Positions 1 through 64,000 of a stretch of 64,000 nt of DNA are shown here, in pieces (positions within the stretch are counted from its first letter, which is position 1; every line of letters starts with the position of its first letter). The position numbers were made by a program, and so were the translations under genes. The DNA lies in the NCBI GenBank assembly GCA_000004985.1, contig GG738857.1. The stretch is one strand, 5' to 3'. The stretch comes from Naegleria gruberi (Eukaryota). The notes under the pieces are model-generated. The model worked only from the letters and a program-made list of their open reading frames with translations, was not told where the DNA came from and ran no database searches.

Positions 1-1444
1 GTACATTGGAGCATTTACAAATTAATTCCTTCAAATTGGAATAGACTGATGAATCGAAAATGATTTCGAATAAAGATTCTAAACAAGTCAAGTCAGAAAT
101 ATCCAAGTATTCCAAATTAGATAAGGTAGGAGCACTCAAAAAGGTAACATAGGTACTTTTCAATAATTCCTTGTTTTCGCAATCTAAAGCATATGAATTA
201 GAGATGGTGAGCCTCTTTAGATTTGGGCAATGATAAGTGAGGGAAGGAAAGGTTGAAATGTAGGTATTTTTCAAATACAAATCAGTAATTGAGCTTTGGG
301 AGTTTGGAGGACACTGTACAACCTCTGAATTTTCTTTGGTATACTGTGTTCTCTCTTTAAATATGTTTGCATTTGTCCAATTAAACCGTTCAGCTTTGAG
401 TGTTGTGAGTTTTGGTAAACTTGGAGAAAAAATTAAATTTACAAATTCACTATTTGGCATGTAACCGTAGGAAAGATCAAGGCTAGTAATATTGGTTAAA
501 CTTGTAAACAAGTTTGGGTATTGAGATTCATTCAAGCTACGATTTCTAATAGCCAAATATTCCAGATTGACCTTATCTTTCAAAAATGGGACTAGTCCAT
601 TATCTCCTTTCTTCAAATATTGAACATGTTGTGGTAATTTTAAATGAGTGAGTTGATTCAAATATTTGGATTCTGACATGATTTGAAGAATTGTTTCTGG
701 ATAATCATGACTTGATAAATCTAATTTTTTAACACTAGACATGAAACTGCTATTGAGCAACTCTTTTACCTCCTTTTCTGTAAACTTTCTCATACCGGAC
801 AAGTTTAATTTTGTCAAATTCTTAATTGAACATTTCTTTAAATTCTTCACAGTTTGAATTCCCATATTATTAGATGATAAATCCAATTTTGTCAAATTGT
901 CCAACTTTTTACAAGAAGCAAGAGCTTGAAATGTATCCACACCAGCAGAAAACAATGACAATGAAGTGACATTCTTGATAAATGATCCATCTAATAAACT
1001 GGTAATCTCTTCCTTTCCAATTTTGACTGAATTTCTTTTTGTATAACTTTTAGAACCTAATTTCACTTTAAACGAAAGTCTCTTCAAGGTTTCTCTCCAA
1101 GTCTTGGATACCAATTGACAGGAATTCATCAGAATTGGTAAATCCAAAAATTGATAAATGTGAAATAAATTATCAGAGTTTAATTGATCGGACGAAACTT
1201 TTCTTCTATGCACATCCAAATCCTTCAAGAATTCGTTAATATTGCCCACAAATTCATCAATCATGGAACTATTATTTACAAAATAATGATGACCAACCAA
1301 TTTCACCTTTTTAGAAAGTGAAAGTAATTGATCATTGACAGAGGTCATTTCATTAAATAAAACACCATCAATATTTTCATCAACATGTTCTTCTTTAGAT
1401 GATGATGTTTCTGCGTGTTTTCTCTTCTTGTTTTGTTTTGGCAT
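1..1444 (-). CDS. F-box/leucine-rich-repeat protein, 5' end present, runs off window start (partial)
   Basis: Minus-strand frame open from ATG (rc at 1442-1444, A-rich upstream) to position 1. Translation gives MPKQNKKRKHAETSSS..., an F-box-like LFHIYQFLDLPILMNSCQLVSKTWRETL, then repeated LxxLxLSxN leucine-rich repeats. Absent from the ORF track because no stop falls inside the window. Frame checked by hand at several places. Confidence 0.7.
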   Translation of the reverse strand, partial: MPKQNKKRKHAETSSSKEEHVDENIDGVLFNEMTSVNDQLLSLSKKVKLVGHHYFVNNSSMIDEFVGNINEFLKDLDVHRRKVSSDQLNSDNLFHIYQFLDLPILMNSCQLVSKTWRETLKRLSFKVKLGSKSYTKRNSVKIGKEEITSLLDGSFIKNVTSLSLFSAGVDTFQALASCKKLDNLTKLDLSSNNMGIQTVKNLKKCSIKNLTKLNLSGMRKFTEKEVKELLNSSFMSSVKKLDLSSHDYPETILQIMSESKYLNQLTHLKLPQHVQYLKKGDNGLVPFLKDKVNLEYLAIRNRSLNESQYPNLFTSLTNITSLDLSYGYMPNSEFVNLIFSPSLPKLTTLKAERFNWTNANIFKERTQYTKENSEVVQCPPNSQSSITDLYLKNTYISTFPSLTYHCPNLKRLTISNSYALDCENKELLKSTYVTFLSAPTLSNLEYLDISDLTCLESLFEIIFDSSVYSNLKELICKCSNV

Positions 1445-1553
1445 TTTTTTTCTGGTGATTTTCATTCAGATGTTCCAGAAAATGGTAGAAGATTTTTTTT
1501 TCAATTCTTTCATTATTGCCCTTAATAAAAGAAACTAGTTTAAATTAATTTAT

Positions 1554-4548
1554 TTACACATCATTTAAAACATCAAAGAATGAAATCTCCTGATTATACG
1601 AGTTTGTTGAAGCTCTTCTATCTGCAGATGGAGAGAGAGGAGTGTTACTTCCACCTAATTCCAAACTAGTATTATTCAAACTCGTTCCAAGAGGAGATGG
1701 GCTAATTAGTGAGCCACCACTTCCAATTGAACCAGCCAAAGTTTGTGCTGTGCTTAATAAATCGGTGGTTGGTGTATTGGCTTTGTCACTTCCAACACTC
1801 ATAGTTCTTCTCAATTCTCTCATTCTAATTTCACCAAAGAGAACACATCCATCAATCGGTTTGGCATATTGATTGAGCATTGGAATACTTCTGCAACCTT
1901 TCTTTAATTGACGAACTGGAAGATAATTTTCACATAAAAATTCATTCGCAGTCTTGTTCTTGTCATAAACTGAAATACGAATTACAGCCAACTCTGGACA
2001 GGTAATGCTAAAGGCAAATCTCTTGTTAAAAACTGGATTGAAACCATTGTCAGTTACACTTTCTGACTTTTCATCATATTCATCTTGTGGAATACCTAAT
2101 ACTTGAAGTCTGACAAATGGATCAACAATTTCTCCCTTATCACTCATACCTGGTTTTGGCAATTGTTCTCCACAAACAACCTTTCCAATAAAATATTCCA
2201 GTAATTTCATTCAATTATTTAAAATATAAAGTTAATAATAAAAATAAAGAATAGAAACTCACTGTAAAAACAACAGATAATACTGGTGAAGTTCCAGCAG
2301 AGAATGGACTTGGAATGCCCTCTAAACGTAAAAAGTCAGGTTTTACAACATAGCCACATTTTCCATTCTCCTCGAATAAAACTTCGTTAAATCTCATATG
2401 TTCATCATAGGTCTGATAATTGAGAGCAACCATTTGACAACCAGTGGCCCAGCCCAACATTGGATTGTAATTACTTGATGAAATTCTGGTACCTCTTGGA
2501 TAGGTTCTAGAGATGTGATTCTTATTATACTTGACAAGGGCTTCTGGATCCTTCTTTAGGAGCTTTTCCAATTTACCTTCAGAGAAGCTGTGCATTTTCC
2601 AACATGGCTCAGCAAACTCTCCATGGAATGAAACTGCACACAATGCAATTATATCTGAGAGACCTTTGGCAACTTTGGACTTTTTCTTTTCCTTCTTTGG
2701 TTTCTCCTTCGAGGAGGATGGAGTAGAGACAGCTTCGTCATCCTCATCGTCTTCCTCCTCATCGTCATCTTCATCAGTTCCACTGCACAATCTCTTACCT
2801 TTGAGAAGGATCTTTCTCCTCAATTCGTGAGGAGATGGATATGTCACAATATCTTCAGGTGGAGGCATGTACAAATCCTCTCCAAATATTTGGACCATAA
2901 TCTTGGCCATCATTTCTTGTTGTGGTTCACTGCAGTGAACTTCCAATGATAAAATTACAGGGTACTCTGACGCTTTGAAGGCATAGTCGTGAATAATTTG
3001 GACTACATCTCTGAATTTAATTTTAGAGACGAGAGTGTGACCATGGAAAATGATTGGTTCATCCTTACCATCCCAACAATCCAATTCGACACAACGACAG
3101 CCAGTCAACAGTACATCTCTATACTTTTCAACAGAGCTTTCTCCTTTCAATTGATGTCCTGTCAGGTAGGTATTGTGAGAAGATGAAATAAAGTAGTGAG
3201 ACAGTGGTAGAGTCATATCTTGATGTAATTTCTTAAATCCTGGTTTCAATATTGAGTTTGCTTGTGAAAATAAATATCTGGTAAAATCATAACTTGTCAA
3301 ACCCAATCCCATTTCTGTTTGAATGGCTCCATGATTTTGCATTAATTTTTCTGCATCTTCAACTGTTTTAATATCTTGATCATCTTGTTGGGAGAGAATA
3401 AACTCAAAGAATTGTTGAGAGAGTACTAATTGGTGTTTCTTTGAATATCTGGCAAAGATTGTACTTTCAATTTCAGGTCTTCTCATCATAGATTTGTAAA
3501 ATTCAACAAATTCTTGGTATTCAATATATCCACTTCCATCTGTATCAAATTGTTTGTATTTTTGTTTCATTGATTTACTTGACATGTCAATATTCAACTT
3601 TTGGCATAATTTTACAACTTCCTAATAATAGCAAAAATTGTTTAATACATTAAATAAAAAAATTGAATGTGAATAAAACTTACCTTGTAATCCAGTTGTC
3701 CATCATTATTCACGTCAGCTTTCATCCAATGTTTTAAAATCAACAACTTGGTTGGATCTCTATCATAACTAATTCTTGATTCTCTAATCAAGTAATTGAG
3801 TAAACAAATATTTTCATTAAATTCATTCAAACTCTCACACATGATATCAATTTGTTCATCCTTGGCACCATAAATAATTGTATATCCATGTTCCAATTGT
3901 GGTGACTCTATTTTTCTACCAAAATAACCTTTTGATTGAGTTTTTGCTGCTTTACCCATCATGTCACTACCACAAATTTGTTTAATATCTCGTAAAAACA
4001 CTATCAATATCAAATCATTAAATTTCAATTATTTTCATCAATATTACACATCATAATAATAAATAGTACGTGTTTGTTTTGATAATAACAGGTTTAAATA
4101 GTTTAGAATATTTCCTACATACCATGTACTTTAGTTTCCTTCTTTTTCGAATCCTTTACCTCTATAAAAGTTTCCTCATCATCCAATACAAAATAATGAT
4201 CCTTGAGTGTGGTAGCTTTCTTCTCAAGGGATGATTTTAACTTTCTTCCCGACTTGAATTCTTGTAAAATCTTGTTAATATAGGCTGGTTCAGCATATTG
4301 ATAGGTTTGTAGTAAATGTTGATCAATGCAAATCTGTTCACACAATTCACTATTATCACTTCCAACGTGGAAGCTCCACCTCGAGGTGAAGATTCATTAT
4401 TGTGATTTGTTGTTGTTATTGTTGTTGTTCTACTATTATTGATGATGGATGAGGTGATGATGGGTGGTTGTAGTGGTGAGGGTGATGAAGATAATGATGA
4501 TGAAGGCAAATCATCCAATGCTCCTGGGCTTGTTGGATAGGATGACAT
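1554..4548 (-). CDS. Phosphoinositide-specific phospholipase C (PLC-delta-like), multi-exon
   Basis: Minus-strand exons. 1554-~2192: C2 domain ([11 protein letters not shown]...[12 protein letters not shown]). ~2270-3597: EF-hand ([13 protein letters not shown]), PI-PLC X domain ([39 protein letters not shown]), acidic X-Y linker and Y domain ([10 protein letters not shown]...[11 protein letters not shown]...[10 protein letters not shown]). 3642-4028 and 4115-4548: PH-like/N-terminal exons. GTGAGT donor near 2268 and AG acceptor near 2193. The 5'-most exons are in two frames (intron or frameshift unresolved). Confidence 0.8.
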
Positions 4549-4931
4549 TTTTTTCTAATTGTCAAATGTCGGAGCATGTTGCCAAATGGTTGTGTACCAG
4601 GTGGATACTCATTTGATATTTACACAACAAAGCGTTAATTGTTATTTCAATGAAATTCTTAACATCACTTATTTTCTACCTAACTTCATGTAACATTACA
4701 AGTTCATTCCGAAGCCTAAAATTCTAAATTTTAATGCCTAAAATTAAACAAGCTATTAATATCAATAAGAATAGACACGTTTTCCTTCCAATTTAATAGA
4801 TTCACCTTACTGATTCCATAACAAACGTACTCTATTTTAAATATCTTTGGAGCAATATCACGTTACCGGCAATCTCCTCTATTTAAATTGTGCTTTCACG
4901 TTTTGTTTTTTTAAATCTAAAAATAAAAAAA

Positions 4932-5579
4932 ATGTCTGTTACAAGTAACAGCAATAGTAGTAACGAGATGAAGGAAAATGCGGTTCTGCAGTTTGTTGTA
5001 CACGATGAACAGCAGCCATTATTATTAGGATTAGAATTGGATGGTAATACGAATGAATTGCTATCAATAATTAATAACATGATACCGAGAGAGGATGTAA
5101 ATGATGATCAGGATGAATTTTTAATATTTGATAATTTTGATTTTAATTTACAGTCGCCGAATAATTTGAATTCGAAAAGTGGAAATGATACCCTTATGAA
5201 TAATAGTGATTCTACTTTTAATGCTACAAATAATTATTTATTTAACAATGTGAGAGTAGAGGAAGGGAAGAACAATGAGGATGAATCTGATTTAATATTT
5301 CCCAAACAGTTATGTCTTCCAACTGGAATGACAATAATTTGCAACAATATGGAAGAGTATAAACTGTTTAGGACAATATGTAAGGATCAAGAGACTGGGG
5401 ATTTTATACCTATTGTACAGGAAACTAAACCACCACCATCAGTTCTCAAACGAATGGAAGAAAGAAGGAAGGAATTATCTTTAAGGAATAATCAAAATAA
5501 TCAAAATAATCAACATAATAGGGAGAGTCATTTAATGAATCGGGGTTGTGAAACCTCACAAGATGAAAAAGAAACTTGA
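4932..5579 (+). CDS. Hypothetical Asn/Gln-rich protein
   Basis: ORF with ATG at 4932 in A-rich context (aaaaaaaATG). Low-complexity N-rich and acidic sequence. No recognisable domain. Confidence 0.45.
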   Translation: MSVTSNSNSSNEMKENAVLQFVVHDEQQPLLLGLELDGNTNELLSIINNMIPREDVNDDQDEFLIFDNFDFNLQSPNNLNSKSGNDTLMNNSDSTFNATNNYLFNNVRVEEGKNNEDESDLIFPKQLCLPTGMTIICNNMEEYKLFRTICKDQETGDFIPIVQETKPPPSVLKRMEERRKELSLRNNQNNQNNQHNRESHLMNRGCETSQDEKET

Positions 5580-5977
5580 ACGAATGATTGGGTCAACTGT
5601 GTATGAAAAGGATTTTTTCGGGATGTAAAAGAATCGAGAAAATATTCCCACTCACTAGGTACTAAAATTTATCAGTCAGAGTAGTATCATCTGATTAGAT
5701 CTAGGCATGCTTGAAAGGAATTAGCAAAATTCTATTACAAAATTTGAATAGTTTTTTGTAAATAATAACAAGAATAAGCTCAAAATTATTCTTTTTATCC
5801 TTTTTTCTATTCTTTTAAAATATAATTTAAGGTTTACACAAGCAACACTACCAATAAATTGACCATCAACGTGGAAATGGTCCATGATCTGGTGGTTGTT
5901 TGAGTTCGTTGATAATCACAAAAATTACAAACCAAATTTTTATTGCTCTTATTAACATTTTTTTCAAAGAAGCCAGA

Positions 5978-6058
5978 GCAGACTTGGCCGAGAGGTTAAG
6001 GCGCGAGACTCGAAATCTCGTGGGGAAACCTTCGTAGGTTCGAATCCTGCAGTCTGCG
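5978..6058 (+). tRNA. tRNA-Ser (anticodon CGA)
   Basis: Cloverleaf: acceptor GCAGACT/AGTCTGC, D-arm GCC-GAGAGGTTAA-GGC, anticodon stem CGAGA/TCTCG with loop CTCGAAA (anticodon CGA), long class-II variable arm, T-arm AGG-TTCGAAT-CCT, discriminator G. Confidence 0.9.
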
Positions 6059-6434
6059 ACTGACTTTTACTTTCTCCCAATATCAGCGATCTTTTCTCCC
6101 GTTGTTTAACTTTAAATACTTCAACTTTCTATATCTTCACATCCACAACTGTTATACTATCATATCTGAAAATATTACCTCTCTTCTCCAAGTAATTATC
6201 TAGAACGAGCTGTTCTAAACTGTCGATAGGTTTTTTAGCTTGAACTTTTCTTCGTCAAAGAGTTGGGACTATGCAGATGTGGAGAGTGTATGTGAAGAGA
6301 ATCTTGATAAATGTAATTATTGTGCTCATAGGAATGTTGAGCAAAAGTCTAGTTGTTATGTTTTTCTGCAAATATGAAATTGAAATTGCAAATAAAGTTC
6401 ATTAATAAAAAATGTCGCAACTTGAAGACCCATC

Positions 6435-7353
6435 TTGATAAATTCTCTTCCCATAGAATTAATTTTGGATATTTATTCATTTTGCAATTTGGATGATTTA
6501 CGTAATTTAATGTTGTCTTTTTCACAATTTTATGAATTGTTGAAAAGTTCGGAAGCATATAGAGTGTGGATGATTCAATTACATCATCTCGATCTTATAC
6601 GAAACTCGAAAGAGAGAAAAACAAGGAAACAATTCAAGAATTTTTCCTTTTTGGAATTGAGTGATAATTTCGAAAGAGTTGGAAAGAATGGTTCCATTGA
6701 AAATAGAACGACAGTAATAATGAAGGTAATTCGTAAACAGTTACATTATTGTATTTTGAAGGAATTGGGTAGTGCAACTTTTTTAGAGAAATGCCATGAA
6801 AGACCAAGGTATTTGGAGGATTTTAGAGATTTGGTGATTGAAAAATTGACCAAAACTTGTGTCATTACATCGATGAATAGATATTTACTGGAATATGATC
6901 CATTCTATTTGTTTAAATATTCTAGTACAAGTACGATTGATCAGATCTTTTTGCAAACAGTTTGTAGATTTATGTTTTTGACAGAAAGTAGTTCTTTTGG
7001 AAGTGATAGTCCATTTCTCCAAACTTGGAAAAAAATGTCAAATAATCAATTGGAACCTAATGTTAAAATTTGGAAGGAAGTTTACCAGAAAAGGTTTTGC
7101 AAGAATACCAAAGCTTGTTTGTTGGCCTATTCAACTGCCTTATTATTTACATGACGGAGAATACAAGACAGCTAGTGAGTTGGTGAAAGAAGAGGGCAGA
7201 TTGAAATGGTTACCACGTTTCATTGAAGAGTTTGAATGTGGTGAAGAATTCAAAAATTTGACGAATCCAAACTGTGAGGAAGCATTAGGATACTGCCAAC
7301 ACTATTTCTACAAGTTCAATATCAATACTGGAAAAAGGCAGTACTTTTATTAA
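6435..7353 (+). CDS. F-box domain protein (two overlapping reading frames, probable intron or frameshift)
   Basis: N-terminal F-box MINSLPIELILDIYSFCNLDDLRNL. ORFs 6435-7154 and 6997-7353 overlap in different frames, so the junction needs an unresolved intron or an indel. Confidence 0.5.
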
Positions 7354-7437
7354 CCTGAACAAAGGACTGATTCACTTGGAATATTTACTTAGTTTATCTT
7401 ATAAATAGTTCAATATTATGATTTTTGTATTGTGGTT

Positions 7438-7555
7438 GGCTACGGCCATATCACGATGAATGCACCTCATCCCGTCCGATTTGAGAAGTTAAGCATCGTC
7501 GAGCCACATCAGTACTGAGGTTGGAGACAACTTGGGAACCTGTGGTGCTGTAGTC
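7438..7555 (+). rRNA. 5S ribosomal RNA
   Basis: GGCTACGGCCATATCACG...CATCCCGTCCGATTTGAGAAGTTAAGC...GTACTGAGGTTGGAGACAACTTGGGAACCTGTGGTGCTGTAGTC matches conserved 5S blocks (CCCGTCCGAT, AAGTTAAGC, GGGAA...GGTGCTGTAG). Terminal helix I pairs 5' GGCTACGG with 3' CTGTAGTC. Followed directly by T5. Confidence 0.9.
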
Positions 7556-7560
7556 TTTTT
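7556..7560 (+). terminator. Pol III oligo-T terminator of the 5S gene
   Basis: TTTTT directly after the 5S 3' end. Confidence 0.7.
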
Positions 7561-7730
7561 AGTGAGCTTTTTCAATTTCCTTTTGAACAATAATTCAATA
7601 GGACATTAATACAGTTGCTTAATAGTTTAAGCAAAGAGAGTATAATTTCCTGCGAAATAAGATTTATTGAACATTGTAGTTTTAATACTTTAATACGGAG
7701 AAAATCCCCTTAATTGTTTTTCAAAAAAAA

Positions 7731-8876
7731 ATGGCTGAAACACTATTGTTCTCAACTCATAACCAAGCTGTACGGAAGAATATTGAACATTGGAAAACTT
7801 ACATCCACAAAAAAACTAATTTCTTAAAGGAAAACAAACTTTTCTTTAAATCACGAATGTCTGAAAATATGGAACAACGAAGCAGATTATTATATGATGT
7901 TTTATCTCCCGAGCAAAGAGAAGAAATAATTATTGATAAGTTTGTTCTTGATTTGTTTCTGATATGGAATGTACAAGATTACTATGATGATCTTGAGAAA
8001 AGCTTTCAAGTTCCGTTTTTTTTGAATGACCATTTCGATAAATATACCATGTACAGCTTGCTGTTTTTTAGAAAGATATTGTTTGAATCTGATTCTTATA
8101 TGGAGGAATACATTAGAGAATACCCAAAGATAGCAATTTATTCTCCCATGTTCAAATGTTTTTCTAGTTTTGTAAAGGAAGAATATGACTTGAAGAGTAA
8201 GAGATCCTCAATGTTAAATCACATTCCCTTCTTGAATTTCATTATTAAGCTTTTTAATTCTATGGGAGTTGAAGTTAAGGTGAATGATTATTTAAGAGAT
8301 GAGAATGGAAATATCCTAGTCAATCAATTACTAGCAATTAGCTATGAACAATTTAATATGTGTGGAATAGTTTCAAATGACTTGTCAATAGAGAGTGAAG
8401 AGGAATGGAGAAACTGTATTTTCACTTCACACATAATGCAAAGAAAACAAACAAACTTCAAAAAAGGTAGTATGTTCTCTCTTTGTTTCATTATCCATGG
8501 TTGTAAAATTACTTTCTTTTGTTCACATCAACCTTATTCATTGGATTATTTCGTATTCAACAAGATTCAAACCTGGGACTTTTGCAATGTGGATCATCTT
8601 ATTGAAATAGTTGGATGCCTTTTCATGTTTATAAGTCTTTCGTGGATGAATTCAAAAACAAATCCTTTTGAATATAAAACTGGAGAGATTCTTTCTGCAA
8701 TGAACACTGTTGAACTTTATGAACAAAAACTAAAAGAAAAACAAAAATATGAACAGGAGAGACAACAGTATAGGATAATTAAGGAAAAGCATAGATTGTT
8801 AAAGAGAAAGGACAAAAAAATTAAGTTTACTGATAGTGTTATAGAGCAATTATTAAAATGTACAATTAATAAATAG
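7731..8876 (+). CDS. Hypothetical protein (381 aa)
   Basis: Single long ORF with ATG in aaaaaaaATG context. Lys/Glu-rich C-terminus. No recognised domain. Confidence 0.5.
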   Translation: MAETLLFSTHNQAVRKNIEHWKTYIHKKTNFLKENKLFFKSRMSENMEQRSRLLYDVLSPEQREEIIIDKFVLDLFLIWNVQDYYDDLEKSFQVPFFLNDHFDKYTMYSLLFFRKILFESDSYMEEYIREYPKIAIYSPMFKCFSSFVKEEYDLKSKRSSMLNHIPFLNFIIKLFNSMGVEVKVNDYLRDENGNILVNQLLAISYEQFNMCGIVSNDLSIESEEEWRNCIFTSHIMQRKQTNFKKGSMFSLCFIIHGCKITFFCSHQPYSLDYFVFNKIQTWDFCNVDHLIEIVGCLFMFISLSWMNSKTNPFEYKTGEILSAMNTVELYEQKLKEKQKYEQERQQYRIIKEKHRLLKRKDKKIKFTDSVIEQLLKCTINK

Positions 8877-8991
8877 AATAACCAAAGTTTAAACACCTTC
8901 TGACCTAGATGTTGGTTAATTAAGAGATTTTAGGTTCCGATTTATTAAGATATTAAGACATTAGCATATTTTTATGAGGAATGAATAAGAT

Positions 8992-9063
8992 TCCCGTGTA
9001 GTCCAATGGCTAGGATACCTGGCTTTCACCCAGGAGGTCCGGGTTCAATTCCCGGCATGGGAG
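8992..9063 (+). tRNA. tRNA-Glu (anticodon TTC)
   Basis: TCCCGTG-TA-GTCC-AATGGCTA-GGAT-A-CCTGG-CTTTCAC-CCAGG-AGGTC-CGGGT-TCAATTC-CCGGC-ATGGGA-G. Anticodon loop CTTTCAC. Typical eukaryotic tRNA-Glu 5' end TCCCNTNTGGTCTA-like. Confidence 0.9.
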
Positions 9064-9707
9064 AATCATTTTGTTTATTATTCAAAAAACTAGTCTTAAT
9101 TCGTGATAGTTCCTGTTTGAGATTTTCGACCACAAGCTTAGGTCAGAAATTATTTCCTTCCAAACAATCCGATGGGATATCCTGTTGTTTTTCTTATCTA
9201 CCATTGACGCACTTGTCCCTTCTTCAATGAAACTGAATATTTTTAAAATTCTTACTTCATTCCAATAGAAATAGTTCTCATCTTCAACGCTTAGTGTTTT
9301 TAATTAAAAAATGAACAGTTCTAACTAATTTACTAGACTTGGGCTAGTTCCATTGTTTTCGTTTGTAAAAGCAAATGTCGAGATGTGGCCACATTTGACT
9401 CCTCAAAGAAATTCTTCGCTCAACAACAAATTCCATTTAACTTTTTTCGAATCGTAAAATAAATTAACAAAATAATCATGAAGTTAACAAGTATCTAAAA
9501 TAGTTTCTGACTACCATTCTAAACAAATAACTTTTCACAAGAATCATTTTCACATCATCAAGTACCCAATTACCCAACCAAAAAAAAATCATTCAATACC
9601 CTACCTCATCCTAGTCTGGTCAATTGATACGTATTGACGTTAATTTTCACAACAACACTCATCAACGCCTGTTTTCCATCAAAACTAATCAAAACTAATT
9701 CAAACTA

Positions 9708-11516
9708 ATGAGGAAAAAGTCTTCTGCTTCATCCCACCTGTATTATTTTCCGTTGAGTTGTGTAATTCTTGATGGTGCCACTAATTTATTGACCACCATT
9801 GTGGACTCGTTCTCTCAACAAGATTCCACATCTTCAGCAGCAACTGGAAATAACCAAACTTTCAATGATACTTCATCAAATTGTAGCTCGCCATCATTAA
9901 TGACCGTTGACAGTTCAATGACATTTACAGAATATCATGATGGAAGATCGTTCACTGTTCCATGTGTTTATGAACTGAGAGATCGTTTTCAGAGGTTTTT
10001 GAAAGAAACTTCAACTAGGAGAGCTGATGATTATCTCATCAAGTTGCATAAATTAATGTTTTTAGATGAATTTTATGATCCAACAAGGAATAGAAGAAAG
10101 AGAATTGAGAATTGTGAAACATTATTCAGAATGTGTGATCAATATTTGACATTGATTCATATTCAATCAAAAAATTCACTTTCCTTTTCATTATTAGATA
10201 CATTCCCATATTTGTATAACTTTGAAGAAATGCAAAAGATTCAACCTGACAATTCCATTTTGAAAAATCATGAATATTTGGTGAAATGGTTCAGAAAACA
10301 ATCTGAAAATTTAAAGAAATATTTGGCAGAGAAAGCTAATCAAGAAGTATTGAATGGTGGAGAATCCACTTCACCAGTTTCACCAGAGGAATCAACACAT
10401 GACCTAAATGAATCGATGGCTTCTCCAACATTGAGTGGATATATTAATTCTCCAACAAAATCCATACCTGGCATTGAGGAAAAACAAGCAGAACAATCGA
10501 AACTTGCCGATTATTTGGATGAAAATGAATTGAAAATGTTAACATACATGTTGAGTTCTGAATTGGAAGATTACTTTTCACTCTTCCAAAAGTCAAATGT
10601 TAAATACATGAAAAAGTGGTTGGAAAAGAATGTAAAAAGTTTGCCAAACTATATTATTGACACAATATCCAAAAAGAGAAAGAAATATTTACATTATCAT
10701 GAAAATTACAAATTGAGAGAAGAAGATTTGAATATGAAAACAATTCTCGACTCTGATTTTGAATTCATTCAATATTTAGCAGAACATACTGAAGATTGGA
10801 CAATAATGAATTCAGATTCTCCCATCATTCAAAGTTTCAAATCAAAAGAAAACTATTCGAAAATTCCAGATATGAAAATGCAAAAGTTCATTTCAAAAAT
10901 CAATTATTCCATTGAAAATGTCTTGAAAACAACTCTTTGTAACACAGATGAAATTGGTGAAAAGGATAACATGATTGAATGCTCTGAATATCATCACTAT
11001 ACTGAAATTGATCCTTCCGTTTCGAGTAGAAAATATTCTTCAGTCATTCAAACTTCAATTATGAATTATGGATCGATATTTAAGAAACGTTCATTGGAAA
11101 ATGTAATTTCATGTAGGGCAACGTTTTGTGGAGATGAAATACAAGATGCCATTCATCTCTACAAGACATGTTCCTATGTTTCTAATAAGAATGAAGATTC
11201 TAAAGCTCCTGTAAAGATAGTTATTGTTGGAGGGAGAATCTTTTCAAGAATCGATTCGAATAGAACAAAAGTAATTGATGTACGAATGTTCAATGTTGGT
11301 GGAATGTTTTTCAATTCAGATTTTGTAGTGCACAAACTTTCGTCCAAGAAAATGCTAGACGATACTTTGGAATATTTGGAAAAATCAATGAAGAAATCAG
11401 AAAAGGAAGGTTTCCCAATGCCACAATCTGATAAGCATTTTATTTGGAAAACTTTTGCAGATTATTGTAAAGTTCATTGTAAAGTAAATGTTGAATTGAA
11501 ATGGGAGAAAAACTAG
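9708..11516 (+). CDS. Hypothetical protein, member 1 of a tandem-duplicated family
   Basis: 602-aa ORF. Shares a ~100-aa block with the next gene (LIKLHKLMFLDEFYDPTRNRRKRIENCETLFRMCDQYLTLIHIQSKNSLSFSLLDTFPYLYNFEEMQKIQPDNSILKNHEYLVKWFRKQSENLKKYL). The block is identical at protein level and nearly so at DNA level (10060-10330 vs 12160-12430). Confidence 0.6.
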   Translation: MRKKSSASSHLYYFPLSCVILDGATNLLTTIVDSFSQQDSTSSAATGNNQTFNDTSSNCSSPSLMTVDSSMTFTEYHDGRSFTVPCVYELRDRFQRFLKETSTRRADDYLIKLHKLMFLDEFYDPTRNRRKRIENCETLFRMCDQYLTLIHIQSKNSLSFSLLDTFPYLYNFEEMQKIQPDNSILKNHEYLVKWFRKQSENLKKYLAEKANQEVLNGGESTSPVSPEESTHDLNESMASPTLSGYINSPTKSIPGIEEKQAEQSKLADYLDENELKMLTYMLSSELEDYFSLFQKSNVKYMKKWLEKNVKSLPNYIIDTISKKRKKYLHYHENYKLREEDLNMKTILDSDFEFIQYLAEHTEDWTIMNSDSPIIQSFKSKENYSKIPDMKMQKFISKINYSIENVLKTTLCNTDEIGEKDNMIECSEYHHYTEIDPSVSSRKYSSVIQTSIMNYGSIFKKRSLENVISCRATFCGDEIQDAIHLYKTCSYVSNKNEDSKAPVKIVIVGGRIFSRIDSNRTKVIDVRMFNVGGMFFNSDFVVHKLSSKKMLDDTLEYLEKSMKKSEKEGFPMPQSDKHFIWKTFADYCKVHCKVNVELKWEKN

Positions 11517-11741
11517 ACAAATAAAAATTAACAGATCACACAATTTAACCAATAGTTGTTTAAAATGGAGGGAAATGTCCATAAATACTTGTTATCATCT
11601 CTTAAACGCATAAATACTATCACATGTCATTTGACTTTTGGCAAGTGTTTGATAAAATTAAGTTTAAAAAAAAATTAGTGAAAAACTAACACATATCCAA
11701 TAAGAGAATCATCTTTTAAAGGTGCGACACCCAATTCTTCA

Positions 11742-13613
11742 ATGAAATCTGCAGTTAAACCTTCATCATCATCCAAACATTTGTATTACTTTCCACTCAG
11801 CACAATTATCGTGGATGGATCAACAAGAAGTTTGTCATCCATGCTTTCTGAGAAAGCCACAACAACAGAAGAGGAAGTTATTAGAAAGTCAATAATGAGT
11901 AGAAGTAAGAGTGTTTCGTCTGCTTCAGGTTCTTTCGGTTCTACTCAACTTACAGTTGGTCCACTCTATACGAATGATTCGTCATCTGGTTGTAGTAGTT
12001 CTCCTTCACAATTAACTATTGATAGCAATGCAACGTTTACTGAATTTCATGATGGAAGATCATTCACGGTTCCATGCATTGTCGAATTGAGAGATCGCTT
12101 TCAACAATATTTAAAGTCAACTAGTGGAAATTCTGGTGATTTCCTATTGAAATTGCATAAATTAATGTTTTTAGATGAGTTTTATGATCCAACAAGGAAT
12201 AGAAGAAAGAGAATTGAGAATTGTGAAACATTATTCAGAATGTGTGATCAATATTTGACATTGATTCATATTCAATCAAAAAATTCACTTTCCTTTTCAT
12301 TATTAGATACATTTCCATATTTGTATAACTTCGAGGAAATGCAAAAGATTCAACCTGACAATTCCATTTTGAAAAATCACGAATATTTGGTGAAATGGTT
12401 CAGAAAACAATCTGAAAATTTAAAGAAATATTTGTCAGAGAAAGCTAGTCAAGAAATTGAAGTTTCCTCTTCACCTGAAGATAATACTGGAATGTTCTTG
12501 TCACCTTCAGTATCATCAACAACACTAAGTTTTGTAAATTCTCCAACATTGTCATTCCCTGGAAGTGATGTTGGACAGCCACTAGAAAAGACAAATCCCT
12601 CTTCTCAATTATTACTAGAATATTTGGATGAAAATGAATTGAAAATGTTAATTTACATGTTGAGTTCTGAATTGGAAGATTACTTTTCACTTTTTCAAAA
12701 AGCTAATCCCAAGTTTGTTAAAAAGTGGTTGGAAAAGAATGTAAAGAGTTTGCCAAACTATATTATTGACACAATTTCCAAAAAGAGAAAGAAATATTTA
12801 CACTATCATGAAAACTACAAATTAACTGAAGAAGATTTGAATATGAAAACAATTCTAGACTCTGATTTTGAATTCATTCAATATTTGGCCGAACATACTG
12901 AAGATTGGAAGATTCTAATGGATTCAAATCCAATAATAGCAGGATTTAAATCAAAAGAAAATTATTGTAAATTTACTGACATGAAAATGCAAAAATTCGT
13001 TACAACGGTCAATTATTCACTGGAAAATGTATTGAAAACCATGTTTGCTAACATTGAAGAATTAGGAGGTAGTGATAACATGATTGAAAGTTCTGAATAT
13101 CATCACTATACTGAAATTGATCCTTCCATTTCGAGTAGAAAATATTCTACTGTAATTCAAACATCATTGTGGAATTATGGATCAATATTCAAGAAACGTG
13201 CATTGGAAAATGTCATGTCATGCAAGGCAACATTTTGTGGAGATGAAATACAAGATGCCATTCATCTCTACAAGACATGTTCCTATGTTTCTAATAAGAA
13301 TGAAGATTCCAAAGCTCCAATTAAAATTATTGTGGTAGGAGGCAGAATATATTCCAAAATAGATTCAAATAGAACAAGAATTGTAGATGTAAGAATGTTC
13401 AATATTGGTGGGATTGTTGGAAACTTTGATTTTGTAACTTCAAACAAGTTGGTAGTGAAAAAGTCAATTGATGGAATTCTAGAATACTTGAAAAAAGCCA
13501 TGACCAATGCAGAAATGGAAGGTTTTCCAGTTCCTGATAGTTCTAAACACATTTGGAGAACACTAGTCGATTACTGTAGAGTGCATTGTAAAGTAGATAT
13601 TTCTAAATGGTAA
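11742..13613 (+). CDS. Hypothetical protein, member 2 of tandem-duplicated family (paralogue of 9708-11516)
   Basis: 623-aa ORF collinear with the upstream paralogue. The C-terminal halves are also highly similar (ATFCGDEIQDAIHLYKTCSYVSNKNEDSKAP...). Confidence 0.6.
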   Translation: MKSAVKPSSSSKHLYYFPLSTIIVDGSTRSLSSMLSEKATTTEEEVIRKSIMSRSKSVSSASGSFGSTQLTVGPLYTNDSSSGCSSSPSQLTIDSNATFTEFHDGRSFTVPCIVELRDRFQQYLKSTSGNSGDFLLKLHKLMFLDEFYDPTRNRRKRIENCETLFRMCDQYLTLIHIQSKNSLSFSLLDTFPYLYNFEEMQKIQPDNSILKNHEYLVKWFRKQSENLKKYLSEKASQEIEVSSSPEDNTGMFLSPSVSSTTLSFVNSPTLSFPGSDVGQPLEKTNPSSQLLLEYLDENELKMLIYMLSSELEDYFSLFQKANPKFVKKWLEKNVKSLPNYIIDTISKKRKKYLHYHENYKLTEEDLNMKTILDSDFEFIQYLAEHTEDWKILMDSNPIIAGFKSKENYCKFTDMKMQKFVTTVNYSLENVLKTMFANIEELGGSDNMIESSEYHHYTEIDPSISSRKYSTVIQTSLWNYGSIFKKRALENVMSCKATFCGDEIQDAIHLYKTCSYVSNKNEDSKAPIKIIVVGGRIYSKIDSNRTRIVDVRMFNIGGIVGNFDFVTSNKLVVKKSIDGILEYLKKAMTNAEMEGFPVPDSSKHIWRTLVDYCRVHCKVDISKW

Positions 13614-13623
13614 ATTAAAATAT

Positions 13624-15363
13624 TTAATCTACATTATTGAGCAACTCGTCCATCTTTCTCTTTTTTGATTGTGATTCCTCTTCGTCTTCTGATTCACTCG
13701 AATAATATTCAGCATATTCGCTATCAGAATCAAATACTTCATCAAACTCCTTAGTTTCCTCTCTGTATCGTTTTGGTTTTGGAATATCATATACTTCACT
13801 TCTTGTACCCCAATAATTAAACCAATCTTTGTATTCCCTCTCATCTAGTTCTTTTACAAGTTTTCTGAGTCTCCAATTTTGTTTCAATCTATTTGAGGCA
13901 TACTCAATGCTATAAGAATTATCCTTCACAGCCTCTGTAACAATTTCTAGATCATCCTTGAATGTATCAGATACATGCTGGAGTACAAATCCATTACCTT
14001 TAACAGTCTCCAAAATAAACTCTCTATCACTTTTCAACTCCTCTGGAATCTGCTGGAAAAGTGCTGAGTTTTTTTTGAGTGCATTCAATAGCATGTTTCT
14101 GTCAACATTACCAAAATCTTTCATTTTCTCTAAAATTAATGGAACATTTTCTCGTGATAAAAGTGTGGCCTTCTTAATGTCATCCTCTCTTTCCATAATA
14201 TATTCTATTGCATTGGTGTGAGTGGATGTTGTCATGGATAGAACTTCCCAGTCATTTTGTAAATCAGGATCAGCATACACAATAGCACTTCCATCATTGG
14301 AAACGGCTGCCAAAACAATTTCCTTATCTGCCTGAAGCTCTTCTGAGGCATATTCCAAAGATAGCCCACAATTTCTTACTGCATTCAATACAATTTCACG
14401 ATCATCTCCATAATCTTCCCAAATATAACTCAAAACTTCTCCATTTTCATTTACACATTCCAAAATGAAATCTCTATCCTGATATAGTTCATCACACGAA
14501 TATTGAATTGCATATGGAAAGGTTTTGATAGCTTCCAAAATGATTTCGTTGTCTCGGAGGAATTCATTGTTCACAAATTGAATAGCCTCTCCATTATTCT
14601 TTAGGGCAAGTAAAACCATTTCTCTGGTTTGATTCTCTGCATAAAACAACATTTCCCCACAATGTCTCACCATACGGCAGAAATCTTTTGTGTTCACATA
14701 AAATGGTTGTCGGAACTGCCAGTCATCCAATGGATTCTGACTATATTTTACAGATATTCTTTGCAGTTCGTCACTGGCATCTAGGTCCAGTTCAAAGATA
14801 TTTAGATCTGGATGCTCTTTTGTTAATCGTTTAAGAAAATCCATATTCGTTTGGTAATGCTGACCAGTCGCAAAAACTCCTGAATTCAAAGCCACGTACT
14901 TTCCCACACTTTGACTGATATAATATTCATCATTTTCCAAATAAGGATCATCAATACATGCAATTTCAAATAGCTCTGTACAAGCATGTCCACATGAATC
15001 CACAAATTGATAAGCTGATCCATCGTTCTTAATAGCTTCCTTACAAACATCATAAGTGACCAAACCATGATCTGAAACACAACTCAGAGCATACCCATTT
15101 TGTTTAACAGCTTCTAACAACAATCCATACTCTACAATTTCATCATCATTGAAATATTCCATTGCCATTCCATTGTGTTGTACAGCTTTTAAAGCAAGCT
15201 TCTCACGAAGATCATCGCTAGCCAAGTCAATCAATTCACAACAATACATGCCAGCCTTTAACATGAATTCTTCATCGGAGCCTAATATTTTCATCATTGA
15301 AGCTTCAATAGGAAAGTCAGAACAAACCGATGGATAATATTCCATGAGCCTCATGTTAATCAT
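13624..15363 (-). CDS. DUF4116 repeat-containing protein
   Basis: Repeated ~25-aa units of the form (E/D)(I/V)VLxAVxxNGxALxYAsxELxxD(K/R)E (e.g. DREIVLNAVRNCGLSLEYASEELQADKEIVLAAVSNDGSAIVYADPDLQND). Acidic C-terminus. Possible short 5' exon at 15356-15562. Confidence 0.65.
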   Translation of the reverse strand: MINMRLMEYYPSVCSDFPIEASMMKILGSDEEFMLKAGMYCCELIDLASDDLREKLALKAVQHNGMAMEYFNDDEIVEYGLLLEAVKQNGYALSCVSDHGLVTYDVCKEAIKNDGSAYQFVDSCGHACTELFEIACIDDPYLENDEYYISQSVGKYVALNSGVFATGQHYQTNMDFLKRLTKEHPDLNIFELDLDASDELQRISVKYSQNPLDDWQFRQPFYVNTKDFCRMVRHCGEMLFYAENQTREMVLLALKNNGEAIQFVNNEFLRDNEIILEAIKTFPYAIQYSCDELYQDRDFILECVNENGEVLSYIWEDYGDDREIVLNAVRNCGLSLEYASEELQADKEIVLAAVSNDGSAIVYADPDLQNDWEVLSMTTSTHTNAIEYIMEREDDIKKATLLSRENVPLILEKMKDFGNVDRNMLLNALKKNSALFQQIPEELKSDREFILETVKGNGFVLQHVSDTFKDDLEIVTEAVKDNSYSIEYASNRLKQNWRLRKLVKELDEREYKDWFNYWGTRSEVYDIPKPKRYREETKEFDEVFDSDSEYAEYYSSESEDEEESQSKKRKMDELLNNVD

Positions 15364-15973
15364 ATTTAACGTTGAGAAACTTGGTTCTTTCTTGTGATGT
15401 TTCCATCAAGTGTTTTTTCAACAACCTCCGCAGCCATAATTCATCATGATCACCATCACCATCACGATTAGAATATTCCAATAATGATGGATTCGATGAT
15501 GATGTTGTTATTTGATGATGAAAATCTATCAAAGTAATCACAACGTTATCTTGTCGGGACATTTTTTCTTGTTTCTACCAAAGAATGGAAATGTTCACTG
15601 TTGTACATTTGCAGGAACTATTTACACTTGTTTTGTTGCAACATGGGTATCTGTGGTTTTTTTTAAATTAATTATATATATATTTAAAATTATTGTTAAC
15701 GGTACCCAACAGCGCCATTTCTACTATTGGGCAGTCTAGACTACGGCACTGAGTCAATTCTGGTTTCAAATTGTAACAATAATTATTTTAATAATCAATT
15801 CACTTGCTGTAGTAAAATAGAATTTTCAACAGAGTTCAGGTCAACTTGGAAATTTCTAAACGGAATAAATCAATTTCTCCATTGTCGCATCCAGTGAATT
15901 TCACAATCCAACGAAATTCCACTGTATCCACTAATAACATGTCAATAGTTTGGACTGTTCGAAAGAAAAAAAA

Positions 15974-17717
15974 ATGTTACTCACTGCTTTCACCATACTT
16001 TCGTATAGTTTATTGTTTATTCTTTCTGTTGCTTTTCTATTTCTACTGCACAGATATGTAGTTTATAGAAAACATTGTAAAATGGTTTCACATATTCCTG
16101 GTCATTGTCAATTTGTTCCTCCGCCACTTGTCAAATTTATTCCACAATTTTTACGAGATGAAAATTGGATTACTGACATGGGTGATGTTTTTTCATTGGA
16201 TACTTTATTAAACAGCCAGAAGAAATTCAAAACAGATCATTACAAAATGGTCTTTGGATTCTTAAATGCTCCAATGATAATTATTGATAATCCAAAAATG
16301 GGAAAGGAAATTGCAACCAAGAAGAAATTTAAAAAACCAAACATGTTAAAATCAGCTCAAGTTGAACTATTTTCTGGAACTAATATTTTTGTAGAAGATG
16401 AATATCATACTTGGTTACATCAGAGACAATTAATGGATCCAAGTTTTACTCCAGAAAGTTTGAGAATGGTTGCACATGTTACTTCTGAAACTGTTCGAAA
16501 CGATATGATTCCATTTATAGAAAGTAATAGAAATGGAAATGATATTATGGGTGATTTTGCAAAATTAACAATGAATGTTATTGGAATTGCTGGATTTGGT
16601 AAGTTTTTATTGATTATTTTTTATATGATAAATTCGAATTGTAAAAGGTTACAATTTTGATACTTTCAATAATAAGGATGAAAATAGTTTGGAAAAGAAA
16701 TCAGCTCTCTATATTAATTCAATTAATACTTATAGAACTTGTCCAAAAGTTATTAGAAACCACATTAATATTGGATTGTTTGGGAAGGTTAGAGATGCAG
16801 CCACATGTTTCAAACAAGCTATTGGAAAGATTATTCAAAAAAGAGAAATTCATGAAGAAAATGAATCAACTTCAGATGACCAAAAGTCAGACGTCTTGTC
16901 AATCTTATTAAGAGAAAGAAAAACTAAACAGAAAGATGAAAATGGCTCTCTCACCAATGATGAACTAATCTCTAACTCGTTTGTTCTTTTAGTTGCCGGC
17001 CATGAGGTTCGTGTTTTATAATTAATTTTACAAGTATTTTACAAAATATTTGAGACAACTGCAAGAACTCTTGGATTTGCAACTTTTGTGTTGGCAACTA
17101 ATGAAACAGTTCAACAACAAGTTCATGAATTCATTGATGGATTTGTCAAGCAAAATAATGGAAGGGAACATTTCGATTATGATGATTTTGCATCTGGTAA
17201 ATTGGATTATCTCAGAGCTCTATTCCGTGAAACTTTGAGATTATATCCAGTGGCATTGGGTGTTCCAAGAGAGCTCACTTCCAATTCATCAGAATTTAAC
17301 AATGTTTTACTGCCAAAAGGTTCACTAGTTCTCTATTCATGGGCAAATACATTGAGAAATGAGGAATATTGGAAGGATGCCGAAACATTTAATCCTCTCA
17401 GATTTTTGAAAGATGAAGATGAAAGAAGAATGGGTGTTTTTGGTGCATTGCATAATCCACAAACTAATCCATTTGTTTATTCTGTATTTGGAATTGGTGG
17501 AAGAGTTTGTATTGTAAGTTTTTACAACTAATTGAAATCTAATAATACCTTGTAGGGAAGATATTTTAGTGAAGTTGAATCAGTTATTGCTCTTGCCTAT
17601 CTCACAAGAAAGTATTCATTCAAATTGTCTGATCCAAATTATAAGCTTGTATTAAAGACAAGAGTGACACTCTCTCCACAGGACACTATTCTCATTGATT
17701 ATGTTCCTAGAAATTAG
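15974..17717 (+). CDS. Cytochrome P450 monooxygenase, 4 exons
   Basis: Exons ~15974-16598, 16648-17006, 17055-17513, 17556-17717. Donors gtaagt (16599), gttcgt (17007), gtaagt (17514); acceptors ...aaaag, ...tttgag, ...cttgtag. N-terminal membrane anchor. AGHETTA split across intron 2 (LLVAGHE | TTARTLGFATF). ExxR (FRETLRLYP). Heme-binding FGIGGRVCI|G. Stop TAG at 17715-17717. Confidence 0.85.
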
Positions 17718-17847
17718 ATCAAGAATTGAGAGAGTTATTGTTAAACAATCAGATCAATAAAGTTGTAAAACTCTCAATAGTATCATGTATAATATTTATT
17801 TGATTGTTAAATGGAATAGAATTTCAAGTCTTGTACACCTCTGCTGA

Positions 17848-20068
17848 TCAATCAGATTGTTTATCACGCTTTTTGTTGTAATACTTTTGATAGCACGAAT
17901 TGCAAATCAAACCAAGTCCAATATCTTTTCCCAAATACTTGTTGTAATCATCGATTGTTGTGTAGGAGGTATTATGTTTGCTGGCGAGTGAAGTTGCACC
18001 TCCACAATTTACACATTTTGACAAGTGTTTCTTCAAGGAATTCAAATCTTCATCATTTAAACATTCAATTTCCTCCTCTTCGTCATGATCGTTATATTCT
18101 TCAATTTCATCTCTAGGTCCAGTCCCCAACTCTTCATCCATCTTGTCTTTGCGAATTGGTTTTTGAGTGGCAATTGAAACCACACATACAGTTTTATAAC
18201 CAACTCCGTACTCTTTCAAGTCTGCCTTTACGTTCAATTTTGACGGCCACCTTAAAGAAGTTTCTCTTTTTCTTATAATAGATGTGACTGGCAAGGTAAT
18301 CTTTTTCTAATTGTAATCTTAAATAGAAACAATGTTTGATAGGATCAATACTTCTATCAAAGTAAATCTTCAATCTGGTAAATCTAAGGAATTCTAGGAG
18401 TCCAATCCTTTCACAATTTTCCTGAGTGATGGTTTTAACTTTGTTAATATCAATCAGTGGGCTAAATCTTAATAGGAATAATTCAGTATCTTGTTTAACA
18501 TACATGTCAAACAGTGTACCATTCAACACAAGCTCCTTAATTGTTGAAGTTTTCCCATCCTGCTCTATTTCGCTCTCTTGTATCATAGCTGGGACAAATT
18601 GGTCCTCTGTTTCATTGGTGCTGTTGGTTCCAACAACTGAAGGTTCTTCTTTGAGAATCAAAGGAATTGACGCATTGGATGGGTTGTTATCATCTCTGGA
18701 TTTTAGAGATGATGTAATGATTGATTCAATACCTCTTAGAAGAGCACTACCACCAGAGCTTTCTTCAATAATTTCACATGATTCAACATTCTTATTCAAA
18801 TATTCATCTTTTAGGTAGGGGCTCAATTCTTTTTTAACTTGTTCTAATCTTTCAACTGAAACCATTTTTTCCAAACTTTTTCTAAAATACACTAGCTTGG
18901 TAATGGCTCCACAGAAATATAAGAGTTTAACACCATTGTGAAACATCATCATGGCCAATGGTTTGGTAATCTTCTCGAGTGCTTGTTGAATTTCATCTTC
19001 CAAATCTTGATAATGAGGTGGAAGTTCTTCACTCTCTGGATCATCAAATAGTTCAGCCATAGCTTCACATGGATCAATACCATGCTTGGTAAAAACGTCA
19101 TGAATCAATGAAATGCCACTTGCATTTCCATTCTTGAATGTTACAATCGGTTCCTTCTCTTTCATCTCAAGCATGATAACATCAAGAGTCAGATGTCCTA
19201 AATCAGCAATCATAACACCACTATTACTGACGAGTAAACTGGCATGGACAAAATGCTGCAAACAAGAACTCTCTTCCGTAATGTAGACGTCATTAAGATT
19301 GAGCGTGTTTGATGAAAGTCTTGTAAAGGCATCAAGAATCGCATTTCTATAAATCAACTTTACATAATCTGATGTACCAGTTGGACATGTGAAAAACAAT
19401 GCGCTCACACCATGGAAATATGACTTGTTGCGTGTTTTTTTAGTGGTCAAATTTTTGAAAATGTTTGTAGTAATTAATGAAATTAAATCAGCAACCCTTT
19501 CTCTTCTGCCACCCTTGAACTCAATTTCTAATAACTCTGAGACCATGAACACCTTTTTGATATTCTCAATTTCTTCCCATGATGATGGGGATGTTGAGAC
19601 CTCTTCAGGAGAGCCAGTTTTTACTTCAGGAGAACCAGTTTGGTTGACCCTTATCCAAGATCTACTTGGAAGAAAATCTTTTTTGTCTCCATCAAACCTC
19701 AAGAATCTGCAGAGAAGGTCGGTTCCTTCTTTCGGTACAGTACAATTACATGCCTTAATAAAACTTGAACCCATATCAATATAATAGATTGTCTTTCCAA
19801 TATACTTGGAAACGTTGAATTCTTTTTGGAGAGAAGGAAGATTATCAACTGATTCCAAACTACTTGGTGCAACTTTGGATTTGGTTTGAGTTCTAACGAC
19901 TTGGAAGGCTTCTTGTCCATCGTAAATTACTTGGTGGACATGTTCGTTTATATCCTCAGCTTGATTGTTCTCTTCTGTTTTCTTGTCGGTGGTTGTTTTT
20001 CGTTGTTTTGGCACTGGTTGGTGTTTACAGTCTTTCCTCTTGCTGTTTTTCCTTTTTCTTGCTGGCAT
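17848..20068 (-). CDS. Ppx/GppA-like (ASKHA-fold) phosphatase-like protein with Cys-rich C-terminal exon; two frames joined by probable intron
   Basis: ORF 18194-20068 has phosphate-1-like IYYIDMGSSFIKA and phosphate-2-like VMIADLGHLTLDV motifs (weak match to the Ppx/GppA/actin-like ATPase fold). Basic N-terminus. ORF 17848-18294 overlaps in another frame and carries CVNCGG...CNSC (zinc-ribbon-like). The junction is not resolved. Confidence 0.4.
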
Positions 20069-20706
20069 GAGTTGTTTTATTTTTTTATCTGTTTTTTATT
20101 TAAATATTTTTTTGAGTTTACAAGAAATTTTGACCAGAACAAAAAAGTTAGTTCCAATGCAACCTCCTTTCCAGCATTTGGTTTGCTTGTTGAGTATACC
20201 ACTACAATACCCTACCAACCGAAACCATCTCGCCGAGACAAGCAATCCAGCTTGTTAGTATCCAAGTTTGCTGTTTGTAAAATTCATAACTTTGCTTTAA
20301 ATCAATCTTGTGGATTTCCGAGAAAGCGAGAACGTTTTTAAACGTAGTAGAATCAAATCATCGTGAAGCTGTTTGTTTTTTCAACTTAACACTATGCACT
20401 TCGTTTTGCTTTAGCCCCTCAGTATTAGGAGTTTGAGTTGTTATTAGTAGTGGTAGTATTCATTAATTAATGAATACTATCTAGAAAGACAAGCGTCCCT
20501 CTGAGCAAGCTCATGTAGTCCTAAAATCTACAACCTTTTTGTTAGTAAAATCACACTTATTTTGTTATTAACAAAACAACATCTTTCTTATCAAAATCGG
20601 AATAATGGTCTTGCTGGACATGATTTTAAGCTCGTTTCCTTTGGAATGATGTTACGTTTTGCTTCAAATCATTCCCTCTCTCAGGAAATCCTGTAGAATG
20701 TTGGTT

Positions 20707-22338
20707 TTACATGAATTGAGAAAAAAATTCCTCAATATTATCCAACACCTTGTCAAAAGTAACCTCTTTGAGTTCTTTTAGTGGTTCAAGATGCGAGACA
20801 TCATGATCTGTACGCTTCTCCTCATCGTCTGTACACTTCTCTTTATCCTCTTTCTTGCCAGATCTAAAATAACAAAAAGGAGTCCAATAGAATATTTCAC
20901 CAGCAGCCTTTCCACAAATAACAATGTCCTCAAACCCACAAACGATAGCACAATAGTGGAAATCGTACTTTCCTTTCACATAGTATAAATTCTTTTCCTT
21001 ATATTCAAAATCGTAGACATCACCAATTCCATCTGAATAAAATCTCATAGAATCTTGCAGAGCACGATATTTCTGCGAAAATATTGAGTCTCTCTGGATT
21101 GATCTATATTCTGCAATGAGATCTAAAACAAAACCATACACTTGATCTTTGATTTTTGGATTTCTTGTTTCGGCTACATCTCCATACTGATGATGAGTTG
21201 TCGGTTCCTCATCTACCCAAAATATTGTAAGAGGATCAAGATCTTCAACATCCCCTATTTGTGCTGGTTCAATTGAAGCAGATAGAGTCTTTCTTCTTCT
21301 TGTTGGTATTTCAATATTTTCCCAAACAGATTGATTCATCACAGATTCACAAGGATTTTCATCCTTTCTAATATTAATGAGGTATCCTCTAAGAAATACA
21401 ATACACATTACAGAATTACACAATGACTCAAAACTTAGTTCCTCAAGTCCTGAGATGTGTTTTTGCACTGCATTTTGCACAAGACAATCATCAGAGCCAA
21501 AGCATTCTTTCTCAAATATATTTTCTGCTGGATCTAAAATATGAATCTTGAAGAATTCGTAGGGGTTTGTTGAATCACTATCTTTTTCAGGTCTAAAATG
21601 TACAAGTTTAAACGTTCCACCATTTGACTTTCTCAAGGTTACTATATAGGTTTGTTCTCCATCATTATCATAACATTTTCCTGAAATGAATTGATTTGCA
21701 ATATGTGGTAAACAGAATTTGGTTGCAATTTCAGAGGAAACAGAGAAAGAGGCCACCGATCTATAAGTTAAATCCATTACATATTTGGCCATATTTTCAG
21801 TGTGTTGAGAATCATCTCCAAATTTCATTAAATCAATTAAGGAATCAATTTGATGCGTTAATGGACACCAACGATAATCCACACCATCCCTTTCCTCACG
21901 AAATTTCTCATTTCCAAAATAACTAACAGGTGCACGAAGCTGCTGTTGCTGATTTTGATTATTATTCTTTTTCTTCTTTTTACCTGGTTGTTGATTGACT
22001 GGAGGGGGTGGAGGTGGAGGTGGTGGAAGAGGAGGGGGTGGTGGATTTTTAGCATACTCATAAGAACTCAGAATGCAATCCAAATAACGATCTATCTTCT
22101 TAACGCCTGCAATTCCTAACATTATTCTAAAGAATACCTCCATTTGAAAATTTCCCCTAATTGTAAACAATAAATTGTCAAAAGAGCTATCAAATATTCT
22201 TTTCTGCGAAATTTCAACCAATTTTTCCAATGAGGAATCGTTCAATTCCCTTGCCAAATAATAATGACCAACTCCCCTTGTTAATTTCACATTCTGATGC
22301 AAGACAACTGGCTCATTAGCGCATGTGAAAAATTTCAC
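20707..22338 (-). CDS. Hypothetical proline-tract protein; probably extends 5' through the assembly gap to ~23079
   Basis: 543-aa ORF with PPPPPLPPPPPPPPPV run, KKKKKNNNQNQQQQ, Cys-rich C-terminus. ORF-track start is a GTG. The frame stays open upstream (…SCRDDYYHSEDEDSGDDEREEEEDIYSSIHVKFF). Further minus-strand ORFs at 22605-22880 and 22882-23079 flank the N gap. Confidence 0.45.
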   Translation of the reverse strand: MKFFTCANEPVVLHQNVKLTRGVGHYYLARELNDSSLEKLVEISQKRIFDSSFDNLLFTIRGNFQMEVFFRIMLGIAGVKKIDRYLDCILSSYEYAKNPPPPPLPPPPPPPPPVNQQPGKKKKKNNNQNQQQQLRAPVSYFGNEKFREERDGVDYRWCPLTHQIDSLIDLMKFGDDSQHTENMAKYVMDLTYRSVASFSVSSEIATKFCLPHIANQFISGKCYDNDGEQTYIVTLRKSNGGTFKLVHFRPEKDSDSTNPYEFFKIHILDPAENIFEKECFGSDDCLVQNAVQKHISGLEELSFESLCNSVMCIVFLRGYLINIRKDENPCESVMNQSVWENIEIPTRRRKTLSASIEPAQIGDVEDLDPLTIFWVDEEPTTHHQYGDVAETRNPKIKDQVYGFVLDLIAEYRSIQRDSIFSQKYRALQDSMRFYSDGIGDVYDFEYKEKNLYYVKGKYDFHYCAIVCGFEDIVICGKAAGEIFYWTPFCYFRSGKKEDKEKCTDDEEKRTDHDVSHLEPLKELKEVTFDKVLDNIEEFFSQFM

Positions 22339-22621
22339 ATGAATTGATGAATAAATATCTTCTTCCTCCTCTCGCTCATCATCACCACTATCCTCGTCCT
22401 CCGAATGATAATAATCATCCCTGCAACTTTTTAATCTGCTTTTAATCTGAGTTTTTTGGATTTAAATAAATCTTGAAGTCAAAAATTTGCTTGACTTTTT
22501 TGCAGATTTTTTTGTTTTGATTAAAGCTGAAAAAAAAAACGTTCGTATAATCTTTGCGAGTTAATAGGTGTTTTTTGGTTTTATTTGAAGCCTGCTTTAT
22601 GGATTTAATTAAATCTTGTTG

Positions 22622-22671
22622 NNNNNNNNNNNNNNNNNNNNNNNNNNNNNNNNNNNNNNNNNNNNNNNNNN
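22622..22671. other. Assembly gap (50 N)
   Basis: Run of N. Confidence 1.
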
Positions 22672-23338
22672 CAATAAAATCCCAACACTTCAATCAATCC
22701 ACTCTTGAAATAAAAGTTATGAGCATTCAATGAATGACAATTCACCTTTCCCAATGTTTCCTCAATATCATGAATCATCAATGGATGACTAAATTCCACA
22801 CCTTGTGCAATATATAAATTACGTAAAAAACCATCAAGTCTATATAACATTGCCTTTGCTTGTTTGTTTTTATCATTCATTTCATGAACATTTGAAGAGG
22901 AAGAATAATAGGCATGGAGAATCTACATAGGAGAGAATTGTATCAAGTATTTGAATACATGATGATAATGTTGTGAAGAGTGAAAACTTTTCATGTTTAG
23001 ATTCAATTTTCTTCTTTTTGTTCTTTGATTCAAATTCACTTGTTGGATCATCAAAATCTTCAACAAGTCTTTTTAACATTTTTTTTAAATATTAATTAAT
23101 TGAAAGATGGCACAATTGCTTTTTTATCTTCTCAAACAATTGTCATAAAACGGTCAGACCTCCCTTAGTATTTGTTTATTCATTTCAAAGGTTCTGACCT
23201 TTGAGTTTACATAGAATGAGATTTTGTATTTCAATTTCCCAATCATACCAGGTTTGAAACATTGCTTTGGATTTCGGCCATATCTTACTATTTGAGTGAG
23301 GTTAAAATCTTATTCAAAAATTGATTTATTTTCTCTAT

Positions 23339-26227
23339 TTACTTTTTTACAATAATTGTACTTCCTTGTTCTTCCTCTTTCTTTGTCAACTTGAGAAGTA
23401 CACTCTTTGGAAGGAATTTGAGAGCACCATCTCTGACCATTCTTTTAACTCCTGATTTTGCTAGATAAACATCCACACCTTCCCAAACAGTCTTCTTTTG
23501 AACTGTTTTAATTCTTTCTTGCATTGCATTTTCATACTTTTCAAAAGCTTGTTGTAAGCAACTATCGAAATAAATACTCTTCTCCAATGGGATTGTATGT
23601 AAATTATCTTCACCTTCTGTCGAGGCATGGGTTTCTAAAACATTTCTCAATTCCAAAGCAAGAGTTTTAGCAGCAACAATGGCCAAAGCACCACCTTTAC
23701 CACTCAATGGAGTACAAGCTTGACAAGCATCACCAACTAGTACGCATTTGCCCTTGTACCAATTGTCTAAATTTCTAATTTGAGCCAAATCGTCATAGTA
23801 AATGATTCTGCTATCAAAAACGAGATCCATAATGTCGTGGAATAAGAATCCACAATCATCAAACTTGTTCTTTAAGAAATTCTTTCTATCTTCAGCTGAA
23901 ATAAAGAAAGTCTTTGAGTGGTGTGACTTTTCAACCTTTTTCTTCTTTTGTTTCTTTTCTGATTTTTCATTTGGAGACTTTTCGTCATTGCTTGTTGGTG
24001 AACTGCTGCTGTTGTTTGAGTTTGGAGTAACACATTTTTCTTCCAAGTTTTGGACGCTTGCTGATTCTCTGTTGGCCATCGACTCGTTAACCATTTCCAT
24101 AAAAGCTTCAGCAATTTCCTCATCCTCTTCCTCCATTACTTCCTCATGATCTTCAGAGCTGTCACTTGAGTGAGTAACTGATCTTTGATCGTCATTGTCA
24201 TGATGATCTTCAAACTTGTTAATGTCGAATGAGTAGAAATGATTTGTTAAAGATGAAGCAGATGAAGATGGATCTTGAGCCAAGTCATTCTTGATTGGAG
24301 ATTCGGTATGTTTTCTAAATAGAGAAAATCTCTTTCTCCACTTTTCATGAGTTGAAGGTGATTTGCTATCATTTGGTGAATCAATAAGTGCATCATCTAC
24401 AAATGATTTACTCTTACTGACAGTGTAACTTGAGCTTTCTTTCAACATGTCCTCTTCTTTTGGTTGTCTGTACACCAATGATACTGAAAGCTTGTTACCA
24501 TACCTCAGCACATTCATATAACGTCCATGATTTAACAAAACTGAGCTAGATTCTCCATCTTTGATTAACTCGGCAAGTTTCTTAGAAACTTCTTTCATTT
24601 TGGCAATTCTGTCGGGTGTCAATGGTTCTAATCCCTTAATTCCACTAATTTGTGTTGGGTCAAAAGATTCTGTCGACTTCTTCTCCGATCCATAAACATT
24701 ATTCCAATACTTTTCACTCACTTGTTGCTCATCTGCCTCTGTCAAAATCATGTCAACAATAAAGCAAAAGTATCCAACTCCCAAAAAATGTTTAAAATTG
24801 CTCTCATCACCAAAGATTAGTGCTCTAGTTTGACTGTGAATACCATCAGACCCAACCACTAGATCATATTCTTCTCTTTCTATTTGATATAATTTACGAT
24901 CTTCTGTCGATTGATAAACTGAACTCTCAAACGAATCACCTTCATTGAAAGTTACAAGTAAATCATTCATTGAAGTTCTCTTTGGATCATTGATAGTATT
25001 CAATGGAGCAGACATTGGACTACCTTCAAGTAAAATGTTACTTGAACTATCGGACTTGGTTTTTTGTGATGGAGATTGAGCATTTGATTCCTTCTTTTGG
25101 AAAAATCTTCTCCAACCTGCTGATTCCTTTCCTGCACTGTTTGGTGTTGCAATTTCTGCTGGTGTTGTTGTTGAGCTCTTTTTCATTGCTTCCTCTTCCA
25201 TTTGTTGCAAATCTCCTGAAGAACCAGTTGACTTTCTCTTGTGAAGTTTTGAAAGTCTATTAGTAGGACTATCCTTCCTTTCTAAATTTGAAATATCATT
25301 CAAAATTCTAGTATTAAGTGGTGAATTAACACTACAAACTGAACTTGATCTCTTCATTTGAATATTTTCTTGTTGTTCCTTTTGATATTGTAAATGCAAC
25401 CAATCATTCTTATTCATTAGAGTAACTTCAATCTTTTCCTTGTTAAATAAACTTGGTCTCATACTGTAAATTACTCTATTCATCTTGAAATGTTTATCAT
25501 CGGAAAGTTCATCATCTGAAGAAGGTGTTGAACTATTCGAATGTAAATTAGCATTGGAAAGAATGGTTAAATTTCCATCTCGTCGGACTATTAATGGTTT
25601 AATTCTCTTCATTAAAATCTCATGAAATTTATGTCTTTCATATCTTCTACCTTCTTCTTTATATTTAATAACTGAAGATTCATCAAAACTTCTTACGTGA
25701 CGTCCATTCTTGGTGTAGAAATGTTGTTTGGATCTTGGAATTTCAATTTGATGGAGCTCTTCTTCTAGATTCATTTCTTTGAGAGCTCTTATAACTTGTT
25801 CTCCTTCTAGTGTTATGATGGCACCTACTTGTCTATAGTTTGAAATTATAATAGGACTTTCGAATAAATTATTTGAAACTTACCTATACACTGAAGCCTT
25901 CTCTACAATAGTAATTTCGATTGGTAAATTGTTGTGTTTATGACTCAATGAATGAAGTAAATAATAGGAAAAGACTAAACCTGCAAAACCTCCTCCACTC
26001 ACTAACACTTTATAGGTATGATGACTATTCGAATGATGATTCGAATGATGTTTATGATTATTTTGTTGAGAAATCAATGACGATGAACGTCCATAAGAGA
26101 AAAAGTAATTATTATCCTGTTGTTGATTTGTAGATGGAGGTGATTGTGAAGATGATGAATTTTCCTCATCATCATTATCTCCAAAATATCTATGAGTGCT
26201 GATATCTTGATTGTTGGAAAGCATCAT
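23339..26227 (-). CDS. FAD-dependent monooxygenase (PHBH/salicylate-hydroxylase fold) with very large low-complexity insertions, 2 exons
   Basis: Exon 1 (26227-~25889): dinucleotide-binding YKVLVSGGGFAGLVFSYYL...IVEKASVYR. Intron ~25839-25888 (gtaagtttc...ctatag). Exon 2: QVGAIITLEGEQV..., DLVVGSDGIHSQTRALIFG (GxDGxxSxxR motif) and GKCVLVGDACQACTPLSGKGGALAIVAAKTLALEL (GDAxH/GQG-like region). The motifs are separated by hundreds of Ser/Asn/Glu-rich residues. Confidence 0.7.
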
Positions 26228-26935
26228 TGTGTGGCAGTAAAATTATGTGTGTTATCTGATTGTTGTTGTTGTTGTGTGTTGAATGAGTTTTGGCTTTTTT
26301 TATGAATTGTTTTCAAAGCAATGAAACGAATTTTGCTCTTTTATGGAAATTTTAAAAGGAAGGCTTGAACAGCTTTTTTGTGTAGTCCTTTATGGTGTAC
26401 CACTTGCCTAATGTTTGTCAAATATTAAAAATAGTGCTGCAGCAGAGTGGTGTTTTGTATTTCTCCAATTTACCATCGATTTGATTTTTGCAATTTGATT
26501 GAATTTTGGGATTATGAATCTACGGTTTTTAAAAAAGTACAAAATGAATAAAATCGAATATTACTCGAGCGGTTTTTTGTGCACCATTTTAAATAAAAGA
26601 ATCTTCTTTTGGCTGGCTGGAATAGTAAATAATAAAATACTGCTATGGAGCGAAAGAATGGGATATCAGAAATTGTGTAATTTTAGAAACCATTTCCAAG
26701 ATGAGATTCTTTATTTCAAATTGAAGATTATACTAATATATTAAATGTGCACCTAACTACAGCTCAATGTTAATAATTTTAAAAGAGTTTGAAAAACAAA
26801 GATTTCAAAGTGATAAGAATAGAGTTGAACAACAGAAAATTGTAAACAAGTAATTCCACCTCATCATCCTTGTCATCATGGACTCAACGATGTAATAAAA
26901 ATCATGAAAAATTATAGAGATGAACTTTAAAAAAA

Positions 26936-28859
26936 ATGCTCAACAATAGAATCATCCCTACCACTCCCTACATTAATCCAAAACTTAATTATGGTGCTGC
27001 TGTTATAGCAAATTTACATCTTGATCAAGTTGTAGAAGTGAAGGGATCGCATTGGTATTGTGATCCATCCGTTGTAACAAAAGAAAAGATATTCGGACCT
27101 ACAACAACTCTTCAAGTTGGTGGAATGGACGCCATTGATACTGCTTTTGTTAAAAGTGTTCAAAATTCAATGTTTTTCCGATTTGATCTTGATGATGAAT
27201 TTGTAGTCAATAGAAATTATTCGCTAATTATTAATGGAAATACTTTACAAGTTGATAAGGAACTTGTTTGTAAATATTCAAGTGTATTGAAACAATTAAT
27301 TGATTCGTCTTCATCATCGGAAGTTGTGATTGAAGAGAGTCAAGGTGAATATTTACAACATGTATTAACATTTATTCATGAAGGAAAGTTAGGTGTTGAA
27401 TCATCTAAATTCTCCTCTCAACAAGATGCTGGATTGATCAATTTGAAACAATTAATAGAATTGATTAAAATAGCAGACAAGTATCAAGTTGAAAGTTTAT
27501 TAGTAGAAATTGCAAATATTGTTAATGATATGATTGCCATGATTATTATTGAGAAATGTAAAACTATTTCAAATGAGGGCAAGAAGATAGTATTTGAAAA
27601 GTGTTATGAATTTATTGGATTCAATCCAGCAAGTGTTGTTGCTGCTAAAGTTTACAATGACCAACCAATTATCACAAACTTTTTAGAAGATTTCAGGATA
27701 AAGATGCAAGAACTTCAATTAGCTTCAGAAGATATGATTATTGATTATTTATTCTCAGAAAATGGATATGATGTCAATGTTGATATTACAAACAACAAGA
27801 AGACTTTTGCTAAAATGATTGGTGCCCTAAAAACCGATGCATCATTGATTGCCTTTTCTGAATTGGATGCTGAAACATTGATGGGAATTTTGGGTAGCAA
27901 GTTTTTATCAATGAAAACTGAAGTATTATTGAGCGTTCTTGTAGGATGGTATTTAGCTGATACTAGTAGACTTGAAGATGCATGCAAATTTTTATTAGCA
28001 AACGATTGGAGTGATTGCGAAAGAGAAGCTTTTAACCTATTATTTTACAATATTTTCATATTTGGAGCTAAAAAACATGAAAATACTGAACTGTTGGACA
28101 AACTTAGAGATAAGCTCAGCCAAAATATGTTCAAGAAAGAAAATGTTATGGGTGATGAGTGGCATGTTTACAATGAAAATAGACCACCAAGATCAGCTTA
28201 TCGTAATAACTCTGGAGATTTGAGAGTTTTATTGCTTGGATTGGATGCTTCAGGAAAGACCTGCATCTTATACATGATGAAATTAGGAGAAAGAATTACA
28301 ACAGTAAGTAATTAGTCGCTTTGCAAGTTTTTGAATGTTTGTGAAGATTCCAACAATTGGTTTCAATGTGGAAACAGTGAATAGTTGTGGAAAGAATTTA
28401 ACTGTTTGGGATGTTGGTGGCCAAGATAAGATTCGCCCATTGTGGAGACACTATTATTCCAACACCTCAATTGTCATGTTTGTTGTTGATGCTTGTGACA
28501 GAGAAAGATTTGAGGATGCTTGTGATTGCATTCAAAGACTTGGATCAGAAGATGATTTGAAGGATTGTACCATTTTGGTATTTGCAAACAAGATGGATTT
28601 ACCAAATAGTGCCTCTATCAAAGAAATTGTTGAAAAATTAGAATTGAATAGATTGAAAAATCCAAATTGGATGGTTCAAGGTTGCAGTGCAACTCAAAAC
28701 ATTGGTTTAGAGGAGGGTTTCAAACTTGTAATTAAGGCTCACCAATACCAATCCCAGAATACTGCTGTTATTGAACAGTTGACCTCTCAAGAACATGAGA
28801 AGCCACCAAGAACCACTACTCACTTTGGACTCTTTGAACCTAAATTTAACACATTTTAA
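26936..28859 (+). CDS. BTB/POZ domain - Arf/Arl-family small GTPase fusion protein, 2 exons
   Basis: Exon 1 26936-28303: BTB-like (DDEFVVNRNYSLIINGNTLQVDKELVCKYSSVLKQLIDSS...YLQHVLTFIHEGKL) and Arf P-loop start LLLGLDASGKTCILYMMK. Donor gtaagt at 28304. Exon 2 28347-28859: IPTIGFNVETV, WDVGGQDKIRPLWRHYY, LVFANKMDL, CSAT (G1-G5 Arf motifs). Confidence 0.75.
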
Positions 28860-28964
28860 TTAAAAAAATTATTGTATAATACATTTGGTTTTTTTATCAA
28901 TTATGTTAATTTTCCATAAAAGCTCTATGGATTATCCTACTGAGCTTGTTGTCACTTTCCAAAA

Positions 28965-29273
28965 ATGTGTATTTTCCTTTTTCAGATGAAACCTCAAATT
29001 CTTTCATTCTTAACCAGAGAAAACATTCCAACAAGAAAAAAAAACACAAACATGAAATTCCCATTCAACACAAGTGGTACTCGTTCAACCACAACAACCA
29101 CCACCAACACAACAACCATTGTAAACAATCCAAATACAGTAAGAATGTCAATTGACCAACCGATTAGTGATTTAGATAGAAGAGAAATGATTGGTTTAGA
29201 TGATGTCGAGGATATTCATTCTGCTCTCATCTTTGAAAACATTCCTCGCAGACGTTTCAGTTTCCAAAAATAG
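28965..29273 (+). CDS. Possible small Thr-rich protein with basic C-terminal RRRFSF motif
   Basis: ORF with internal ATG at ~29051 (MKFPFNTSG...IPRRRFSFQK). Lies between convergent genes. No domain recognised. Could be noise. Confidence 0.25.
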   Translation: MCIFLFQMKPQILSFLTRENIPTRKKNTNMKFPFNTSGTRSTTTTTTNTTTIVNNPNTVRMSIDQPISDLDRREMIGLDDVEDIHSALIFENIPRRRFSFQK

Positions 29274-29533
29274 AAAATATCATTTTATTTATTGTAAATA
29301 TATCAACCAACTATTAAACTATTATATCAATTACAAAAGAATTTCAAAATTGCATTCCACAAAAAATCTGTTGTAACTAAAATGGTAGCCACCTCTGACT
29401 CAATCTTGCAACCCTAGACCAATAAATTTGTTATATTATTAGAAATGGATCTCATTCCAATTCACAAACTTCACAAGCCTTTGAATTCTTTGAAAAAAAA
29501 GCCTTCAACAAAACCTTTGCATCTACTTTTCAA

Positions 29534-31756
29534 ATGGTAAAGAAAAGAATCAGCAACAAGAATGAAGAGAAGGACGACCTTCTTGATGCGAACTCCGGAG
29601 AGGATGCAATAACTTCGGAATCATCAACTATAGCATCTGCTGTTAGTAGTACAATGCAACAACAACAAGTAGACAATAACAATATGCATCATCGTAAACT
29701 TGCATTGGAGGAGGATGAATCATGCAATACTAATTCTCATCATCATGCTAATGATTATTCCAAGCAAGTAGTAGAAGATTCAGAACAAGAAGGTACTTTG
29801 AATGCACAAGGTGTGAATGATGAGACTGATCATGCACAAGTAGCAATTTCTAATAATCAAATACAGAATGAAGTGACTAGTAATGAAGTGAATATTCCTG
29901 ATGGCATGACTAGAAAGCAAAGAATTATAAATCACTTGAAAATGGGAAAGAATGAGCTGATTCAAGTTTTAAAATTATGTTGGCCTGCTGTTGTGATGAA
30001 TGTTTGTTTTCAATTACTTGGTTTGGAAAGTTTGTCTTTTATTGGACATATTACTTTGGAGGATAATGAAATTCCAGGCATTACTAAGGATAAAGTTGGT
30101 GAATTGTATATGGCAGCAGCATCTTTGGGAAATTCATTCTTTTTCTGTATGTTTATTTAACATTTTCATTTTAATTTTCAACTATTTCTAAAATAGGTCT
30201 TGGATTTGTAATTGTTGGATTAATTCATGGTCAAGATACACTCGTTTCACAGGCGGTTGGTGCTAAAAATTTCATTAGAGCTGGTCACGTTTTAGCACGA
30301 TCCCTACTTACCATTCTATTGTGTTCAATTCCAATTTGTGTAGCATTGTGTTTTGCTAATTATTCTCTCTATTGGATGAATCAGGAAAAAGTTTTGGTTG
30401 ATCTAGTTGGAAATTATTTAAGAATTTTAACACCTGGTATGATTCCATTTGTGGTTTGTGAGGCATTGTCTCTGTATTTAATTGCTCAGAATATTTTAAT
30501 GCCAAATGTCATTATTTGGATTATTTCTGTAATTATTAATTTTGGATTGAATTGGTTATTAGTTTTTGGATTTGGATTTGATTCTCTTGGATTTGTAGGA
30601 GCTCCAGTAGCATTAACCATTACAAGATATATCATGTTGGTCATGTACATTGTATTTATTTATTTCAAAGGTTATATGAAAGAAACATGGAAAGGATTTA
30701 TTGATATTAAGGCTGTTTTTAAATGGGATGGATTTAAGGAATATTTGAAATTGGCTCTTCCAGGTTCTGTCATGTTAGCAGTAAGTAATTATTCTATTCT
30801 CAAAACAAATTTGAAACATATTGATATGAAGGCTGAGGTTTGGGGATTTGAGTTATCAACAATTACTTCCTCCTTCTTAGGACCAACTGCATTGGCATCC
30901 CATAGTATTGTTCTTAATATTTGTGCCTTGACATTTATGGTTCCTTTATCAATCGCTACTGCAACAGCCATCAAAATTGGACAATATATGGGTGGTAGAG
31001 AACCAATCAAAGCCAAATATACATCTTATGCATCAATGGTCTTCTCAGGATTATTCATGTTCTGTTCTGGAACTACATTGGCCATATGTAGAGAGTGGAT
31101 TCCACAAATTTACACACAAGATGCTGATATTATTTACAATGCTTCCATTATCTTCCCATTGTGTGCTCTCTTCCAATTCTTTGATGGTGTTCAAGCAATT
31201 GCTGGAGCTACCATTAGAGGTGTCGGCAAGCAAATTGTTGGTGCTGCCAGTACTCTCATTGCTTATTACGTAAGTTGTTCACACAATACTATTACTAATT
31301 CCTGCAAATTTAAAGATTATTGGTTTACCTATTGGAGCTGTATTAGCCTTTGTTGCTGGTTGGGGACTTGTTGGTATTTGGTCTGGATTAGCCATTGCTC
31401 TCTTCTCTGTATTTGTTGGCATGTTATTGTTCATTCGTTTTAGAATTAATTGGGAGAAGGAAGCAGAGGTTGCCTACAATAGAGCAACAACAAAAACATC
31501 AGAAGGATCTTCATCAGTAGAACTGGAAGCAACAGCAGCAGATGAATCAACAACAAGCAACAAGATGATGACAACACAAGTAGAATTGGAGGAAGGAAGA
31601 GTGGATGAAGAAAACAAGGCTGTTGTTATTGATGGTCAAGCAGAAGATTCTAGTGTATCGCCATCTTTGGAAGAAGATGAGGACTATTCAAGAGTGAATA
31701 GCAGAGTAAATTTACTGCAGAGCACGAGCACAGTTGCGCTGGAGGATGAAGAATAA
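29534..31756 (+). CDS. MATE (multidrug and toxic compound extrusion) family transporter, 4 exons
   Basis: Exons ~29534-30146, 30197-30780, 30832-31269, 31316-31756. Donors gtatgt, gtaagt, gtaagt. Phase checked. N-terminal hydrophilic extension, then LKLCWPAVVMNVCFQLLGLESLSFIGH, GLIHGQDTLVSQAVGAKNF, VMLA|AEVWGFELSTI. 12 predicted TM helices. Acidic C-terminal tail. Confidence 0.8.
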
Positions 31757-31967
31757 CATTTTTATTTGATTTTAAAACTAATTTTTAATATTTTAATTGT
31801 TCAAGTAAGATCGAATGGTTCATTCCCAAGAACGAAAAATTGTGTGATAAAAGAGAAAATTTATACATTTATAAATTAATCGTTAACCTTGTTCAAAAGT
31901 TGTCATTCTCCCCCGCAGTTCTATTGTAGTTTTTTGGCGCCAATACAAATACAAATATTTCAAAAAA

Positions 31968-33826
31968 ATGGCTTCTCTTTCTGCTTCAGCCTCATCAAAA
32001 AGTTTAACGGGAAACAACAAGCAAAGTTCCGAAGATCATGTCTGGATAAATGGTTTGTATTGTATTGTATAAGAATATGAATTAATTGTTCTTCTTTAGC
32101 TTGGTATGATCCTCTTGCTTCCGTTACCTCTCTTTCACAATGTATGATGTTTTCTGATATTAATGGTGATGGAGACTACAAACTTGTGGTAGCTACTGCA
32201 AGTAAGAATCCCTTAGAAAGTAAAAAGACAAAACAAGCTCACAGATTGAGAGTCTATAAAGGTACTGGTATTATCAGCGAAAATGTTTTAATGGAGGAAC
32301 CTATTGCACTCGCTTCCTACTACACTGACTACTCATCACCTAAAAGACCTATGATTGTCGTCGCAAGTAGTAATCACATTTACTATTACAAAAACCTACA
32401 ACCATTCTACAAGTTTACTATGCCGGCAAAGACTACAGAAGAAAAGGAAGTGGAAATTTGGCAATATTTAAAGGAATCTAAATATGATGCCAAGACTGGT
32501 TACGCTGAATTAGCAAGACTTAGAGATCATAATATTACTCTTAGTACAAGGAGTTACGAACTTCTTTCTCTTACATCAAATGAAGATATTAAGGCGTTCA
32601 TTGATACCAGGAAAAATTTTGCCTTGGAGAGTCCAAATAATATTACAACTCTATCAATTCTTCCAAAAGACAGAGAAGGAGATGACGCAATTGGATGTCC
32701 AGTTGTCGGTACAGAGAGCGGAATAGTTTTTATCTTAACTCCCCAAGGATCACAAATCATGAAAGCTGTTCAATTGCCTTCAGCACCTGTAAAATTTTGT
32801 ATTGCTGGTAACTATGATAGTGATTATAGAATTACAGCAGCATGTAGAAATGGAAATGTATATACCATTAAAAATGGAGAAGTGAGTGGCGTGGTTATTG
32901 AGTTGGAATCTCATCCAGTTTCTATTGTAAAAATAGACAAAACTTTTGCTATTGGCCTTATGAACAATAGTATTCATTGCTACAATACAAGAGGAAAGAA
33001 ACAATACTCTATCTATTTACCATCTAATATTAAGGACATGGAAGTTCTTGAAATGAGAGGCCAACGTAGTGTGAAATGCATAATAGTAGCTATGGAGAAC
33101 AAGGAATTGAGAATTTATAATGGTAAAAATTTGGTAAATAGGATTGAATTATTTGAAAATATTGCCAGTCTCAGATATGGAATATACGGATCTGAGGTTA
33201 ATAGTTTAATCATTTCTTATAGAAATGGCGGTCTTGATTTTAAAGTTATCTCAAGAAAGGCAAGTTTGGAGAGCAAATCCAAAACTGGTCCACCACCAGA
33301 ACAGGAAGAGCCTTTGGATTTACCCTCCAAGACTTTCCTTTATTTGGAACAAACAAAGAGAGAAGTGGATTATTGCTCTGAAATGCATAATGTTTTCCAA
33401 AAAGATTTGGCAAGAATTAGACTTCACACTGCGAGGGCATATGTTAAAATTTTGACAGATGGCCAAGGTCCATTATCTTACACTTCCGGATCCTCTATTC
33501 GCTTGACGGCCCAAGTGCAAGGACTAGGTCCAAAGTTTAAGATTAATATTGAGGTTCAGAATACTGGCAAAAAGTCAATTTCCCAGTTATTCATTCTATT
33601 TGTTTTTAATGAAGATCTTTACTCGGTGGAGGGTGATGCAAGAAGATTGCTTCTTCCTCCTCTTCTTCCAGGACCAGTATACAGATTTAGTAAGGCAGTA
33701 ACCATGCTTGATCCTTTAGTTGCCCCAGAAACAATGAAATTATATGTTTGTAGTAAGGAGAGTCAAACACCTGTAATAACTGCTGTTGTAAATATGCCAC
33801 CAACAGAAATGATTGAATTAGTATAA
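31968..33826 (+). CDS. BBS1: Bardet-Biedl syndrome 1 protein (BBS1, BBSome subunit) homologue, 2 exons
   Basis: Exon 1 31968-32052 (MASLSASASS...HVWIN, donor ggtttgt), exon 2 32100-33826. Collinear with metazoan BBS1: HVWINAWYDP vs WLDAHYDP, DGDYKLVV, YYYKNLQPFYKFTMP vs YVYKNLRPYFKFSLP, AACRNGNVYTIKNGE vs AACRNGNIYILRRD, GPPPEQE, HNVFQKDLARIRLHTARAYVKIL vs [40 protein letters not shown] vs QGLGPTFKLTLHLQNTS. Confidence 0.85.
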
Positions 33827-34274
33827 ACTTTTTATTAATAATTTGAAACTCTATAATTGCCATTTTACCAGAGAATATTACGATTAATTGAGATATGGAA
33901 ATATCATGATTTAACTTCGCAAGCCATAATGTTCATGATCTTAGAATTCTTTTAAATTCACGGTTTTGTTTTTTGGAGTGCTCCCAAAAAGTCATTCTGC
34001 AAACATTGTGATTTCTTCCCAGTGCTCTGTGGAAGCAAAATAGATGTTAATTTGGTTTGGAATCTTTAGTAAGGGTGTTGAAACAACTCAAAAAGCTCTC
34101 TAATTTTAAAAAAAAACCACTGCTAAAATATTTGGGCCCCTAAAGATTCCAAACCAAATTAATATTTATTTTGATGGAATCATTCTTGAGAAGTGATACC
34201 ATCATTCCATTAGAGTGGGTCCAGTCTTTGTGCTATTCTTTGAATCCAAATTTTGAGGAGAAGGACAAATCAAA

Positions 34275-35500
34275 TTGATAAAAATTCTACCATGGCATTC
34301 CTGTGTCAAAAGTGAATTGACGAGTCAACAAAAAATGCGTAAATCAACATCTGAAAAAACTCTTCCAGAAACAATCAACATAAAAAACCCATCCGAAGAT
34401 GAAAAATCCACTCTCCAACAACAAGATTGGTTTTGTGAATTAGTTTCAACCTACACAGAGCACAAGATAAACGCACTTGAGAAGGAAAATCAAAACCTAA
34501 TCCAAAAGTTGTTGGCTCTAACAGTTGATCAACGCTATATTAAATTTCTTGAATCTATTCCTTCATTGATGCAAAAACAACAAGAGCACAACAAACAAGG
34601 AAACTCTGACAATGAGTACAAAAAGTTAAACGAGAAGCTTGATGAAGTAATTGATGATTATGAGGACGTCAAGAGGAAATTAAAAAAAGCAGAAGAGAAT
34701 GCAAAAAAACCAAAGATGCTTTTGTTGAACAGCACTATTATAATGAAGAGAATATTAAAGAAATCACCAGGAAAGAAGAGAAGGTACGTGAAGAATTGGC
34801 TACCTTGAATGGAAAGTACCTTTATGAAAAGGAATCGTTCTTGAAACAAGTGTCCGAGTTAACAAAAGAAAGAGATCAACTAAATGATCAAATTTCAATT
34901 TACAAAACTCGAAATGATCCTGCCTTGCTGATGAATGACTTTTCTGATAACACAGTCAAAAAGATACATGATGAATATGTCACTTTGAAATCACACGATT
35001 TGAATTCTTTTGTGGGAAGAGTAGTTGAAGAACATTCATTAAGTGAAGATCAGGAATTTGATTTTGATTTAAAAATTGTTGCATTTGCATTCAAAACAGT
35101 CCGTAAACTCATTGAAGAAACCTATTCTGAAATGAATTTCGAACTAATTGGCAAGAAACTTACAAATGAAGAATCAGAAAGAAACCGCCTTATTGAAACC
35201 CTCGTCCAGACAATTGCAAAAATGGAAGAAATTGGAAAGAACAAGAAATTACAACAAGCTGCCAGAGAATTTATAACCAAACTCGTGAAATTCTATTGTA
35301 ACATGTTTCTCATTGATAAGAAGCTTGAATTGGTTTGGGCTTCAACTGGATCTCTCTACAATCCTGAATGGTACGATTCAAGAAATGCAACCAGTAACAT
35401 TGTAGTCACTAATGTTTTCAAACCTGCTCTCATGGACACATTCACCAAAACAGTCTACGAAAAAGGAATTGTTGAAACTACCCAAAAAAGGAAAAAATAA
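34275..35500 (+). CDS. Coiled-coil protein, member A of a lineage-specific family with conserved C-terminal domain; contains an apparent 1-nt frameshift
   Basis: ORFs 34275-34808 and 34796-35500. The good protein sequence switches frame inside an A7 run at ~34703-34709 (…KAEENAKK | DAFVEQHYYNEENIKEITRKEEKVREELATL…). C-terminal domain RNDPALLMNDFSDNTVKKIHDEY...LVWASTGSLYNPEWYDSRNAT...KPALMDTF is shared with the genes at 38801-40422 and 40567-41778. Confidence 0.55.
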
Positions 35501-35522
35501 CAATTATTACCTATATCAATAT

Positions 35523-38500
35523 TTATATTAAAACTCTCTTGTATGTAATTAAATATTCAGGATAGCATTGATTCCTATCATAGATAATATATTCATTGTA
35601 GGTGTGTTGTGATACCGACTTGGATCTTCCAATAACACTGTCATAAACTCTTCCATTTGAGTTTTCAATGACAGGTGGTCTTCTTTCATTTCTCATCTTT
35701 TCCCTTGTTTTGAAAACCATCTGACCTAACAGAACTCTACTGAGAAATATAAAACACTCACCATCCTTATTCGAAACACAATATTGATCACTCTTACTAC
35801 AGCAATCAGCAAAGTATATTCCAGCTCCAAACAAACCACTCAAAGCACTCAATCTTTCATCAAAGCCGTGTTCTGAAATGATTGACTTGACTACTTCTGT
35901 TGTTCCATGCCATAAATAAACTTCATTCACATTGGAATCTAATTCACACATTTCGTCAACAAAATCATTTCTAATTGGTATATCCATTACCTTCTTTTTA
36001 TCCTTATAGGAAATTAGGTGTTTCTTCTTTGATAGATACATTTCATAAAGTGATAAATTCTCAATTCTTTCCACTTTTAGAACTTGTAACTTGTTATATG
36101 GAAATGAATCTTTTTCATGGTTTCGTTTCTTTCCTAATGTAATTGTTACACATGTCTTATCCAATAAATCTTGAATATCCTCTTTTAATTCAGCGGTAAC
36201 ATCTATAATTGACATGTTATTTTGATTTGATTTCCAATAGGAAGGCTTTTGTTTCGTTTCCTTTCTTCTTGTCCCACGAAAGAATTCATGTCTTAATAAC
36301 TCAGATGCAGATAAAGTACAAATTTCTTCACGAATATTAATTGAGTCCATTAGCGTTTTCAAAAGAGATGAATATTCATCGAGTCGTTCCATTGACATGA
36401 TGTCAATTACCATTTTCACGAAACAAAACATTTCTTTCTGGAATGGTAATTTGTTTCCCTTTTCCTCTATTTTCACAACATTATCAAATCCATCCAATAT
36501 TAATTTAACTTGTTCATCTTCAATAATTTTCACATACACATTCGCAGCTCTAATATTTCCATGAACAAATGAATAGGTATGAAAATGATGAATGGCTGAA
36601 AGAATCTGAAACCAAATATCTTCCCATCCTGATCTAATGGATGAAAAATCTTTCAATGTTCCAATTGAGTAATATGGCATAACAATACAAAGTTTATCTT
36701 GACAAAGATAAAATCCAATTAATTCTGCAATATTTGAATGTTTGATTTTCTCTAGAATTTCAACTTGTTCAATTACCATTTCAATTTTATCCAATGAATA
36801 TTGTTTAACACGATAGAAAATATTCGAATTCTTATCAACTGCCTCAATAAGCATATAATTCAGAAATGCAGTTTCACTAATTGTAGTCAATTCCAAAGTG
36901 CTTACATCTTGAATTCCTATAATTTCTGATAGTAAATCATAGAATCCTGATCGATAGAGTGTAATTGATTTGTTTCGAATATCATTTCTGTTAATTTGAA
37001 GAGTTTCGAGTTCAGTTTCTTGTTCCATAATTTTTAGACAGGGCGCAGTTGATGTTGAGTTGTTTGTTTCCCACAATTTTTTCTCAATTTCAATTGATCT
37101 TTTGCGTGCTTCAATGTTCTCACTCATTAATTTGTAATTAATTCCATATTTAGAAATATCAAATTTAGAAATTATTGTTAAAGTTAATTGCATATTTTTA
37201 AATTCATTACAGATGGTAGTAATATTATTGATAAAATCAAGGCAATTATTTTTCATATCATCAATAAAGTAGCAATATCCTTTCAATTTCTTTTTCAATA
37301 AATGATACAATTCCAAATTTGGATTTTCTTTCAATAAGGAAAATAATTTTGAAATGGAATCTCCAATATCATTTGTATCATTGCTTATTTCTGAAAATTC
37401 AAGTGTTGAAATATTACTTGAAAAATTTGAAAGAAAATTTGCAACTCCACTCAATTGCTTATTACATGTATTAATCCATTTCTCCAAATTAGTCGAATAT
37501 TCTTCAAATGTTAATTCCAATTCTTCATAATTCGATATTTCATTACATGGAATTTCTTCTCCACCATTCAAAAATTCATTAATTTCTTTAGAAATTTCAC
37601 TCAAACTCTTTACAAATTCAATAAGAAAATTTCCATAATCACTTTTCTTAATTTGATTATTCATTGATTCATGGATTTGAAATTTGCTTCGAAATTCAAT
37701 TAAATCTTGAGGATTTTGTGATGAATAAATCGATTTTGAATTAATTTGGATAGGGCTGAGAAGATTCTTAATATCTGTAAACTTTTTCATGTCATATTCG
37801 TTAATTATGATATTTCTAATAAGTCTATCAGTGGTAAATCTTATAGTTTCCAATTGATTTTTCCTATTTTTGTATTCGAAACCTAATTGGGAAAGCTCTG
37901 TAAATATTGATGCAAAATGAATGAATTTAATTTCTATTGGAGATGTGCTAGTAGATGCTTGACTCACTTCTACATTAATTTCTTTTGTTTCCACATTAGT
38001 CTTATTTCTTTTTTCAGATTTCATTTCCTTTTGAATCGTTTTTATGGATTTCCCGCCACATTTCAATGCTATTGATATTTTGATATTAGGATGTTCTAAT
38101 AATAATTTTCACAATTTCAATTTTATCTCTTTCGCAAGCAACTTGCAAAGGTGTTTTAACCTTCCAAAATTGGTAAAATAAAAACTTGCAAATTAATACT
38201 TACCATCTTTAATCTTAAAACTCAATTAATTAAATATCAAACTTACATTCTGAATAATTCAATAAATGTATACTCATCATTAACAAGTTACTTACACCCT
38301 TATTAACATCCAATTCATTTGATTCCAATAATAATTTCACAATTTCAAGATGACCATCATAACATGCAATAAACAAACAAGTTTGTTCTGATTCTACACC
38401 ACAAAATGTCTTGAATAACAAGCTAATAAGTATTCATTTTGCTTCAAATCATACTTACTTCATTGACATTGACAAGTGACAGTAAATATTTGACAATCTC

Positions 38501-38782
38501 AACATTTCCACTTCTACAAGCATGATACAATGGAACCTAAACACATTTAACAATATATGATGATATAAAACCTACTCCGATTCTTGGATTTACCTTCTTT
38601 TCTTCTAACAAGTATTTTGTAATTCTTGTTGAATTATTAGAAATTGATTCTTCTAATAGAGTTTTGTTCGAAACAAGAGTTTTTGAAAAATCGGACAAGG
38701 ATTCAGCTAATGAAATGAATTGCTCTAAATTATCACTTGAAATTGACGAGATTACTTTCTTCTCAAGTTTCTTTTTCAACAT
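35523..38782 (-). CDS. Ankyrin-repeat / protein-kinase-like (probably pseudokinase) / PARP catalytic domain protein, multi-exon
   Basis: Large exon 35523-38066. Kinase-like region has HGNIRAANV in place of HRDLKxxN and GFD in place of DFG. C-terminal PARP fold: VYLWHGTTEVVKSIISEHGFDERLS...GAGIYFADCCSKSDQYC...YNEYIIYDRNQCYPEYLITYK (H-G-T, Y, E of the ART triad). Upstream small minus-strand exons encode ankyrin repeats (VPLYHACRSGNVEIVKYLLS; LFIACYDGHLEIVKLLLESNELDVNK; GKTPLQVACERDKIEIVKII) linked by gtaagt/ag introns. Assigning the ANK exons to this gene is an inference. Confidence 0.6.
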
Positions 38783-38800
38783 TTTTTTTAAACTAAACTT

Positions 38801-40422
38801 TTAATTCTTTTTTGACACTCTGACAATTACTTTTGCCTTCTCATAAATACTTCTCGATTGCAACTGCATTAGGGATGGAAAGACTGTGCACTGAATCTTT
38901 GGAATGGTTGTGTTATTTCTTGCATCTTGTTCGTATGGATTAAAATTGTCCTTTGCTTTATACCAAACGAATTCCAACTTTTTTGAATTGGTAAACATTT
39001 TCATGTAGAGTTCAATTGCCTTATCAAGTAATTCTGAGGTTAGATTACTAACTTCCCGATCTCTACAAATATGCTCAGGATTCTCAACTTTGAATTTGTT
39101 GAAAACGTGTTCAATGGAGGTGAAAATCTCATTGTGGCAGCTTTTGAGTAGTTTTTTCTTATCTGAATCTTCCAATGGCTTGCATCCATAACCTAATTTC
39201 TTGTCTTTCAATCTGTGTTGTAATGATTTGCCCTTATTGTCGTCTTGAGCTGGTGAAAAGAGGTATTTGGCTAATTCCATTTCAATTTCACATTCAAAAT
39301 CTTGTGCTACATCATCTCCATTAAGATTTTCACTCATTTCTTCACAAAGAGAACCCAATGAATTCTTAATTTCAAAATAAGCATCCTTAATTGACTTGGT
39401 GGTATTGTCGGAGAAATTGTTCATCTCAAGAGCTGGATCATGTTCTGCTTTGACAATTCTAAAATTATCTTCAAGTTGAGCAATCTTTGATTCTAAACCA
39501 TTTTTCAGTTCGATTAGTGCTTCTTTTTCTTTCTCAAATCTTGATTGGTTTTCACTTGCTTCGGTTCTCATTCTGTTTTTATCCTTTTCCAGATTTGAGA
39601 TTTTACTTTCAAGAGATTGAAGGTTTGCCTGGAGTTCAAGTGTGTCATTTTTAAGATCCTTATTATCACTTCTCAAATCTTCAAGCTTTTTGGTTGTATT
39701 TTTGTGGCTGTCTTGTTCAGTCTTCAACTTTTGTTTAGTTTCATCATGTTCACTTCTCAATTTGTTGAAATTCTTTTCTAAAGTGTCCTTTTCCTTCTTG
39801 AGATCTGTAAATTCTTTTTTCTTTGTATTCAATTCAGTAATCTTTTGATCTTTTTCACTAACCAATTGCTTTTCACGGTTCTGCAAATCATCATTTTCTT
39901 TCTTTAATTTCTTCTCATTATCTCTTGCTTCATTGCTTTCTTTGGTTAATTTTTTAATTCTTTCATCTTGATTTTGGGATTTTTCTAATGAGATTGATTT
40001 AAGGAATTCAACAAGTTTCTTATCAACTTGTACAGTGTCTAATATGTCTCTTAATCTGTCAACTTCCTTGGTATGCTTTTCTGACTCTTCCTGGATGTGG
40101 TTAACTTTGTTTTTTTCCTTATCAAGATTACTTTGGAGAATAGAAACTTGTTTTCTTTGACTCTCTAAATCTTGTTTAACCTTGTCAAGTTCGTGTTGGA
40201 GGATTTGTGCTACATTCTTTTCCTGGTCCCAATTACTTTGCAGATTGGAGGTTGTTAGCTTTTCTTTATTAAAGGCCTCTTCAATTGACTTGAGTTGAGT
40301 TTGAAGTTGTGAAATTCTTTTTTGATAATGGGAGGGATCTACTTCTTGTGTTGGGGGTGGAACATCACTTGTTGGTTGTTGTTGGGGTTTGATGGTGGAT
40401 GATGGTTTATTTGAATTGGATT
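38801..40422 (-). CDS. Coiled-coil protein, member B of the lineage-specific family
   Basis: Long heptad-rich region (LQSNLDKEKNKVNHIQEESEKHTKEVDRLR...). C-terminal domain AEHDPALEMNNFSDNTTKSIKDAYFEIK...FVWYKAKDNFNPYEQDARNNTTIPKIQCTVFPSLMQ homologous to members A and C. Likely ATG at 40422 (rc) preceded by an A-run. The ORF-track start at 40528 is probably upstream read-through. Confidence 0.6.
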
Positions 40423-40566
40423 CGTTTGTCATTTTTTTTAAAGACGTACGAAAATTTGACGAGTTGTAATGTAATTTTGAAACCTGCATTCCGTGTTCCG
40501 TTCTGTGAATTGACGAGTCATCATTCACTTGTCAAATGTTTAACTATCAAACAAATAATCAAAAAA

Positions 40567-41778
40567 ATGGGATTCTTTGGGTTTTTCAGTGATGACAATA
40601 AAGAAGAAATAAAGAAGGAGTTGAAGGCGGCAAAGGAACAAATTGAATACCAAAAGAAAGAGGTAGAAAGCCAGCGAAACAAAATTATAACATTAGAAAC
40701 AAATAACACCAATTTGCAAACTAGAAACACAACTTTACTCCAAGAATTTAAAATTTTAAACCCGAAACTTGAAAAATTAACACTTGAAAAACAAAATTGC
40801 GAATATATTTCCTCTCAATATCAAGCAAAAGCACAAGAATTGAACAAGAAATTACAAGAACTCGACAAGCAGTACAATTCCACTGTTCAAAATCTCAACA
40901 CTGAATTACAATCTTGTAAATTTCAATTCAATCAAGCAATCACTGAGTGGAAGCAAGAGAAGAACAAATTTGAATTAGAATTGAAAAGTGTAAAACAATC
41001 AAGAGATCAACAAATTTCTTATTCCACTCAATTACATTCAGCATTGACTGAAGAAAGAGAGAATTTCATAAACTTGTCCCAAACCAAAGAACAAGAAATT
41101 GAAAAGTTGAAAGCTGACATTATTTTAATCAAAGCTCAAAATGATCCAGCACTTGTTGTCAATGATTTCTCAGATGAAAGTCCTAAACAAATTAGAGATT
41201 TGTATCTTCAATCAAAATCAAGTATTGACACTTTGACAACAACCTTGGAAGACAATTTGACAGAAGATGAACAAGAACAATTGGAAATTATTATAGCCAA
41301 GACACTCTTTGAGAAATTAGAAGAGACTGTTATGAAATTTGTGTGTGAAACAAAACAAGTTGACAGCAGTGATAGAAAGCTCATTGGTGAATTATTGAAA
41401 TCAGATATTGAAATGAGAAAGCTTGTTATTTATCATACTTCAGTTGGATTAATGAATCAAATTAAGGAACAATTTGCCAGTTTTAGTAATTTTATTGAAA
41501 ATTGTAAAGATGAAGAAAGAATTCAAATTCAAAATGAAATTGACACAATGTCAACAAGTTCAATTTCAATGCTAGCAATGATCTTGAGAAATGAGCAAAA
41601 TATTGGTTTCGTTTGGTATAAACCAAAATCAGATTTCAATACTTTAGAACAAAGATCAAGAAATGCTGATAAGAAAATTGTAATTGATACTTGCATTTAT
41701 CCTTGTTTAATGTTGAAGGGATCAAGAAGTGTTTTTGAACAAGCAGTTGTTACAACAAAATTAACAAAACACAAATAA
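40567..41778 (+). CDS. Coiled-coil protein, member C of the lineage-specific family
   Basis: ATG at 40567 (aaaaaaaATG). Coiled coil, then AQNDPALVVNDFSDESPKQIRDLYLQSK...FVWYKPKSDFNTLEQRSRNADKKIVIDTCIYPCLMLKGSRSVFEQA. Divergently oriented to member B with ~145 bp between start codons. Confidence 0.65.
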   Translation: MGFFGFFSDDNKEEIKKELKAAKEQIEYQKKEVESQRNKIITLETNNTNLQTRNTTLLQEFKILNPKLEKLTLEKQNCEYISSQYQAKAQELNKKLQELDKQYNSTVQNLNTELQSCKFQFNQAITEWKQEKNKFELELKSVKQSRDQQISYSTQLHSALTEERENFINLSQTKEQEIEKLKADIILIKAQNDPALVVNDFSDESPKQIRDLYLQSKSSIDTLTTTLEDNLTEDEQEQLEIIIAKTLFEKLEETVMKFVCETKQVDSSDRKLIGELLKSDIEMRKLVIYHTSVGLMNQIKEQFASFSNFIENCKDEERIQIQNEIDTMSTSSISMLAMILRNEQNIGFVWYKPKSDFNTLEQRSRNADKKIVIDTCIYPCLMLKGSRSVFEQAVVTTKLTKHK

Positions 41779-41994
41779 ATATTTACAAATATTACAAAAT
41801 ATTTAAAAATATTGAAAAAATTACTGTAAATTTTGATCATCACACTAAATCTGCATTAACTTTCTACACAATTGTAGTTGACGGAATTTACGGAATTGAA
41901 AATTGTAATATGACTTAATTTGACATGGGAAGTGTCCATTTCAACACGTCATGTCAAAGTTTCTAATTATCAATTCTCAAAAAACAAAAAAAAT

Positions 41995-43871
41995 ATGAGC
42001 ACCAGCACCCTCATCAAACCACAAGCAGGTAAAAACTTTGTCGTTTGCATTGACTTTGGATCTTCAGGTTCTGGCAGTTCAATTCTCTTCGTAAAGGATG
42101 AAGATAAAATTTTCACTCTCAAAACTTATCCAGACTCCCCTAACGTAGTTTACAATAAGAATATGTCATGTATTTTATATGAAGATGGTAAGAGACATAG
42201 TATTGGTTATACTGCTAGAAAGACAATGTTCTTTGAAAATGATGACGAAGATTCAGATGAAGATTCCGGTGAAGATTCGGATAGAGATTCAGATAGTGAA
42301 AGTGAAGAATCTCATGGATCAACTTCAACTGCTCCATCAAAAAAATCAGCAACTCCACTAAAAGATAGAAAATTTATCAGAGATTTAAAAATTCAATTCA
42401 TGGAAGCAACAAAAGATGAGAAGGAAATTTCAATTCCAGAAATAGTAATTTCCAATGATGGAACAACCAAATCTTTACTTGATGTGATGGCAGATTACTT
42501 ATCCATGTTATTCACAGATTTTATCATGAAGAGTTTAAAGAATAACGATAGCTCTGTTAAGAAAACTGATGTTCGTTGGTGCATTACAGTTCCCGCCAAC
42601 TATTCAGAACATCAAAAATCCCTAATGAGGAAAGTGGCATGTAAGGCAAAGATTATAGATAAGGAAAATTGTGATGAGAGTGATTTGATTATCATTTCTG
42701 AACCAGATGCTGCTACCATGTTCTGTATGAAACATAAGGCTAAATCTAAACCACTTACAAATGGTGAAACTTTTATGGTAGTTGATGCTGGTGGTGGTAC
42801 TGTAGATGGTAAGTTTGAGAAATTCTTGATTTAACATTTAAATTCTGTAACAGTCAGTTGTCATATGCTTGAAAATGGTAAATTGAAAGAGTTGGCAGTT
42901 CAAAAGGCAGAGCTATGTGGTTCTACATTTATTGATAGAGAATTTATTAAGATTTTAGAAGAAAATTGTGATAATTTCAAAGAATTTACAGAGAAAAATC
43001 CAGAAACTCTTGTCAAGATATTATCAATTTGGGAAGATGTTAAGAGAGGTACTTTGACAGTTGACAAGAAATTGACATTTGACACATCTCCAATGTTTAA
43101 AAAAGCAAAACCTAATAGTTCAATTTACAAATCAAGATCTACCAAGATTGCATTAACAGATGAACAAATGAAAAGAATATTTGACAGTCAAGTGTCAAAA
43201 GCACTCAAATTGATTGATGAAGTTTATAGAGATTATGAAGAAGATTATCCAAGTAGAAAGATGGATCACTTATTTATTGTTGGTGGTTTAGGAGATAATG
43301 GTTATTTCCAAAATCGTATTAAGGAAAGATTTGAAAAGAAATTTAAGGAAATTTTAATTCCACTTTTCTGTTCGACAGCTGTCATGGAAGGAGGTGCATT
43401 ACTTGCTAAGGATCCATCATTCGTTCAAGAAAATCAAAGTTATCATATGGTGTTGGTGTCATGGAAGAATTTGAAGAAGGGCATCATGCTGAAAGCAAGT
43501 ACAAGGTCATTAATGGTAAACATATGGCAGTTGACGTGTTGGATGTTTTTGTTGAACAACGTGAAGAAGTTGAAATTGATAGAGAAATTGTTAGAGAATA
43601 TGAATGTTTACCAGGTGCTACTCAAATTGATGTTGTTCTCTATTCATCTATTAAGAGAAGAGAAGCAATTCCTTATATTGATTCACCACTAGTTTCTAAA
43701 GAGGAAACAATTACAATTCCTTTTAGAGATTCATCAAAGGAGGCAGATAGAAGAGTTTTTATTAAATTCTTCTTTGGTAAATCAGAATTAATGATTACTG
43801 TTGAAAATGCACAAGGTGAAGTTAAGGAAATTAAGAGAGATTTTGAAGCAAACTCACTTGCCCTAAAATAA
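41995..43871 (+). CDS. HSPA12-like atypical Hsp70 (actin-like ATPase) protein 1; one intron plus an apparent frameshift (possible pseudogene)
   Basis: VVCIDFGSSGSGSS (phosphate-1), ISEPDAATMFC, FMVVDAGGGTVD (phosphate-2). Intron ~42810-42853 (gtaagt...aacag) gives GGGTVD-V-SCHMLENGKLKELAVQKAELCGSTFIDREF, collinear with paralogue 2. LFIVGGLGDNGYF (adenosine motif). Near 43411-43420 the reading frame must shift by 1 nt to continue into the conserved C-terminus (…LLAKDPS / IIRSRKSKLSYGVGVMEEFEEG…, matching paralogue 2 DSLISTRRMRMTYGVKAQKGSEE). Confidence 0.6.
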
Positions 43872-44116
43872 ATAGTTGAAATTCCATTCACAAAAATCTT
43901 AATATTTATTAGTATGAGCGAAATATAACCTCAATATCATTATTACAATCTGATCTTTTTCGTTTATCAAAACTGTAGAAAGCTTTTTTTGAACTGTAGT
44001 CACTCTCGAATCGTGATTCATTGTAAAACTTGTCAAACTTACCGATCAGAATTCCGTATGACGTACGATTTCTCATTTCTCATCAGTTTATTCTGTTCCA
44101 TTAACACACAAAAAAA

Positions 44117-46556
44117 ATGTCATCATCAACTGTTCCTGTTCGTTCAGGTTCCCTCAACAAGAAGAAAGTTGTCATTTCCATTGATTTTGGTACATCAAGA
44201 ACTGGTTTCTGTTATTCACTCACCAATGATGTGAAAAAGACTCGAGTTAAGAATACCTCATGGAAAGATGCACCAAGTGGAGTTTCATTCCCAAAGACTC
44301 TCACTCAATTACTTTATGAAAAGAGTGATACAAGAAAACCTGTTGCTTGGGGTTACACTTCACTTGACATGTTGTCAAGAGAATTTGAAGATGAGAGTGA
44401 ATCTGATGAAGATGAAGAAGGTGGTGAAGAGATTCCAGCACAAAATAGCAAGTATTATCATTTCAAGACATTCAAAATGGGATTATTCAATAATCCATCT
44501 GGTATGGTGAAGGATACAACTGGTGTTTTTGAAAAGAATGTTGGTGAATTGATAGTTGACTATTTGAAATTATTATTCCATGATCAGATTAAGCCAACTG
44601 TTGAGAAATCATTGGGATCTAAATTGAATCTTGATGAAGTTACTTGGTGTTTAACAGTTCCAGCCATTTGGAAAGATGAACAAAAATCAGATATGAGATT
44701 AGCTGCTTACACTGCTGGTTTAACAAAGACACCTGAAGCATCTTCTGATGATTTTAAGATTATTCTTGAACCAGAAGGAGCTGCTGCTTATTGTATGGAA
44801 TATCAAGCTTCTAAAGGTAAACCATTGAGAGAGGGCGAATCATTCCTTGTTTGTGATCTTGGTGGTGGTACAGTTGACTTGACATGTCATAAATTTGAAA
44901 AGGCAAGATTGAGAGAATTAGCTGAAGGATCTGGTGATGCATGTGGTTCTACATATTTAGATGATGCTTTTATTATTTATTTGGAAGAATGTTTTGGTAA
45001 GAAATTTGTTGAAACCTTAAGGAAAAAGTATGGCCAAACTTATTTGGACATTTTAAAGATTTGGGAAAGAACAAAAGTTACAACAACAGATTTAACAAAA
45101 GATATTAATGTTGATATGCCTGGTCAATTAAGTAGTTTTTTAGAAAGTGCCAATGTTAAAAGTGATAAATTCAGAGCTAAAAGAGGTCAACTCAAAATTA
45201 CAAGTGAAGCTTTACAAACAATTTATCAAGATTCATTAGAAAAAACAAGAAATCTTGTTGAAAAGCAATTAGAAACAATCCAATCAGAGACTGGTAAAAT
45301 GGTTGATTATATTTTCATAGTTGGTGGTTTTGGTGCTTCCAAAGTAGTTCAAAACTTTCTAATTGACAATTTCTCTTCACAAGTTAAGGGAATTGTAATT
45401 CCAAATGAACCTGCTGAAGCTGTTGTTGATGGTGCTGCATTATTAGGTATTGATGATTCATTAATTTCAACACGTAGAATGAGAATGACTTATGGAGTTA
45501 AAGCTCAAAAAGGAAGTGAAGAAATATTCGATACTTTTGTAATTGCTAATCAAGAACTTGAAGTTGATCAAGGAATTTCAAGAGAATACAAAGTTCAAAG
45601 AGCTAATCAACAAGCTATGAAAATAATCATCTACAGCACTAAATTGAAATCAATTACAAAAGTTGACGAAACTAAATGTCATAAGATTGGTGAAATTCAA
45701 GTACATATGACAGATATGACAGGTGGCATGGATAGAATAGTGAAAGTTACAATGTATTTTGGTAGATCAGAAACTAGAGTTACTGCCATTGAAAAGAATA
45801 CTGGAATTGAGTATAGTGCATTAATTAAGTATGATGGTGAATTATTTTCACATGGTGAAAGTATTGCTGACACTCCACCAGTTCAACCTCACCATTTGTA
45901 AGTATAGAATGTTATATTGAAGTTTACAATTTCTAACTGTTAAAAGAATTTTTGCAAATGATGTTTCAGGATCAATGTGGGCAAGAGATGCTTTACCAAC
46001 AATGAGTTTACTTAAAGTAAGTATTCTTCCATGATGTTTTTTACTAATATTCAATTAGACCTCTCATAATAACAGAGTAGGAGCACTTTATGAAGCATGT
46101 TATGCCTTTTTAGAAACAAGAAAAGAAACTTCAGATATTTCATCGTGTATTCTTCATAATCATGATTCAATCATTATTTATGATAAAAAACCTGCAACTC
46201 CATCACTTGTTTCTGATTACATGATGAAATATAATGCCGACGGTGGCAACAACTTTTTAAAAGTATTCGAAACTGTCGAACAAGTTCTCAAATCGAGTAA
46301 TAACGAGGAATTCAAACCAATAGTTTTCTTTATGACAGATGGTGCTTGGCACGACGACGGAGCACCTGCCTACTTGGAAGGCTTAATGTTAAGATATCCA
46401 GATTTAACAGTTCATGTCATTAATTTGGGTAGTTCAATTAATTTTGAATTGATGAATAGAATTGCAAAGATTGGTAGAGGAACCATTTCAACATCTGGAA
46501 TGAGCGCTGTAGAATTGAAGAGTACCTATCTCAGCTTGCTTCCTTACTTGGATTAA
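44117..46556 (+). CDS. HSPA12-like atypical Hsp70 ATPase protein 2 with C-terminal von Willebrand factor A (vWA) domain, 3 exons
   Basis: Exon 1 44117-~45896: VVISIDFGTSRTGFCYS, ILEPEGAAAYCMEY, FLVCDLGGGTVDLTCHKFE, IFIVGGFGASKVVQNF. Donor tt|gtaagtat. Exon 2 ~45953-46012 (acceptor ...ttaaaag) encodes L-IFANDVSGSMWARDALPTMSLLK (DxSGSM MIDAS motif). Donor gtaagt; acceptor ...acagag. Exon 3 ~46076-46556: VGALYEACYAFLETRKE...NADGGNNFLKVFE...IVFFMTDGAWHDD...VHVINLGSS (vWA fold). Splice phases are compatible across both introns. The ORF-track stop at 45901 is the TAA inside the gtaagt donor. Confidence 0.6.
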
Positions 46557-46659
46557 TAATATTTCCCATAAAACATTCCCATGGTGGATATCCTTGTATT
46601 GTACAATATTATGAAACTAATAGTATTAATGAATAATTTAATAAAAAGTATTGGTAGTA

Positions 46660-48539
46660 CTACCAATTTGGTTGTGGATTTTTAGTTCTAGATTGATATT
46701 TTCTATCAAACATTTGATATAAATAACCTTCACACATTCCTTGTACTTTGTTGAAATGACATCTAACAAATGGATCAATTTTAGATGCTAAAATAGTTCT
46801 CTTAACATTTGGTCCTAAAATTGGTAATAAGAATTTCTTAAACCACCAATTACCACCTTTAGCATCTAATTGTAAATCAACCATTGTTGCCATAATATAT
46901 GGTGGAATATAAATTCTATAAACACGTGTTTGGAACTCTTCAAATGTTTTGTAATCAATTGTAGAAACATCTCTTCTTAAAATTTCATCTAAAATTAATT
47001 GACATTCTGTCATACATGTAACACCTTGTCCATAGACAGGATTTAATGATCCAACTATTTGCAATTAGTTAATGAATTAATCAATTAGTCAATTAGTAAA
47101 TGAATCAATCTTAATAAATCTTAATAAAATTGCTTACCTGAATCACCAAGTGCAAGGAAATTTTCAAGAACATGTTGATTTCCATTTTCATCCTTATATT
47201 GTGTAATCTTTTCCCAATGATTTAAAACAGTTCCATCCTTCTTATAATTTGACCAATCAATAACTGGACCTTGTTCTAAATCACAATGTTCAAAGAATAA
47301 TTTAGTCTTTTCTGAAATATCAGGTGAAACCTTACTTAAATAATCAATACAATCTTCATGATTCTTAATTTTAACACATTCTGGATTTTTACTACCAGTT
47401 TCACCAATAATAAACATTCCCTTATCTTGTGAAACTCTATAGTAAATCATACCACTTTTAGTTGGAAAACCAACATTACCAATATATGCCCAAACAGGTG
47501 TTTTACCATCTTTTTTAAAGAATCCATCTTGCATATTTGGATCTTTCAATTTGTAAATTGCTGAAGTGTAGGTTGTTGTGAGAATAATCTTACTCTTTTC
47601 CATTTCAAATTTTCTATTAGAATCTTTGGAAAATTCTTCTTCAACCCAAATTGGTGTTTGAGTTGTTAAACCTGAACAATCAATTACTAAATCTCCATAA
47701 ACTTGTTCACCTTCTTGTAATTTAACACCTTTAACACGATGAATAATTTTAGAATCTTGTGTTTGAACCTTTTCAAATATTAAACCACTAACTGTTTGAT
47801 CATCTCTGAATTGAATTTTACCCAATGGTGATGAATTTTCATCAATAGTACTACTATTATTACTACTATTATTACTATTACTATTATTATTGGTGTTGAC
47901 ATTAGTTGAAGTAGATGATTTTCCAATTAATGATGAAGAATTCTTATTAATATTCATAATTAAATCTCTAATATAAGATTCAATTTGATATCTTGTCATT
48001 TGATAACCAGGTGGACAAATAGTTTGACCTTCAATTAAACCACATAATTTATCAGATTTACCATCAATGGCAGCATAATCTGTATTTTCAATTAAAATTT
48101 TAAAAGCTCCCATCTTTTCAATTTCATTAATAAAATCAATATTTAAATAACCACCAAATAATTTCTTGAAAATTGTAATACATCTCAATAAAAAAATGTG
48201 AGTTTGAGTTCCTTGTGGAGCAGTTGACTATTACAATAATATTTAATATTAAATATTAAATTACAATATTTAACATACCTTGTTAGTTTCATATCTCTTC
48301 TTTTCAAATAAAATAACATTTTCAAAATGGAAACAAGCATTGAGTGCAGTTGTAATACCACCAATACTACCACCAATAATAATACATGTACCTTTCTTTT
48401 TCTTATCTGAAACTTGTCCAAGTTTAGAATTTTCCAATTTGACTTGAGCATCAAAGAATGGTTTAATATTATTTAACCAATAATAATAGGCATAACATGG
48501 AAGTGCAACTAGTGCAGACAATGCAAGATATCCTAACAT
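46660..48539 (-). CDS. FAD-dependent monooxygenase-like protein (PHBH fold), multi-exon
   Basis: N-terminal exon 48270-48539 has TM segment plus GTCIIIGGSIGGITTALNACFHF (GxGxxG). Middle exon 47121-48188 has an N/S-rich insert and DLVIDCSGL. C-terminal exon 46660-47064 has IVGSLNPVYGQGVTCMTECQLILDEIL (degenerate GDAAH...GQG motif region). Confidence 0.55.
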
Positions 48540-49180
48540 TTTGGACTATAGTATAGTTTAGGTGTTGAATTAATAATTATAAATATATTTGTATATTGGA
48601 GTGGTGTTATATGATGAAGTGGAGAAGAGTAATATGAATCAACCATTCGTTATATGGTTTAATAGTAATAGTTGTTGTTGTGATAATGATGAGAGGAATG
48701 GAGCGGCTATTAACACTTACTTTTTTTTCTATTCGAAAGATTTTAATTGATGCGTGCTGGAATGCTGTCATTCGATTGATTTGGAAAGCTACTTTGAAAG
48801 ATGGTAGTCAAAATACGGTATGAAACCTTCAACAGTTGATTATCAGATCTGATTACGAATTTTTCAAAAGGCTTTATGAAATTACTGTGAAATAATTGAT
48901 GAAAATATTATTTCTCAGAACTGGTAATTATTTGGTACCGAGTATTACGACATCTACTGTTACTTTACAGTTTTCCGATTTCAACAGCATCATCAAATGA
49001 GAAAAGCCTTATTCCTTGTTACTCCTTCATCAAACACAGATTGTGCTCACTATTAAAAATCAAATGCATTTTTTTAATAATCTAGATTATTGATAAGAAT
49101 TTTAGCAAACCAAAATGCAATCGAATTAAAATCTGCTCAAACAACTAGTTCTTTCGAATACGTTATTCATGATTGAAAAT

Positions 49181-49339
49181 GGATGTGTAGCTCAGTTGGA
49201 AGAGCAAGGAAAACTAGTCCAAGCTGTGTATCAAGTGAAGTGGATGGGAGATGGATGGGAATAAAACTTGATTAAAAAACAGCTAGACTCTGGGACAGAT
49301 CCCAGGCCCCTGGTCGCACGATCGAAACGTGTCACATCC
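49181..49339 (+). ncRNA. tRNA-like Pol III element: tRNA 5' half and 3' half separated by ~85-nt insert (intron-containing tRNA, pseudogene or tRNA-derived element)
   Basis: 5' GGATGTG-TA-GCTC-AGTTGGAA-GAGC (acceptor + D-arm, A-box) and 3' GCACG-ATCGAAA-CGTGT-CACATCC (T-arm + acceptor complementary to GGATGTG; GATCGAAAC T-loop as in eukaryotic initiator tRNA-Met). I could not pair a canonical anticodon stem across a position-37/38 intron. Confidence 0.4.
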
Positions 49340-49413
49340 AATAATATTAATTTTTCATATAAATTGATTGGCAAACAAATATCAACTATGACTAAAATAG
49401 TTTATTTACAATT

Positions 49414-50790
49414 TTAGTAACTTTCTATTACACACGCTTTTAAAGATGAAATAATTATTTCAAATTGTTGTGAACAATTAATATTATGATTTCTTTCTTT
49501 GCAAAATTCAATTAATGGAATAAAATTAGCAAGAAAATGAGTTGTAAAAAGAGATCTCTCACCAATTTCAGTTTTAAATTCATTCTCCAAATTGCTAGAA
49601 TCACAGCAATCGTCACAAATATCAAATGAATCATAACCATCCACTGTTGATTGATAAAATCCTGAACATGTTTGATCACATATTTTACATGTCTTTGTTG
49701 ATTCAATTTTAAAAATATCAAAATTATTTCCATACTTTTGTTTCATGTTTGGAATCAAGTTACTTATTTCTGATGGTAAATGATTTAATAATTCAAAATA
49801 TTGTAAAAATTCAACAATACTTCTTCCTACACATGTCAATTTGTGATCATTTAGGTATGATTTGATTAACCATTTTAGTGATTCTTCCATATTTGGCAAT
49901 GTACCAACACCAACACAATACATGTAAGCTACTCCATATTGTGCAAAGCAATAGTTTTGTTTGGCTGATTTTAACAACCATTCAAGTCCAAGTTTTAAAT
50001 CTTTTTCATAATATTCACCAGAATAGTAATAAATACCAATCCAATATTGAGCTAAACAATTTCCATTTCCAGCAGATTTGAAATACCAATCTGTTGCTTT
50101 TTTGAACTCTTCATTAAGTCTATAATGTCTAGCGAGTTTATGTTGATATTTACTATTTCCTAATTCAGCTCCTTTTAAAAGCCATTTTTCTTTCATTTCT
50201 GATGAATTTTTGTTTAATTTTTTCATTTTCTTTATGGCAGGAAAATAATTTAATTCTGCTGATTTTTCCAAAAATGTAATATCCTTATTATATAAATAAA
50301 TTAAATAGTTAAAAATTGGATTATTGGTTTGTTTGGCACATTTTTTATAAACCTTGTTCAATTTAATTCTACTTTTAATATTTGGTAAATCAATTTCAAA
50401 TTTTTTTAATTGTTTAATAATTGAATTTGGAGAAATAATTAATTTTTCCAATACTTTTAAACTAAAATCACCACTTAAATATAATTTTTCCAATTTTGTA
50501 AATAATTTACAATTAAAAATAGTTTTTAACATTTCAGTATTTACATTATTAAAACTACATTTACAAATTTGTAATACTATTTGACTATTACAAAATTTTT
50601 CCATATCCGAAAGTGAAACAAAACGTGTAGAAACCATTTTCAATTTTAAATAGTAATAAATAGACATATCAGACCAATATTTACAAACAAGTCTATGAAC
50701 CAACCATTCATTTGGTAGATAACTTGAAATGTGTGCTAAAATCTCAGGTGGAATTTCATCATTGAAATTTCGTTTTGATAAATTAGACAT
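49414..50790 (-). CDS. F-box / Sel1-like repeat protein
   Basis: N-terminal F-box (IPPEILAHISSYLPNEWLVHRLVCKYWSD). Central Sel1/TPR-like repeats (AELGNSKYQHKLARHYRLNEEFKKATDWYFKSAGNGNCLAQYWIGIYYYSGEYYEKDLKLGLEWLLKSAKQNYCFAQYGVAYMY). Cys-rich C-terminus. Confidence 0.65.
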   Translation of the reverse strand: MSNLSKRNFNDEIPPEILAHISSYLPNEWLVHRLVCKYWSDMSIYYYLKLKMVSTRFVSLSDMEKFCNSQIVLQICKCSFNNVNTEMLKTIFNCKLFTKLEKLYLSGDFSLKVLEKLIISPNSIIKQLKKFEIDLPNIKSRIKLNKVYKKCAKQTNNPIFNYLIYLYNKDITFLEKSAELNYFPAIKKMKKLNKNSSEMKEKWLLKGAELGNSKYQHKLARHYRLNEEFKKATDWYFKSAGNGNCLAQYWIGIYYYSGEYYEKDLKLGLEWLLKSAKQNYCFAQYGVAYMYCVGVGTLPNMEESLKWLIKSYLNDHKLTCVGRSIVEFLQYFELLNHLPSEISNLIPNMKQKYGNNFDIFKIESTKTCKICDQTCSGFYQSTVDGYDSFDICDDCCDSSNLENEFKTEIGERSLFTTHFLANFIPLIEFCKERNHNINCSQQFEIIISSLKACVIESY

Positions 50791-51206
50791 TTTTTTTAAA
50801 GTTGATCAAAACTCCACAATTTCTAATTCTATTAATAAAAGTGCAAAATCACCATCACGTTTATCACGTTTTGTCAAGTTAGAAAGTTCCAACTCAATTT
50901 TATTTAAATAAAATTTCATTGTTTTTGAATATTACTTAATCATTGAGAGTTGATGAAACCAGGCTTCAATACATGTCTTAATGAGCCTTCCGAGTTCTCG
51001 CATTGGATTAAAAAAATTGTTTAATATTCTTTACAATCCATTCAACAATGAAGGCTTGATTGAAAGGCTTTCATGAATTAGAACTCATGAACTTGATATT
51101 AATATCATTAGAAAAAATATCTTTTCATCATCAACTACCACTCTCTTGTAGAAATATTCATCATCCGATCACATCAAAGTAGTACTGATAGAAACAATTT
51201 GCTATT

Positions 51207-52668
51207 TTGTTCATGGGTAATAAATCTTTTAAACAAGCGAACAACAAATCAATTTCATCAACAAGTTTATCATCACAACCCAATTCCAATTTTAATAACA
51301 ATAACAACAACAATAATAACATGTATCAAAGAAATACTCATCATCTTAGAACTGGTGGGAAGAGTGTAGTTTTTGGTTGCGGATATAATTCAGCATCATT
51401 ACTCGGAGTATCACACTCTGATGTTGAAGATAATGGAGTTCATGGATCAAATTCCTTTTCTCAAGATGTAACACAATTTGTTTTCTTATCAACATTACAA
51501 GAATTATTGAATAATGATTCTCCTGGACAACATGTTTGTCAAATTGTTGTTCAATTTTCCAAAACCTACTTTTTAACATCTCATGGTCATGTCTATACTT
51601 CATTTCCATTAGCAAGAGATGTTCAATTTGATAGTATTTTACCTGATCGTGTTGTGGAAATGAGATCAGGACAGAATAGAACATTATTTAGAACTGAATT
51701 TGGTCAAATTTATGTAAAAGCAGATGGTCCACTCTCTAAAATTACTGGAGTTACTAATACACAAGTAAATAATGTAAAATTATTTGGAGTTGGTGGTTTA
51801 CATTACTGGTTATTAGATGATGAAACTAATCGTTTATATGGTGAAGGAGAAATTAATGGAGCTAGTGTTGAAAAAGTTATAGAATTGAATGATTATTTAC
51901 AGAAAGATGAAAAAGTTAGAGATATTGTTACAGGTGGTAATTCGTATGTTTTTTTTATTTCATTTTATAGTAACAATTATATATAACATTGTTTAAATAA
52001 TGATGAATTGAAATTTGAAATTTGATAATAGATTTGTTTTAATAACAAATAAGAATAATATTTATGTATATGGAGAGAAGGAAGCTTTTGGATCAACAGT
52101 TGATGAACATTATTCTAAACCAACAAGATTAAGACAATTTGATGGAATGGTAAAATCAGTTGTTTGTGGATGGTATTTTACAATTATTTTAACATTTAAT
52201 GGACAATTATGGATGGCAGGTAGAAATACATATCAACAACTTTCATCTAAAAATCTATCATCTCATGATAATGTTGTTCAATGGTTTATAGATGATTCAT
52301 TAGTATTAAATCCAAATGAAGAAATTGATCAAATTGGATCTGGATCAGATCACGTTTTAATATCAACAACAATTGGAAGAATTTTCACAAGAGGAATGAA
52401 TACATATGGTCAACTTGGTAGAGATAATAGAACTCAATCTGGAGTATTTATGGAACCAAGTTTTAAAAATCAAAATTACAAGGAAATTATTTCTAAATTT
52501 GTTGGACCAAAATTTTCAATTTCATTTGCAGATAATAATTTTAATACTTTAAGTTCCTTTTTAATTATTCATTCAGTTAGAGAATCAAAGGAACTTATTC
52601 AAATGAGATCAAAACTTTTAAATTGTTCAAAACAATCTTTATTATCAGATTTAGTAATTTTACATTAA
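51207..52668 (+). CDS. RCC1-repeat (regulator of chromosome condensation-like) protein, 2 exons
   Basis: Exon 1 51207-51943 (donor gtatgt), exon 2 52024-52668 (acceptor gataatag). Repeated GxNxxGQLG-type blades (GRNTYQQLSS, GMNTYGQLGRDNR, YGEGEINGAS). Confidence 0.6.
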
Positions 52669-53247
52669 AACATTTTAATTTATTATTTAATATATTATTT
52701 TGATGATTGTAAAGTTAAAATGATGATCATGTGAGGATTAGTTATTATTGATTCAAGTCATTAGAGATAGATGAATAATAATTGATGAAATTTGAATGAA
52801 AATTTATTGTTTTTAGAATGTACTGTCAACATAATTTTTCCATAAAAGTAACAATTGTGAATCTTCGTAATGTTAAATATCAAAAATCAAAAACTGATTG
52901 ACGTTGTGTAAAACCAAACGTCATCAAAAATCGACTCGTCATTAAAAAAAATATCTGAACAGCTCTTAACAATAACAATCATCATCACCTGTTTCTGATA
53001 ATAAAATTATTATTATTTGATTATTATCGGTTTCTAATAACAATAGAGGTTAAGTGGCAGTAGAGTAATATAGAAGTTTTTTATAGAAGGAGTAGAAACA
53101 AATCATCATCATCATCATCTCTCTCCAGTTACTCACTCCATAACTATATTGTTATCATCATCAATATCATCAATTTATTATTATTATTAATAATATTAAA
53201 TAGTGTACATATTACAATAATAATAATAATAATATTAAAAAATTAGA

Positions 53248-54992
53248 ATGTCAGGTTTTTCATCACAATCTATTCAAGCATCACTTGTTAGACCATCCAA
53301 ATATAGACATTTAAATGGATTTGAAACTAAAAGTGAGAGATATGAAAATATTAATGTTGGTTATGGTCAAAAATTAAGTAATACATTAAAAACCAATGGT
53401 TCAATCTATGCATTACCATTTAATGTAACAGGTGGTACTTTATCATTTAAATATTTAAATGATTATGGTAGATGGGATGAAAAATTACAAAATTATGGAA
53501 TTATTAAGGCTCACAAGGGAAGATTATCAGATTTTGATATTTCCCCTTTTAGAAATAGAGATCATTTAGTAACTGTTTCTAATTCTGATAATATTATTAG
53601 ATATTGGAAATTACCTACAAATAATAATGATAATGATAATAATAGCAATGATATTTCTTCTTCTAATATTACTTCTACTAATACTTCCAATATAAATGGT
53701 AATAATACTATATATAGAACCTATGAAGAAATGGATTGTGATTTGGAATTAAATGATACAAATAATACAAAATCAACTATTAGTAGAATATCATTTAATC
53801 CACTTGTTGATAATTCACTTGTTAGTATTCAAGGAGATTTAATCCATTTTTGGGATGTTGAAAAAAAGAAAATTTTAAATTCAATTCAAAATTTACCAAA
53901 TCCATCAATTTCTAGTAAAACATTACCAACAGTTGAAAGTTTAGGATGGAATGAATATGGTAATTTATTTATATGTGGTACAAATGATCGTTCCATTAGA
54001 ATTTATGATATTAGATTATCTTCCAATTATAGTAATAATAATAATAATAATAATAATCAATCTAATAATCAACAAATATGTATAACTGAAGGACATTCAA
54101 GTATGAAACCATTTCAAACATTATATTGTGAAAATATGTATATATGTAGTGTTGGATTTTCTAAAAATGGAGGTAGAGAATTAGCCATGTATGATATTAG
54201 AAAAGATTTGAAATGTTTACAAAGAATTTCCATTGATAATGGTGGTTCAGTTTTAACACCATTTTATGATTCAGATATTAAATTACTATATTTAGTAGGT
54301 AGAGGAGATGGTAATATTAGATTTTATGAATTAGAAGGTGGTATTATGCATTATTTAAATGATTATAATTGTCAATCTACATCTGCATCTGTTGATTGGT
54401 TACCAAAATGGAAATTAAATGTTAATAATTTTGAATTGGCTAAATTTTTAAGATTAACAAATGAAAAAACAATTGAAACTCTTTCAATGAGAGTTTCTAG
54501 AAAATCAAATATTGAACAATATTTTCAAGAAGATATATTTCCAGATACTTGGAATGGTCAACCTATTTATAATAATACTAATCAATGGTTAAATACTATT
54601 ATTAATAATAATACTACTTCTATTAATAATAATACTATACAAAGTAATATTAATAATAGTAATGGTAATGGTAATGAAAATTTGAATGAAAATGAATTAT
54701 TACAAACTAGACCAACCATGTCATTAAAACCATCTGATAAAATATCTATCTATGATGTACCTATTAGTGAAGGTGGTAAAATTAGACCATCCACTACTAA
54801 TTTAAGTAAATTACATTCATCATCATCTTTAAATAGTATTGAAAATACTCCAACTACTACATTAGATACCCCAACTACTATTACAAATTATAATACAAAT
54901 GAACAAGTTGATGATGAATTTAAAGATTTAAATGAAAATCAACAATTTGATGACAATGAAGAAGAAGAAGAAGAATTAATTACCATTAATAC

Positions 54993-55023
<31 letters not shown>

Positions 55024-58000
55024 GAACATAATCATAATAATTTTAATGATTTAAATGATATAGATTCATTAATGTCACCAACAGAAGCAACTTCCAAATC
55101 CATTTCCATTGGATTAGTTTCTAGTTTAGGTAAAAATGTAGCACTTGCATCAGCTCATATTCCATGGTATAAAAGAATTACAATGGGAATGGGTTATTAT
55201 TTAGGAATGGCAATGTTTTTAATATTTAAATTTACATTCATTTCAATACCTGTTTGGGTTTATCGTAAATCTACTGGTTACACTCCTCCACCTATTAAGG
55301 AACGTTTCGAACAAGTACCTGTTATTAAGGTTATTAAGAAACCTTCAAGAAAAGTTTCATCAAATATCAATTCTTCTACAAGTGTTAAACGTAATATTGT
55401 TGGTGGTGGTGCTAATACTAATAATAATAATACTGATAATAATAATATAACACCTACTACACCAAATGATTATATTAAATCATCAGTATCTAATACATCA
55501 TTATCATTAACTCCACAAACTCCAAGTGGTAGCGGCAATAATTTAATCATTTCAGATCCACTTGCAAGTGAATCAAGTCGATTACTATCACGTGAATATG
55601 GTAGAATTATTATGGAAGAATATATTGGTAAATTAACTAAAGAAGATATATTTCCTAAAAGAGCACATGATAAAGATACCAATCTAAAACAAGTTCTTGA
55701 AATTGATGTAGTTGACTTGAAAAAAGGTCTCACTCATGTACTAATTTGGGTAAAAGGACGTAAAAAATCGAGAGCAACACTTGCACCACTTTATTGGACA
55801 AGTTTAAATCATAATGATTGTTTCATTTTGGATTGTGGTAAAATTTGTTACATTTACAATGGACAATATTCTAACAAATTATGTAGAGCTAAAGCATTAG
55901 ATATTTCACAAATGATTAAATATAAGGAAAGAGGTGGTGATTGTCAAGTTGTAATTATTGATGGTATTGATTATTCTAATAATGGAAATAATTCTAATAA
56001 TAATTCTAATAACAATGACATGACACCATTATATAAAAAACAAGTATTACAATTTTGGAAAGAATTAGGATTAACAAGTGAAAATGAATTTTGTGAATTA
56101 TTAAATATTCACTTTCCTAAAAAGGAAGATTCTAGTAGTAGTAGTAATAATAATGTATTAAACAGATTAAAATTAACAGATAAATCTAAATTTACATCAA
56201 AAGATGAATTAAATGATGATTTATATCAACAATTTAATGATTTAGGTCAAAGATTATATAAATTAAATTCAGAAATCTTTGAAGAACTTCCACTAAAAAT
56301 AGAATTAAATGAAACACAAGATGAATACATAGAAAGAATATCACCATATATGTTAAGTGTTATAAAATTAAATCAAATACCAGGTGGTGAAATTGTAAAT
56401 TTAAAAGAATTAGAAAATTTATTAAATAATGAAAAGAATTTAATTGATCCAAATAAGGTATCAGAAATTACACAACCATCACATCATGTTTTACATTCTG
56501 ATCAATGTTACATTTTTGAAAGTTTATTTACAAATGAAGTTTTCTTTTGGAGTGGAAAACAAAGTAATTTAAATATTAGAAAATGGGGAATTGCTATTGC
56601 TAAAAAATTAGCACAATATAGATCTTTAAATAATAATCCATTTTCATTGAAAAATCCAATTTTACAACGTTTTAAATCTATTTTAAATAATTCTATTAAT
56701 ATTACTATAAATGGAAGTAATTCTATAAATGGAAATCAATTACCTAATAATAGAAAATATTTATCATCCATTACACGTGTTATAGAAGAAGGTGAACATT
56801 CTATTTATAAACAAAAATTTAGTGATTATCCAGGAATGTTAATGATTCAAACACAATCACAAGAATCACGTGGAAATGTTGCAGAAAAAAAGAAACAATC
56901 AAAAATTAATTTTTTAGAATTATTAAAATCTAAAAATAATTTAAAAGAAGAATTAAAATCTAATTCACAAAAACAATTTATTGATCCAACTTTAGTAACT
57001 ACCATATATAGTAGTAAAATTAGAATGTGGAGAGTGAGTGATTTTCAAAAAATACCATATCAACATTTAGGTCATTTCTTTACAGGTGATGCATTTATTA
57101 TTTTATTTACCTATACAAAAATAGAAGGTGGTAAATCTTTCCATAAATTATTCTTTTGGCAAGGAAGAGATATTAAAAAGAAAGATAAAGGAACATCTGC
57201 ATATAAAACTGTTGAAATTAATGAAATGATTGATGAAGGTGTTGTAGAAAATCAAATTAGAGTTGTACAAGATAAGGAACCTAAACTATTTTTAGATTTA
57301 TTTAAATTTAACCCAAATAGTATGGAAGAGAGTACTACTATTGAAAATGATAAACATTATAAGAAGGTACCTTATTTTATTCATAAGGGTAAATATAGAC
57401 CTTCTGTTTTGGAATCTTTTGAAAAGGCTAACAAATTATCTTCTATTATTGGTAATATTTCTAATAATAATAATAATGGAAATATTAATCCAAAATCATC
57501 ACCATTACCAAAATTAAATATTTCTAATAATACAAATGATAATAATAATACAAATAATACCACTACAACTACACCAACAACACCTACAATTTCAAATGAT
57601 GAAGAAATGAATCTTGCACCTGTTAAATTATTTACTTCCATAAATGGAAATTTAGATGAAAATGAAAAATTTTCACCTCAAATTTTACAATTCCAAACAG
57701 AAATGATTGAAAGAATAATTTCTAAAAATATAAAATTAGAATATTTAAAATCCTATGATTTTAGAAATGGAATTTTATGTGAAACTGATGATTTACATCC
57801 AAATTATTTAAATCCATTTAATTTAATAATTTTTTCAAATTTAAATTTTAATGTTTATTTAAATAGAATTGAACTAAATAAGGAAATTGAACAAGATGAT
57901 TTAAAAACTATTATTTATTATGGAAAATATTGTAAAGAATCTGATAAGAAATTTATTGAAAATAATGTTTTAAATTTATTTAATAATAATAATATAATTA

Positions 58001-58908
58001 CTATAAATGGAAATAATCAAGAATTATTAGAAAATGTATTTACTAAGGAAATTGATCCAACATTTGAATATTTTATTTCTAGATTTAATAATTATTTAAA
58101 TACTTTTGAATTTAAAAATAATTATAATATTTCCTTTTATAATATTAATGATCATTCAGGTGAATTTACTTTAAATAGATTGGATCCATTTGGTGAAATT
58201 GATTTATCTTCTTCACAAGCCTTTATTTTAGATTGTCTTGATTTAGAAGGTAAAATCTATGTTTGGATTGGAATGTTATGTAATATTGAAACAAAGAAAT
58301 TTGCACTTTCAACTACCATTCAATATTACTATACATGGAAATCACAAACTTGTAATGATGAATTTTATAAGAAGAAACCTCAAAATGATGACATGGATGA
58401 TTTTGATCCAAGTAAATTTTTACAAAAATCAGATGAACAATCATTACTTGTCATTCAAGAAATGGAAGAACCACAAGAATTTACAAAACATTTCATTTCA
58501 TGGTCAATTAATTCAACTTCATTCAAAGTTAGATTTAAACAATTACAAGATCCAAATTTAATTTCAAAGGGTTTTGTTAAAACACCAAGAACTCCAAGAA
58601 GATCAAATATTAATGTTCAAATTTCTAAACATGAAAAGAATTTATTTGAACATTCTTCATCCATTTTTGAAATTGAACATTGTTCAAATGTTTTACAATT
58701 ATATAACAAATTATTTACTCACAAAACTTATAGTTATGCAATTTTAACAAGTGGTGCAAATATTCCAGAAGGTATTGATAAATCTAAATTAGAATCTTAT
58801 TTATCAAATGAAGAATTCCAAAAAGTATTTGGAATGGATAAAAAGAAATTTGCTACTTTACAAAATTGGAAACAAACCTCTTTGAAAAAGGAAAAGAATT
58901 TATTTTAA
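53248..58908 (+). CDS. Villidin-like giant actin-binding protein: coronin-type WD40 N-terminus, gelsolin repeats, C-terminal villin headpiece
   Basis: Single 1886-aa exon. N-terminus SKYRHLNGFETKSERYENINV...DFDISPFRNRDHLVTVSNSDNIIRYWKLP (coronin signature). Gelsolin-like repeats in the C-terminal half. Terminal LSNEEFQKVFGMDKKKFATLQNWKQTSLKKEKNLF (villin headpiece). Contains poly-N, His10 and a ~30-aa hydrophobic segment (GMGYYLGMAMFLIFKFTFISIPVWVY). Confidence 0.8.
54034..54057. repeat. (AAT)n microsatellite within coding sequence (poly-Asn)
   Basis: aataataataataataataataat in frame within the villidin-like gene. Similar AAT/CAA/CAT runs recur throughout the coding regions. Confidence 0.8.
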
Positions 58909-58975
58909 ATCACTCGCATATATTATTATTAAATTTGTATATTTTTTAAAATGATCATATTCTTTCAAAAGAAGA

Positions 58976-61670
58976 TTAATAATTTGTACATCCATTTTCC
59001 TTCATGTACTTTTCTGCATCAAGTCTAGAAGTAAATGATTTAAATTTTGCTCCTTGAAATTGATCAACTTGAATTTTACATTCGTCCCACGTATTAAATA
59101 TACCTGTTCTTCTACCAATACAAACACAATATAATTTACCACTCTTTGACATTCCACTACTTCCACTTCCACTTCCACTACTACCATAACTTTTAGATGT
59201 ATTACTGTTACTGTTGGATGTTATTGCTCTTCCAGGATTAAGTTTTGATTTTTTCATAATTTGTGAATGATAAGATGTTCCACTCTGAGTAGAATTTGAA
59301 TCATTTTTACGTTTCTTTGTATTTCCACCACCACTTGTAAAATCTGATAAATCTAAATTTTGTAAAGTTTCTTCAAATATTTTTCTTCTCTTTTCAAAAG
59401 ATTCTTCATTCTTTTTTAATAAATTTTCAATAAATAAATCTTTTGAACTTGTATCTTGTGCTGAATATTGTTCTTGTTTTTTAAGTTTGTTATAAAAATC
59501 AATTGCTTCTCTATTTATATGTCTAGTTAAATTATATGAATTAAAATTTGTAACTTTTAAATATTTCATTGTTTTTGCACGTGATAATGCAACATAGATT
59601 TGACCTGGACTAAACACTGTTGATAAATCAATTACACATTTTTGTAATGTTAATCCTTGTGTTTTATGTACTGTCATGGCTATTATTATTAAATTTAAAA
59701 ATATAAAATATTAAATATTAAATATTAATATAAATTAAATATTAATATAAAAATATTAAATTATTAAATATTAAATTAAAAAACATACCATAAGCTAATT
59801 TTAAAGGAATTTGAATTCTAACACCTTTAGATTTTTTTGGACCATCTGTTTCAAAAATGGTAGGATGTACAATTTTAATAATTTTAATTTCCTTTCCATT
59901 TTCTTCTCTTGTAAAAACCACTTTTGGAAATAATTCACCATTTTCATTAATATATTGTTCAGCATATTGTTTAATATTCTTATTTGAACTTTGTAAATCA
60001 CTTGGTGTTTGTTTAATAAAACCAATAATTTCACCTCTTGTTCCATTCACTAATTGATTTGTAAAATCATTTTTAATTATCATTACTTGTGCTCCAATAC
60101 GTAAATTAATTTCCTGTGATGCATTAGATGAATTAAAATTTGTTAATATAGCACTTTTAATATATTCTTTAATAGTTGGATGATCTACTTTTGGATCATA
60201 ATCTCCATATGAAAAAAATGTTTGATCTCTATAAGTATATTGTGGTGGTGATAATTTTAATAATTCTGTATCATTCACTGTATCTACATTCTTATTTAAT
60301 GTATGAATAACTGTTGCCTTTTCAATTCCATCAAATTTATTATTTTCTAATCTTTTTAATGTTTGTACTATATTATTATTAGTTTGACAACATCTAATAG
60401 AATTTAATATTGATATCCATTCTTTTTCTTCCTGTCTAAATACATTACTCAATTCAAATGTATATTTAATTGTACGTTCCCAACATGTAGCTTTAAAACA
60501 CATTTCCTTTTTTTGATAAATAGTTTCACCATGTTCATTTTTAAATGATTTACTAACAGGTGGTAACTATAAATATATTTGATAGATTTTGAATAGATAT
60601 TGTAGTAGAATTATTATTATTAGATTAGATTAATGTGAATATGAATATTATATTTTGAGATTAAATTGAATGGTATTAGATTTGATTGGTGTGAATATGA
60701 TTGAAAATCATTAAAAAAAACAAACCTGTAAGAAATCACCACATAAAATAACTTGAATTCCACCAAATGCAGGTAATTGTTTCATAATAACTTCTTTAGG
60801 TGCTCTAGATGCAGCAATTTCAAAGAAACATCTAATTTCAGTTGCAATTGATTCTAATTGATCAAAATATTGACCATCAATCATTGAAATTTCATCAACA
60901 ATTAAAACATCAACACTTCTCCATTCTTTTTCATTTCTCCAAGCTGTTTTACTATCAACTTTACCATTATCCAATGTTCTAATACCTGCAAATGAGCTAA
61001 TTAATTTTTAAATAAAGTATTACAATATAATTACAATGTTAAATATAAGTATACTATAATAATTAGAAATATTTACATACTGTATAGTTGATCCACCAAT
61101 ATTAACAGCAGAAATACCAGTTGAAGCAGTCACCACAACTTTCTTTTGTTGAACATTTGATAAAGTTTGAATAATACATTCTAATAAGAAACTTTTACCA
61201 GTTCCAGCAACACCTGTAATAAAAACTGAATGTCCTTCCATTACACATTTCAAAACATTCATTTGTTCATCACTTAATTTTGATAACAAGCCTTGATAGG
61301 TATCACATTGATTTAAATCAAAACTAGCTAATTCGGGAAATATTGTTGAAGGTAATTCTTGTTGTTTACTTTTCAATTTCATATCATTTGCAAATGATGT
61401 AATTGATCCGAGTGTTTTTGGAGGTGCTTTAGTTGTTGTTGCTGTTGATGTTGTTGTACTATTACTAACACCAGTACTAAAGGAAGGCTTTTTAGATGCT
61501 GAAGCTTTCTTAATTTTAGGTGGTGCACCTCCTCCGGAAGAAGGCATTGATCTTGGTTTTGGCTTTGCATTTGCAGGTACAAATACTACTCCATTCTTTT
61601 CTAACATTATGATGATGAATTTGTGTTCAAAGCCTTTGTTGAATGTTTGAAGGCTTTTTTTTTGATTCAA
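58976..61670 (-). CDS. Pif1-family 5'-3' DNA helicase with C-terminal RNase-H-type hybrid-binding (Cauli_VI/HBD) domain, 4 exons
   Basis: Exons (minus) ~61081-61670, 60726-60996, 59789-60566, 58976-59679. Introns have gtatgt/gtttgt donors and ...ttag acceptors, phase-checked. Helicase motifs: I FITGVAGTGKSFLL; Ia TASTGISAVNIGGSTI(H)SFAGI (split by intron); II DVLIVDEISM; III ILCGDFLQ|LPPV (split by intron); IV/V GAQVMIIKN...LVNGTRGEI; C-terminal PLKLAY|AMTVHKTQGLTL...YVALSRAK. Last ~50 aa KLYCVCIGRRTGIFNTWDECKIQVDQFQGAKFKSFTSRLDAEKYMKE match the RNase H1 N-terminal hybrid-binding domain consensus. N-terminal Met uncertain. Confidence 0.75.
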
Positions 61671-62226
61671 AGTGTTTTTAACGTTCTATTAAAAATTAGA
61701 ACATTTTGGCGGGTTGAACGATTCTTGAACTAAGACACTTCTCAATAGAATTTATTAACAGGTAACAATGTCGAAATAACTTTATGATTAAGGGCATCCT
61801 GCTAACTCCCACTGATTTAAAAAGTCAGACGAAATTCACTAAAGTGGTAGTAGCATTGAATAATAATAAATAATTTAATTTTAAAATTGTAAAACGAAAT
61901 GATTATTATTCAATAATATCTTCACTGTTGGAGCACAATTTCCAATAATAATGCGATCATCAATGTCATTGTCATTTCCTTTCACATCATAATCACAAAA
62001 AAATCACTGATTCAAATCTATTCAATTAGCCTTTGTATTTGACTCTACTATTGTTGTTTCTCTGATTTTAACGTTTGATTCTCTCCAACTCACCTCTATT
62101 GGAGCCTTCATAACTTATAATACTCAACAGCGCTCTCTTTCACGAAATATCACAACACCTCATCAATAATAATTCATTGAAAAAAAACAATTCTATTGTA
62201 TCATATATATATTGTAGAGCAAAGAG

Positions 62227-63675
62227 ATGAATAACCGATTACTTGATGATGATCATGACGATGATAATGATTCACTCCTTACACCTGGATTAAATCAACA
62301 ACAACAACAACAACAAGCCTTCAGTAAGTCAACAAATCCAAACTCAACTAGTAGTTTACACGACCGATATGATGATGATGATGATATTTCTGGTGATGAA
62401 TATTTACCTCATAATTCACTATTATTGAATAATCAAAAAGACTCCAATACAACACAAGCCTCTAAAACAAATAAGAAATGGTGGAATTTAAAAAAGGATC
62501 GTAAATCACACGTCGTTTGTTGGATGATGATTTTAGGATCTGGATTATTATTGACTTCTATTGGTATCGTTTCAATGGTTTTATTAGTCATTTACTCTCC
62601 AACTCCAAAGGAAATGTATGTTTTCATATCGTTTTGATATATTTAAATAATAATATTATTTTTTACTTCAATATTTTTTATTCAATTAAATGAATGAAAA
62701 AATTTTGTAATAATTTTAATAATAATTTTAATAATAATTTAAAAATAGTTTGAATGGTACAAGTCCAATTAGTGAAAAACAATGGAAAGAAATAGTATTA
62801 GAAACATTTGGAGTAGTGAGTGGATTTGTTATTGGTATTGGAATAGTTTTATCAGTTACACNNNNNNNNNNNNNNNNNNNNNNNNNNNNNNNNNNNNNNN
62901 NNNNNNNNNNNNNNNNNNNNNNNNNNNNNNNNNNNNNNNNNNNNNNNNNNNNNNNNNNNNNNNNNNNNNNNNNNNNNNNNNNNNNNNNNNNNNNNNNNNN
63001 NNNNNNNNNNNNNNNNNNNNNNGCACAATTGTCATCTCAATTGAATCACAACAAGAAACAGCAAGTCAAGCTCAAAGAGAAGTTGGTACTAAATCAACTT
63101 CAGTGATTGCTGTATTGAAGAATATTAATTTTGTAACAAAATTAAGAACTGCCTCTATTACATTATATCCAATTTATCCATCAACATTGAATCCATCTGT
63201 TACAATACCATATAATGAAAGTATGAGAATTGTTGGATATAAATCATCTAATACTATTTCATTCACAGTTACAAGTTTAACAATTATTGGTGAAGTATTG
63301 GATAAATTAATTGAATTGGGTGTAACACAAATATCAAGTATTAATATGCAAGCAAATGAAACAGCTGTTAATAATGCACGTGAACAAGCTCTTTCATTGG
63401 CTGTACAAGATGCTAAATCTAAAATTGAAAAAGTTGTTGCAACATTGAATCCTGATTTAACCATTGAAACTATTAGAAGTAGAATGTATACCTATGATGT
63501 TAATATTGATAGTGTTAATAGACCAATTCCAATCGCATTCCCTTATTTTGCTCAAGGTGCTTCATATAGAATGGATGCTGCTCAATCACAATCTGTTCCA
63601 GTAGTAGGTGGTGATCAGACTATTGATTCATATGTTACTGTAAAGATGGTTTTTAGACAACAACAACAACAATAG
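62227..63675 (+). CDS. SIMPL/DUF541-domain protein with N-terminal TM segment, 2 exons, interrupted by assembly gap
   Basis: Exon 1 62227-62615 (acidic/poly-Q N-terminus, TM helix MMILGSGLLLTSIGIVSMVLLVIY, donor gtatgt), exon 2 from 62749. The 160-N gap at 62863-63022 lies inside it. C-terminal region ...SQAQREVGTKSTSVIAVLKNINF...NNAREQALSLAVQDAKSKIEKVV...SQSVPVVGGDQTIDSYVTVKMVF resembles the DUF541/SIMPL fold. Confidence 0.55.
62863..63022. other. Assembly gap (160 N)
   Basis: Run of N inside the predicted CDS. Confidence 1.
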
Positions 63676-64000
63676 AATATTTGAATTATGATTCCTTATT
63701 GATTTTTTTGAGATTAATTTGAAAGACCTTTTTGTATTTTTTAATAATAAATTGCGAAACTTTTTTGTCAAGTTTTTGGAAGAAATTTCTGACAAGCCTC
63801 TTGTGAAGATAACTTGAAAGGCTTTGTTCTTCGAGCAAAAAATAGAATATCACCACTCAAAAAAATACCTAAGTGATCCACCTAGTGATTCACCCCAACA
63901 ACTGTAAATAACAATCATTCCGAATCAAAGCCTTTGTACAATATGTCCCGTAAAACAACCTCTCAAGAAGAAAAGCTCGACATTGTTGTTGACTTTTTCC

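What the first reader, a model, noticed from the sequence alone, without database searches (positions are those of the whole stretch)
26936..28859. BTB/POZ - Arf GTPase fusion
The N-terminal ~430 aa contain a BTB-like fold. The C-terminal 190 aa form a complete Arf/Arl GTPase (GLDASGKT P-loop split by an intron from IPTIGFNVETV; WDVGGQD; NKMDL; CSAT). This is the reverse order of RhoBTB (GTPase then BTB). BTB plus small GTPase fusions are candidate Cul3 adaptors regulated by the nucleotide state.
Basis: partly seen in the sequence, partly recalled or inferred. Interest (0 to 1): 0.5.

Follow-up and report, generated by a model that had tools for sequence, protein, structure and literature searches.

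The report
Naegleria BTB–Arf GTPase fusion gene
This is a real two-exon Naegleria gruberi gene, already annotated, that joins a BTB/BACK scaffold to an Arf1-like GTPase; the family is published, and this copy lacks the usual contact motif for the Cul3 ubiquitin ligase.

Summary
The window is Naegleria gruberi NEG-M. Exon 1 (26936-28303), a 43-nt GTAAGT..AG phase-0 intron (28304-28346) and exon 2 (28347-28859) give a 626-aa protein. It is identical to RefSeq XP_002679438.1, "ARF/SAR family small GTPase".

The domains are an N-terminal extension, BTB (about 95-195), a BACK-like helical region (about 200-400), an Arf1-like GTPase (426-586, Pfam E=7e-57, all G motifs intact) and a 40-aa tail. The BTB-helical part and the P-loop share one uninterrupted ORF, so the fusion does not depend on the intron.

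The kind is not new. Vargová et al. 2021 list this protein as NgrArf1c and flag four N. gruberi ARF-family proteins (NgrArf1j/k/l, NgrArlX2) as BTB-ARF fusions. They did not flag BTB in this one. Relatives with the same architecture occur in N. lovaniensis, N. fowleri and Willaertia magna.

The N-terminal model resembles Cul3 adaptors (KLHL11, KBTBD2, SPOP). However, this paralog has a deletion of the α3.1 helix that carries the φ-x-E Cul3-contact motif. Eight of 11 relatives keep that motif. Nucleotide-gated Cul3 adaptor function is therefore plausible for the family and doubtful for this copy. Interest is low to moderate.

The parts
26936..28303 (+). Exon 1 (codons 1-456). It holds the N-terminal extension, BTB, BACK-like helices, linker and the first 31 residues of the Arf domain including the P-loop.
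   Evidence: ORF list. The splice reconstruction is identical to XP_002679438.1.
27044..27187 (+). Family-specific N-terminal extension (residues 37-84) with the conserved SHWYCD (27047-27064) and VQNSMFFRF (27158-27184) motifs.
   Evidence: Alignment A1. The AF2 model has strand 39-42, helix 69-77 and strand 79-84.
27218..27520 (+). BTB/POZ domain (residues about 95-195; Pfam match 97-193).
27302..27322 (+). Poly-serine loop DSSSSSE (residues 123-129) in place of helix α3.1 and the φ-x-E (M-x-E-S-K) Cul3-contact motif. There is a 4-residue deletion relative to paralogs and SPOP.
   Evidence: Alignments. The AF2 model has no helix between H116-124 and strand 129-132. The motif is defined in PMC3616122.
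27533..28138 (+). BACK-like all-helical region (residues about 200-401), including the 3-box-equivalent helices directly after BTB.
28139..28210 (+). Linker (residues 402-425) with the semi-conserved D-E-(D)-W motif (GDEWHVY, 28151-28171). It sits where free Arfs carry their N-terminal amphipathic helix.
   Evidence: Alignment A1 columns 701-715. Low pLDDT with a short helix at 408-414.
28211..28303 (+). Arf domain, first part (residues 426-456): β1, P-loop GLDASGKT (28238-28261) and α1.
   Evidence: Pfam Arf 426-586. PDB ARF1 alignments.
28304..28346 (+). Intron of 43 nt, GTAAGT...AAG, phase 0, with an in-frame TAG at 28313-28315.
   Evidence: Sequence. Paralog NgrArf1k has a 42-nt GTAAGTAAT..TAG intron at the same codon boundary. 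Other introns of about 45-50 nt occur in the window. The intron is identical in a second strain.
28347..28736 (+). Arf domain, second part (residues 457-586): switch I IPTIGFNVETV, switch II WDVGGQDKIRPLWRHYY (28407-28457), NKMD (28587-28598), CSAT (28683-28694).
   Evidence: Pfam Arf E=7.2e-57. 55-60% identity to ARF1, with both switches identical. The AF2 model superposes on Arf1-GTP at 1.0 Å.
28737..28859 (+). C-terminal tail of 40 aa (residues 587-626; a helix then a low-confidence segment, with no lipidation motif) followed by the TAA stop.
   Evidence: Translation. pLDDT below 50 for 594-626.

Best explanation
Shown: this is one two-exon Naegleria gruberi gene (NgrArf1c, XP_002679438.1). 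It encodes, from N to C terminus, a family-specific extension, a BTB domain, a BACK-like helical region, a complete Arf1-like GTPase that lacks the myristoylated N-terminal amphipathic helix, and a short tail. It belongs to a paralog family found so far only in Naegleria and Willaertia, in which the same N-terminal module is always followed by an Arf domain.

Inferred mechanism: the BTB-BACK module makes a scaffold, probably dimeric, of the KLHL/KBTBD/SPOP type. The Arf domain sits where those adaptors carry their Kelch or MATH substrate-binding domain. GTP loading, with switch I and II identical to Arf1, would then decide which partners the scaffold holds. For most family members the scaffold probably docks on Cul3, because M-x-E-S-K is conserved. 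In this paralog the α3.1 helix carrying that motif is deleted. NgrArf1c therefore most likely binds Cul3 weakly or not at all on its own. It would act either through BTB heterodimers with Cul3-competent paralogs or as a Cul3-independent, possibly competing, GTP-switched scaffold.

My confidence is about 0.95 for the gene structure and architecture. It is about 0.35 for the mechanistic part.
For: - Gene model: exact identity with the RefSeq protein.
- Fusion: the BTB-helical region and the P-loop lie in one ORF. Splicing restores the canonical TT|IPTIGFNVETV sequence.
- Intron: the same intron position occurs in paralog NgrArf1k.
- Architecture in relatives: of 12 hits to the N-terminal 425 aa, one is spurious. 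Ten of the other 11 carry an Arf P-loop or domain after it, and one is a fragment without it.
- Arf domain: E=7e-57, all G motifs present, switches 100% identical to ARF1.
- Loss of φ-x-E here and retention in 8 of 11 relatives. The importance of the motif is documented in PMC3616122.
- Conservation: the coding sequence is 99.6% identical between two strains, against about 91% in the upstream spacer. This is consistent with a gene under constraint.
- Literature: BTB-ARF fusions are noted as recurrent recruitment into ubiquitin circuits (PMC8358228).
Against: - No transcript, protein or interaction data were available here.
- The Pfam BTB score for this protein alone is only just above threshold.
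- The Pfam BACK model is not hit.
- I did not establish that N. gruberi has a Cul3 orthologue.
- Some BTB proteins bind Cul3 with divergent contact residues, so loss of φ-x-E does not prove loss of binding.
- Only 7 coding differences (4 non-synonymous, 3 synonymous) separate the two strains. That is too few to measure selection.
Confidence: 0.55

Rival explanations
1. This paralog is itself a canonical Cul3 substrate adaptor. BTB-BACK binds Cul3 directly, and the Arf domain recruits substrates or localises the ligase according to its GTP/GDP state.
For: The N-terminal fold is closest to Cul3 adaptors solved in complex with Cul3: KLHL11, KBTBD2, SPOP and KEAP1. The 3-box/BACK-equivalent helices are present. 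The family consensus M-x-E-S-K is the same as in SPOP and KLHL3. The literature links BTB-ARF fusions to ubiquitination.
Against: In this protein the α3.1 helix with φ-x-E is deleted and replaced by DSSSSSE. In all three BTB-Cul3 structures compared in PMC3616122, the φ residue buries the most surface, and KLHL3 E85A abolishes measurable binding. Neither Cul3 in N. gruberi nor any interaction was tested.
Confidence: 0.25
2. The Arf GTPase is the business end, and the N-terminal module is an intramolecular regulator or targeting and oligomerisation device, as in TRIM23/ARD1. It would replace the missing amphipathic helix, with no ubiquitin ligase involved.
For: The Arf domain is the best-conserved part: 55-60% identical to Arf1 with identical switches. 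The N-terminal part is only 21-30% identical to the N-terminal parts of relatives. Gly2 and the amphipathic helix are absent because the domain is internal. A semi-conserved D-E-D-W helix sits where the Arf N-terminal helix would be. The Cul3-contact motif is lost.
Against: BTB-BACK modules of this fold are best known as Cul3 adaptors, and most paralogs keep the contact motif. Nothing here shows an intramolecular contact. No GAP-like or membrane-binding feature was detected in the N-terminal part.
Confidence: 0.15
3. These are two separate genes: a BTB protein ending at the TAG at 28315, and an independent Arf gene starting at the ATG at 28335.
For: Prokaryote-style gene callers split it this way on a metagenome contig, giving products of 459 aa and 174 aa.
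Against: The 459-aa product would end 21 residues after an orphan P-loop. The 174-aa product would be an Arf without G1, β1 and α1. Removing 43 nt with consensus GTAAGT..AG restores a sequence that is colinear with ARF1 without gaps. The same intron position occurs in the paralog. Full-length contiguous BTB-Arf proteins are annotated in three other species. RefSeq annotates the spliced form.
Confidence: 0.02
4. This is a decaying, functionally redundant paralog of an expanded family, on its way to becoming a pseudogene.
For: No close orthologue turned up in N. fowleri or N. lovaniensis. The best N-terminal match is a within-species paralog at 34% identity. The Cul3-contact motif is lost.
Against: The 626-codon frame and the splice sites are intact. 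All GTPase motifs are canonical. The coding sequence is far more conserved between strains than the flanking spacer.
Confidence: 0.05

Closest known systems
N. gruberi BTB-ARF paralogs NgrArf1j/k/l and NgrArlX2 (Vargová et al. 2021, GBE, PMC8358228, Supplementary Table 1)
   Same: Same organism and same order of modules: N-terminal extension, BTB, helical region, C-terminal Arf. NgrArf1k is the best hit of the N-terminal part (E=5e-26, 34% identity). It shares the intron between TT and IPTIGFNVET.
   Different: In that table NgrArf1c has no extra domain flagged. It lacks the M-x-E-S-K helix that NgrArf1k keeps. It keeps the catalytic Gln (WDVGGQ), whereas NgrArf1k has WDVGGA.
BTB-BACK-Kelch / KBTBD and MATH-BTB (SPOP) Cul3 substrate adaptors
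   Same: BTB followed by 3-box/BACK-like helices. These are the best structural and profile matches. A C-terminal partner-binding domain follows BTB-BACK, as in KLHL and KBTBD proteins.
   Different: The C-terminal domain is an Arf GTPase, not a Kelch propeller. φ-x-E is absent in this paralog. The Pfam BACK model is not matched. There is an extra N-terminal extension with an HWYCD motif.
TRIM23/ARD1
   Same: A ubiquitin-system module sits at the N terminus. An Arf1-derived GTPase domain sits at the C terminus, without its own myristoylated helix (PMC8358228).
   Different: TRIM23 has RING, B-boxes and a coiled coil, so it is itself an E3. It is restricted to metazoans. It has no BTB domain and arose independently.
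RhoBTB (including Dictyostelium RacA)
   Same: A small GTPase is fused to BTB in one polypeptide. RhoBTB proteins are Cul3 adaptors (established knowledge; for example PMC13437954).
   Different: The GTPase is Rho-family and N-terminal, followed by two tandem BTB domains. The order is the reverse of that here, and the origin is unrelated.
Malawimonas californiana Rab-BTB-BACK-Arf protein (PMC8358228, Fig. 8A)
   Same: BTB and BACK domains immediately precede a C-terminal Arf domain.
   Different: It has an additional N-terminal Rab domain and comes from a different eukaryotic lineage. I did not test homology of the BTB-BACK parts.

Membership tests
ARF family GTPase (Arf1-like) | Pfam Arf domain with G1 GxxxxGK[ST], switch I Thr, G3 WDxGGQ, G4 NKxD and G5 [CS]A[TK] | tested here: met
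   Pfam PF00025 E=7.2e-57. GLDASGKT, IPTIGFNVETV, WDVGGQ, NKMD and CSAT are all present. Identity to ARF1 is 55-60%. Vargová et al. classify it as Arf1 group.
ARF family GTPase (Arf1-like) | N-terminal amphipathic helix with myristoylated Gly2 for membrane insertion | tested here: not met
   The Arf domain begins at residue 426 of 626, preceded by NRPPRSAYRNNSGDLR. There is no N-terminal Gly. The internal Met405-Gly406 has a poor myristoylation context.
BTB/POZ domain proteins | BTB fold recognised by sequence profile and by structure | tested here: met
   PF00651 21.0 bits against a cut-off of 20.5. 10 of 12 relatives hit BTB, best 6.6e-10. Family profile against SPOP 4.5e-10. The AF2 model (pLDDT 80-95 in this region) matches KLHL11, SPOP, KEAP1 and ZBTB BTB domains.
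BTB-BACK Cul3 adaptors (KLHL/KBTBD/SPOP type) | 3-box/BACK helical domain directly after BTB | tested here: inconclusive
   Pfam BACK is not hit. At fold level, helices 201-401 align with KBTBD2 and KLHL11 BTB-BACK over 260-335 columns, and with about 150 of 152 residues of the SPOP BTB/3-box construct. The rmsd values are high and TM-scores low.
BTB-BACK Cul3 adaptors (KLHL/KBTBD/SPOP type) | φ-x-E motif in helix α3.1, the main Cul3 contact | tested here: not met
   The query has DSSSSSE with a 4-residue deletion where SPOP has EMEESKK and 8 of 11 relatives have SEMxES. The role of the motif is described in PMC3616122.
BTB-BACK Cul3 adaptors (KLHL/KBTBD/SPOP type) | Physical binding to Cul3 and substrate ubiquitination | not testable with these tools
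   No interaction data were available. The presence of a Cul3 orthologue in N. gruberi was not established (one search gave nothing relevant).
RhoBTB | N-terminal Rho-family GTPase followed by tandem BTB domains | tested here: not met
   The GTPase is Arf-family and C-terminal, and there is a single BTB domain.
TRIM23/ARD1 | RING, B-box and coiled-coil block N-terminal to the Arf domain | tested here: not met
   No RING or B-box hit in Pfam. The N-terminal part is BTB plus helices.
Naegleria/Willaertia BTB-Arf paralog family | HWYCD-type N-terminal extension, BTB, helical region and C-terminal Arf, with detectable homology of the N-terminal module | tested here: met
   An exhaustive HMMER search with residues 1-425 gave 11 real hits. 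All those that carry a source name are from Naegleria or Willaertia, and 10 carry an Arf P-loop or domain. Conserved columns are shown in A1. The intron position is shared with NgrArf1k.

The most novel reading that the evidence does not exclude
The Naegleria/Willaertia BTB-BACK-Arf family may be a set of Cul3 ligase adaptors in which an Arf1-like switch replaces the Kelch or MATH substrate receptor. Paralogs appear to have degenerated in complementary ways. NgrArf1c keeps a fully canonical GTPase but has lost the Cul3-contact helix. NgrArf1k and others keep M-x-E-S-K but have lost the catalytic Gln. BTB heterodimers would then pair one Cul3-docking subunit with one GTP-cycling subunit, giving ubiquitination that is gated by Arf GEFs and GAPs.
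Probability: 0.1. Interest if true: 0.6.

Novelty: new member of a known kind. Interest (0 to 1): 0.28.

Why it matters
Fusions of small GTPases to ubiquitin-ligase modules, such as RhoBTB and TRIM23, are rare natural examples of nucleotide-gated ubiquitination. A lineage-specific BTB-BACK-Arf family would be a third, independent case, in an organism related to the pathogen N. fowleri.

The kind has already been reported. The gain here is modest:
- BTB/BACK is now recognised in NgrArf1c, which the 2021 survey left unflagged.
- This paralog lacks the φ-x-E contact, while others lack the catalytic Gln.

These two points give concrete predictions that can be tested. They do not amount to a new class of system.

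Tried and rejected
- Word-indexed homology searches with exon 1 and with the N-terminal family profile returned only the query and one relative. The P-loop and low-complexity words probably swamped the candidate list. The exhaustive HMMER search was what found the family.
- A fold search of the full-length model was dominated by Arf structures. The N-terminal part therefore had to be modelled and searched separately.
- The AFDB50 library was not available. I could not ask whether the N-terminal module occurs without Arf, or outside Heterolobosea.
- A literature search for the accession numbers found nothing. A search for Naegleria plus Arf plus BTB found nothing relevant. A search for Naegleria Cul3 found nothing relevant.
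- I looked for tandem paralogs in the window by tblastn and found none.
- I considered internal initiation at Met405-Gly406 to make a free myristoylated Arf. I rejected it as unlikely, because the context MGDEWH is a poor N-myristoylation site and paralogs have no Met-Gly there.
- The ENA contig is genomic DNA and keeps the intron, so it gives no evidence about splicing.

Full report
**Origin of the window.** Three predicted proteins of the window are exact matches to Naegleria gruberi NEG-M RefSeq proteins on a 573-kb contig: coronin XP_002679446, XP_002679435, and the protein of this finding. The window is 30.7% G+C, gene-dense, and has short introns.

**Check of the observation.**
- The ORF 26936-28315 (459 aa) ends ...GLDASGKTCILYMMKLGERITT followed by VSN*. 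The stop lies inside a sequence that starts GTAAGT at 28304.
- Removing 28304-28346 (43 nt, GTAAGT...AAG, phase 0) joins ...ERITT to IPTIGFNVETV... in frame. The result is a 626-aa protein.
- That protein is letter-for-letter XP_002679438.1 / EFC46694.1 / D2V8J2_NAEGR, "ARF/SAR family small GTPase". The gene model is therefore already public.
- Pfam gives Arf at residues 426-586 (E=7.2e-57) and BTB at 97-193 (E=3.8e-4; 21.0 bits against a curated cut-off of 20.5).
- Against the PDB, the C-terminal part aligns without gaps to ARF1 of Plasmodium (60% identity) and to a second ARF1 chain (9qlo_CZ, 55%). Switch I and switch II are identical.

**One gene or two?** The fusion does not depend on the intron. 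The BTB-helical region and the first 31 residues of the Arf domain (β1, P-loop, α1) lie in one uninterrupted ORF. The intron splits the GTPase domain itself, between α1 and switch I.
- A "BTB protein ending at 28315" would carry an orphan P-loop. An "Arf starting at 28335" would lack G1. Neither is credible.
- The closest paralog (NgrArf1k, genomic contig L002) has a 42-nt GTAAGTAAT...TAG intron at exactly the same codon boundary (VTT | IPTIGFNVET), plus a second short intron.
- Other genes in the window have introns of about 45-50 nt with GTAAGT or GTATGT donors.
- Full-length proteins with the same architecture are annotated in N. lovaniensis, N. fowleri and Willaertia magna.
- A second N. 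gruberi-like strain (ENA ERZ929261) has the same gene. It shows 7 differences in 1,881 coding bases, none in the intron, and about 9% divergence in the upstream spacer.

**The N-terminal 425 residues.**
- An exhaustive HMMER search of 1.84 billion representative proteins found 12 hits besides the query. One is spurious and repetitive.
- Of the 11 real hits, 10 show an Arf P-loop or a whole Arf domain after the homologous region. All those that carry a source name come from Naegleria or Willaertia.
- The alignment (A1) shows three conserved parts: an N-terminal extension (SHWYCD, VQNxMFYYL), a BTB core (FIHxGxLGV, IADxYQV), and a helical region with an invariant Trp.
- Ten of 12 members hit Pfam BTB, best E=6.6e-10. 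The family profile matches SPOP at 4.5e-10, followed by KBTBD2, KBTBD4, KLHL11, KLHL3 and KEAP1.
- AlphaFold2 models have pLDDT 80-95 in the BTB region and 70-90 in helices 300-400. The N-terminal model has pTM 0.74.
- The Foldseek top hits are almost all Cul3 adaptors. Alignments run up to about 320 columns over BTB plus BACK.
- The Pfam BACK model is not matched, so I call the helical region "BACK-like".

**The GTPase domain.** G1-G5 and the catalytic Gln (Q482) are intact, and the modelled domain superposes on Arf1-GTP at 1.0 Å. The domain is internal, so it has no Gly2 or myristoylated amphipathic helix. It should behave like Δ17-Arf1. This is an inference from established Arf biochemistry. 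A semi-conserved D-E-(D)-W short helix lies about 19 residues upstream of β1, where the Arf helix would be. Its role is unknown.

**Bearing on the Cul3 idea.**
- In SPOP, KLHL3 and KLHL11, the φ-x-E motif in helix α3.1 is the main Cul3 contact. KLHL3 E85A abolishes measurable binding (PMC3616122).
- The family consensus, SEM-x-ESK, has the same pattern as SPOP EMEESK and KLHL3 DMSESK. Eight of 11 members keep it.
- NgrArf1c does not. It has a 4-residue deletion and reads LIDSSSSSEVVIE (27302-27322). The model shows no helix between α3 and β4.
- Conversely, several members that keep the motif have lost the catalytic Gln: WDVGGA in NgrArf1k, WDIGGS in the N. fowleri and N. lovaniensis proteins.
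- A nucleotide-gated Cul3 adaptor is therefore a reasonable reading for the family. For this paralog, direct Cul3 docking is doubtful.
- BTB heterodimerisation as a route to Cul3 has precedent in Btbd6-Plzf (bioRxiv 10.1101/575910, listed; I saw only the abstract).

**Comparison with what is known.** Vargová et al. [quoted passage not shown] They also describe a Malawimonas Rab-BTB-BACK-Arf protein. Their Supplementary Table 1 lists XP_002679438.1 as NgrArf1c (Arf1 group, multi-exon) with no extra domain. NgrArf1j, k, l and NgrArlX2 are marked "BTB". The architecture and the family are therefore published. What is added here is:
- recognition of BTB plus BACK-like domains in NgrArf1c;
- its membership in the same N-terminal homology family;
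- the shared intron position;
- the loss of the φ-x-E contact.

RhoBTB (Rho-BTB-BTB) and TRIM23 (RING-B-box-CC-Arf) are analogues, not relatives.

**Verdict.** The functional interpretation is plausible for the family and weakened for this copy. In novelty terms it is a new member of a known kind. No functional data exist for any member. The interest lies in the testable prediction about Cul3 binding and GTP gating, not in the existence of the fusion.

Noticed in passing
window 32144-33826 (+): A BBS1 (BBSome subunit 1) gene lies 3.3 kb downstream of the BTB-Arf gene (Pfam BBS1 E=3.5e-76, plus the GAE_BBS1 domain). BBS1 is an Arl6-GTP effector in other organisms. The proximity to an Arf-family gene is probably coincidental.
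   Followed up: no
window 35523-38066 (-): A single 847-aa ORF combines a protein-kinase domain (residues about 409-523) with a PARP catalytic domain (653-843). This is an unusual pairing.
   Followed up: no
L002 2040-2125 (paralog NgrArf1k, ENA contig): The closest paralog has WDVGGA instead of WDVGGQ, so it has no catalytic Gln. It also has a second short intron just before WDVGG. It keeps the M-x-E-S-K Cul3-contact motif that the window gene has lost.
   Followed up: partly
window 23339-26227 (-): The 811-aa ORF has an FAD_binding_3 C-terminal part and long low-complexity inserts. It is probably preceded by an upstream exon at 25880-26227 that carries the GGGFAG dinucleotide-binding motif. 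This suggests a monooxygenase gene split by an intron of about 100 nt.
   Followed up: no
window 29534-31443 (+): A MATE-family transporter gene is split into two ORFs by an intron of about 50 nt (GTATGT...AATAG) around 30147-30196. Similar short introns lie near 42809 and 51944. These show that the 43-nt intron of the finding is typical for this genome.
   Followed up: partly
window 13624-15363 (-): A 579-aa protein contains seven DUF4116 repeats (E=1.3e-84).
   Followed up: no
L001 and L002 (ENA ERZ929261, run ERR1078381, labelled metagenome): This assembly contains N. gruberi-like genomic contigs. They are 99.6% identical to the window in coding sequence and about 91% identical in the upstream spacer, so they come from a second strain. 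Prokaryotic gene calling there splits the gene into 459-aa and 174-aa products.
   Followed up: partly
window 28148-28153 (Met405-Gly406): An internal Met-Gly lies 24 residues before the Arf β1 strand. This is roughly where a free Arf would start. The context (MGDEWH) is a poor N-myristoylation site, and it is not conserved in paralogs.
   Followed up: partly
window 5978-6058 and 8991-9064 (+): Two tRNA genes: Ser(CGA) and Glu(TTC).
   Followed up: no

What the first reader, a model, noticed from the sequence alone, without database searches (positions are those of the whole stretch)
31968..33826. BBS1 orthologue: ciliated organism despite Dictyostelium-like genome style
Strong collinear similarity to metazoan BBS1 across ~560 aa. 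BBSome genes are retained only in organisms that build cilia or flagella and are absent from dictyostelids. The rest of the window (AT-richness, poly-N proteins, villidin-like gene, short introns) looks dictyostelid-like. The source is therefore probably a flagellate-capable amoebozoan or another AT-rich protist, which is useful for taxonomic placement.
Basis: partly seen in the sequence, partly recalled or inferred. Interest (0 to 1): 0.5.

Follow-up and report, generated by a model that had tools for sequence, protein, structure and literature searches.

The report
Naegleria gruberi BBS1 ciliary gene
This is the ordinary, already catalogued BBS1 gene (a subunit of the BBSome, the cilium's membrane-protein transport complex) of the well-known amoeboflagellate Naegleria gruberi; the only new point is that the public gene model misses its short first exon.

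Summary
Window 31968-33826 (+) encodes a 603-aa protein from two exons split by one 47-nt GT..AG intron. It is an unambiguous BBS1 orthologue:
- Pfam BBS1 scores 2e-84 and GAE_BBS1 scores 1e-29.
- It aligns end to end with human BBS1 (6xt9_A, 9e-113).
- A BBS1 family profile that includes it scores PDB BBS1 at 5e-211 and the paralogue BBS2 at 0.22.
- The AlphaFold model superposes on Chlamydomonas BBS1N with TM 0.95-0.96.
- It keeps 106 of 113 strongly conserved BBS1 columns.

The source is Naegleria gruberi (Heterolobosea, Discoba). Three window proteins match N. gruberi RefSeq entries exactly, all on one 573-kb scaffold. BBS1 itself is XP_002679440.1 / NAEGRDRAFT_65179, named only "predicted protein".

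Its first taxonomic guess, Amoebozoa, is wrong, and nothing here is surprising, because Naegleria is the textbook amoeba-to-flagellate organism.

One minor correction follows. The deposited 559-aa model starts at an internal Met and omits exon 1. It therefore lacks 44 residues, including the conserved N-terminal β-strand of the propeller. The intron position and phase are conserved in N. fowleri and Willaertia magna.

Verdict: real, ordinary and already known. Low interest.

The parts
31757..31967 (+). 5' intergenic region, presumed to hold the promoter and 5' UTR of BBS1 (inferred only)
   Evidence: It lies between the stop of the upstream ORF (31421-31756, the last part of the MatE-family gene) and the BBS1 ATG. 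An in-frame TAA sits at 31884. No regulatory element was identified, and the bacterial-type promoter scan gave chance-level counts.
31968..32052 (+). BBS1 exon 1 (85 nt; codons 1-28 plus the first base of codon 29). It is absent from the deposited model XP_002679440.1.
   Evidence: Splicing to exon 2 gives ...HVWIN|AWYDPLA..., which matches N. fowleri (NHVWINAWYDPLAT) and Willaertia (NIWINAWYDPLAG). W26 is invariant across 74 BBS1 sequences.
32053..32099 (+). Intron 1: 47 nt, GT..AG, phase 1, 21% GC
   Evidence: If the intron is retained, the frame hits a stop after 34 codons. An intron at the identical codon position and phase is present in N. fowleri (L001 6058-6141) and Willaertia magna (L002 6052-6098), both AATG|GT...AG|CT.
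32100..33826 (+). BBS1 exon 2 (last two bases of codon 29 through codon 603, plus the TAA stop at 33824-33826)
   Evidence: The deposited 559-aa model begins inside this exon at Met45 (32147).
32043..33250 (+). N-terminal seven-bladed β-propeller (residues 26-412; the coordinates span the intron). It includes the N-terminal β-strand 26-32.
   Evidence: Pfam BBS1 PF14779 covers residues 26-286 at 2.2e-84. The AlphaFold2 model has pLDDT mostly above 90 in this region, with strands E26-32 through E407-412. Foldseek to Chlamydomonas BBS1N 4v0m/4v0n/4v0o gives TMt 0.95-0.96 and rmsd 1.4-3.0 Å. In BBSome propellers the N-terminal β1 strand is the 'velcro' closure of blade 7, and ARL6 binds blades 1 and 7 (PMC7018513).
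32441..32611 (+). Helical insertion within the propeller (residues 143-199), a feature specific to BBS1
   Evidence: Helices H143-153, H159-171, H178-185 and H189-199 appear in the model. Among the four BBSome propellers only BBS1 has a large helical insertion (bovine residues 110-195; PMC7018513).
33326..33460 (+). Long α-helix preceding the GAE domain (residues 438-482)
   Evidence: H438-482 in the model. This is the densest block of invariant residues: R449 E450 M457 H458 F461 Q462 L465 R469 L470. [quoted passage not shown]
33497..33808 (+). C-terminal GAE (γ-adaptin-ear-like) β-sandwich domain (residues 495-598)
   Evidence: Pfam GAE_BBS1 PF23304 covers residues 495-598 at 1.1e-29, spanning profile positions 1-103 of 105. 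β-strands run from 495 to 592 in the model. BBS1-GAE heterodimerises with BBS9-GAE in the solved BBSome (PMC7018513).

Best explanation
Window 31968-33826 (+) is the single-intron gene for BBS1 of Naegleria gruberi strain NEG-M (locus NAEGRDRAFT_65179).

Shown here:
- It encodes a 603-aa protein with the full BBS1 architecture: a seven-bladed β-propeller with a BBS1-specific helical insertion, a long helix, and a C-terminal GAE domain.
- It is inherited vertically within Heterolobosea/Discoba.

Inferred from characterised orthologues:
- The protein is a subunit of the octameric BBSome.
- Blades 1 and 7 of its propeller bind GTP-loaded ARL6/BBS3, which recruits the complex to the ciliary membrane.
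- Its helix and GAE domain pair with BBS9.
- The assembled BBSome rides intraflagellar-transport trains as an adaptor that sorts and removes membrane proteins from the flagellum.
- In Naegleria it would be needed only in the transient flagellate stage. It would presumably be switched on with the other flagellar genes during the amoeba-to-flagellate differentiation.

The deposited gene model is truncated at the N-terminus. The true start is the ATG at 31968, and exon 1 supplies the propeller's conserved N-terminal strand.
For: Family:
- Pfam BBS1 scores 283 bits and GAE_BBS1 103 bits, against a cut-off of 27 for each.
- The protein aligns over its full length with human BBS1 (9e-113), bovine BBS1 (2.5e-107) and Chlamydomonas BBS1 (2e-82).
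- All named hits in the 5.8-billion-protein search are BBS1.

BBS1 rather than a paralogue:
- A profile of 74 BBS1 sequences including this protein hits PDB BBS1 at 5e-211 and BBS2 at only 0.22.
- Foldseek gives BBS1 4e-46, against BBS9, BBS2 and BBS7 at 1.6e-18 to 1e-14.

Fold: mean pLDDT 87.3; TMt 0.95-0.96 to CrBBS1N.

Conservation: 106 of 113 columns that are ≥90% conserved in 73 other BBS1 sequences are retained, and the rest are mostly conservative changes.

Organism:
- 100% identity to XP_002679440.1.
- Two more ORFs match XP_002679446.1 and XP_002679435.1 exactly, all on one 573,072-bp N. gruberi contig.
- The ranking of hits follows taxonomy: N. fowleri 78%, Willaertia 66%, Acrasis 50%, Percolomonas 49%, then Diplonema and Eutreptiella.

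Gene model: an intron of conserved position and phase in three genera, a conserved N-terminal motif, and a predicted β-strand at 26-32.

Mechanism: PMC10356136 and PMC7018513.

Naegleria builds flagella de novo with transcriptional induction of cilia genes: PMC4819266 and PMC12183034.
Against: - Nothing contradicts the identification.
- No expression or splicing data for this locus could be retrieved, so exon 1 rests on comparative evidence only.
- The other BBSome subunits, ARL6 and the IFT genes of N. gruberi were not searched here, because no tool holds the assembly.
- I found no sentence in the held literature that names Naegleria BBS1. The papers I recall as reporting it (Fritz-Laylin 2010 Cell and J Cell Sci; van Dam 2013) are not held.
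- ARL6 binding, BBSome incorporation and flagellar localisation are all inferred by homology.
- Neighbouring genes are not shared with the N. fowleri or Willaertia BBS1 loci, so synteny adds no support.
Confidence: 0.97

Rival explanations
1. The protein is a different β-propeller protein (a BBS2/BBS7/BBS9 paralogue or a generic WD40 protein) that only resembles BBS1.
For: BBS1, BBS2, BBS7 and BBS9 share a β-propeller + GAE architecture and a common origin (PMC10356136). There is a weak sub-threshold Pfam hit to BBS2_Mid (23.8 bits against a cut-off of 27). Foldseek also lists BBS9, BBS2 and BBS7.
Against: BBS1 matches are better by more than 200 orders of magnitude in sequence, using the BBS1 family profile that includes this protein (5e-211 against 0.22). 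They are better by about 28 orders in structure. Both BBS1-specific Pfam domains are full length. The BBS1-only helical insertion is present. There is no platform domain and no extra length as in BBS2/7/9. Named hits are BBS1.
Confidence: 0.01
2. The locus is a decaying or non-functional relic, not a working ciliary gene.
For: Naegleria lives mostly as an amoeba without flagella. No expression data were retrieved for this locus. The deposited model is truncated.
Against: The reading frame is intact at 603 codons with canonical splice sites. 106 of 113 conserved columns are kept. It is 78% identical to N. fowleri and 66% to Willaertia over the full length, with a conserved intron. The predicted fold is confident. 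The organism does build flagella. The truncation is an annotation artefact, not a lesion in the DNA.
Confidence: 0.02
3. The source is a flagellate-capable amoebozoan, such as a Physarum- or Mastigamoeba-like organism.
For: Flagellated amoebozoans do keep an almost complete BBSome (Mastigamoeba balamuthi, PMC8136499). The window has a villidin-like gene and poly-N runs reminiscent of Dictyostelium.
Against: Three window proteins are identical to N. gruberi RefSeq proteins on one scaffold. N. gruberi is in Discoba/Heterolobosea. The next-best BBS1 hits are all heteroloboseans, then euglenozoans.
Confidence: 0.003

Closest known systems
Deposited N. gruberi model XP_002679440.1 / EFC46696.1 / UniProt D2V8J4 (NAEGRDRAFT_65179, 'predicted protein', 559 aa)
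   Same: Same locus, and 100% identical over residues 45-603. Precomputed Pfam BBS1 + GAE_BBS1.
   Different: The deposited model starts at the internal Met45 (window 32147). It omits exon 1 and the first 44 residues, including the conserved W26/A29/A35/C43 and the predicted N-terminal propeller strand. The 603-aa sequence is not present as an exact entry in the 15-billion-protein collection.
Human and bovine BBS1 in solved BBSome structures (6xt9_A; 6vbu_1, 6vbv, 6vnw, 6voa)
   Same: Collinear over the whole length at about 35% identity, E 9e-113 and 2.5e-107. Same domain order: propeller with helical insertion, long helix, GAE.
   Different: The N-terminal tail is unrelated and of low confidence (residues 1-21). 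The position equivalent to the human disease residue M390 is Ile in Naegleria (alignment). Function in Naegleria is untested. By my recollection, metazoan-specific partners such as PCM1 and centriolar satellites are not expected.
Chlamydomonas reinhardtii BBS1 N-terminal propeller bound to ARL6 (4v0m, 4v0n, 4v0o)
   Same: Sequence E 2e-82. The predicted propeller superposes with TMt 0.95-0.96 and rmsd 1.4-3.0 Å at 31-32% identity. It is also from a unicellular biflagellate with motile flagella.
   Different: ARL6-contact residues were not compared one by one, because the primary paper is not held. Binding was not tested.
Heterolobosean orthologues: N. fowleri FDP41_004653 (P0002), Willaertia magna ABK040_012946 (P0003), Acrasis kona BBS1 (P0005), Percolomonas (P0007/P0008)
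   Same: 78%, 66%, 50% and 49% identity over the full length. The first intron sits at the same codon and phase in N. fowleri and Willaertia.
   Different: N. gruberi lacks the second intron (after ..NTR|GKK..) found in both relatives, and the two further introns of Willaertia. Flanking genes differ.
BBSome paralogues BBS2, BBS7, BBS9
   Same: β-propeller + helix + GAE build and common ancestry. Recognisable by fold, with Foldseek E from 1e-18 to 1e-14.
   Different: Only 9-11% identity. The profile E-value is 0.22 for BBS2 and nothing for BBS7 or BBS9. They lack the BBS1 helical insertion and, per the domain figure legend of PMC10356136, carry coiled-coil and platform domains, which this protein lacks.

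Membership tests
BBS1 (BBSome subunit 1) | N-terminal BBS1 domain (Pfam PF14779) above the curated threshold, matched full length | tested here: met
   283.4 bits against a cut-off of 27; residues 26-286 match profile positions 1-254 of 254.
BBS1 (BBSome subunit 1) | C-terminal BBS1-type GAE domain (PF23304) | tested here: met
   103.2 bits against a cut-off of 27; residues 495-598 match profile positions 1-103 of 105. A β-sandwich is predicted.
BBS1 (BBSome subunit 1) | End-to-end collinear similarity to experimentally characterised BBS1 proteins | tested here: met
   Human 6xt9_A: query 6-599 against chain 4-589, E 9.3e-113. Bovine: 2.5e-107. Chlamydomonas: 2.1e-82.
BBS1 (BBSome subunit 1) | Closer to BBS1 than to the paralogues BBS2, BBS7 and BBS9 | tested here: met
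   Profile search (74 BBS1 sequences including this protein): BBS1 5.4e-211, BBS2 0.22, BBS7 and BBS9 not found. Foldseek: BBS1 4e-46, BBS9/2/7 ≤1.6e-18. No explicit phylogenetic tree was built.
BBS1 (BBSome subunit 1) | Seven-bladed propeller closed by an N-terminal strand, with a large helical insertion found only in BBS1 | tested here: met
   The AF2 model (pLDDT 87.3) has strand 26-32, helices at 143-199, and TMt 0.95-0.96 to CrBBS1N. The feature is defined in PMC7018513.
BBS1 (BBSome subunit 1) | Retention of family-wide conserved residues | tested here: met
   All 27 invariant columns are kept, and 106 of 113 columns that are ≥90% conserved.
BBS1 (BBSome subunit 1) | Binds ARL6/BBS3-GTP through propeller blades 1 and 7 | not testable with these tools
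   Inferred from homology to 4v0m. Needs a binding assay or a complex model with Naegleria ARL6.
BBS1 (BBSome subunit 1) | Co-occurs and assembles with BBS2/4/5/7/8/9/18 in the same organism | not tested
   The N. gruberi assembly cannot be searched with these tools, and no other BBS or IFT gene lies in this window. I recall published phylogenetic profiles showing these genes in Naegleria, but those papers are not held.
BBS1 (BBSome subunit 1) | Host organism builds cilia or flagella | tested here: met
   The host is identified as N. gruberi. Its flagellate form has two basal bodies and two flagella (PMC4819266).
   Exact matches to three N. gruberi proteins on one scaffold. The lineage is Discoba; Heterolobosea.

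The most novel reading that the evidence does not exclude
The most novel reading that is not excluded: Naegleria BBS1, and the BBSome, also act outside the flagellum. An example would be membrane-protein sorting in the amoeboid stage, which has no cilium, basal body or cytoplasmic microtubules. Under that reading the gene would be expressed constitutively rather than only during differentiation. Separately, and much more likely but minor: the public model of this gene lacks its first exon, so any analysis or construct based on XP_002679440.1 would be missing the propeller's N-terminal closing strand.
Probability: 0.05. Interest if true: 0.45.

Novelty: already known. Interest (0 to 1): 0.07.

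Why it matters
It matters little beyond housekeeping.

- The gene fixes the window's origin as Naegleria gruberi NEG-M, an amoeboflagellate of Heterolobosea.
- The one usable by-product is a corrected gene model of 603 aa instead of 559. It restores the conserved N-terminal strand of the ARL6-binding propeller. This matters for anyone who expresses or models the Naegleria protein, or uses it in alignments.

Tried and rejected
- Looking up the deposited protein on its contig failed: no gene record was found. The organism was instead fixed by exact-sequence look-ups.
- I searched the held literature for an explicit statement that Naegleria has BBS1 or a BBSome. Only species lists and reference-list mentions turned up.
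- The key papers are not held: Fritz-Laylin 2010 J Cell Sci, van Dam 2013, Mourão 2014 and Kennard 2025.
- No supplementary expression table was available.
- I considered searching for other BBSome subunits with human queries. I rejected this because only the best 120 hits are listed, and metazoan clusters would crowd out Naegleria.
- The bacterial-type promoter and terminator scan of the locus gave chance-level counts and is irrelevant to a eukaryote.
- Rfam and tRNA scans found nothing inside the BBS1 locus.
- Minus-strand ORFs inside the gene are all 74 aa or shorter, with no support.
- Pfam scans of 31 large ORFs found no other recognisable ciliary gene in the window.
- The Arf-family gene at 26936-28859 was briefly considered as a possible ARL6/BBS3 neighbour. 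I set it aside because it carries a ~425-aa N-terminal extension, which, as I recall, ARL6 lacks. It was not tested further.
- Synteny with the N. fowleri and Willaertia BBS1 loci: none seen.

Full report
**Observation.** The stretch 31968-33826 on the + strand begins with an ATG and ends with TAA. The mechanical ORF list shows a 560-aa ORF at 32144-33826. The reading frame that opens at 31968 runs into a stop after 34 codons unless a 47-nt GT..AG intron (32053-32099, 21% GC) is removed. Splicing 31968-32052 to 32100-33826 gives 1812 nt and 603 codons with one terminal stop. An in-frame TAA lies 84 nt upstream of the ATG, with no intervening ATG.

**What the protein is.**
- Pfam gives the BBS1 domain (PF14779, 283 bits, full profile, residues 26-286) and the BBS1-type GAE domain (PF23304, 103 bits, residues 495-598). 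Both are far above the 27-bit cut-offs.
- Against all PDB chains, the only matches at E ≤ 0.001 are BBS1: human 6xt9_A (9.3e-113, query 6-599 against chain 4-589), bovine 6vbu_1 (2.5e-107) and Chlamydomonas 4v0m_B (2.1e-82).
- In the 5.8-billion-protein search, 183 proteins score E ≤ 1e-20, and every named one among the 120 listed is BBS1.
- A 74-sequence BBS1 profile that includes this protein hits PDB BBS1 at 5.4e-211. The paralogue BBS2 appears only at E = 0.22, and BBS7 and BBS9 not at all.
- An AlphaFold2 model built on that alignment is confident (mean pLDDT 87.3). It shows a β-propeller (strands 26-412) interrupted by a helical insertion (143-199), a long helix (438-482) and a C-terminal β-sandwich (495-592).
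- Foldseek ranks BBS1 chains first (4e-46). The propeller superposes on Chlamydomonas BBS1N at TMt 0.95-0.96 and rmsd 1.4-3.0 Å. BBS9, BBS2 and BBS7 follow about 28 orders of magnitude behind.
- The helical insertion is the feature that distinguishes the BBS1 propeller from those of BBS2/7/9 (PMC7018513).
- The protein keeps all 27 invariant columns and 106 of the 113 columns that are at least 90% conserved among 73 other BBS1 sequences. The seven differences are mostly conservative: I/L, V/A, S/G, Y/F, S/R, N/R and R/K.

This is BBS1, not a look-alike propeller.

**Whose gene it is.** The top database hit is 100% identical: 'predicted protein [Naegleria gruberi]', XP_002679440.1 / EFC46696.1 / D2V8J4, locus NAEGRDRAFT_65179, on a 573,072-bp contig. 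Two other window ORFs match N. gruberi proteins on the same contig exactly. These are 53248-58908 (XP_002679446.1, 'coronin') and 9708-11516 (XP_002679435.1). The window is therefore a piece of the N. gruberi NEG-M assembly. NCBI taxonomy places the species in Discoba; Heterolobosea. The remaining hits fall off in taxonomic order: N. fowleri 78%, Willaertia magna 66%, Acrasis kona 50%, Percolomonas 49%, then the euglenozoans Diplonema and Eutreptiella, then other eukaryotes. That order is what vertical inheritance predicts.

**Gene model.** The deposited protein has 559 aa and starts 'MFSDINGDG...', which is Met45 of the spliced product. All other BBS1 sequences have, before that point, a conserved segment (W26, A29, A35 and C43 in this numbering) that the deposited model lacks. 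The spliced product reads HVWIN|AWYDPLASVTSLSQC, against N. fowleri HVWINAWYDPLATVTAMSQC. Mapping the N. fowleri and Willaertia proteins back onto their loci shows an intron at exactly this codon and phase in both. The junction is AATG|GT...AG|CT, at L001 6058-6141 and L002 6052-6098, matching the window's AATG|GT...AG|CT.

The model predicts residues 26-32 as a β-strand with good confidence. In BBSome propellers the N-terminal strand is the 'velcro' closure of blade 7, and blades 1 and 7 form the ARL6-binding site (PMC7018513). I therefore regard the 603-aa two-exon model as correct and the deposited one as an annotation truncation. The 603-aa sequence is not present as an exact entry in the large protein collection. 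This rests on comparative and structural inference, because I could not retrieve transcript evidence. N. gruberi lacks the second intron shared by N. fowleri and Willaertia.

**How it most likely works (inferred by homology, not shown here).** BBS1 is one of eight BBSome subunits.
- Its propeller is the effector surface for membrane-bound ARL6-GTP.
- Its helical insertion contacts BBS4.
- Its helix and GAE domain pair with those of BBS9.
- The complex acts with the IFT machinery to traffic ciliary membrane proteins, notably their retrograde removal (PMC10356136; PMC7018513).

Naegleria amoebae have no basal bodies or flagella. They assemble two of each de novo during a rapid differentiation that depends on new transcription of cilia genes (PMC4819266; PMC12183034). 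The expectation is that this gene is induced with that programme. RFX, FOXJ1 and XAP5 are absent from Naegleria, so the regulator is unknown. I identified no regulatory element in the 211-bp upstream spacer.

- Gene call: right.
- Inference that the organism can build flagella: right.
- 'Villidin-like' gene: right. The 1886-aa ORF has a coronin N-terminus, WD40, gelsolin repeats and a villin headpiece.
- Poly-N runs: present.
- Preferred placement in Amoebozoa: wrong. Flagellated amoebozoans such as Mastigamoeba do keep a BBSome (PMC8136499), so the guess was reasonable, but the exact matches settle it as Naegleria.
- 'Dictyostelium-like' resemblance: loose. The window is 30.8% GC and the BBS1 coding sequence 36%.
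- Absence of BBSome genes from dictyostelids: this is established knowledge as I recall it, and I did not test it.
It is answered indirectly by the organism's identity.

**Novelty and interest.** The locus is in RefSeq and UniProt with BBS1 Pfam domains, from a model organism famous for making flagella. Comparative surveys of ciliary genes routinely include N. gruberi (for example the species lists). A specialist would not be surprised. The only addition is the corrected first exon. I rate it 'already known', with interest about 0.07.

**Surroundings.**
- Upstream on the same strand is a multi-exon MatE-family transporter gene ending at 31756.
- Downstream, at 34275-35500, is a lysine- and glutamate-rich gene of unknown function, probably coiled-coil, with only a sub-threshold MIEAP match.
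- Nothing is encoded on the opposite strand of BBS1 beyond chance ORFs of 74 aa or shorter, and no Rfam family matches there.
- No other recognisable ciliary gene lies in the 64 kb.

Noticed in passing
window 7438-7556 (+); 5978-6058 (+); 8991-9064 (+): A 5S rRNA gene (105 bits, full-length model) lies between tRNA-Ser(CGA) and tRNA-Glu(UUC), among protein-coding genes rather than in an rDNA unit.
   Followed up: no
window 53248-58908 (+): An intronless 1886-aa ORF matches XP_002679446.1 ('coronin') exactly. It combines a coronin N-terminus (DUF1899), WD40, gelsolin repeats and a villin headpiece, plus poly-N, poly-E, poly-S and poly-T runs. This is the architecture of Dictyostelium villidin, found here in a heterolobosean. 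Whether it is homologous to villidin or a convergent fusion was not examined.
   Followed up: partly
window 35523-38066 (-): An 847-aa ORF combines a protein-kinase domain (residues ~409-523) with a C-terminal PARP catalytic domain (653-843), an unusual fusion.
   Followed up: no
window 58976-61670 (-): A PIF1-like helicase is split over three ORFs: the PIF1 N-terminal ATPase in 61020-61670, the Pif1 2B domain in 59742-60503, and the helicase C-terminus plus an RNase H1 N-terminal (Cauli_VI) domain in 58976-59677. It sits in the AT-richest part of the window (GC 22-27%). It could be a multi-exon gene or a degraded mobile-element helicase.
   Followed up: partly
window 22622-22671 and 62862-63022: Runs of N (50 and 161 bases) mark assembly gaps. 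The second interrupts an ORF (62782-63675) with a SIMPL/DUF541 domain, a family that I recall as mostly bacterial.
   Followed up: no
window 26936-28859 (+): An Arf-family GTPase domain sits at the C-terminus of a protein with a ~425-aa N-terminal extension. The gene is split by one short intron near 28303-28351. As I recall, ARL6 has no such extension, so this is unlikely to be ARL6/BBS3, but its subfamily was not determined.
   Followed up: partly
window 13624-15363 (-) and 1554-3597 (-): There is a 579-aa protein made of DUF4116 repeats (6 matched stretches, 1.3e-84). There is also a phosphoinositide-specific phospholipase C (EF-hand, X, Y and then a C2 domain) split over two ORFs.
   Followed up: no
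L001 7036-7153; L002 6993-7037, 7200-7244, 7284-7321: N. fowleri and Willaertia magna BBS1 share a second intron (after ..NTR/QTR|GKK..) that N. gruberi lacks, and Willaertia has two more. Intron loss or gain has therefore occurred within one gene across three related genera. The flanking genes differ in all three.
   Followed up: partly
protein P0005 (Acrasis kona BBS1, 618 aa): The aggregative 'slime-mould' heterolobosean Acrasis kona has a full-length, well-conserved BBS1 (50% identity, both Pfam domains). As far as I recall, no flagellate stage is known for Acrasis. If so, an intact BBSome gene would hint at a cryptic flagellate stage or another role.
   Followed up: no

What the first reader, a model, noticed from the sequence alone, without database searches (positions are those of the whole stretch)
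34275..41778. Three-member coiled-coil family with a conserved C-terminal domain, flanking the PARP gene (one head-to-head pair)
Genes at 34275-35500 (+), 38801-40422 (-) and 40567-41778 (+) share an N-terminal heptad-rich coiled coil and a ~200-aa C-terminal domain with invariant blocks (NDPAL-x-NDFSD; FVW(Y/A)K...(N/S)...E(Q)(D/R)(A/S)RN; KxxxxCxxxP(S/C)LM). I cannot assign it to a known family. Members B and C are divergently transcribed from a ~145-bp shared promoter region. They sit around the PARP gene and next to the HSPA12-like pair. This may be a locally expanding lineage-specific family.
Basis: seen in the sequence. Interest (0 to 1): 0.5.

Follow-up and report, generated by a model that had tools for sequence, protein, structure and literature searches.

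The report
GrpE-like partners of HSPA12-type Hsp70s
The three coiled-coil genes are real paralogues in Naegleria gruberi whose conserved tail is predicted to fold like the Hsp70-opening "wing" of the co-chaperone GrpE, and because relatives sit directly behind HSPA12-type Hsp70 genes in dozens of bacteria, they are probably dedicated helpers of the orphan Hsp70s encoded next door.

Summary
Genes A (34335-35500, +), B (38801-40432, -) and C (40567-41778, +) share a ~225-aa C-terminal domain (26-30% identity, BLASTP E 1e-11 to 1e-26) behind Pro/Gly-poor coiled-coil-like N-termini. A carries a frameshift in an A7 run.

The window is Naegleria gruberi. N. fowleri keeps the cluster: two Hsp70-like genes, three family genes and the kinase-PARP.

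The family is not lineage-specific. Distant homologues lie directly downstream of an HSPA12-like Hsp70 gene, on the same strand, in 66 of 75 bacterial loci (Cyanobacteria, Actinomycetota, Thiotrichales, Methylococcales, Planctomycetota, Chloroflexota, Myxococcota).

Pfam's nearest family is MIEAP (SPATA18 C-terminus). A Nostoc homologue passes its threshold; gene A scores below it (E=1.5e-4).

Best reading: these are dimeric GrpE-like co-chaperones, probably nucleotide-exchange factors, for HSPA12-type Hsp70s. The Hsp70 linkage is well supported. The exchange activity is inferred. I found no publication describing this.

The parts
34335..35500 (+). Gene A, family member. It is interrupted by a 1-nt frameshift. 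The reconstructed protein is 388 aa.
   Evidence: Frame 0 carries the N-terminal part up to ...AEENAKK. Frame +2 carries ...TKDAFVEQ... through to the stop. No model of gene A appeared among the hits of the protein library search.
34703..34709 (+). A7 homopolymer run within or next to which gene A changes reading frame.
   Evidence: An intron cannot explain a 1-nt shift here.
34859..35497 (+). Conserved C-terminal domain of A (213 aa). The GrpE-like helix plus beta-wing is the last 92 aa (35222-35497).
   Evidence: Pfam MIEAP E=1.5e-4, 22.3 bits, residues 109-207 matched to profile positions 100-195 of 195.
38801..40432 (-). Gene B, family member. It equals NAEGRDRAFT_79006 / XP_002679563.1, 543 aa.
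38804..39496 (-). Conserved C-terminal domain of B (231 aa): a helical region followed by a beta domain. The GrpE-like helix plus beta-wing is 38804-39079.
40433..40566 (.). 134-bp divergent spacer between the ATGs of B and C. It carries two copies of TTGACGAGT.
   Evidence: The head-to-head arrangement is conserved in N. fowleri with an 81-bp spacer.
40567..41778 (+). Gene C, family member, 403 aa. The public model NAEGRDRAFT_65183 covers only its last 148 aa.
41086..41775 (+). Conserved C-terminal domain of C (230 aa). The GrpE-like helix plus beta-wing is 41500-41775.
34312..34327 (+). 16-mer GTGAATTGACGAGTCA, 7 nt upstream of the gene A ATG. It is identical to the copy at 40505-40520.
40505..40520 (+). 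Second copy of the 16-mer, 46 nt upstream of the gene C ATG.
40456..40464 (+). Third TTGACGAGT copy. It lies 23 nt from the gene B ATG and is inverted relative to B.
   Evidence: 3 copies in the window against 0.25 expected, all upstream of family genes.
41995..43871 (+). HSPA12-like Hsp70 gene 'a', a proposed client or partner of the family. It has a 45-nt GT-AG intron at 42809-42853 and one missing base somewhere in 43408-43449.
   Evidence: The corrected ORF is 610 aa and 40% identical over 615 aligned positions to the N. fowleri 600-aa Hsp70-like protein.
44117..45901 (+). HSPA12-like Hsp70 gene 'b' (594 aa, intact), a proposed partner of the family.
   Evidence: Pfam HSP70 E=1.1e-14. It is 32% identical over 587 aa to the Thiomargarita Hsp70 that precedes the bacterial family member.
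35523..38066 (-). Kinase plus PARP catalytic-domain gene lying between A and B. It is a conserved neighbour, and its membership in the system is unproven.
   Evidence: Pfam PARP 2.4e-25 and Pkinase 2e-10. The N. fowleri orthologue is also adjacent to the family.

Best explanation
A, B and C are Naegleria members of an old family of Hsp70 partner proteins that has not been described as such.

Each protein has a long N-terminal coiled coil, which is inferred to dimerise like the GrpE stalk. This is followed by a helical region and a C-terminal helix plus six-stranded beta 'wing' with the predicted fold of GrpE's Hsp70-binding wing.

The proposed mechanism is that they bind the nucleotide-binding domain of the adjacent HSPA12-type Hsp70s and control their ADP/ATP cycle. 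The most likely mode is GrpE-like nucleotide exchange.

Shown here: paralogy; the predicted GrpE-like fold; a weak but control-validated profile similarity to GrpE; and conserved gene linkage to HSPA12-like Hsp70 in Naegleria and in bacteria.

Inferred only: dimerisation, physical binding and exchange activity.

For: (2) Sequence. The expanded family profile (78 sequences) aligns to a GrpE alignment at hhalign P=2.4e-4 over 48 columns of the wing, in the register F-(D/N)-P-x-x-(H/Q)...P-(G/A)-Y...R...A/K-x-V-x-(V/T). Reversed profiles and 30 column-shuffled GrpE profiles give P>=0.068. The only natural PDB proteins matching the wing part of the profile are GrpE, but not significantly (E 0.42 and 0.9). 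NCBIfam GrpE is the sole hit for the Nostoc member (E 0.018).

(3) Linkage. In the window the three genes flank two HSPA12-like genes, and N. fowleri keeps the cluster. Bacterial homologues match the Naegleria-only profile at hhalign probability 96.4%, E 1.4e-9. They start 6-7 bp after, or overlap, the stop of an HSPA12-like Hsp70. In 66 of 75 GTDB loci found with the Hsp70 as bait, the domain is in the ORF directly downstream on the same strand. The first HMM pass found 14 loci and the fourth pass 66.

(4) Architecture. The order coiled-coil stalk, helical region, wing matches the GrpE layout described in PMC12987570.

(5) The HSPA12-like genes keep the Hsp70 ATPase motifs (IDFGTS, DxGGGTVD, EPEAAA, VGGF) on direct reading. 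A nucleotide cycle therefore exists for a partner to regulate.
Against: - No window protein matches a GrpE model in Pfam or NCBIfam.
- hhalign with the Naegleria-rich alignment alone is not significant (P 0.085-0.18). With the expanded profile the probability is still only 44%.
- The region between coiled coil and wing has more helices than GrpE's short helical domain.
- The expanded bacterial set came from iterating an HMM inside a small ORF set, although its positional consistency argues against drift.
- The two extra N. fowleri paralogues are not next to an Hsp70.
- According to PMC13580251, HSPA12 proteins lack the helical lid that one face of the GrpE wing contacts.
- No binding, dimerisation or exchange data exist.
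Confidence: 0.55

Rival explanations
1. The proteins do work with the HSPA12-like Hsp70 but are not exchange factors. They could act as an adaptor, sensor or effector arm of a stress or conflict (immunity-like) module. In that case the wing only docks onto the ATPase and the coiled coil scaffolds other components, such as the kinase-PARP in Naegleria or the WD40 protein in Thiomargarita.
For: - The kinase-PARP neighbour is conserved in both Naegleria species.
- In Thiomargarita the pair is followed by a WD40 gene and sits among toxin-antitoxin and RHS genes.
- The bacterial carriers are mostly filamentous or multicellular lineages.
- Family members diverge much faster between the two Naegleria species (~25-30% identity, no clear 1:1 orthology) than the Hsp70 (40%) or the PARP domain (46%).
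Against: - No component matches any PADLOC defence model beyond coiled-coil or kinase noise.
- The only part conserved from bacteria to Naegleria is the GrpE-like helix plus wing. This points to the Hsp70 contact as the core function.
- This reading does not exclude exchange activity.
Confidence: 0.25
2. They are Mieap/SPATA18-like proteins that work as published for human Mieap: coiled-coil/IDR proteins that form condensates and bind cardiolipin-type lipids through the C-terminal domain, independently of any Hsp70.
For: - Pfam MIEAP is the best curated-family match: Nostoc homologue 28.5 bits against a cut-off of 27; gene A E=1.5e-4; cyanobacterial consensus E=7.9e-5.
- Mieap has the same layout, two coiled coils followed by a structured C-terminal half (PMC10845071).
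Against: - B, C and the Naegleria consensus do not hit MIEAP.
- The near-universal operon linkage to an Hsp70 in bacteria is not explained by this reading. (That the carrier bacteria have no mitochondria is general knowledge, not a result here.)
- The GrpE-like wing is not explained by a lipid-surfactant role.
- The MIEAP relationship itself is compatible with the main explanation.
Confidence: 0.08
3. It is an ordinary fast-evolving structural coiled-coil family (cytoskeletal or centrosomal). Its position beside the Hsp70 genes would be coincidental, and the GrpE resemblance an artefact of modelling a small beta meander.
For: - Most of each protein is generic coiled coil.
- GrpE similarity is invisible to HMMER.
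- Two N. fowleri paralogues are unlinked to any Hsp70.
Against: - 66 of 75 independent bacterial loci have the domain in the ORF directly after the Hsp70, on the same strand.
- The profile similarity exceeds all controls.
Confidence: 0.05

Closest known systems
GrpE / GrpE-like nucleotide exchange factors (Pfam PF01025; E. coli GrpE, human GRPEL1/2, yeast Mge1)
   Same: - The order of parts matches: helical stalk or coiled coil, helical region, then a C-terminal beta wing.
- Motif register is shared: F-(D/N)-P-(Y)-E-(H/Q), close to FDPYEHEA of GRPEL1, and R...A-x-V-x-V.
- The gene is genetically coupled to an Hsp70-family ATPase.
   Different: - No GrpE profile is matched at any curated threshold.
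- The coiled coil is much longer (about 190-330 aa).
- There are extra helices before the wing.
- The partner is an atypical HSPA12-type Hsp70, not DnaK or mitochondrial Hsp70.
- In eukaryotes GrpE-like factors are described only in mitochondria and chloroplasts (PMC12987570). On reading, the N-termini of B and C do not look like presequences; no predictor was run.
- Exchange activity is untested.
MIEAP domain (Pfam PF16026), the C-terminal domain of Mieap/SPATA18 ('mitochondria-eating protein')
   Same: - It is the best curated-family match. Matches always run to the end of both the profile and the protein.
- The architecture is the same: N-terminal coiled coils plus a ~190-aa structured C-terminal domain.
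   Different: - Window proteins are below the Pfam threshold (A 22.3 bits against 27; B and C have no hit).
- Mieap is described as absent from bacteria and, among eukaryotes, as found in metazoans but not fungi.
- Mieap is described as a condensate-forming, cardiolipin-related factor with no Hsp70 connection.
- No paper in the library links Mieap to HSPA12 or to GrpE functionally.
Other Hsp70 exchange-factor classes (BAG, HspBP1/Sil1, Hsp110)
   Same: The proposed role is the same: opening the nucleotide-binding domain of an Hsp70.
   Different: The folds are unrelated (helical BAG bundle, armadillo repeats, Hsp70-like). None appeared among the fold or sequence hits.

Membership tests
GrpE (PF01025 / NCBIfam GrpE) | Sequence match to the curated GrpE profile at its cut-off | tested here: not met
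   A, B and C give no GrpE hit. The best results anywhere in the family are NCBIfam GrpE E=0.018 (15 bits against a cut-off of 167) for the Nostoc member and Pfam GrpE E=1.7 for a cyanobacterial consensus.
GrpE (PF01025 / NCBIfam GrpE) | Profile-profile similarity over the beta-wing | tested here: inconclusive
   hhalign with the expanded family gives P=2.4e-4, probability 43.6%, over 48 columns. Controls give P>=0.068. With the Naegleria-rich alignment alone P=0.085.
GrpE (PF01025 / NCBIfam GrpE) | C-terminal beta-rich 'wing' domain preceded by a helix | tested here: met
GrpE (PF01025 / NCBIfam GrpE) | Long helical stalk that forms a homodimer | not testable with these tools
   The long Pro/Gly-poor, charge-rich N-terminal regions are consistent with a coiled coil. 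No multimer prediction or experiment was available.
GrpE (PF01025 / NCBIfam GrpE) | Works with an Hsp70-family ATPase | tested here: met
   This was tested as genomic linkage only: the window, N. fowleri, and 66 of 75 bacterial loci with the domain directly downstream of the Hsp70.
GrpE (PF01025 / NCBIfam GrpE) | Accelerates ADP release from the Hsp70 | not testable with these tools
   This needs biochemistry.
MIEAP domain (PF16026) | Match to the Pfam model at the gathering score (27 bits) | tested here: not met
   Gene A scores 22.3 bits, E=1.5e-4. B, C and the Naegleria consensus have no hit. The bacterial homologue L018:5742-6788 does pass at 28.5 bits.
MIEAP domain (PF16026) | N-terminal coiled coils plus a structured C-terminal domain of about 190 aa | tested here: met
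   compared with the Mieap description in PMC10845071.
MIEAP domain (PF16026) | Direct alignment to human or metazoan SPATA18 sequences | not tested
   No SPATA18 sequence could be obtained.
HSPA12-partner family (defined here) | Homology between the Naegleria and the bacterial C-terminal helix plus wing | tested here: met
   hmmsearch of 1.84 billion representative proteins with the three-gene profile finds P0008 at E=1.5e-5. hhalign of the Naegleria-only profile against the bacterial-only profile gives probability 96.4%, E 1.4e-9, over 81 columns.
HSPA12-type Hsp70 (the neighbouring genes) | Hsp70/actin-fold ATPase with the WC(L/I)TVPA, EPE(A/G)AA and D-x-GGGTVD motifs, distinct from DnaK/HscA | tested here: inconclusive
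   Pfam HSP70 is matched at E=1.1e-14. NCBIfam DnaK and HscA models score far below their cut-offs. The motifs were read directly. The label 'HSPA12' rests on my memory of human HSPA12A motifs. No human sequence was compared.

The most novel reading that the evidence does not exclude
The MIEAP/SPATA18 C-terminal domain is a diverged GrpE wing. On this reading 'HSPA12-type Hsp70 plus Mieap-like coiled-coil partner' is an ancient two-component chaperone system shared by bacteria, Naegleria and animals. Human Mieap/SPATA18 would then act, at least in part, as a co-chaperone of HSPA12A/B. The Naegleria cluster, together with its kinase-PARP, would be one elaboration of that system.
Probability: 0.3. 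Interest if true: 0.9.

Novelty: new variant of a known kind. Interest (0 to 1): 0.78.

Why it matters
A 2026 review states that the function of HSPA12 is presently unknown and that this group of Hsp70 derivatives is mechanistically partly or wholly untested (PMC13580251). It names no co-chaperone for them. GrpE-like exchange factors are described only for bacterial DnaK and for organellar Hsp70s (PMC12987570).

A dedicated GrpE-like partner encoded next to HSPA12-type genes from bacteria to a free-living amoeboflagellate would supply the missing cofactor. It would also make the biochemistry of this orphan Hsp70 branch directly testable with simple bacterial two-gene operons.

The remote link to the MIEAP domain suggests a concrete and unexpected hypothesis for human Mieap/SPATA18, a p53-inducible tumour-suppressive factor whose molecular mechanism is debated. 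It might also bear on why HSPA12 genes expand massively in bivalves.

For annotation, the work re-labels three Naegleria 'hypothetical' genes (one unannotated, one truncated in the public model) and dozens of bacterial 'hypothetical proteins'.

Tried and rejected
- Word-indexed protein search with the three-gene alignment found nothing, not even gene B itself. The exhaustive representative search was needed.
- The Pfam scan of A, B and C gave only coiled-coil noise.
- The 8-sequence profile against PDB sequences gave only designed helices.
- hhalign of the 8- or 10-sequence family against a 3-sequence or Enterobacter/Geobacillus-dominated GrpE alignment was not significant.
- My last protein search, meant to diversify GrpE, returned almost only Enterobacteriaceae and Geobacillus. 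It was a poor use of a capped search.
- afdb50 was not available, so I could not ask which AlphaFold-database proteins share the fold.
- PADLOC found no known defence family for the bacterial trio or the window genes.
- An intron as the explanation for the break in gene A was rejected. The shift is 1 nt. The only good GTACGT donor (34786) lies inside coiled-coil-like coding sequence of the continuing reading frame.
- The upstream 9-mer is not conserved as such in N. fowleri. Related TGGCGTGAT (two copies) and TTGACGTGAT sites occupy the equivalent places, but the degenerate 7-mer is not enriched overall.
- The extra N. fowleri paralogues (FDP41_013066 and FDP41_012123) are not beside Hsp70 genes.
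- Literature: no paper names the locus tags. None links Mieap to HSPA12 or GrpE functionally. The CoCoNuT 'Hsp70-like' modules are unrelated.
- The Mieap paper's supplement holds no sequences for a direct alignment.

Full report
**1. What is there.**
The region holds three ORF sets at the stated coordinates. Translating all frames shows that gene A is broken. The N-terminal part, from the ATG at 34335, is in one frame. The rest, through the stop at 35500, is in the +2 frame. The switch occurs within or next to an A7 run at 34703-34709. Gene B (- strand) most plausibly starts at the ATG at 40432 and gene C at 40567, which leaves a 134-bp divergent spacer.

The three C-terminal regions (213-231 aa) align over their whole length at 26-30% identity. 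BLASTP E-values are 1e-11 to 1e-26 with low-complexity filtering on. tblastn finds no fourth copy in the window.

The N-terminal parts are 63-68% E/K/Q/L/R/D/N, with Pro/Gly-free runs of 70-278 residues. They give only sub-threshold hits to coiled-coil families.

**2. Whose genome, and how wide is the family.**
An exhaustive HMMER search of 1.84 billion representative proteins with the three-gene profile found only eight proteins. Exact look-up identified B as Naegleria gruberi NAEGRDRAFT_79006. It identified a 148-aa model, NAEGRDRAFT_65183, as a truncated C. No model of A appeared among the hits. Five hits are N. fowleri proteins and one is a metagenomic protein, P0008.

In N. fowleri three members (326, 399 and 580 aa) are adjacent. 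The 399/580 pair is head to head across 81 bp. They lie between two Hsp70-family genes and a 1353-aa kinase-PARP. The cluster therefore predates the split of the two species.

Family members are only ~25-30% identical between the species and show no clean 1:1 orthology. By contrast the Hsp70 'a' orthologues are 40% identical and the PARP domains 46%. Two further N. fowleri paralogues lie elsewhere and are not beside an Hsp70.

**3. The lead.**
The C-terminal block (LEFVW-x6-FNPYE(H/Q)-...-V-x4-P-x-LM-x4-R-x-V-F-E-K-A-x-V) reminded me of the GrpE wing (G-V-x-x-I...F-D-P-x-x-H-x-A...G-Y-x-L-x-G-R-x-L-R-P-A-x-V-x-V). That was a recollection, so I tested it.

**4. Fold tests.**

**5. Bacterial relatives and the gene pair.**
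P0008 sits on a 2.7-kb contig 7 bp downstream of a gene fragment. That fragment is 36% identical over 76 residues to the C-terminus of the window's Hsp70 'b'.

A search with P0008's C-terminal 231 aa found P0014 and P0015. P0014 occurs in Thiomargarita genome bins, 6 bp after a 576-aa Hsp70-family gene and before a WD40 gene. That Hsp70 is 32% identical over 587 residues to the window's Hsp70 'b'. In the P0015 contig the family gene overlaps the Hsp70 stop codon. A Naegleria-only profile against a bacterial-only profile gives hhalign probability 96.4%, E 1.4e-9, over the last 81 residues.

I then used the Hsp70, not the family, as bait in one genome per GTDB species. This returned 75 loci: Thiotrichales, Methylococcales, a Flavobacteriaceae MAG, many cyanobacteria, Chloroflexota, Planctomycetota, Myxococcota and many Actinomycetota. 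Six-frame ORFs of these loci were searched with the family's 92-aa HMM.
- In all 66 the best hit is on the Hsp70's strand, and the domain ends 349-1846 bp (median 763 bp) after the Hsp70 match ends. It is therefore the ORF directly downstream.
- Of the nine loci without a hit, two lack enough downstream sequence.

Iterating in a small database can drift. However, drift would not place every hit in the same position, and the group consensus sequences are plainly alike.

**6. Sequence-level link to GrpE.**
With the thin Naegleria-rich alignment, hhalign against GrpE was not significant. With the expanded 78-sequence profile it gave P=2.4e-4 (probability 43.6%) over 48 columns of the wing, in the register predicted beforehand. 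Controls were much weaker:
- reversed GrpE profile, P 0.19
- reversed family profile, P 0.29
- thirty column-shuffled GrpE profiles, P>=0.068
- bacterial-only family profile, P 3.2e-4 (a check on the signal, not a null)

HMMER of a 46-sequence profile against PDB sequences matched designed helical proteins with the helix part. The only natural proteins matching the wing part were GrpE (M. tuberculosis E 0.42; GRPEL1 E 0.9), which is not significant. NCBIfam GrpE was the single hit for the Nostoc member (E 0.018).

So the family is not a GrpE member by any curated threshold. The similarity is nevertheless consistent across methods.

**7. Nearest curated family.**
Pfam PF16026 (MIEAP, the C-terminal domain of Mieap/SPATA18) matches:
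- the Nostoc partner above Pfam's own cut-off (28.5 against 27 bits, E 1.8e-6, profile positions 47-195 of 195);
- gene A below it (22.3 bits, E 1.5e-4, profile 100-195);
- a cyanobacterial consensus (E 7.9e-5).

Every match runs to the end of both the profile and the protein. B, C and the Naegleria consensus do not hit.

Mieap has the same layout of coiled coils followed by a structured C-terminal half. It is described as absent from bacteria and, among eukaryotes, as present in metazoans but not fungi. It is described as a condensate and cardiolipin factor (PMC10845071). I found no paper connecting Mieap with HSPA12 or GrpE functionally. One mussel proteomics study lists both HSPA12A and SPATA18 as raised after cadmium, which is only anecdotal. 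I could not obtain a SPATA18 sequence for a direct comparison.

**8. How it most likely works.**
GrpE-like factors are described as follows: a disordered N-terminus, a helical stalk that pairs in the dimer, a short helical domain, and a beta wing that wedges the Hsp70 nucleotide-binding lobes apart (PMC12987570). The family has the same order of parts, with a far longer stalk and more helices before the wing. It is also genetically tied to an Hsp70-family ATPase that keeps its ATPase motifs.

I therefore propose dimeric GrpE-like co-chaperones of HSPA12-type Hsp70s, most likely exchange factors. My confidences are:
- about 0.8 for functional linkage to the Hsp70;
- about 0.5 for exchange activity;
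- 0.55 for the combined statement.

The main rival keeps the Hsp70 contact but makes the protein an adaptor or effector of a stress or conflict module. The conserved kinase-PARP neighbour, the toxin-antitoxin-rich Thiomargarita context and the fast divergence all fit that reading. PADLOC recognises nothing.

**9. Novelty.**
Reviews state that HSPA12 function is unknown (PMC13580251). They also state that GrpE-like factors occur in bacteria, mitochondria and chloroplasts. Within the searchable library nothing describes this gene pair or the locus tags. I rate it a new variant of a known kind: GrpE-like in fold and proposed role, not a GrpE member by sequence, and remotely related to MIEAP.

Caveats: all the evidence is computational. 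The fold rests on shallow-alignment AF2 models. The literature search covers open-access text only.

Noticed in passing
window 34312-34327, 40456-40464, 40505-40520, 38743-38750: TTGACGAGT occurs three times in 64 kb (0.25 expected). Every copy lies 7-46 nt upstream of the ATG of A, B or C. A and C share an exact 16-mer, GTGAATTGACGAGTCA. The 8-mer TTGACGAG has a fourth and last copy at 38743, between the kinase-PARP gene and B. The element is partly palindromic (TGAC-GA-GTCA) and is a candidate shared cis-regulatory site. N. fowleri has TGGCGTGAT (two copies) and TTGACGTGAT at the equivalent places.
   Followed up: partly
window 40443-40451 and 44060-44068; 41881, 41890 and 44050: Two other rare CG-containing words occur only in promoters of this cluster. 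GACGTACGA has 2 of its 2 window copies here, upstream of B and of Hsp70 'b'. AATTCCGT has 3 of 3, upstream of Hsp70 'a' (two copies) and 'b'. This hints at co-regulation, but I made no proper multiple-testing correction.
   Followed up: partly
window 41995-43871: HSPA12-like gene 'a' has a 45-nt GT-AG intron (42809-42853). It also lacks one base somewhere in 43408-43449. Adding one base restores a 610-aa ORF that is 40% identical to its N. fowleri orthologue. Gene A and Hsp70 'a' are thus both frameshifted in this assembly. They could be paired pseudogenes or sequence errors.
   Followed up: partly
window 40567 (gene C N-terminus MGFFGFF); L001 8720-9919 (MGLSFS) and 7584-8564 (MGNGVS): Gene C and two N. 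fowleri members start with Met-Gly. The two N. fowleri proteins fit the N-myristoylation pattern (G-x-x-x-S), so some members may be membrane-tethered. No predictor was run.
   Followed up: no
window 34520-34560 (A: VDQRYIKFLESIP) and about 39990-40030 (B: VDKKLVEFLKSIS); P0014 residues ~75-95 (FVRKYPYSIILLL): A short conserved non-heptad block interrupts the coiled coil in A, B and N. fowleri 580 (SNEIIELLKTA). The bacterial partners may have it too. Homology may therefore extend beyond the C-terminal domain.
   Followed up: no
window 38067-38800, including the 81-aa ORF 38537-38782 (-): The N. gruberi kinase-PARP ORF is 847 aa, whereas the N. fowleri orthologue is 1353 aa and has an N-terminal SNase-like region. 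The 730 bp upstream in the window may hold further exons, or the N-terminus may have been lost.
   Followed up: no
window about 46000-64000; N run near 62850-63020: G+C drops from about 33% to 22-29% after ~46 kb, and poly-Asn-rich proteins appear. Among them are an 1886-aa protein with WD-repeat-like and gelsolin/villin-like sequence features (read by eye, no domain search run) at 53248-58908 and Pif1-like helicase fragments at 58976-61670. There is also a scaffold gap of Ns.
   Followed up: no
window 9708-11516 and 11742-13613: Two tandem paralogous genes (602 and 623 aa) with long near-identical stretches. This looks like a recent tandem duplication and is unrelated to the finding.
   Followed up: no
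L006 9171-10052 (Thiomargarita): A 293-aa WD40 protein follows the Hsp70/partner pair in the four contigs that carry P0014 (L006-L009), which are near-identical copies of one Thiomargarita-type locus. I did not check whether a third gene is conserved in the other bacterial lineages.
   Followed up: no

Follow-up and report, generated by a model that had tools for sequence, protein, structure and literature searches.

The region at positions 35523..38782 of the window (by which we mean the whole 64,000-nt stretch of DNA that was analyzed) is nuclear DNA of Naegleria gruberi, and it carries, on the minus strand, a long main open reading frame (ORF) preceded by four small exons that encode ankyrin repeats. 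The main ORF (35523..38066, minus strand; 847 codons plus a stop codon that ends at 35523) matches, at 100% identity, an annotated N. gruberi "predicted protein" of 833 aa (P0001), which goes by the name Poly [ADP-ribose] polymerase in UniRef. The annotated CDS begins at an internal Met (ATG at 38024) and leaves out the ankyrin part. An initial annotation of this DNA had taken 38066 to be the start of an exon joined to the ankyrin exons; that position is merely the first TTG of a mechanically listed ORF and marks no exon boundary. The motifs named at the same time are all present: LWHGT (aa 718-722), GAGIYFAD (aa 747-754), YNEYIIYD (aa 823-830), HGN (aa 502-504) and LDGFD (aa 524-528). Profile searches likewise recovered each of the proposed domains, namely PARP (PF00644, E=2.4e-25), protein kinase (PF00069, E=2e-10) and, on the spliced upstream exons, ankyrin (Ank_2, E=5.9e-26).

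The annotated protein had no exact match among assembled contigs. We considered whether the whole gene might be a pseudogene and rejected this, given an intact 847-codon ORF in DNA of roughly 30% GC and the retention of every PARP residue that is invariant in the family. The locus is a real N. gruberi gene, in which an ADP-ribosyltransferase is joined to a dead kinase-like domain.

The PARP catalytic domain

The C-terminal part of the protein is a complete PARP/ARTD catalytic domain (aa ~607-845; 35532..36248, minus strand), as judged by Pfam, the family alignment and AF2/Foldseek, and includes an N-terminal extension of the form PSYW...VDVT...RIEN. The Pfam PARP match covers aa 653-843 with 89.7 bits (cutoff 26.7). 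In an HMMER alignment to solved sequences, H720 (35907..35909), Y751 (35814..35816) and E825 (35592..35594), all on the minus strand, line up with the catalytic triad of tankyrase. The family alignment shows no variation at H720, G721, T722, Y751, F752, A753, K758, S759 and D760 and next to none at E825; the NAD+-binding motifs (HG[ST], GxYFA and KSxxY) are intact. By sequence, the closest solved domains are those of tankyrase-1/2 (E=2e-16), followed by PARP12 and PARP15; by structure (Foldseek of the AF2 model), they are PARP15 and PARP10, with E down to 1e-11 and a target-normalized TM of 0.73-0.80. The AF2 model is modest overall (mean pLDDT 59, pTM 0.36), with a pLDDT of ~70-90 across the PARP domain. 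The PARP/ART fold and active site proposed for the C-terminus were thus borne out, and the domain is, by its sequence, an intact predicted ADP-ribosyltransferase. An H-Y-E triad is no proof of poly- as opposed to mono-ADP-ribosylation, since PARP3 and PARP4 keep H-Y-E yet act as mono-transferases. A scan of viral contigs returned only distant relatives of the PARP core (27-39% identical over ~70-130 aa) and no match beyond that core (query aa 714-844).

The kinase-like domain

Ahead of the PARP domain lies a degenerate protein-kinase-like domain (aa ~390-597; 36276..36899, minus strand), recognized by Pfam, family alignments and AF2/Foldseek. The Pkinase match (aa 409-523, 40.9 bits, cutoff 31.7) takes in only positions 18-140 of the 263 in the profile, ending at the catalytic loop, and its score is the weakest among 34 kinase–PARP proteins (2e-10, vs values as good as 1e-44 elsewhere). 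Foldseek retrieved PAK, MST and ULK kinases (E ~1e-10), and the nearest folds are those of NEK, Rad53, CaMK and PAK kinases rather than of RNase L or IRE1.

The catalytic-loop Asp and the DFG motif had been noted as altered, and the family alignments agree and add two further losses. The loop remnant HGNIRAAN (36540..36563, minus strand) stands where the family has HCD[IV]KPxN (e.g. HCDIKPEN), so that the catalytic Asp has become Asn and the loop Lys has become Arg; the DFG equivalent LDGFD (36483..36497, minus strand) replaces the family's LGDFD and puts Gly at the position of the metal-binding Asp; the activation segment of ~25 residues and the APE motif, both expected after LDGFD, are deleted; and the alphaC Glu has become Gln (EQVEIL vs KELKIL in the family). 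On these motifs, the domain is a predicted pseudokinase. With these catalytic elements gone, the predicted ADP-ribosylation would be the sole catalytic output of the protein, and because the VAIK Lys (K421) and the catalytic-loop Asn are kept, the pseudokinase may still bind nucleotide.

The same two residues could be read as signs of a kinase that is still active by a non-canonical mechanism, which would make the protein a bifunctional kinase/ADP-ribosyltransferase; in keeping with this, an Asp stands on either side of the displaced DFG position in LDGFD, the majority of the kinase–PARP family looks catalytically competent, and WNK and CASK offer a precedent as active kinases that lack canonical residues. 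We nevertheless consider continued kinase activity highly unlikely, given the joint loss of four key elements and a Pfam match that goes no further than the catalytic loop. Related copies have, moreover, degenerated independently (P0010 has HGN, P0036 HAN/NFT and P0019 HGG), and this suggests a relaxed constraint on kinase chemistry.

The N-terminal region and the ankyrin exons

Between the annotated start and the pseudokinase lies an N-terminal region (aa ~15-389; 36900..38023, minus strand) which AF2 models, at low confidence, as all-helical: long helices with a pLDDT mostly <60, the helical part spanning ~330 aa (aa ~44-372). Pfam matched no domain in this region. The N-terminal ~340 aa have no detectable counterpart in the Naegleria kinase–PARP paralogues, and only the last ~45 residues of the region show a faint, non-significant similarity to them (E ~1). 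No relatives came up when metagenomes were scanned with the unique N-terminal 400 aa.

The small exons lie on the same strand immediately upstream. The first (38594..38782, minus strand) opens with an ATG at 38782 and is 63 codons long, a degenerate cap at the N-terminus of the repeats among them; a 57-nt intron (38593..38537, minus strand; GTAAAT...TAG) comes next. The second (38459..38536, minus strand; VPLYHACRSGNVEIVKYLLSLVNVNE) falls within the Ank_2 match and ends at a GTAAGT donor at 38458, with GTATGA at 38454 as an alternative donor. The third (38296..38409, minus strand; ..ESEQTCLFIACYDGHLEIVKLLLESNELDVNKG) starts either at 38409, after an AAG acceptor and a 49-nt intron, or at 38393, with a TAG acceptor and the alternative donor; the combination of the GTAAGT donor and the AAG acceptor keeps this second intron in frame. 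The ORF that holds the third exon alone matches Ank at E=7e-6. A GTAAGT donor at 38295 then opens a 135-nt intron (38295..38161, minus strand; GTAAGT...AAG), beyond which the fourth exon, in the ankyrin frame (38089..38160, minus strand), reads VKTPLQVACERDKIEIVK and then IIIRTS before a stop at 38088..38086. Together these exons make up three clear repeats and the degenerate cap, ~150 aa in all, and the earlier claim that small upstream exons encode ankyrin repeats holds.

All four exons are free of stops, and their splice signals are of kinds found elsewhere in the window. The AAG acceptor of the fourth exon and the phase of the second intron raised the possibility that the ankyrin exons are decaying. 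We rejected this, as clear introns elsewhere in the window also end in AAG: the intron at 28304..28346, which restores the Arf motif TT/IPTIGFNVETV, and likewise the one at 2181..2262 (minus strand). The stop codon of the upstream same-strand gene (38801..40528) lies 18 nt before the first ankyrin exon, which leaves almost no space for a promoter. A database search with a conceptual protein made of the ankyrin part and the N-terminus retrieved nothing but generic ankyrin proteins and, outside the ankyrin part, P0001. The ankyrin exons thus lack any annotation, and none of the orthologues shows the junction.

The break between the ankyrin exons and the main ORF

The fourth exon, from 38160, runs into the region of the main ORF without an intron, in a different reading frame. 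The frame of the main ORF is closed upstream by a TGA at 38111..38109 and that of the ankyrin exons by the stop described above, so the switch from one to the other must fall within the ~20 nt that separate the two stop codons. Within this interval, an AAAA run (38106..38109, minus strand) marks a 1-nt break that splits the last ankyrin repeat. Since the two frames differ and each is closed by a stop, the ankyrin exons and the main ORF do not form one ORF unless one A is removed. With AAA in place of AAAA, the sequence reads ...IEIVKLLLEHPNIKISIALKCGGKS..., a seamless ankyrin repeat running into the main ORF; the result is an uninterrupted ORF of 1005 aa (or 1001 aa), whose product would span ...IEIVKLLLEHPNI... 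across the break, with IEIVKLLLEHPNIK as the stretch spanned by the junction peptide. With this correction, the last repeat goes from 16.7 to 23.8 bits against the Pfam Ank profile, past the cutoff of 21.1.

The single fusion gene of the initial annotation therefore stands in part: its domains lie where they had been placed, but the continuous ORF does not exist in the assembly, where the 1-nt break intervenes and the annotated gene starts only at 38024. That the ankyrin exons were ancestrally fused to the main ORF has good support. As to the present day, an intact fusion obscured by an assembly error, a recent frameshift and a fission may each apply; the N-terminal module of the protein is, or was until recently, a short ankyrin-repeat domain. 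By reasoning only, we think it unlikely that AAA-A provokes programmed +1 frameshifting or transcriptional slippage: the run is just 4 nt long, and the codon that follows in the 0 frame is neither a stop nor rare, but a common codon for Ile.

If the extra A is real, the locus would hold two genes that arose by fission, a ~150-aa ankyrin-only gene ending at the TAA (38088..38086) and an 833-aa pseudokinase–PARP gene starting at the ATG at 38024. This would account for the frame break in the assembly, for the start of the annotation at 38024 and for an in-frame ATG with a long ORF just 3' of the break, and the relatives in N. lovaniensis and N. fowleri do work without ankyrin repeats. The ankyrin-only product, however, would be cut off halfway through helix 2 of its final repeat, with the missing half sitting in the frame of the next gene; an ankyrin-only protein is annotated nowhere; and the two genes would be just ~60 nt apart. 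Every ankyrin exon is, furthermore, still intact, so that any fission would have to be very recent. We regard fission as unlikely, though it deserves serious consideration.

The break could also be bypassed by alternative splicing. A donor in or after the third exon would then be joined to the TAG at 38096, or to some other AG downstream, so that the fourth repeat is skipped and three ankyrin repeats continue in frame into the main ORF. By enumeration, 11 single-intron GT..AG routes stay in frame, for example a 202-nt intron with its GTGTAA donor at 38297 and its TAG acceptor at 38096, giving ...ELDVNK-EHPNIKISIALKCGG. Random donor–acceptor pairs are in frame ~1/3 of the time, though, so this number carries no statistical weight, and each route needs either a donor weaker than the adjacent canonical GTAAGT or an acceptor without a pyrimidine tract. 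The ankyrin repeat that would be skipped is, in addition, well formed, which speaks for a coding stretch, and we find such a bypass very improbable.

A kinase–PARP family in protists

An exhaustive HMMER search gave 4766 matches, the best of them in N. lovaniensis (917 aa), in N. fowleri (1105 and 1353 aa) and among short N. gruberi paralogues. A kinase domain lies upstream of the PARP domain in 40 of the ~155 top proteins, and all 34 of the proteins scanned matched both Pkinase and PARP. These come from several protist lineages and amount to at least 34 cluster representatives; the sources include Naegleria, the amoebozoan Nolandella, the cryptophyte Hanusia phi and the prokinetoplastid Apiculatamorpha, as well as environmental eukaryotes. 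The resulting protist kinase–PARP family is one defined in the present analysis and not a curated one. Its HMM matches P0001 at aa 373-624 (ORF aa 387-638) with E=2.9e-79, and the N. gruberi protein is colinear with the 33 others, down to the PxYW...RIEN extension. Its kinase domain is of the Ser/Thr type, and the ADP-ribosyltransferase domain that follows resembles those of PARP10/12/14/15 and tankyrase. Most members keep HCDxKPxN and DFD (in place of DFG), and the N-terminal modules vary among the relatives (LRR, WD40, DUF4116 or SNase). As far as sequence can tell, the N. gruberi protein is a degenerate member of this uncharacterized family. The coupling of a PARP to a pseudokinase had been called unusual; the kinase–PARP combination itself is no isolated case, and what stands out in this copy is its dead kinase half.

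The nearest relatives are only 33-38% identical, and the N. gruberi protein is therefore without a close orthologue. The order of ankyrin, kinase and PARP also appears, from the sequences compared, to be uncorroborated by orthologues, because a convincing ankyrin module is lacking in all of the top 150 relatives, of which one, a 440-aa fragment, matches weakly. Three paralogues from other Naegleria species, N. lovaniensis C9374_000562 (917 aa) and N. fowleri FDP41_002169 (1105 aa) and FDP41_002250 (1353 aa), resemble the N. gruberi protein in having the kinase-like domain followed by PARP, the PxYW...VDVT...RIEN extension and H-Y-E; their identity to it is 29-33% over the whole aligned proteins and 35-45% over the stretches matched by phmmer. 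They differ from it in a coiled-coil linker of ~100 aa between kinase and PARP, which it lacks, and in having no ankyrin repeats. FDP41_002250 also has an N-terminal SNase domain, HCDIKPEN, DFD and APE, all of which are missing from the N. gruberi protein, and because it keeps the three kinase motifs it is probably an active kinase. Three short N. gruberi paralogues, JGI 72525 (XP_002672366, 265 aa; 50% identical to the pseudokinase–PARP protein), 80603 and NAEGRDRAFT_73830, belong to the same PARP sub-family and keep H-Y-E, but are essentially PARP-only, with neither a kinase-like nor an ankyrin part.

A survey by Citarelli et al. (2010) listed six N. gruberi PARPs, the pseudokinase–PARP gene not among them, and left 72525 and 80603 unplaced between the PARP clades. 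The main text of the two main eukaryote-wide PARP surveys consulted (PMC2964712, PMC4245714) does not contain the kinase–PARP architecture, nor did our other full-text literature searches find a description of it. The supplement of Perina 2014 holds nothing on which N. gruberi protein was counted there as ankyrin plus PARP.

Discussion

On balance, the reading that we think probable is that of an N. gruberi-specific member of the kinase–PARP family with an intact PARP domain, a pseudokinase and a present or recent ankyrin module interrupted by a 1-nt break. A mechanism with a scaffold, dimerization and recruitment of targets is one that we infer from the architecture only: the ankyrin repeats and the ~330-aa helical region would bind a partner or ligand, the pseudokinase would serve as a regulatory or dimerization scaffold, and the C-terminal PARP would then ADP-ribosylate itself or a recruited target. 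The logic is similar to that of tankyrase, with its ankyrin repeats, oligomerizing SAM domain and PARP, and to that of RNase L, with its ankyrin repeats, pseudokinase and effector. The protein may have a role in signalling or defense, as first suggested.

PARP-family enzymes are classified largely by their accessory domains, and the kinase–PARP core exists in several distant protist lineages. The N. gruberi protein, a new architectural variant of the superfamily, provides a naturally "kinase-dead" form of this core in which the ADP-ribosyltransferase is intact, and it forms, together with the apparently kinase-competent FDP41_002250, a tractable pair for the question of how a kinase fold regulates a PARP. 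The locus also likely represents either a mis-annotation or a very recent gene fission; the public model lacks ~150 aa of ankyrin repeats.

Among known PARPs, the best structural matches are PARP10/PARP14/PARP15 and PARP7/PARP12 of clade 3 (target-normalized TM 0.73-0.80), which share the N-terminal P-x-x-W ... RIxN extension with the N. gruberi domain; one paralogue carries the NCBI label "TCCD-inducible-PARP-like." In clade 3 enzymes the catalytic Glu is replaced (H-Y-I/L/T/Y) and the accessory modules are macro, WWE, zinc-finger or RRM domains, whereas the N. gruberi protein keeps the catalytic Glu and carries a kinase fold.

The protein had also been described as tankyrase-like, which is apt for the sequence of its catalytic domain (YAEYVIY of tankyrase aligns to YNEYIIY) and for the presence of ankyrin repeats N-terminal to a C-terminal H-Y-E ART, as in tankyrase 1/2, but not beyond. 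No SAM domain was found in the whole ORF (E<=0.1) or in the N-terminal 400 aa (E<=0.05), and the zinc insertion is largely absent: in an HMMER alignment to tankyrase-1, Cys stands at only 2 of the 4 ligand positions, and the His position is Asn. That this is the Naegleria orthologue of tankyrase could be argued from its best PDB sequence matches, which are the tankyrase-1/2 catalytic domains, from the upstream ankyrin repeats and from the tankyrase-like ART described from N. fowleri (PMC9688111), but its ART is structurally nearest to PARP15 and PARP10, and the short paralogues were placed in no PARP clade by Citarelli et al. Tankyrase, with five ankyrin repeat clusters, a polymerizing SAM domain and a zinc site in its ART, is set against a protein with about four repeats only, separated from an ART without that site by the ~330-aa helical region and a kinase fold, and with no SAM domain; orthology is refuted on these grounds and hardly credible.

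The kinase–PARP core with its swappable N-terminal modules could, by analogy, be an ancient and widespread protist sensor–effector of stress or viral infection, in which a ligand bound by the repeats would drive an RNase L-like oligomerization through the (pseudo)kinase and so switch on ADP-ribosylation of a target or NAD+ consumption. We put this forward as a speculation that is quite unlikely to be right as it stands; if true, the repeated loss of kinase catalysis in several members would mark the change from a dual enzyme to an allosteric switch. RNase L consists of ankyrin repeats, a pseudokinase and a KEN RNase, with the effector switched on by pseudokinase-mediated dimerization, and ILK consists of ankyrin repeats and a pseudokinase. 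No KEN or ribonuclease domain was matched by Pfam in the N. gruberi ORF, and the effector in the place of KEN is the PARP domain; the ~330-aa helical region between repeats and pseudokinase further sets the protein apart from both RNase L and ILK. What it has in common with them, as an analogy only, is that ankyrin repeats at the N-terminus precede a dead kinase fold.

Domain content of the gene

The main open reading frame (847 codons, 35523..38066, minus strand) lies in AT-rich eukaryotic DNA of about 30% GC and matches, at 100% identity, an 833-aa NCBI entry titled "predicted protein [Naegleria gruberi]", whose annotated start is the internal ATG at 38024. The gene is thus already in the databases as an unnamed predicted protein; its UniRef name, Poly [ADP-ribose] polymerase, is automatic, and the choice between mono- and poly-ADP-ribose is not readable from sequence. 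What is new here is the recognition of a dead kinase, the presence of unannotated ankyrin exons and a wider kinase–PARP family (our own grouping rather than a curated one), in which a kinase domain lies upstream of a PARP domain in one polypeptide. We class the gene as a new architectural variant within the PARP superfamily. A Pfam scan of the ORF returned three families (PARP, Pkinase and PK_Tyr_Ser-Thr) and the motifs quoted in the initial annotation were all located at the expected places, so the domains described there are present far above chance.

The PARP catalytic domain (PF00644) matches aa 653-843 (E=2.4e-25; 89.7 bits vs. a cutoff of 26.7). The true domain is longer, starting near aa 607 with a PSYW...VDVT...TLG...RIEN extension that is conserved across the whole kinase–PARP family. 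Its best relatives among solved sequences are the tankyrase-1 and -2 catalytic domains (E=2e-16), followed by PARP12, PARP15 and PARP10. Because its motifs align with those of tankyrase (LWHGT with LFHGS, GAGIYFA with GAGIYFA, KSDQY with KSNQY, YNEYIIY with YAEYVIY), the His-Tyr-Glu triad is in place (H720, Y751, E825); in the family alignment H720, G721, T722, G749, Y751, F752, A753, K758, S759 and D760 are invariant and E825 nearly so. An AlphaFold2 model built from a 10-sequence family alignment was modest overall (mean pLDDT 59, pTM 0.36), with pLDDT rising to ~70-90 over the PARP domain and to 70-80 over the kinase-like one. In a Foldseek search of the PDB the top matches were the catalytic domains of PARP15 and PARP10 (E=1e-11 to 7e-11, target-normalised TM 0.73-0.80), and the PAK, MST, ULK and DAPK kinases came next. 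Taken together, profile, triad and fold bear out the PARP domain proposed earlier and show an intact ADP-ribosyltransferase active site. Distant relatives of the PARP core are also encoded on the IMG/VR viral contigs L001 (3001..3342), L002 (3001..3207) and L003 (3001..3342), with 27-39% identity to aa 714-844 (714-783 for L002) and matches in the core only.

The kinase-like domain matches Pkinase at aa 409-523 (E=2e-10, profile positions 18-140 of 263 only) and PK_Tyr_Ser-Thr at aa 423-522 (E=1.6e-10). The catalytic loop, HCDIKPEN in the family, reads HGNIRAAN (Asp to Asn, Lys to Arg); the DFG equivalent LGDFD reads LDGFD, with Gly at the metal-binding Asp position; the alphaC Glu (K-E-LKIL) is replaced by Gln (EQVEIL); and the activation segment with its APE motif is deleted. 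The altered Asp and DFG first remarked upon are accompanied by loss at two further elements. K421, the VAIK-type Lys, is retained together with the Asn of the catalytic loop. Given a change at each catalytic element and the weakest Pkinase score among the 34 family proteins scanned, the designation of this domain as a pseudokinase is well supported.

The kinase–PARP family

Searching 1.84 billion representatives exhaustively with HMMER yielded 4766 matches, the best being N. lovaniensis C9374_000562 (917 aa), N. fowleri FDP41_002169 (1105 aa) and FDP41_002250 (1353 aa), and the short N. gruberi paralogues XP_002672366 (JGI 72525, 265 aa) and NAEGRDRAFT_73830. With an HMM of the kinase region, this same domain was found upstream of PARP in 40 of the ~155 top proteins, and all 34 kinase-bearing proteins scanned with Pfam matched both Pkinase and PARP. 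The named sources are Naegleria species, Nolandella (an amoebozoan), Hanusia phi (a cryptophyte), the prokinetoplastid Apiculatamorpha spiralis, one MMETSP transcriptome and environmental eukaryotic contigs. In the family kinase the characteristic catalytic loop is H-C-D-[IV]-K-P-x-N, D-F-D stands where DFG would be expected, the activation segment reads G-T-x-x-Y-x-A-P-E and the C-lobe is shortened; this kinase is related only generically to NEK, Rad53 and CaMK kinases. A few other members have degenerated independently: three database proteins (HGN in P0010, HAN/NFT in P0036, HGG in P0019) and the N. lovaniensis protein, whose activation loop is deleted.

N-terminal modules vary by member and include SNase (N. 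fowleri FDP41_002250), 24 DUF4116 repeats, a WD40 propeller and LRR; PARP-only relatives carry an N-terminal ZNFX1-type helicase, PDZ or PAN. The protein is shown to belong to a family with a conserved kinase and PARP core and interchangeable N-terminal repeat or binding modules.

Of the six N. gruberi PARPs in the list of Citarelli et al. (2010), none is the present gene; that survey left 72525 and 80603, which retain H-Y-E and have no known N-terminal domains, unplaced between clades, and both are short paralogues of our gene. Ankyrin plus PARP was noted in N. gruberi, without an identifier and with no mention of kinase fusions (Perina et al., 2014), and a single-domain tankyrase-like ART was described in N. 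fowleri (Sowa et al., 2022). No description of a kinase- or pseudokinase-PARP architecture was found in the full-text literature outside subscription journals.

Ankyrin exons and the frame break

Four short open segments upstream, on the same strand, encode ankyrin repeats: exon 1 (38782..38594, beginning at ATG), exon 2 (38536..38459), exon 3 (38409..38296) and exon 4, which runs from 38160 into the region of the main ORF. They are separated by introns at 38593..38537 (57 nt, GTAAAT..TAG), 38458..38410 (49 nt, GTAAGT..AAG; an alternative donor, GTATGA at 38454, with acceptor TAG at 38394 is also in frame) and 38295..38161 (135 nt, GTAAGT..AAG). Two clear introns elsewhere in the window have AAG at the 3' end, where YAG is usual: removal of 28304..28346 (plus strand) restores the universally conserved Arf-GTPase motif ...ITT|IPTIGFNVETV, and the second lies at 2181..2262 (minus strand). 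AAG 3' splice sites thus seem to be used routinely in the N. gruberi genome, a point relevant to gene prediction there.

The spliced product matches Ank_2 (E=5.9e-26), with three clear repeats and a degenerate N-terminal one, and no database protein includes these exons, whether alone or together with the PARP part. In exon 4 the ankyrin frame reads VKTPLQVACERDKIEIVK and then IIIRTS before a stop at 38088..38086; the frame of the main ORF reads KLLLEHPNIKISIALKCGGKS... and is closed upstream by a TGA at 38111..38109. One repeat (...IEIVK|LLLEHPNI...) is therefore split by a 1-nt shift within AAAA at 38106..38109. Correcting the frame raises the last repeat from 16.7 to 23.8 bits (Pfam Ank, cutoff 21.1) and carries the match on to profile position 28 instead of 22. 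With one A removed, the ORF becomes continuous over 1005 aa (1001 aa if the alternative intron 2 is used).

These observations strongly support a formerly continuous reading frame, so that of the proposed ankyrin–pseudokinase–PARP fusion (35523-38782) the upstream repeats stand and an ancestral fusion is well supported, while in the assembly the joined ORF is broken by one base. The break may be an assembly error at a short homopolymer, or a very recent frameshift or allele may have split the gene. Splicing could also skip it, and 11 in-frame GT..AG routes past it were found, but that count is unremarkable. Looking up the annotated protein in assembled contigs and scanning metagenomes with the N-terminal 400 aa turned up neither a transcript nor a second assembly across the break. 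Two points speak against a present-day fusion: just 18 nt separate the ankyrin ATG from the stop codon of the gene upstream, and no convincing ankyrin module is seen in any of the top 150 relatives.

Residues 1-390 of the main ORF had no Pfam match and were modelled by AlphaFold2 as long helices at low confidence; Naegleria paralogues resemble this region only weakly (E about 1) and only over the ~45 residues that precede the kinase domain.

Neighboring genes

The PARP gene sits inside a small tandem cluster of three paralogous coiled-coil genes, at 34275..35500 (+), 38801..40528 (-) and 40399..41778 (+), that flank it on both sides with intergenic gaps of only ~20 nt. The three are 27-28% identical to each other (E=4e-28 and 9e-23) and share a conserved C-terminal domain (DPAL..N.FSD ... 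FVWYK ... YEKA); Pfam MIEAP ("mitochondria-eating protein") matches one of them below threshold (E=3e-4). A BBSome subunit BBS1 gene at 32144..33826 (+) (BBS1 E=3.5e-76, GAE_BBS1 E=9.5e-30) probably lacks a short 5' exon, since its profile match begins at position 19. Divergent Hsp70-like ORFs lie at 44117..45901 (+) (HSP70 E=1e-14) and 41920..43692 (+), the latter joined from 41920..42834 and 42865..43692 across a GTAAGT..CAG intron and actin/Hsp70-fold-like by its GGGT motif. A single ORF at 53248..58908 (+), of 1886 aa, opens with a coronin-like region (DUF1899 and WD40), continues with gelsolin repeats and closes with a villin headpiece, and it resembles Dictyostelium villidin; G+C at 50000..62000 is 22-27%, vs. 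30-35% elsewhere in the window.

Possible role and comparison with known systems

A role in stress or defense is suggested only indirectly, by the variable, sensor-like N-termini, by the several paralogues per Naegleria genome, by the repeated loss of kinase activity and by an ART domain akin to the vertebrate PARP7/10/12/14/15 group. In the choanoflagellate Didymoeca costata, a 1594-aa protein (P0016) fuses the same PARP sub-family to a ZNFX1-type superfamily-1 helicase (AAA_11/AAA_12 and a weak ZNFX1-domain match, E=3.8e-4) and has no kinase. ZNFX1-type helicase is an antiviral sensor in animals, and this fusion is therefore a further hint that the ART clade may be paired with nucleic-acid or pathogen sensors.

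The initial annotation called the protein tankyrase-like, with a kinase-like module instead of SAM. The substitution holds, as does the likeness to the extent that the tankyrases are the best solved sequences and ankyrin repeats lie upstream. By Pfam and tankyrase alignment the protein has no SAM, zinc site, ankyrin repeat clusters or KEN; the tankyrase zinc-site insertion is missing, with Cys at only two of its four ligand positions, and the comparison with tankyrase is superficial only. In the mechanism we envisage, the ankyrin repeats and helical region would select a partner, the pseudokinase would act as a regulatory or oligomerization scaffold, possibly still binding nucleotide via the Lys and Asn that it retains, and the PARP domain would modify itself or the recruited target. 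The same logic is found in tankyrase (ankyrin repeats, an oligomerizing SAM and PARP) and in RNase L (ankyrin repeats, a pseudokinase and an effector), in both cases as an analogy rather than as membership.

Follow-up and report, generated by a model that had tools for sequence, protein, structure and literature searches.

The window, that is, the whole stretch of 64,000 nucleotides of Naegleria gruberi nuclear DNA that was analysed, has a GC content of ~31%. The element studied here occupies positions 49181-49340 on the plus strand and is housed in a 1.2-kb intergenic gap, which is limited on one side by the start of a minus-strand gene (47121-48188, reaching ~48227 by homology) and on the other by the stop codon of an F-box/Sel1 gene at 49414. 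No ORF of more than 49 aa overlaps the element. The F-box/Sel1 ORF (49414-50790, minus strand) matches an N. gruberi protein deposited at NCBI with 100% identity over 458 aa, and a coronin/villin-type ORF further along (53248-58908, 1886 aa) is 100% identical to N. gruberi 'coronin'. The features of the element and the other RNA genes of the window are listed in Table 1.

Several properties of the window are recorded here for their own sake. Three Pol III genes, for tRNA-Ser(CGA), 5S rRNA and tRNA-Glu(UUC), are found on the plus strand within 3.1 kb (5978-9064), with ORFs between them; the interspersion of the 5S gene with tRNA genes indicates that 5S is dispersed here and not restricted to the rDNA unit. 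The last 14 kb (50001-64000) has a GC content of 0.22-0.27, compared with 0.29-0.36 for the rest of the window; its genes (villidin-like, PIF1 helicase) are nonetheless conserved and syntenic in other Naegleria. Between 40399 and 45901 there is a run of adjacent ORFs, at least three of which share divergent Hsp70-like actin-fold ATPase motifs (IDFG[ST]S.., GGGTVD), while only the last one (44117-45901) attains Pfam HSP70 (E = 1e-14). This run looks like a tandem array of paralogues, partly broken or split by introns.

Table 1. Features of the element and other RNA genes of the window.
Feature	Position	Strand	Basis or remark
Acceptor stem, 5' strand GGATGTG	49181..49187	+	7/7 Watson-Crick with 49333-49339
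U8-A9, D arm GCTC-AGTTGGAA-GAGC (49190-49205), A26	49188..49206	+	A-box equivalent TAGCTCAGTTGG; D loop has A20
83-nt insert	49207..49289	+	long imperfect hairpin in MFE folds
GC-rich hairpin CTGGGA-CAGA-TCCCAG	49290..49305	+	stem equals initiator-type CUGGG/CCCAG; loop of 4-6 nt, no U33
10-nt linker GCCCCTGGTC	49306..49315	+	ends in the usual ..GGUC, with C48; sequence inspection, MFE fold
T arm GCACG-ATCGAAA-CGTGT	49316..49332	+	A54 and A60; B-box equivalent
Acceptor 3' strand CACATCC, discriminator A73 (49340)	49333..49340	+	no encoded CCA
T5 run, candidate RNA polymerase III terminator	49351..49355	+	11 nt past the discriminator
tRNA-Ser(CGA)	5978-6058	+	ARAGORN/Rfam
5S rRNA	7438-7556	+	Rfam
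tRNA-Glu(UUC)	8991-9064	+	ARAGORN/Rfam

The tRNA frame and its Pol III signals

The first-pass annotation had described an intact 5' acceptor and D arm, GGATGTG-TA-GCTC-AGTTGGAA-GAGC (49181-49205), and a complementary 3' T arm and acceptor, GCACG-ATCGAAA-CGTGT-CACATCC (49316-49339). Both descriptions are correct, and the 3' acceptor strand is a perfect match to the 5' strand. The acceptor, D and T arms are present in the element with their conserved tertiary nucleotides: the 16 base pairs of the three stems are all intact, with zero mismatches, and all universal and semi-invariant tRNA positions outside the anticodon arm have been kept (U8, A14, G15:C48, G18, G19, A21, G10:C25, C11:G24, G53, U55, C56, G57, A58 and C61). 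The upper half of the tRNA L-shape is thereby complete, comprising the acceptor/T minihelix, the nucleotides of the D/T elbow, the A box and a B-box-like T arm.

The significance of this frame was assessed with a pattern that demands closure of a 7-bp acceptor stem, a D arm, and a T arm whose loop reads.TCRA..; it was run over both strands of the 64-kb window. Only the true tRNA-Glu gene and the element were matched, and no match was obtained in 300 composition-preserving shuffles. The 5' 25-mer and the 3' 24-mer of the element are each unique in the window. The tRNA frame of the element is real, far beyond chance. Its GC content (0.50-0.69) can be compared with 0.39 for the insert and with 0.29 and 0.16 for the flanking intergenic DNA.

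The sequence signals of a Pol III gene are also present, namely the A box TAGCTCAGTTGG, the B-box-like T arm with C56 and the T5 run. The terminator context resembles that of the true Pol III genes of the window; T4 runs are found a few nt downstream of the tRNA-Ser and tRNA-Glu genes and directly at the end of the 5S gene. The spacing between the A and B boxes is ~119 nt, which is longer than optimal for a type-2 Pol III gene.

The domain between the D and T arms

In the element ~110 nt of non-canonical sequence separate the D arm from the T arm. The MFE fold retains the acceptor, D and T arms and adds a hairpin at 49216-49289, followed by the hairpin at 49290-49305 and then the linker. The hairpin of the insert is built from the pairings AGTC/GACT, AGCTGT/ACAGCT and ATCAAGT/ACTTGAT, and its 29-nt purine-rich loop carries two copies of GGATGGGA (49242-49249 and 49253-49260). 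The two shorter hairpins that had been noticed before, CTGGGA-CAGA-TCCCAG at 49290-49305 and CCAGG-CC-CCTGG at 49302-49313, are both there; the latter is an alternative pairing that takes in part of the linker. If the CTGGGA..TCCCAG hairpin is taken as a remnant of the anticodon arm, the 83-nt insert falls between positions 26 and 27. Taken as a whole, the central domain (49206-49315; insert, GC hairpin and linker) did not differ in stability from shuffles (z = -0.47), and no Rfam family, Vault included, was matched at E<=10 over 49100-49420.

Decoding capacity was assessed with ARAGORN, Rfam, an enumeration of deletions and scans for splice motifs. With default ARAGORN (with or without introns) and with Rfam at the gathering threshold, only tRNA-Ser(CGA), tRNA-Glu(UUC) and 5S rRNA were called in the window. 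The covariance-model match to a normal cloverleaf with a standard intron, named in the first-pass annotation as a result that would refute its reading, was sought with the Rfam tRNA model (RF00005), which yielded nothing on the element at the gathering threshold (29 bits) and nothing at E<=10 over 49100-49420. Submitted alone, the 5' 35 nt gave a partial match to this model (model positions 1-31, 12.5 bits, E=1.1) and the 3' 55 nt gave none. With neither a default ARAGORN call nor an Rfam match, a canonical tRNA was rejected. A selenocysteine tRNA (tRNA-Sec), a C/D-box snoRNA in the insert and a class II tRNA with the hairpin as its variable arm were considered by eye and by deletion enumeration, and none of them fits.

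A canonical intron at 37/38 was rejected as well: default ARAGORN -i is silent, and the element read in this way would have the stem AGGAA/CCCCU, with 3 bp and two A.C mismatches, closing the loop AACUAGG (anticodon CUA, A33). When its threshold is relaxed, ARAGORN reports a tRNA-Trp(CCA) with an 88-nt intron after position 31, whose anticodon stem is limited to AGG/CCU and two A.C mismatches and which has a C at position 33. The same threshold also calls a tRNA-Tyr(ATA) at 32036 and a tRNA-Gln with a 195-nt intron at 44496, both inside long ORFs. We judged the tRNA-Trp model unreliable on account of its 3-bp stem, the lack of U33 and the two extra calls within ORFs.

Two exhaustive searches covered other intron positions. 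First, all joins of 5' and 3' parts into a 17-nt anticodon arm were enumerated, with 0-2 linker nt and with short or long variable regions; no join yields a stem of 5 bp together with a loop of canonical type (U33, purine 37), which rules out a simple insertion into a normal tRNA. Second, every possible segment was removed from the element (10,296 variants) and ARAGORN was allowed to seek a further intron in the anticodon loop. Default ARAGORN accepted 73 of these variants. Together they show 19 different anticodons, among them Pro GGG, Trp CCA, Phe AAA, Gly CCC, His and Ser, and no unique solution; the strong frame is what lifts weak middles over the ARAGORN threshold. Two-intron models were rejected on this disagreement and on the absence of splice motifs.

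Archaeal-type bulge-helix-bulge tRNA introns at positions other than 37/38 occur in Cyanidioschyzon and in nucleomorphs. For this motif (two 3-nt bulges with a 4-bp helix between them at the exon-intron junctions), every junction was scored out of 12. The junctions that restore a cloverleaf scored 0-4, with a background mean of 3.5, and the maximum in the element (9.5) was found at junctions that do not restore a tRNA. In the positive control, a two-intron tRNA-Asn of a giant virus, the top junction scored 10.5/12 and lies exactly at the true junction; cutting 23 nt there restores a perfect anticodon stem, after which ARAGORN recognises a tRNA-Asn(GUU) that has a canonical intron of 25 nt. A bulge-helix-bulge intron in the element was thus rejected, with no motif at any restoring junction and the control detected. 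Taken together, the weak and contradictory deletion solutions and the absence of a splice motif, with the control positive, mean that the reading as an intron-containing tRNA is not supported. Of the earlier proposals, the lack of a canonical anticodon stem was borne out by ARAGORN, Rfam, the deletion enumeration and the scans, and the suggestion of a long or non-canonical intron was not supported by the same results (no Rfam match at E<=10, no restoring single deletion, contradictory multi-intron solutions, no splice motif). The wording 'disrupted tRNA gene / tRNA-derived Pol III element' agrees with what was found, i.e. an intact frame, A box, B-box-like T arm and T5 run without a decodable anticodon arm. 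For a SINE-like element, the sequence examined gave no support. No description of the element or of unusual Naegleria tRNA introns was found in the literature.

Unusual tRNA introns were found in environmental and viral DNA. The giant-virus tRNA-Asn(GUU) used as control comes from an AT-rich MAG (L048:5210-5330, minus strand; identical in L068, L119 and L122; IMG/VR GVMAG-M-3300009068-12, 12742-12862, plus strand). It contains a 23-nt intron right after 26/27 and a canonical 25-nt intron at 37/38, and it is invisible to default ARAGORN until the first intron is removed. The 23-nt intron has a near-perfect bulge-helix-bulge, in which the 3' strand of the D stem (GAGC) pairs with GCUC of the intron. 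This gene has an A54/A60 T loop and is part of a tRNA cluster, adjoining tRNA-Gln and tRNA-Ile(UAU). A second case is a tRNA with the amber-reading anticodon CUA and a 76-nt intron at 32/33, called by default ARAGORN in L077 (1731-1877, minus strand) and L125 (204-350, plus strand). Its frame carries A20, A54 and A60, and a ~75%-similar copy of the anticodon-stem-plus-intron segment is located ~200 nt upstream. The two loci differ by one base within the putative intron (ACCCC versus ACCTC). L125, classed in IMG/VR as a 48-kb viral contig, carries genes for a family-B DNA polymerase of 1609 aa and for a RING-H2 protein. At the end of the L077 copy there are telomere-like C4A2/C3A3 repeats. These two tRNAs may be more interesting than the element itself.

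Parentage, copies and conservation

Features that mark eukaryotic initiator tRNA include A20, A54 and A60 as well as an anticodon stem closed by three G:C pairs (PMC3950347). All three adenines are present in the element, and the stem of its GC hairpin is identical to the initiator CUGGG/CCCAG, with three G:C pairs at 29-31:39-41. It lacks A1:U72 (G1:C72 instead) and C3:G70 (A3:U70 instead), and there is no CAU in the loop context. These features were compared with those of 224 distinct tRNAs in the loci examined. In this biased sample, a GGG/CCC-closed anticodon stem together with a GATCGAAA loop occurs only in initiator-type tRNA-Met, and the GATCGAAA loop alone is found also in six tRNA-Asn and one tRNA-Asp, plus an elongator-like tRNA-Met with a 52-nt intron. 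The D stem of the element (GCUC/GAGC) resembles that of the tRNA-Asn genes that share the loop.

Because the GATCGAAAC loop is found in elongator tRNA-Asn, tRNA-Asp and an intron-containing tRNA-Met from environmental DNA, the T loop alone is not diagnostic. The initiator-type T loop claimed in the first-pass annotation therefore stands in part: A54/A60, A20 and CUGGG/CCCAG speak for it, and the absence of A1:U72 and CAU and the presence of the same loop in elongator tRNAs speak against it. An initiator tRNA-Met identity was rejected on the missing A1:U72 and CAU. Given a frame that is a mosaic with an initiator flavour, the parent tRNA of the element cannot be named.

Among the environmental contigs, GATCGAAAC (A54/A60), often accompanied by A20, was seen in elongator tRNA-Asn(GUU) (L036, L046, L072, L102 and L128) and in tRNA-Asp(GUC) (L040), and in the L039 family it belongs to an elongator-like tRNA-Met(CAU) with a 52-nt intron at 37/38. 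Elongator tRNAs with this loop often adjoin initiator tRNA genes in these contigs.

No second copy of the element or of its insert was found in the 64-kb window, no insert-like sequence in any locus examined outside it, and no homologue of the element in ~165 kb of related heterolobosean and metagenomic DNA. A metagenome-wide scan with a pattern of a D arm, 75-105 nt and GATCGAAAC returned 118 loci, mostly tandem tRNA genes. In three families the ends pair into a 7-bp acceptor stem, but none of these is related to the Naegleria insert. The metagenome and viral scans thus provided architectural analogues but no homologue of the Naegleria insert, and the 3' 24-mer of the element had no match in viral contigs. 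Neither target-site duplications nor an A-rich or LINE-like tail flanks the element.

Conservation of the locus was assessed from both sides. Synteny of the window with the loci of the villidin-like orthologues in N. lovaniensis, N. fowleri and Willaertia magna holds only from ~53 kb onward, and the element is absent from the local neighbourhoods flanking these orthologues. Homologues of the flanking gene 47121-48188, reached through a representative-protein search, are located on two contigs of a metagenomic Naegleria-like relative (54-70% aa identity), in N. fowleri, in Willaertia and on one further metagenomic contig; the local neighbourhoods of all these loci are free of a tRNA or tRNA-like frame. 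No orthologue of the F-box/Sel1 gene 49414-50790 exists in the protein database; apart from the gene itself, the best matches are 26-37% identical over 18-39% of its length. Since the villidin-like/PIF1 synteny with N. fowleri, N. lovaniensis and Willaertia ends at ~53 kb (leaving the segment 48189-53247) and the F-box/Sel1 neighbour lacks an orthologue, the element is located within a lineage-specific segment.

Interpretation and comparison with known systems

In effect, a tRNA gene has here exchanged its anticodon domain for a non-canonical one of ~110 nt, consisting of an 83-nt hairpin insert, a short-looped GC hairpin and a 10-nt linker. From its sequence, we consider it probable, with moderate confidence, that it is a lineage-specific, tRNA-derived unit of Pol III type in N. 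gruberi that no longer decodes, i.e. a disabled tRNA gene. N. gruberi is reported to have 924 tDNAs (PMC2888827), a setting in which defective copies are expected; this number, the absence of the element from the relatives checked and the unremarkable structure of the central domain make a disabled tRNA gene the most likely reading. What argues against it is that uniform neutral decay would rarely spare the frame so fully. Deriving the middle from a canonical tRNA takes at least four separate changes (the insert, the short loop, the lost U33 and the longer variable region), and a flawless frame with an altered middle hints that the upper half is under selection, or else that the change came about in one complex, recent event.

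The acceptor/T minihelix is the part of a tRNA that is read by RNase P, RNase Z and the CCA-adding enzyme. TFIIIC and TFIIIB would probably still load on the element despite the A-to-B spacing of ~119 nt, so that a Pol III precursor of roughly 170-175 nt would result. Trimming by RNase P, RNase Z and the CCA-adding enzyme would leave a tRNA-like RNA of ~160 nt. Such an RNA would be unusable in translation and would most probably be a non-functional pseudogene transcript, cleared by tRNA surveillance. If the element is merely a disabled tRNA gene, its value lies in annotation: relaxed finders mislabel it, for instance as a tRNA-Trp whose intron is 88 nt long, and the locus should carry a non-decoding flag.

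A clearly less probable, though serious, alternative is that the element has been exapted as a functional tRNA-like ncRNA. Its upper half would have been selected for synthesis by Pol III, trimming by RNase P and RNase Z, a CCA tail and export, while the long hairpin and the loop with the repeated GGAUGGGA would carry a new role, such as protein binding, a decoy or a TFIIIC-bound chromatin element. The combination of zero stem mismatches and all core invariants with a thoroughly non-canonical anticodon domain is consistent with this, as are the intact A box, B-box-like element and T5 run and a middle that is not explained by simple insertion; moreover, A20/A54/A60 is known to form a coherent substructure in the elbow of initiator tRNA (PMC3950347). 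However, the central domain is no more structured than shuffles, no Rfam family (Vault included) is matched at E<=10, and no homologue is present in the related DNA examined, the element being single-copy in the window. Naegleria is furthermore reported to be without full-length major vault protein (PMC12547018). The specific form of this alternative, in which N. gruberi would make a ~160-nt tRNA-like Pol III RNA with a selected, initiator-flavoured upper half and a new functional module of ~110 nt, is proposed tentatively and is rather doubtful. If true, this selected RNA would be a protist counterpart of tRNA mimics of the vault RNA or mascRNA type. Selection on the flawless upper half would imply that a tRNA scaffold was reused to carry a new RNA domain in a deep-branching eukaryote, and would offer a handle on the substrate rules of Pol III and tRNA processing in Heterolobosea.

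It is unlikely that the element is one copy of a dispersed tRNA-derived repeat in N. gruberi (SINE-like or a MITE-carrying family). The high tDNA count of 924 (PMC2888827) and the inverted-repeat arms of the insert would fit such a repeat, but the element is single in 64 kb, has neither an A-rich or LINE-like tail nor a flanking target-site duplication, and is not accompanied by copies in the heterolobosean loci examined. Unlike SINE heads, it also has a tRNA 3' half at its far end that closes the acceptor stem.

It is very unlikely that the element is a true tRNA gene from which one or several non-canonical introns are spliced to leave a decoding tRNA. The relaxed tRNA-Trp(CCA) model, a variant of it with the junction at 29/30 (stem AGGGA/CCCCU) and the 73 deletion variants admitted by the strong frame are in favour of this reading, and long or oddly placed introns do exist, as in the giant-virus tRNA-Asn (26/27 plus canonical) and the tRNA(CUA) with its 76-nt intron. 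The best single-intron models, however, have stems of 3-4 bp with A.C mismatches and C33 for U33, the relaxed threshold is the one that calls two tRNAs within long ORFs, the solutions conflict in 19 anticodons, and the bulge-helix-bulge is missing from the restoring junctions and present in the control. In addition, the 37/38 reading requires a CUA anticodon with A33 in an organism in which nothing indicates that a stop codon has been reassigned. Chance resemblance or an assembly artefact has a negligible probability, as the frame was obtained in 0 of 300 shuffles and a flanking ORF is 100% identical to a deposited N. gruberi protein.

Compared with known systems, the element shares with eukaryotic initiator tRNA-Met A20, A54, A60 and CUGGG/CCCAG with three consecutive G:C pairs (PMC3950347). 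It differs from it in G1:C72, A3:U70, the GCUC/GAGC D stem, the absence of CAU, a hairpin loop of 4-6 nt, a variable region of 10 nt and the 83 nt inserted after position 26. Intron-containing tRNA genes are alike in having a long extra segment between intact ends, into which an ARAGORN intron model can be forced, but the element has no intact anticodon stem, no U33, no unique mature product and no bulge-helix-bulge motif. Vault RNA and other tRNA-derived Pol III ncRNAs, which have a type-2 promoter, share tRNA-like A and B boxes, a terminal stem formed from the two ends, a variable centre and a length of ~160 nt with it. In contrast to Vault RNA (RF00006), the D and T arms of the element are true tRNA arms with all tertiary-contact nucleotides. 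Vault RNA, which associates with TEP1 and major vault protein, was rejected, there being no Rfam match at E<=10 and Naegleria being reported without full-length MVP (PMC12547018). The closest likeness of a disabled tRNA gene is to the tRNA pseudogenes and 'tRNA-lookalike' loci of eukaryotic nuclear genomes, with which the element has in common a tRNA origin, A/B-box-type sequences, a T-run and the lack of a decoding cloverleaf; its genome is reported to be rich in tDNAs. Typical tRNA pseudogenes show scattered mismatches or truncation, whereas here the frame is flawless and only the anticodon domain is damaged, with an expansion of ~85-90 nt. Overall, the element fits best among tRNA pseudogenes or tRNA look-alike loci of Pol III type, and no new category is required.
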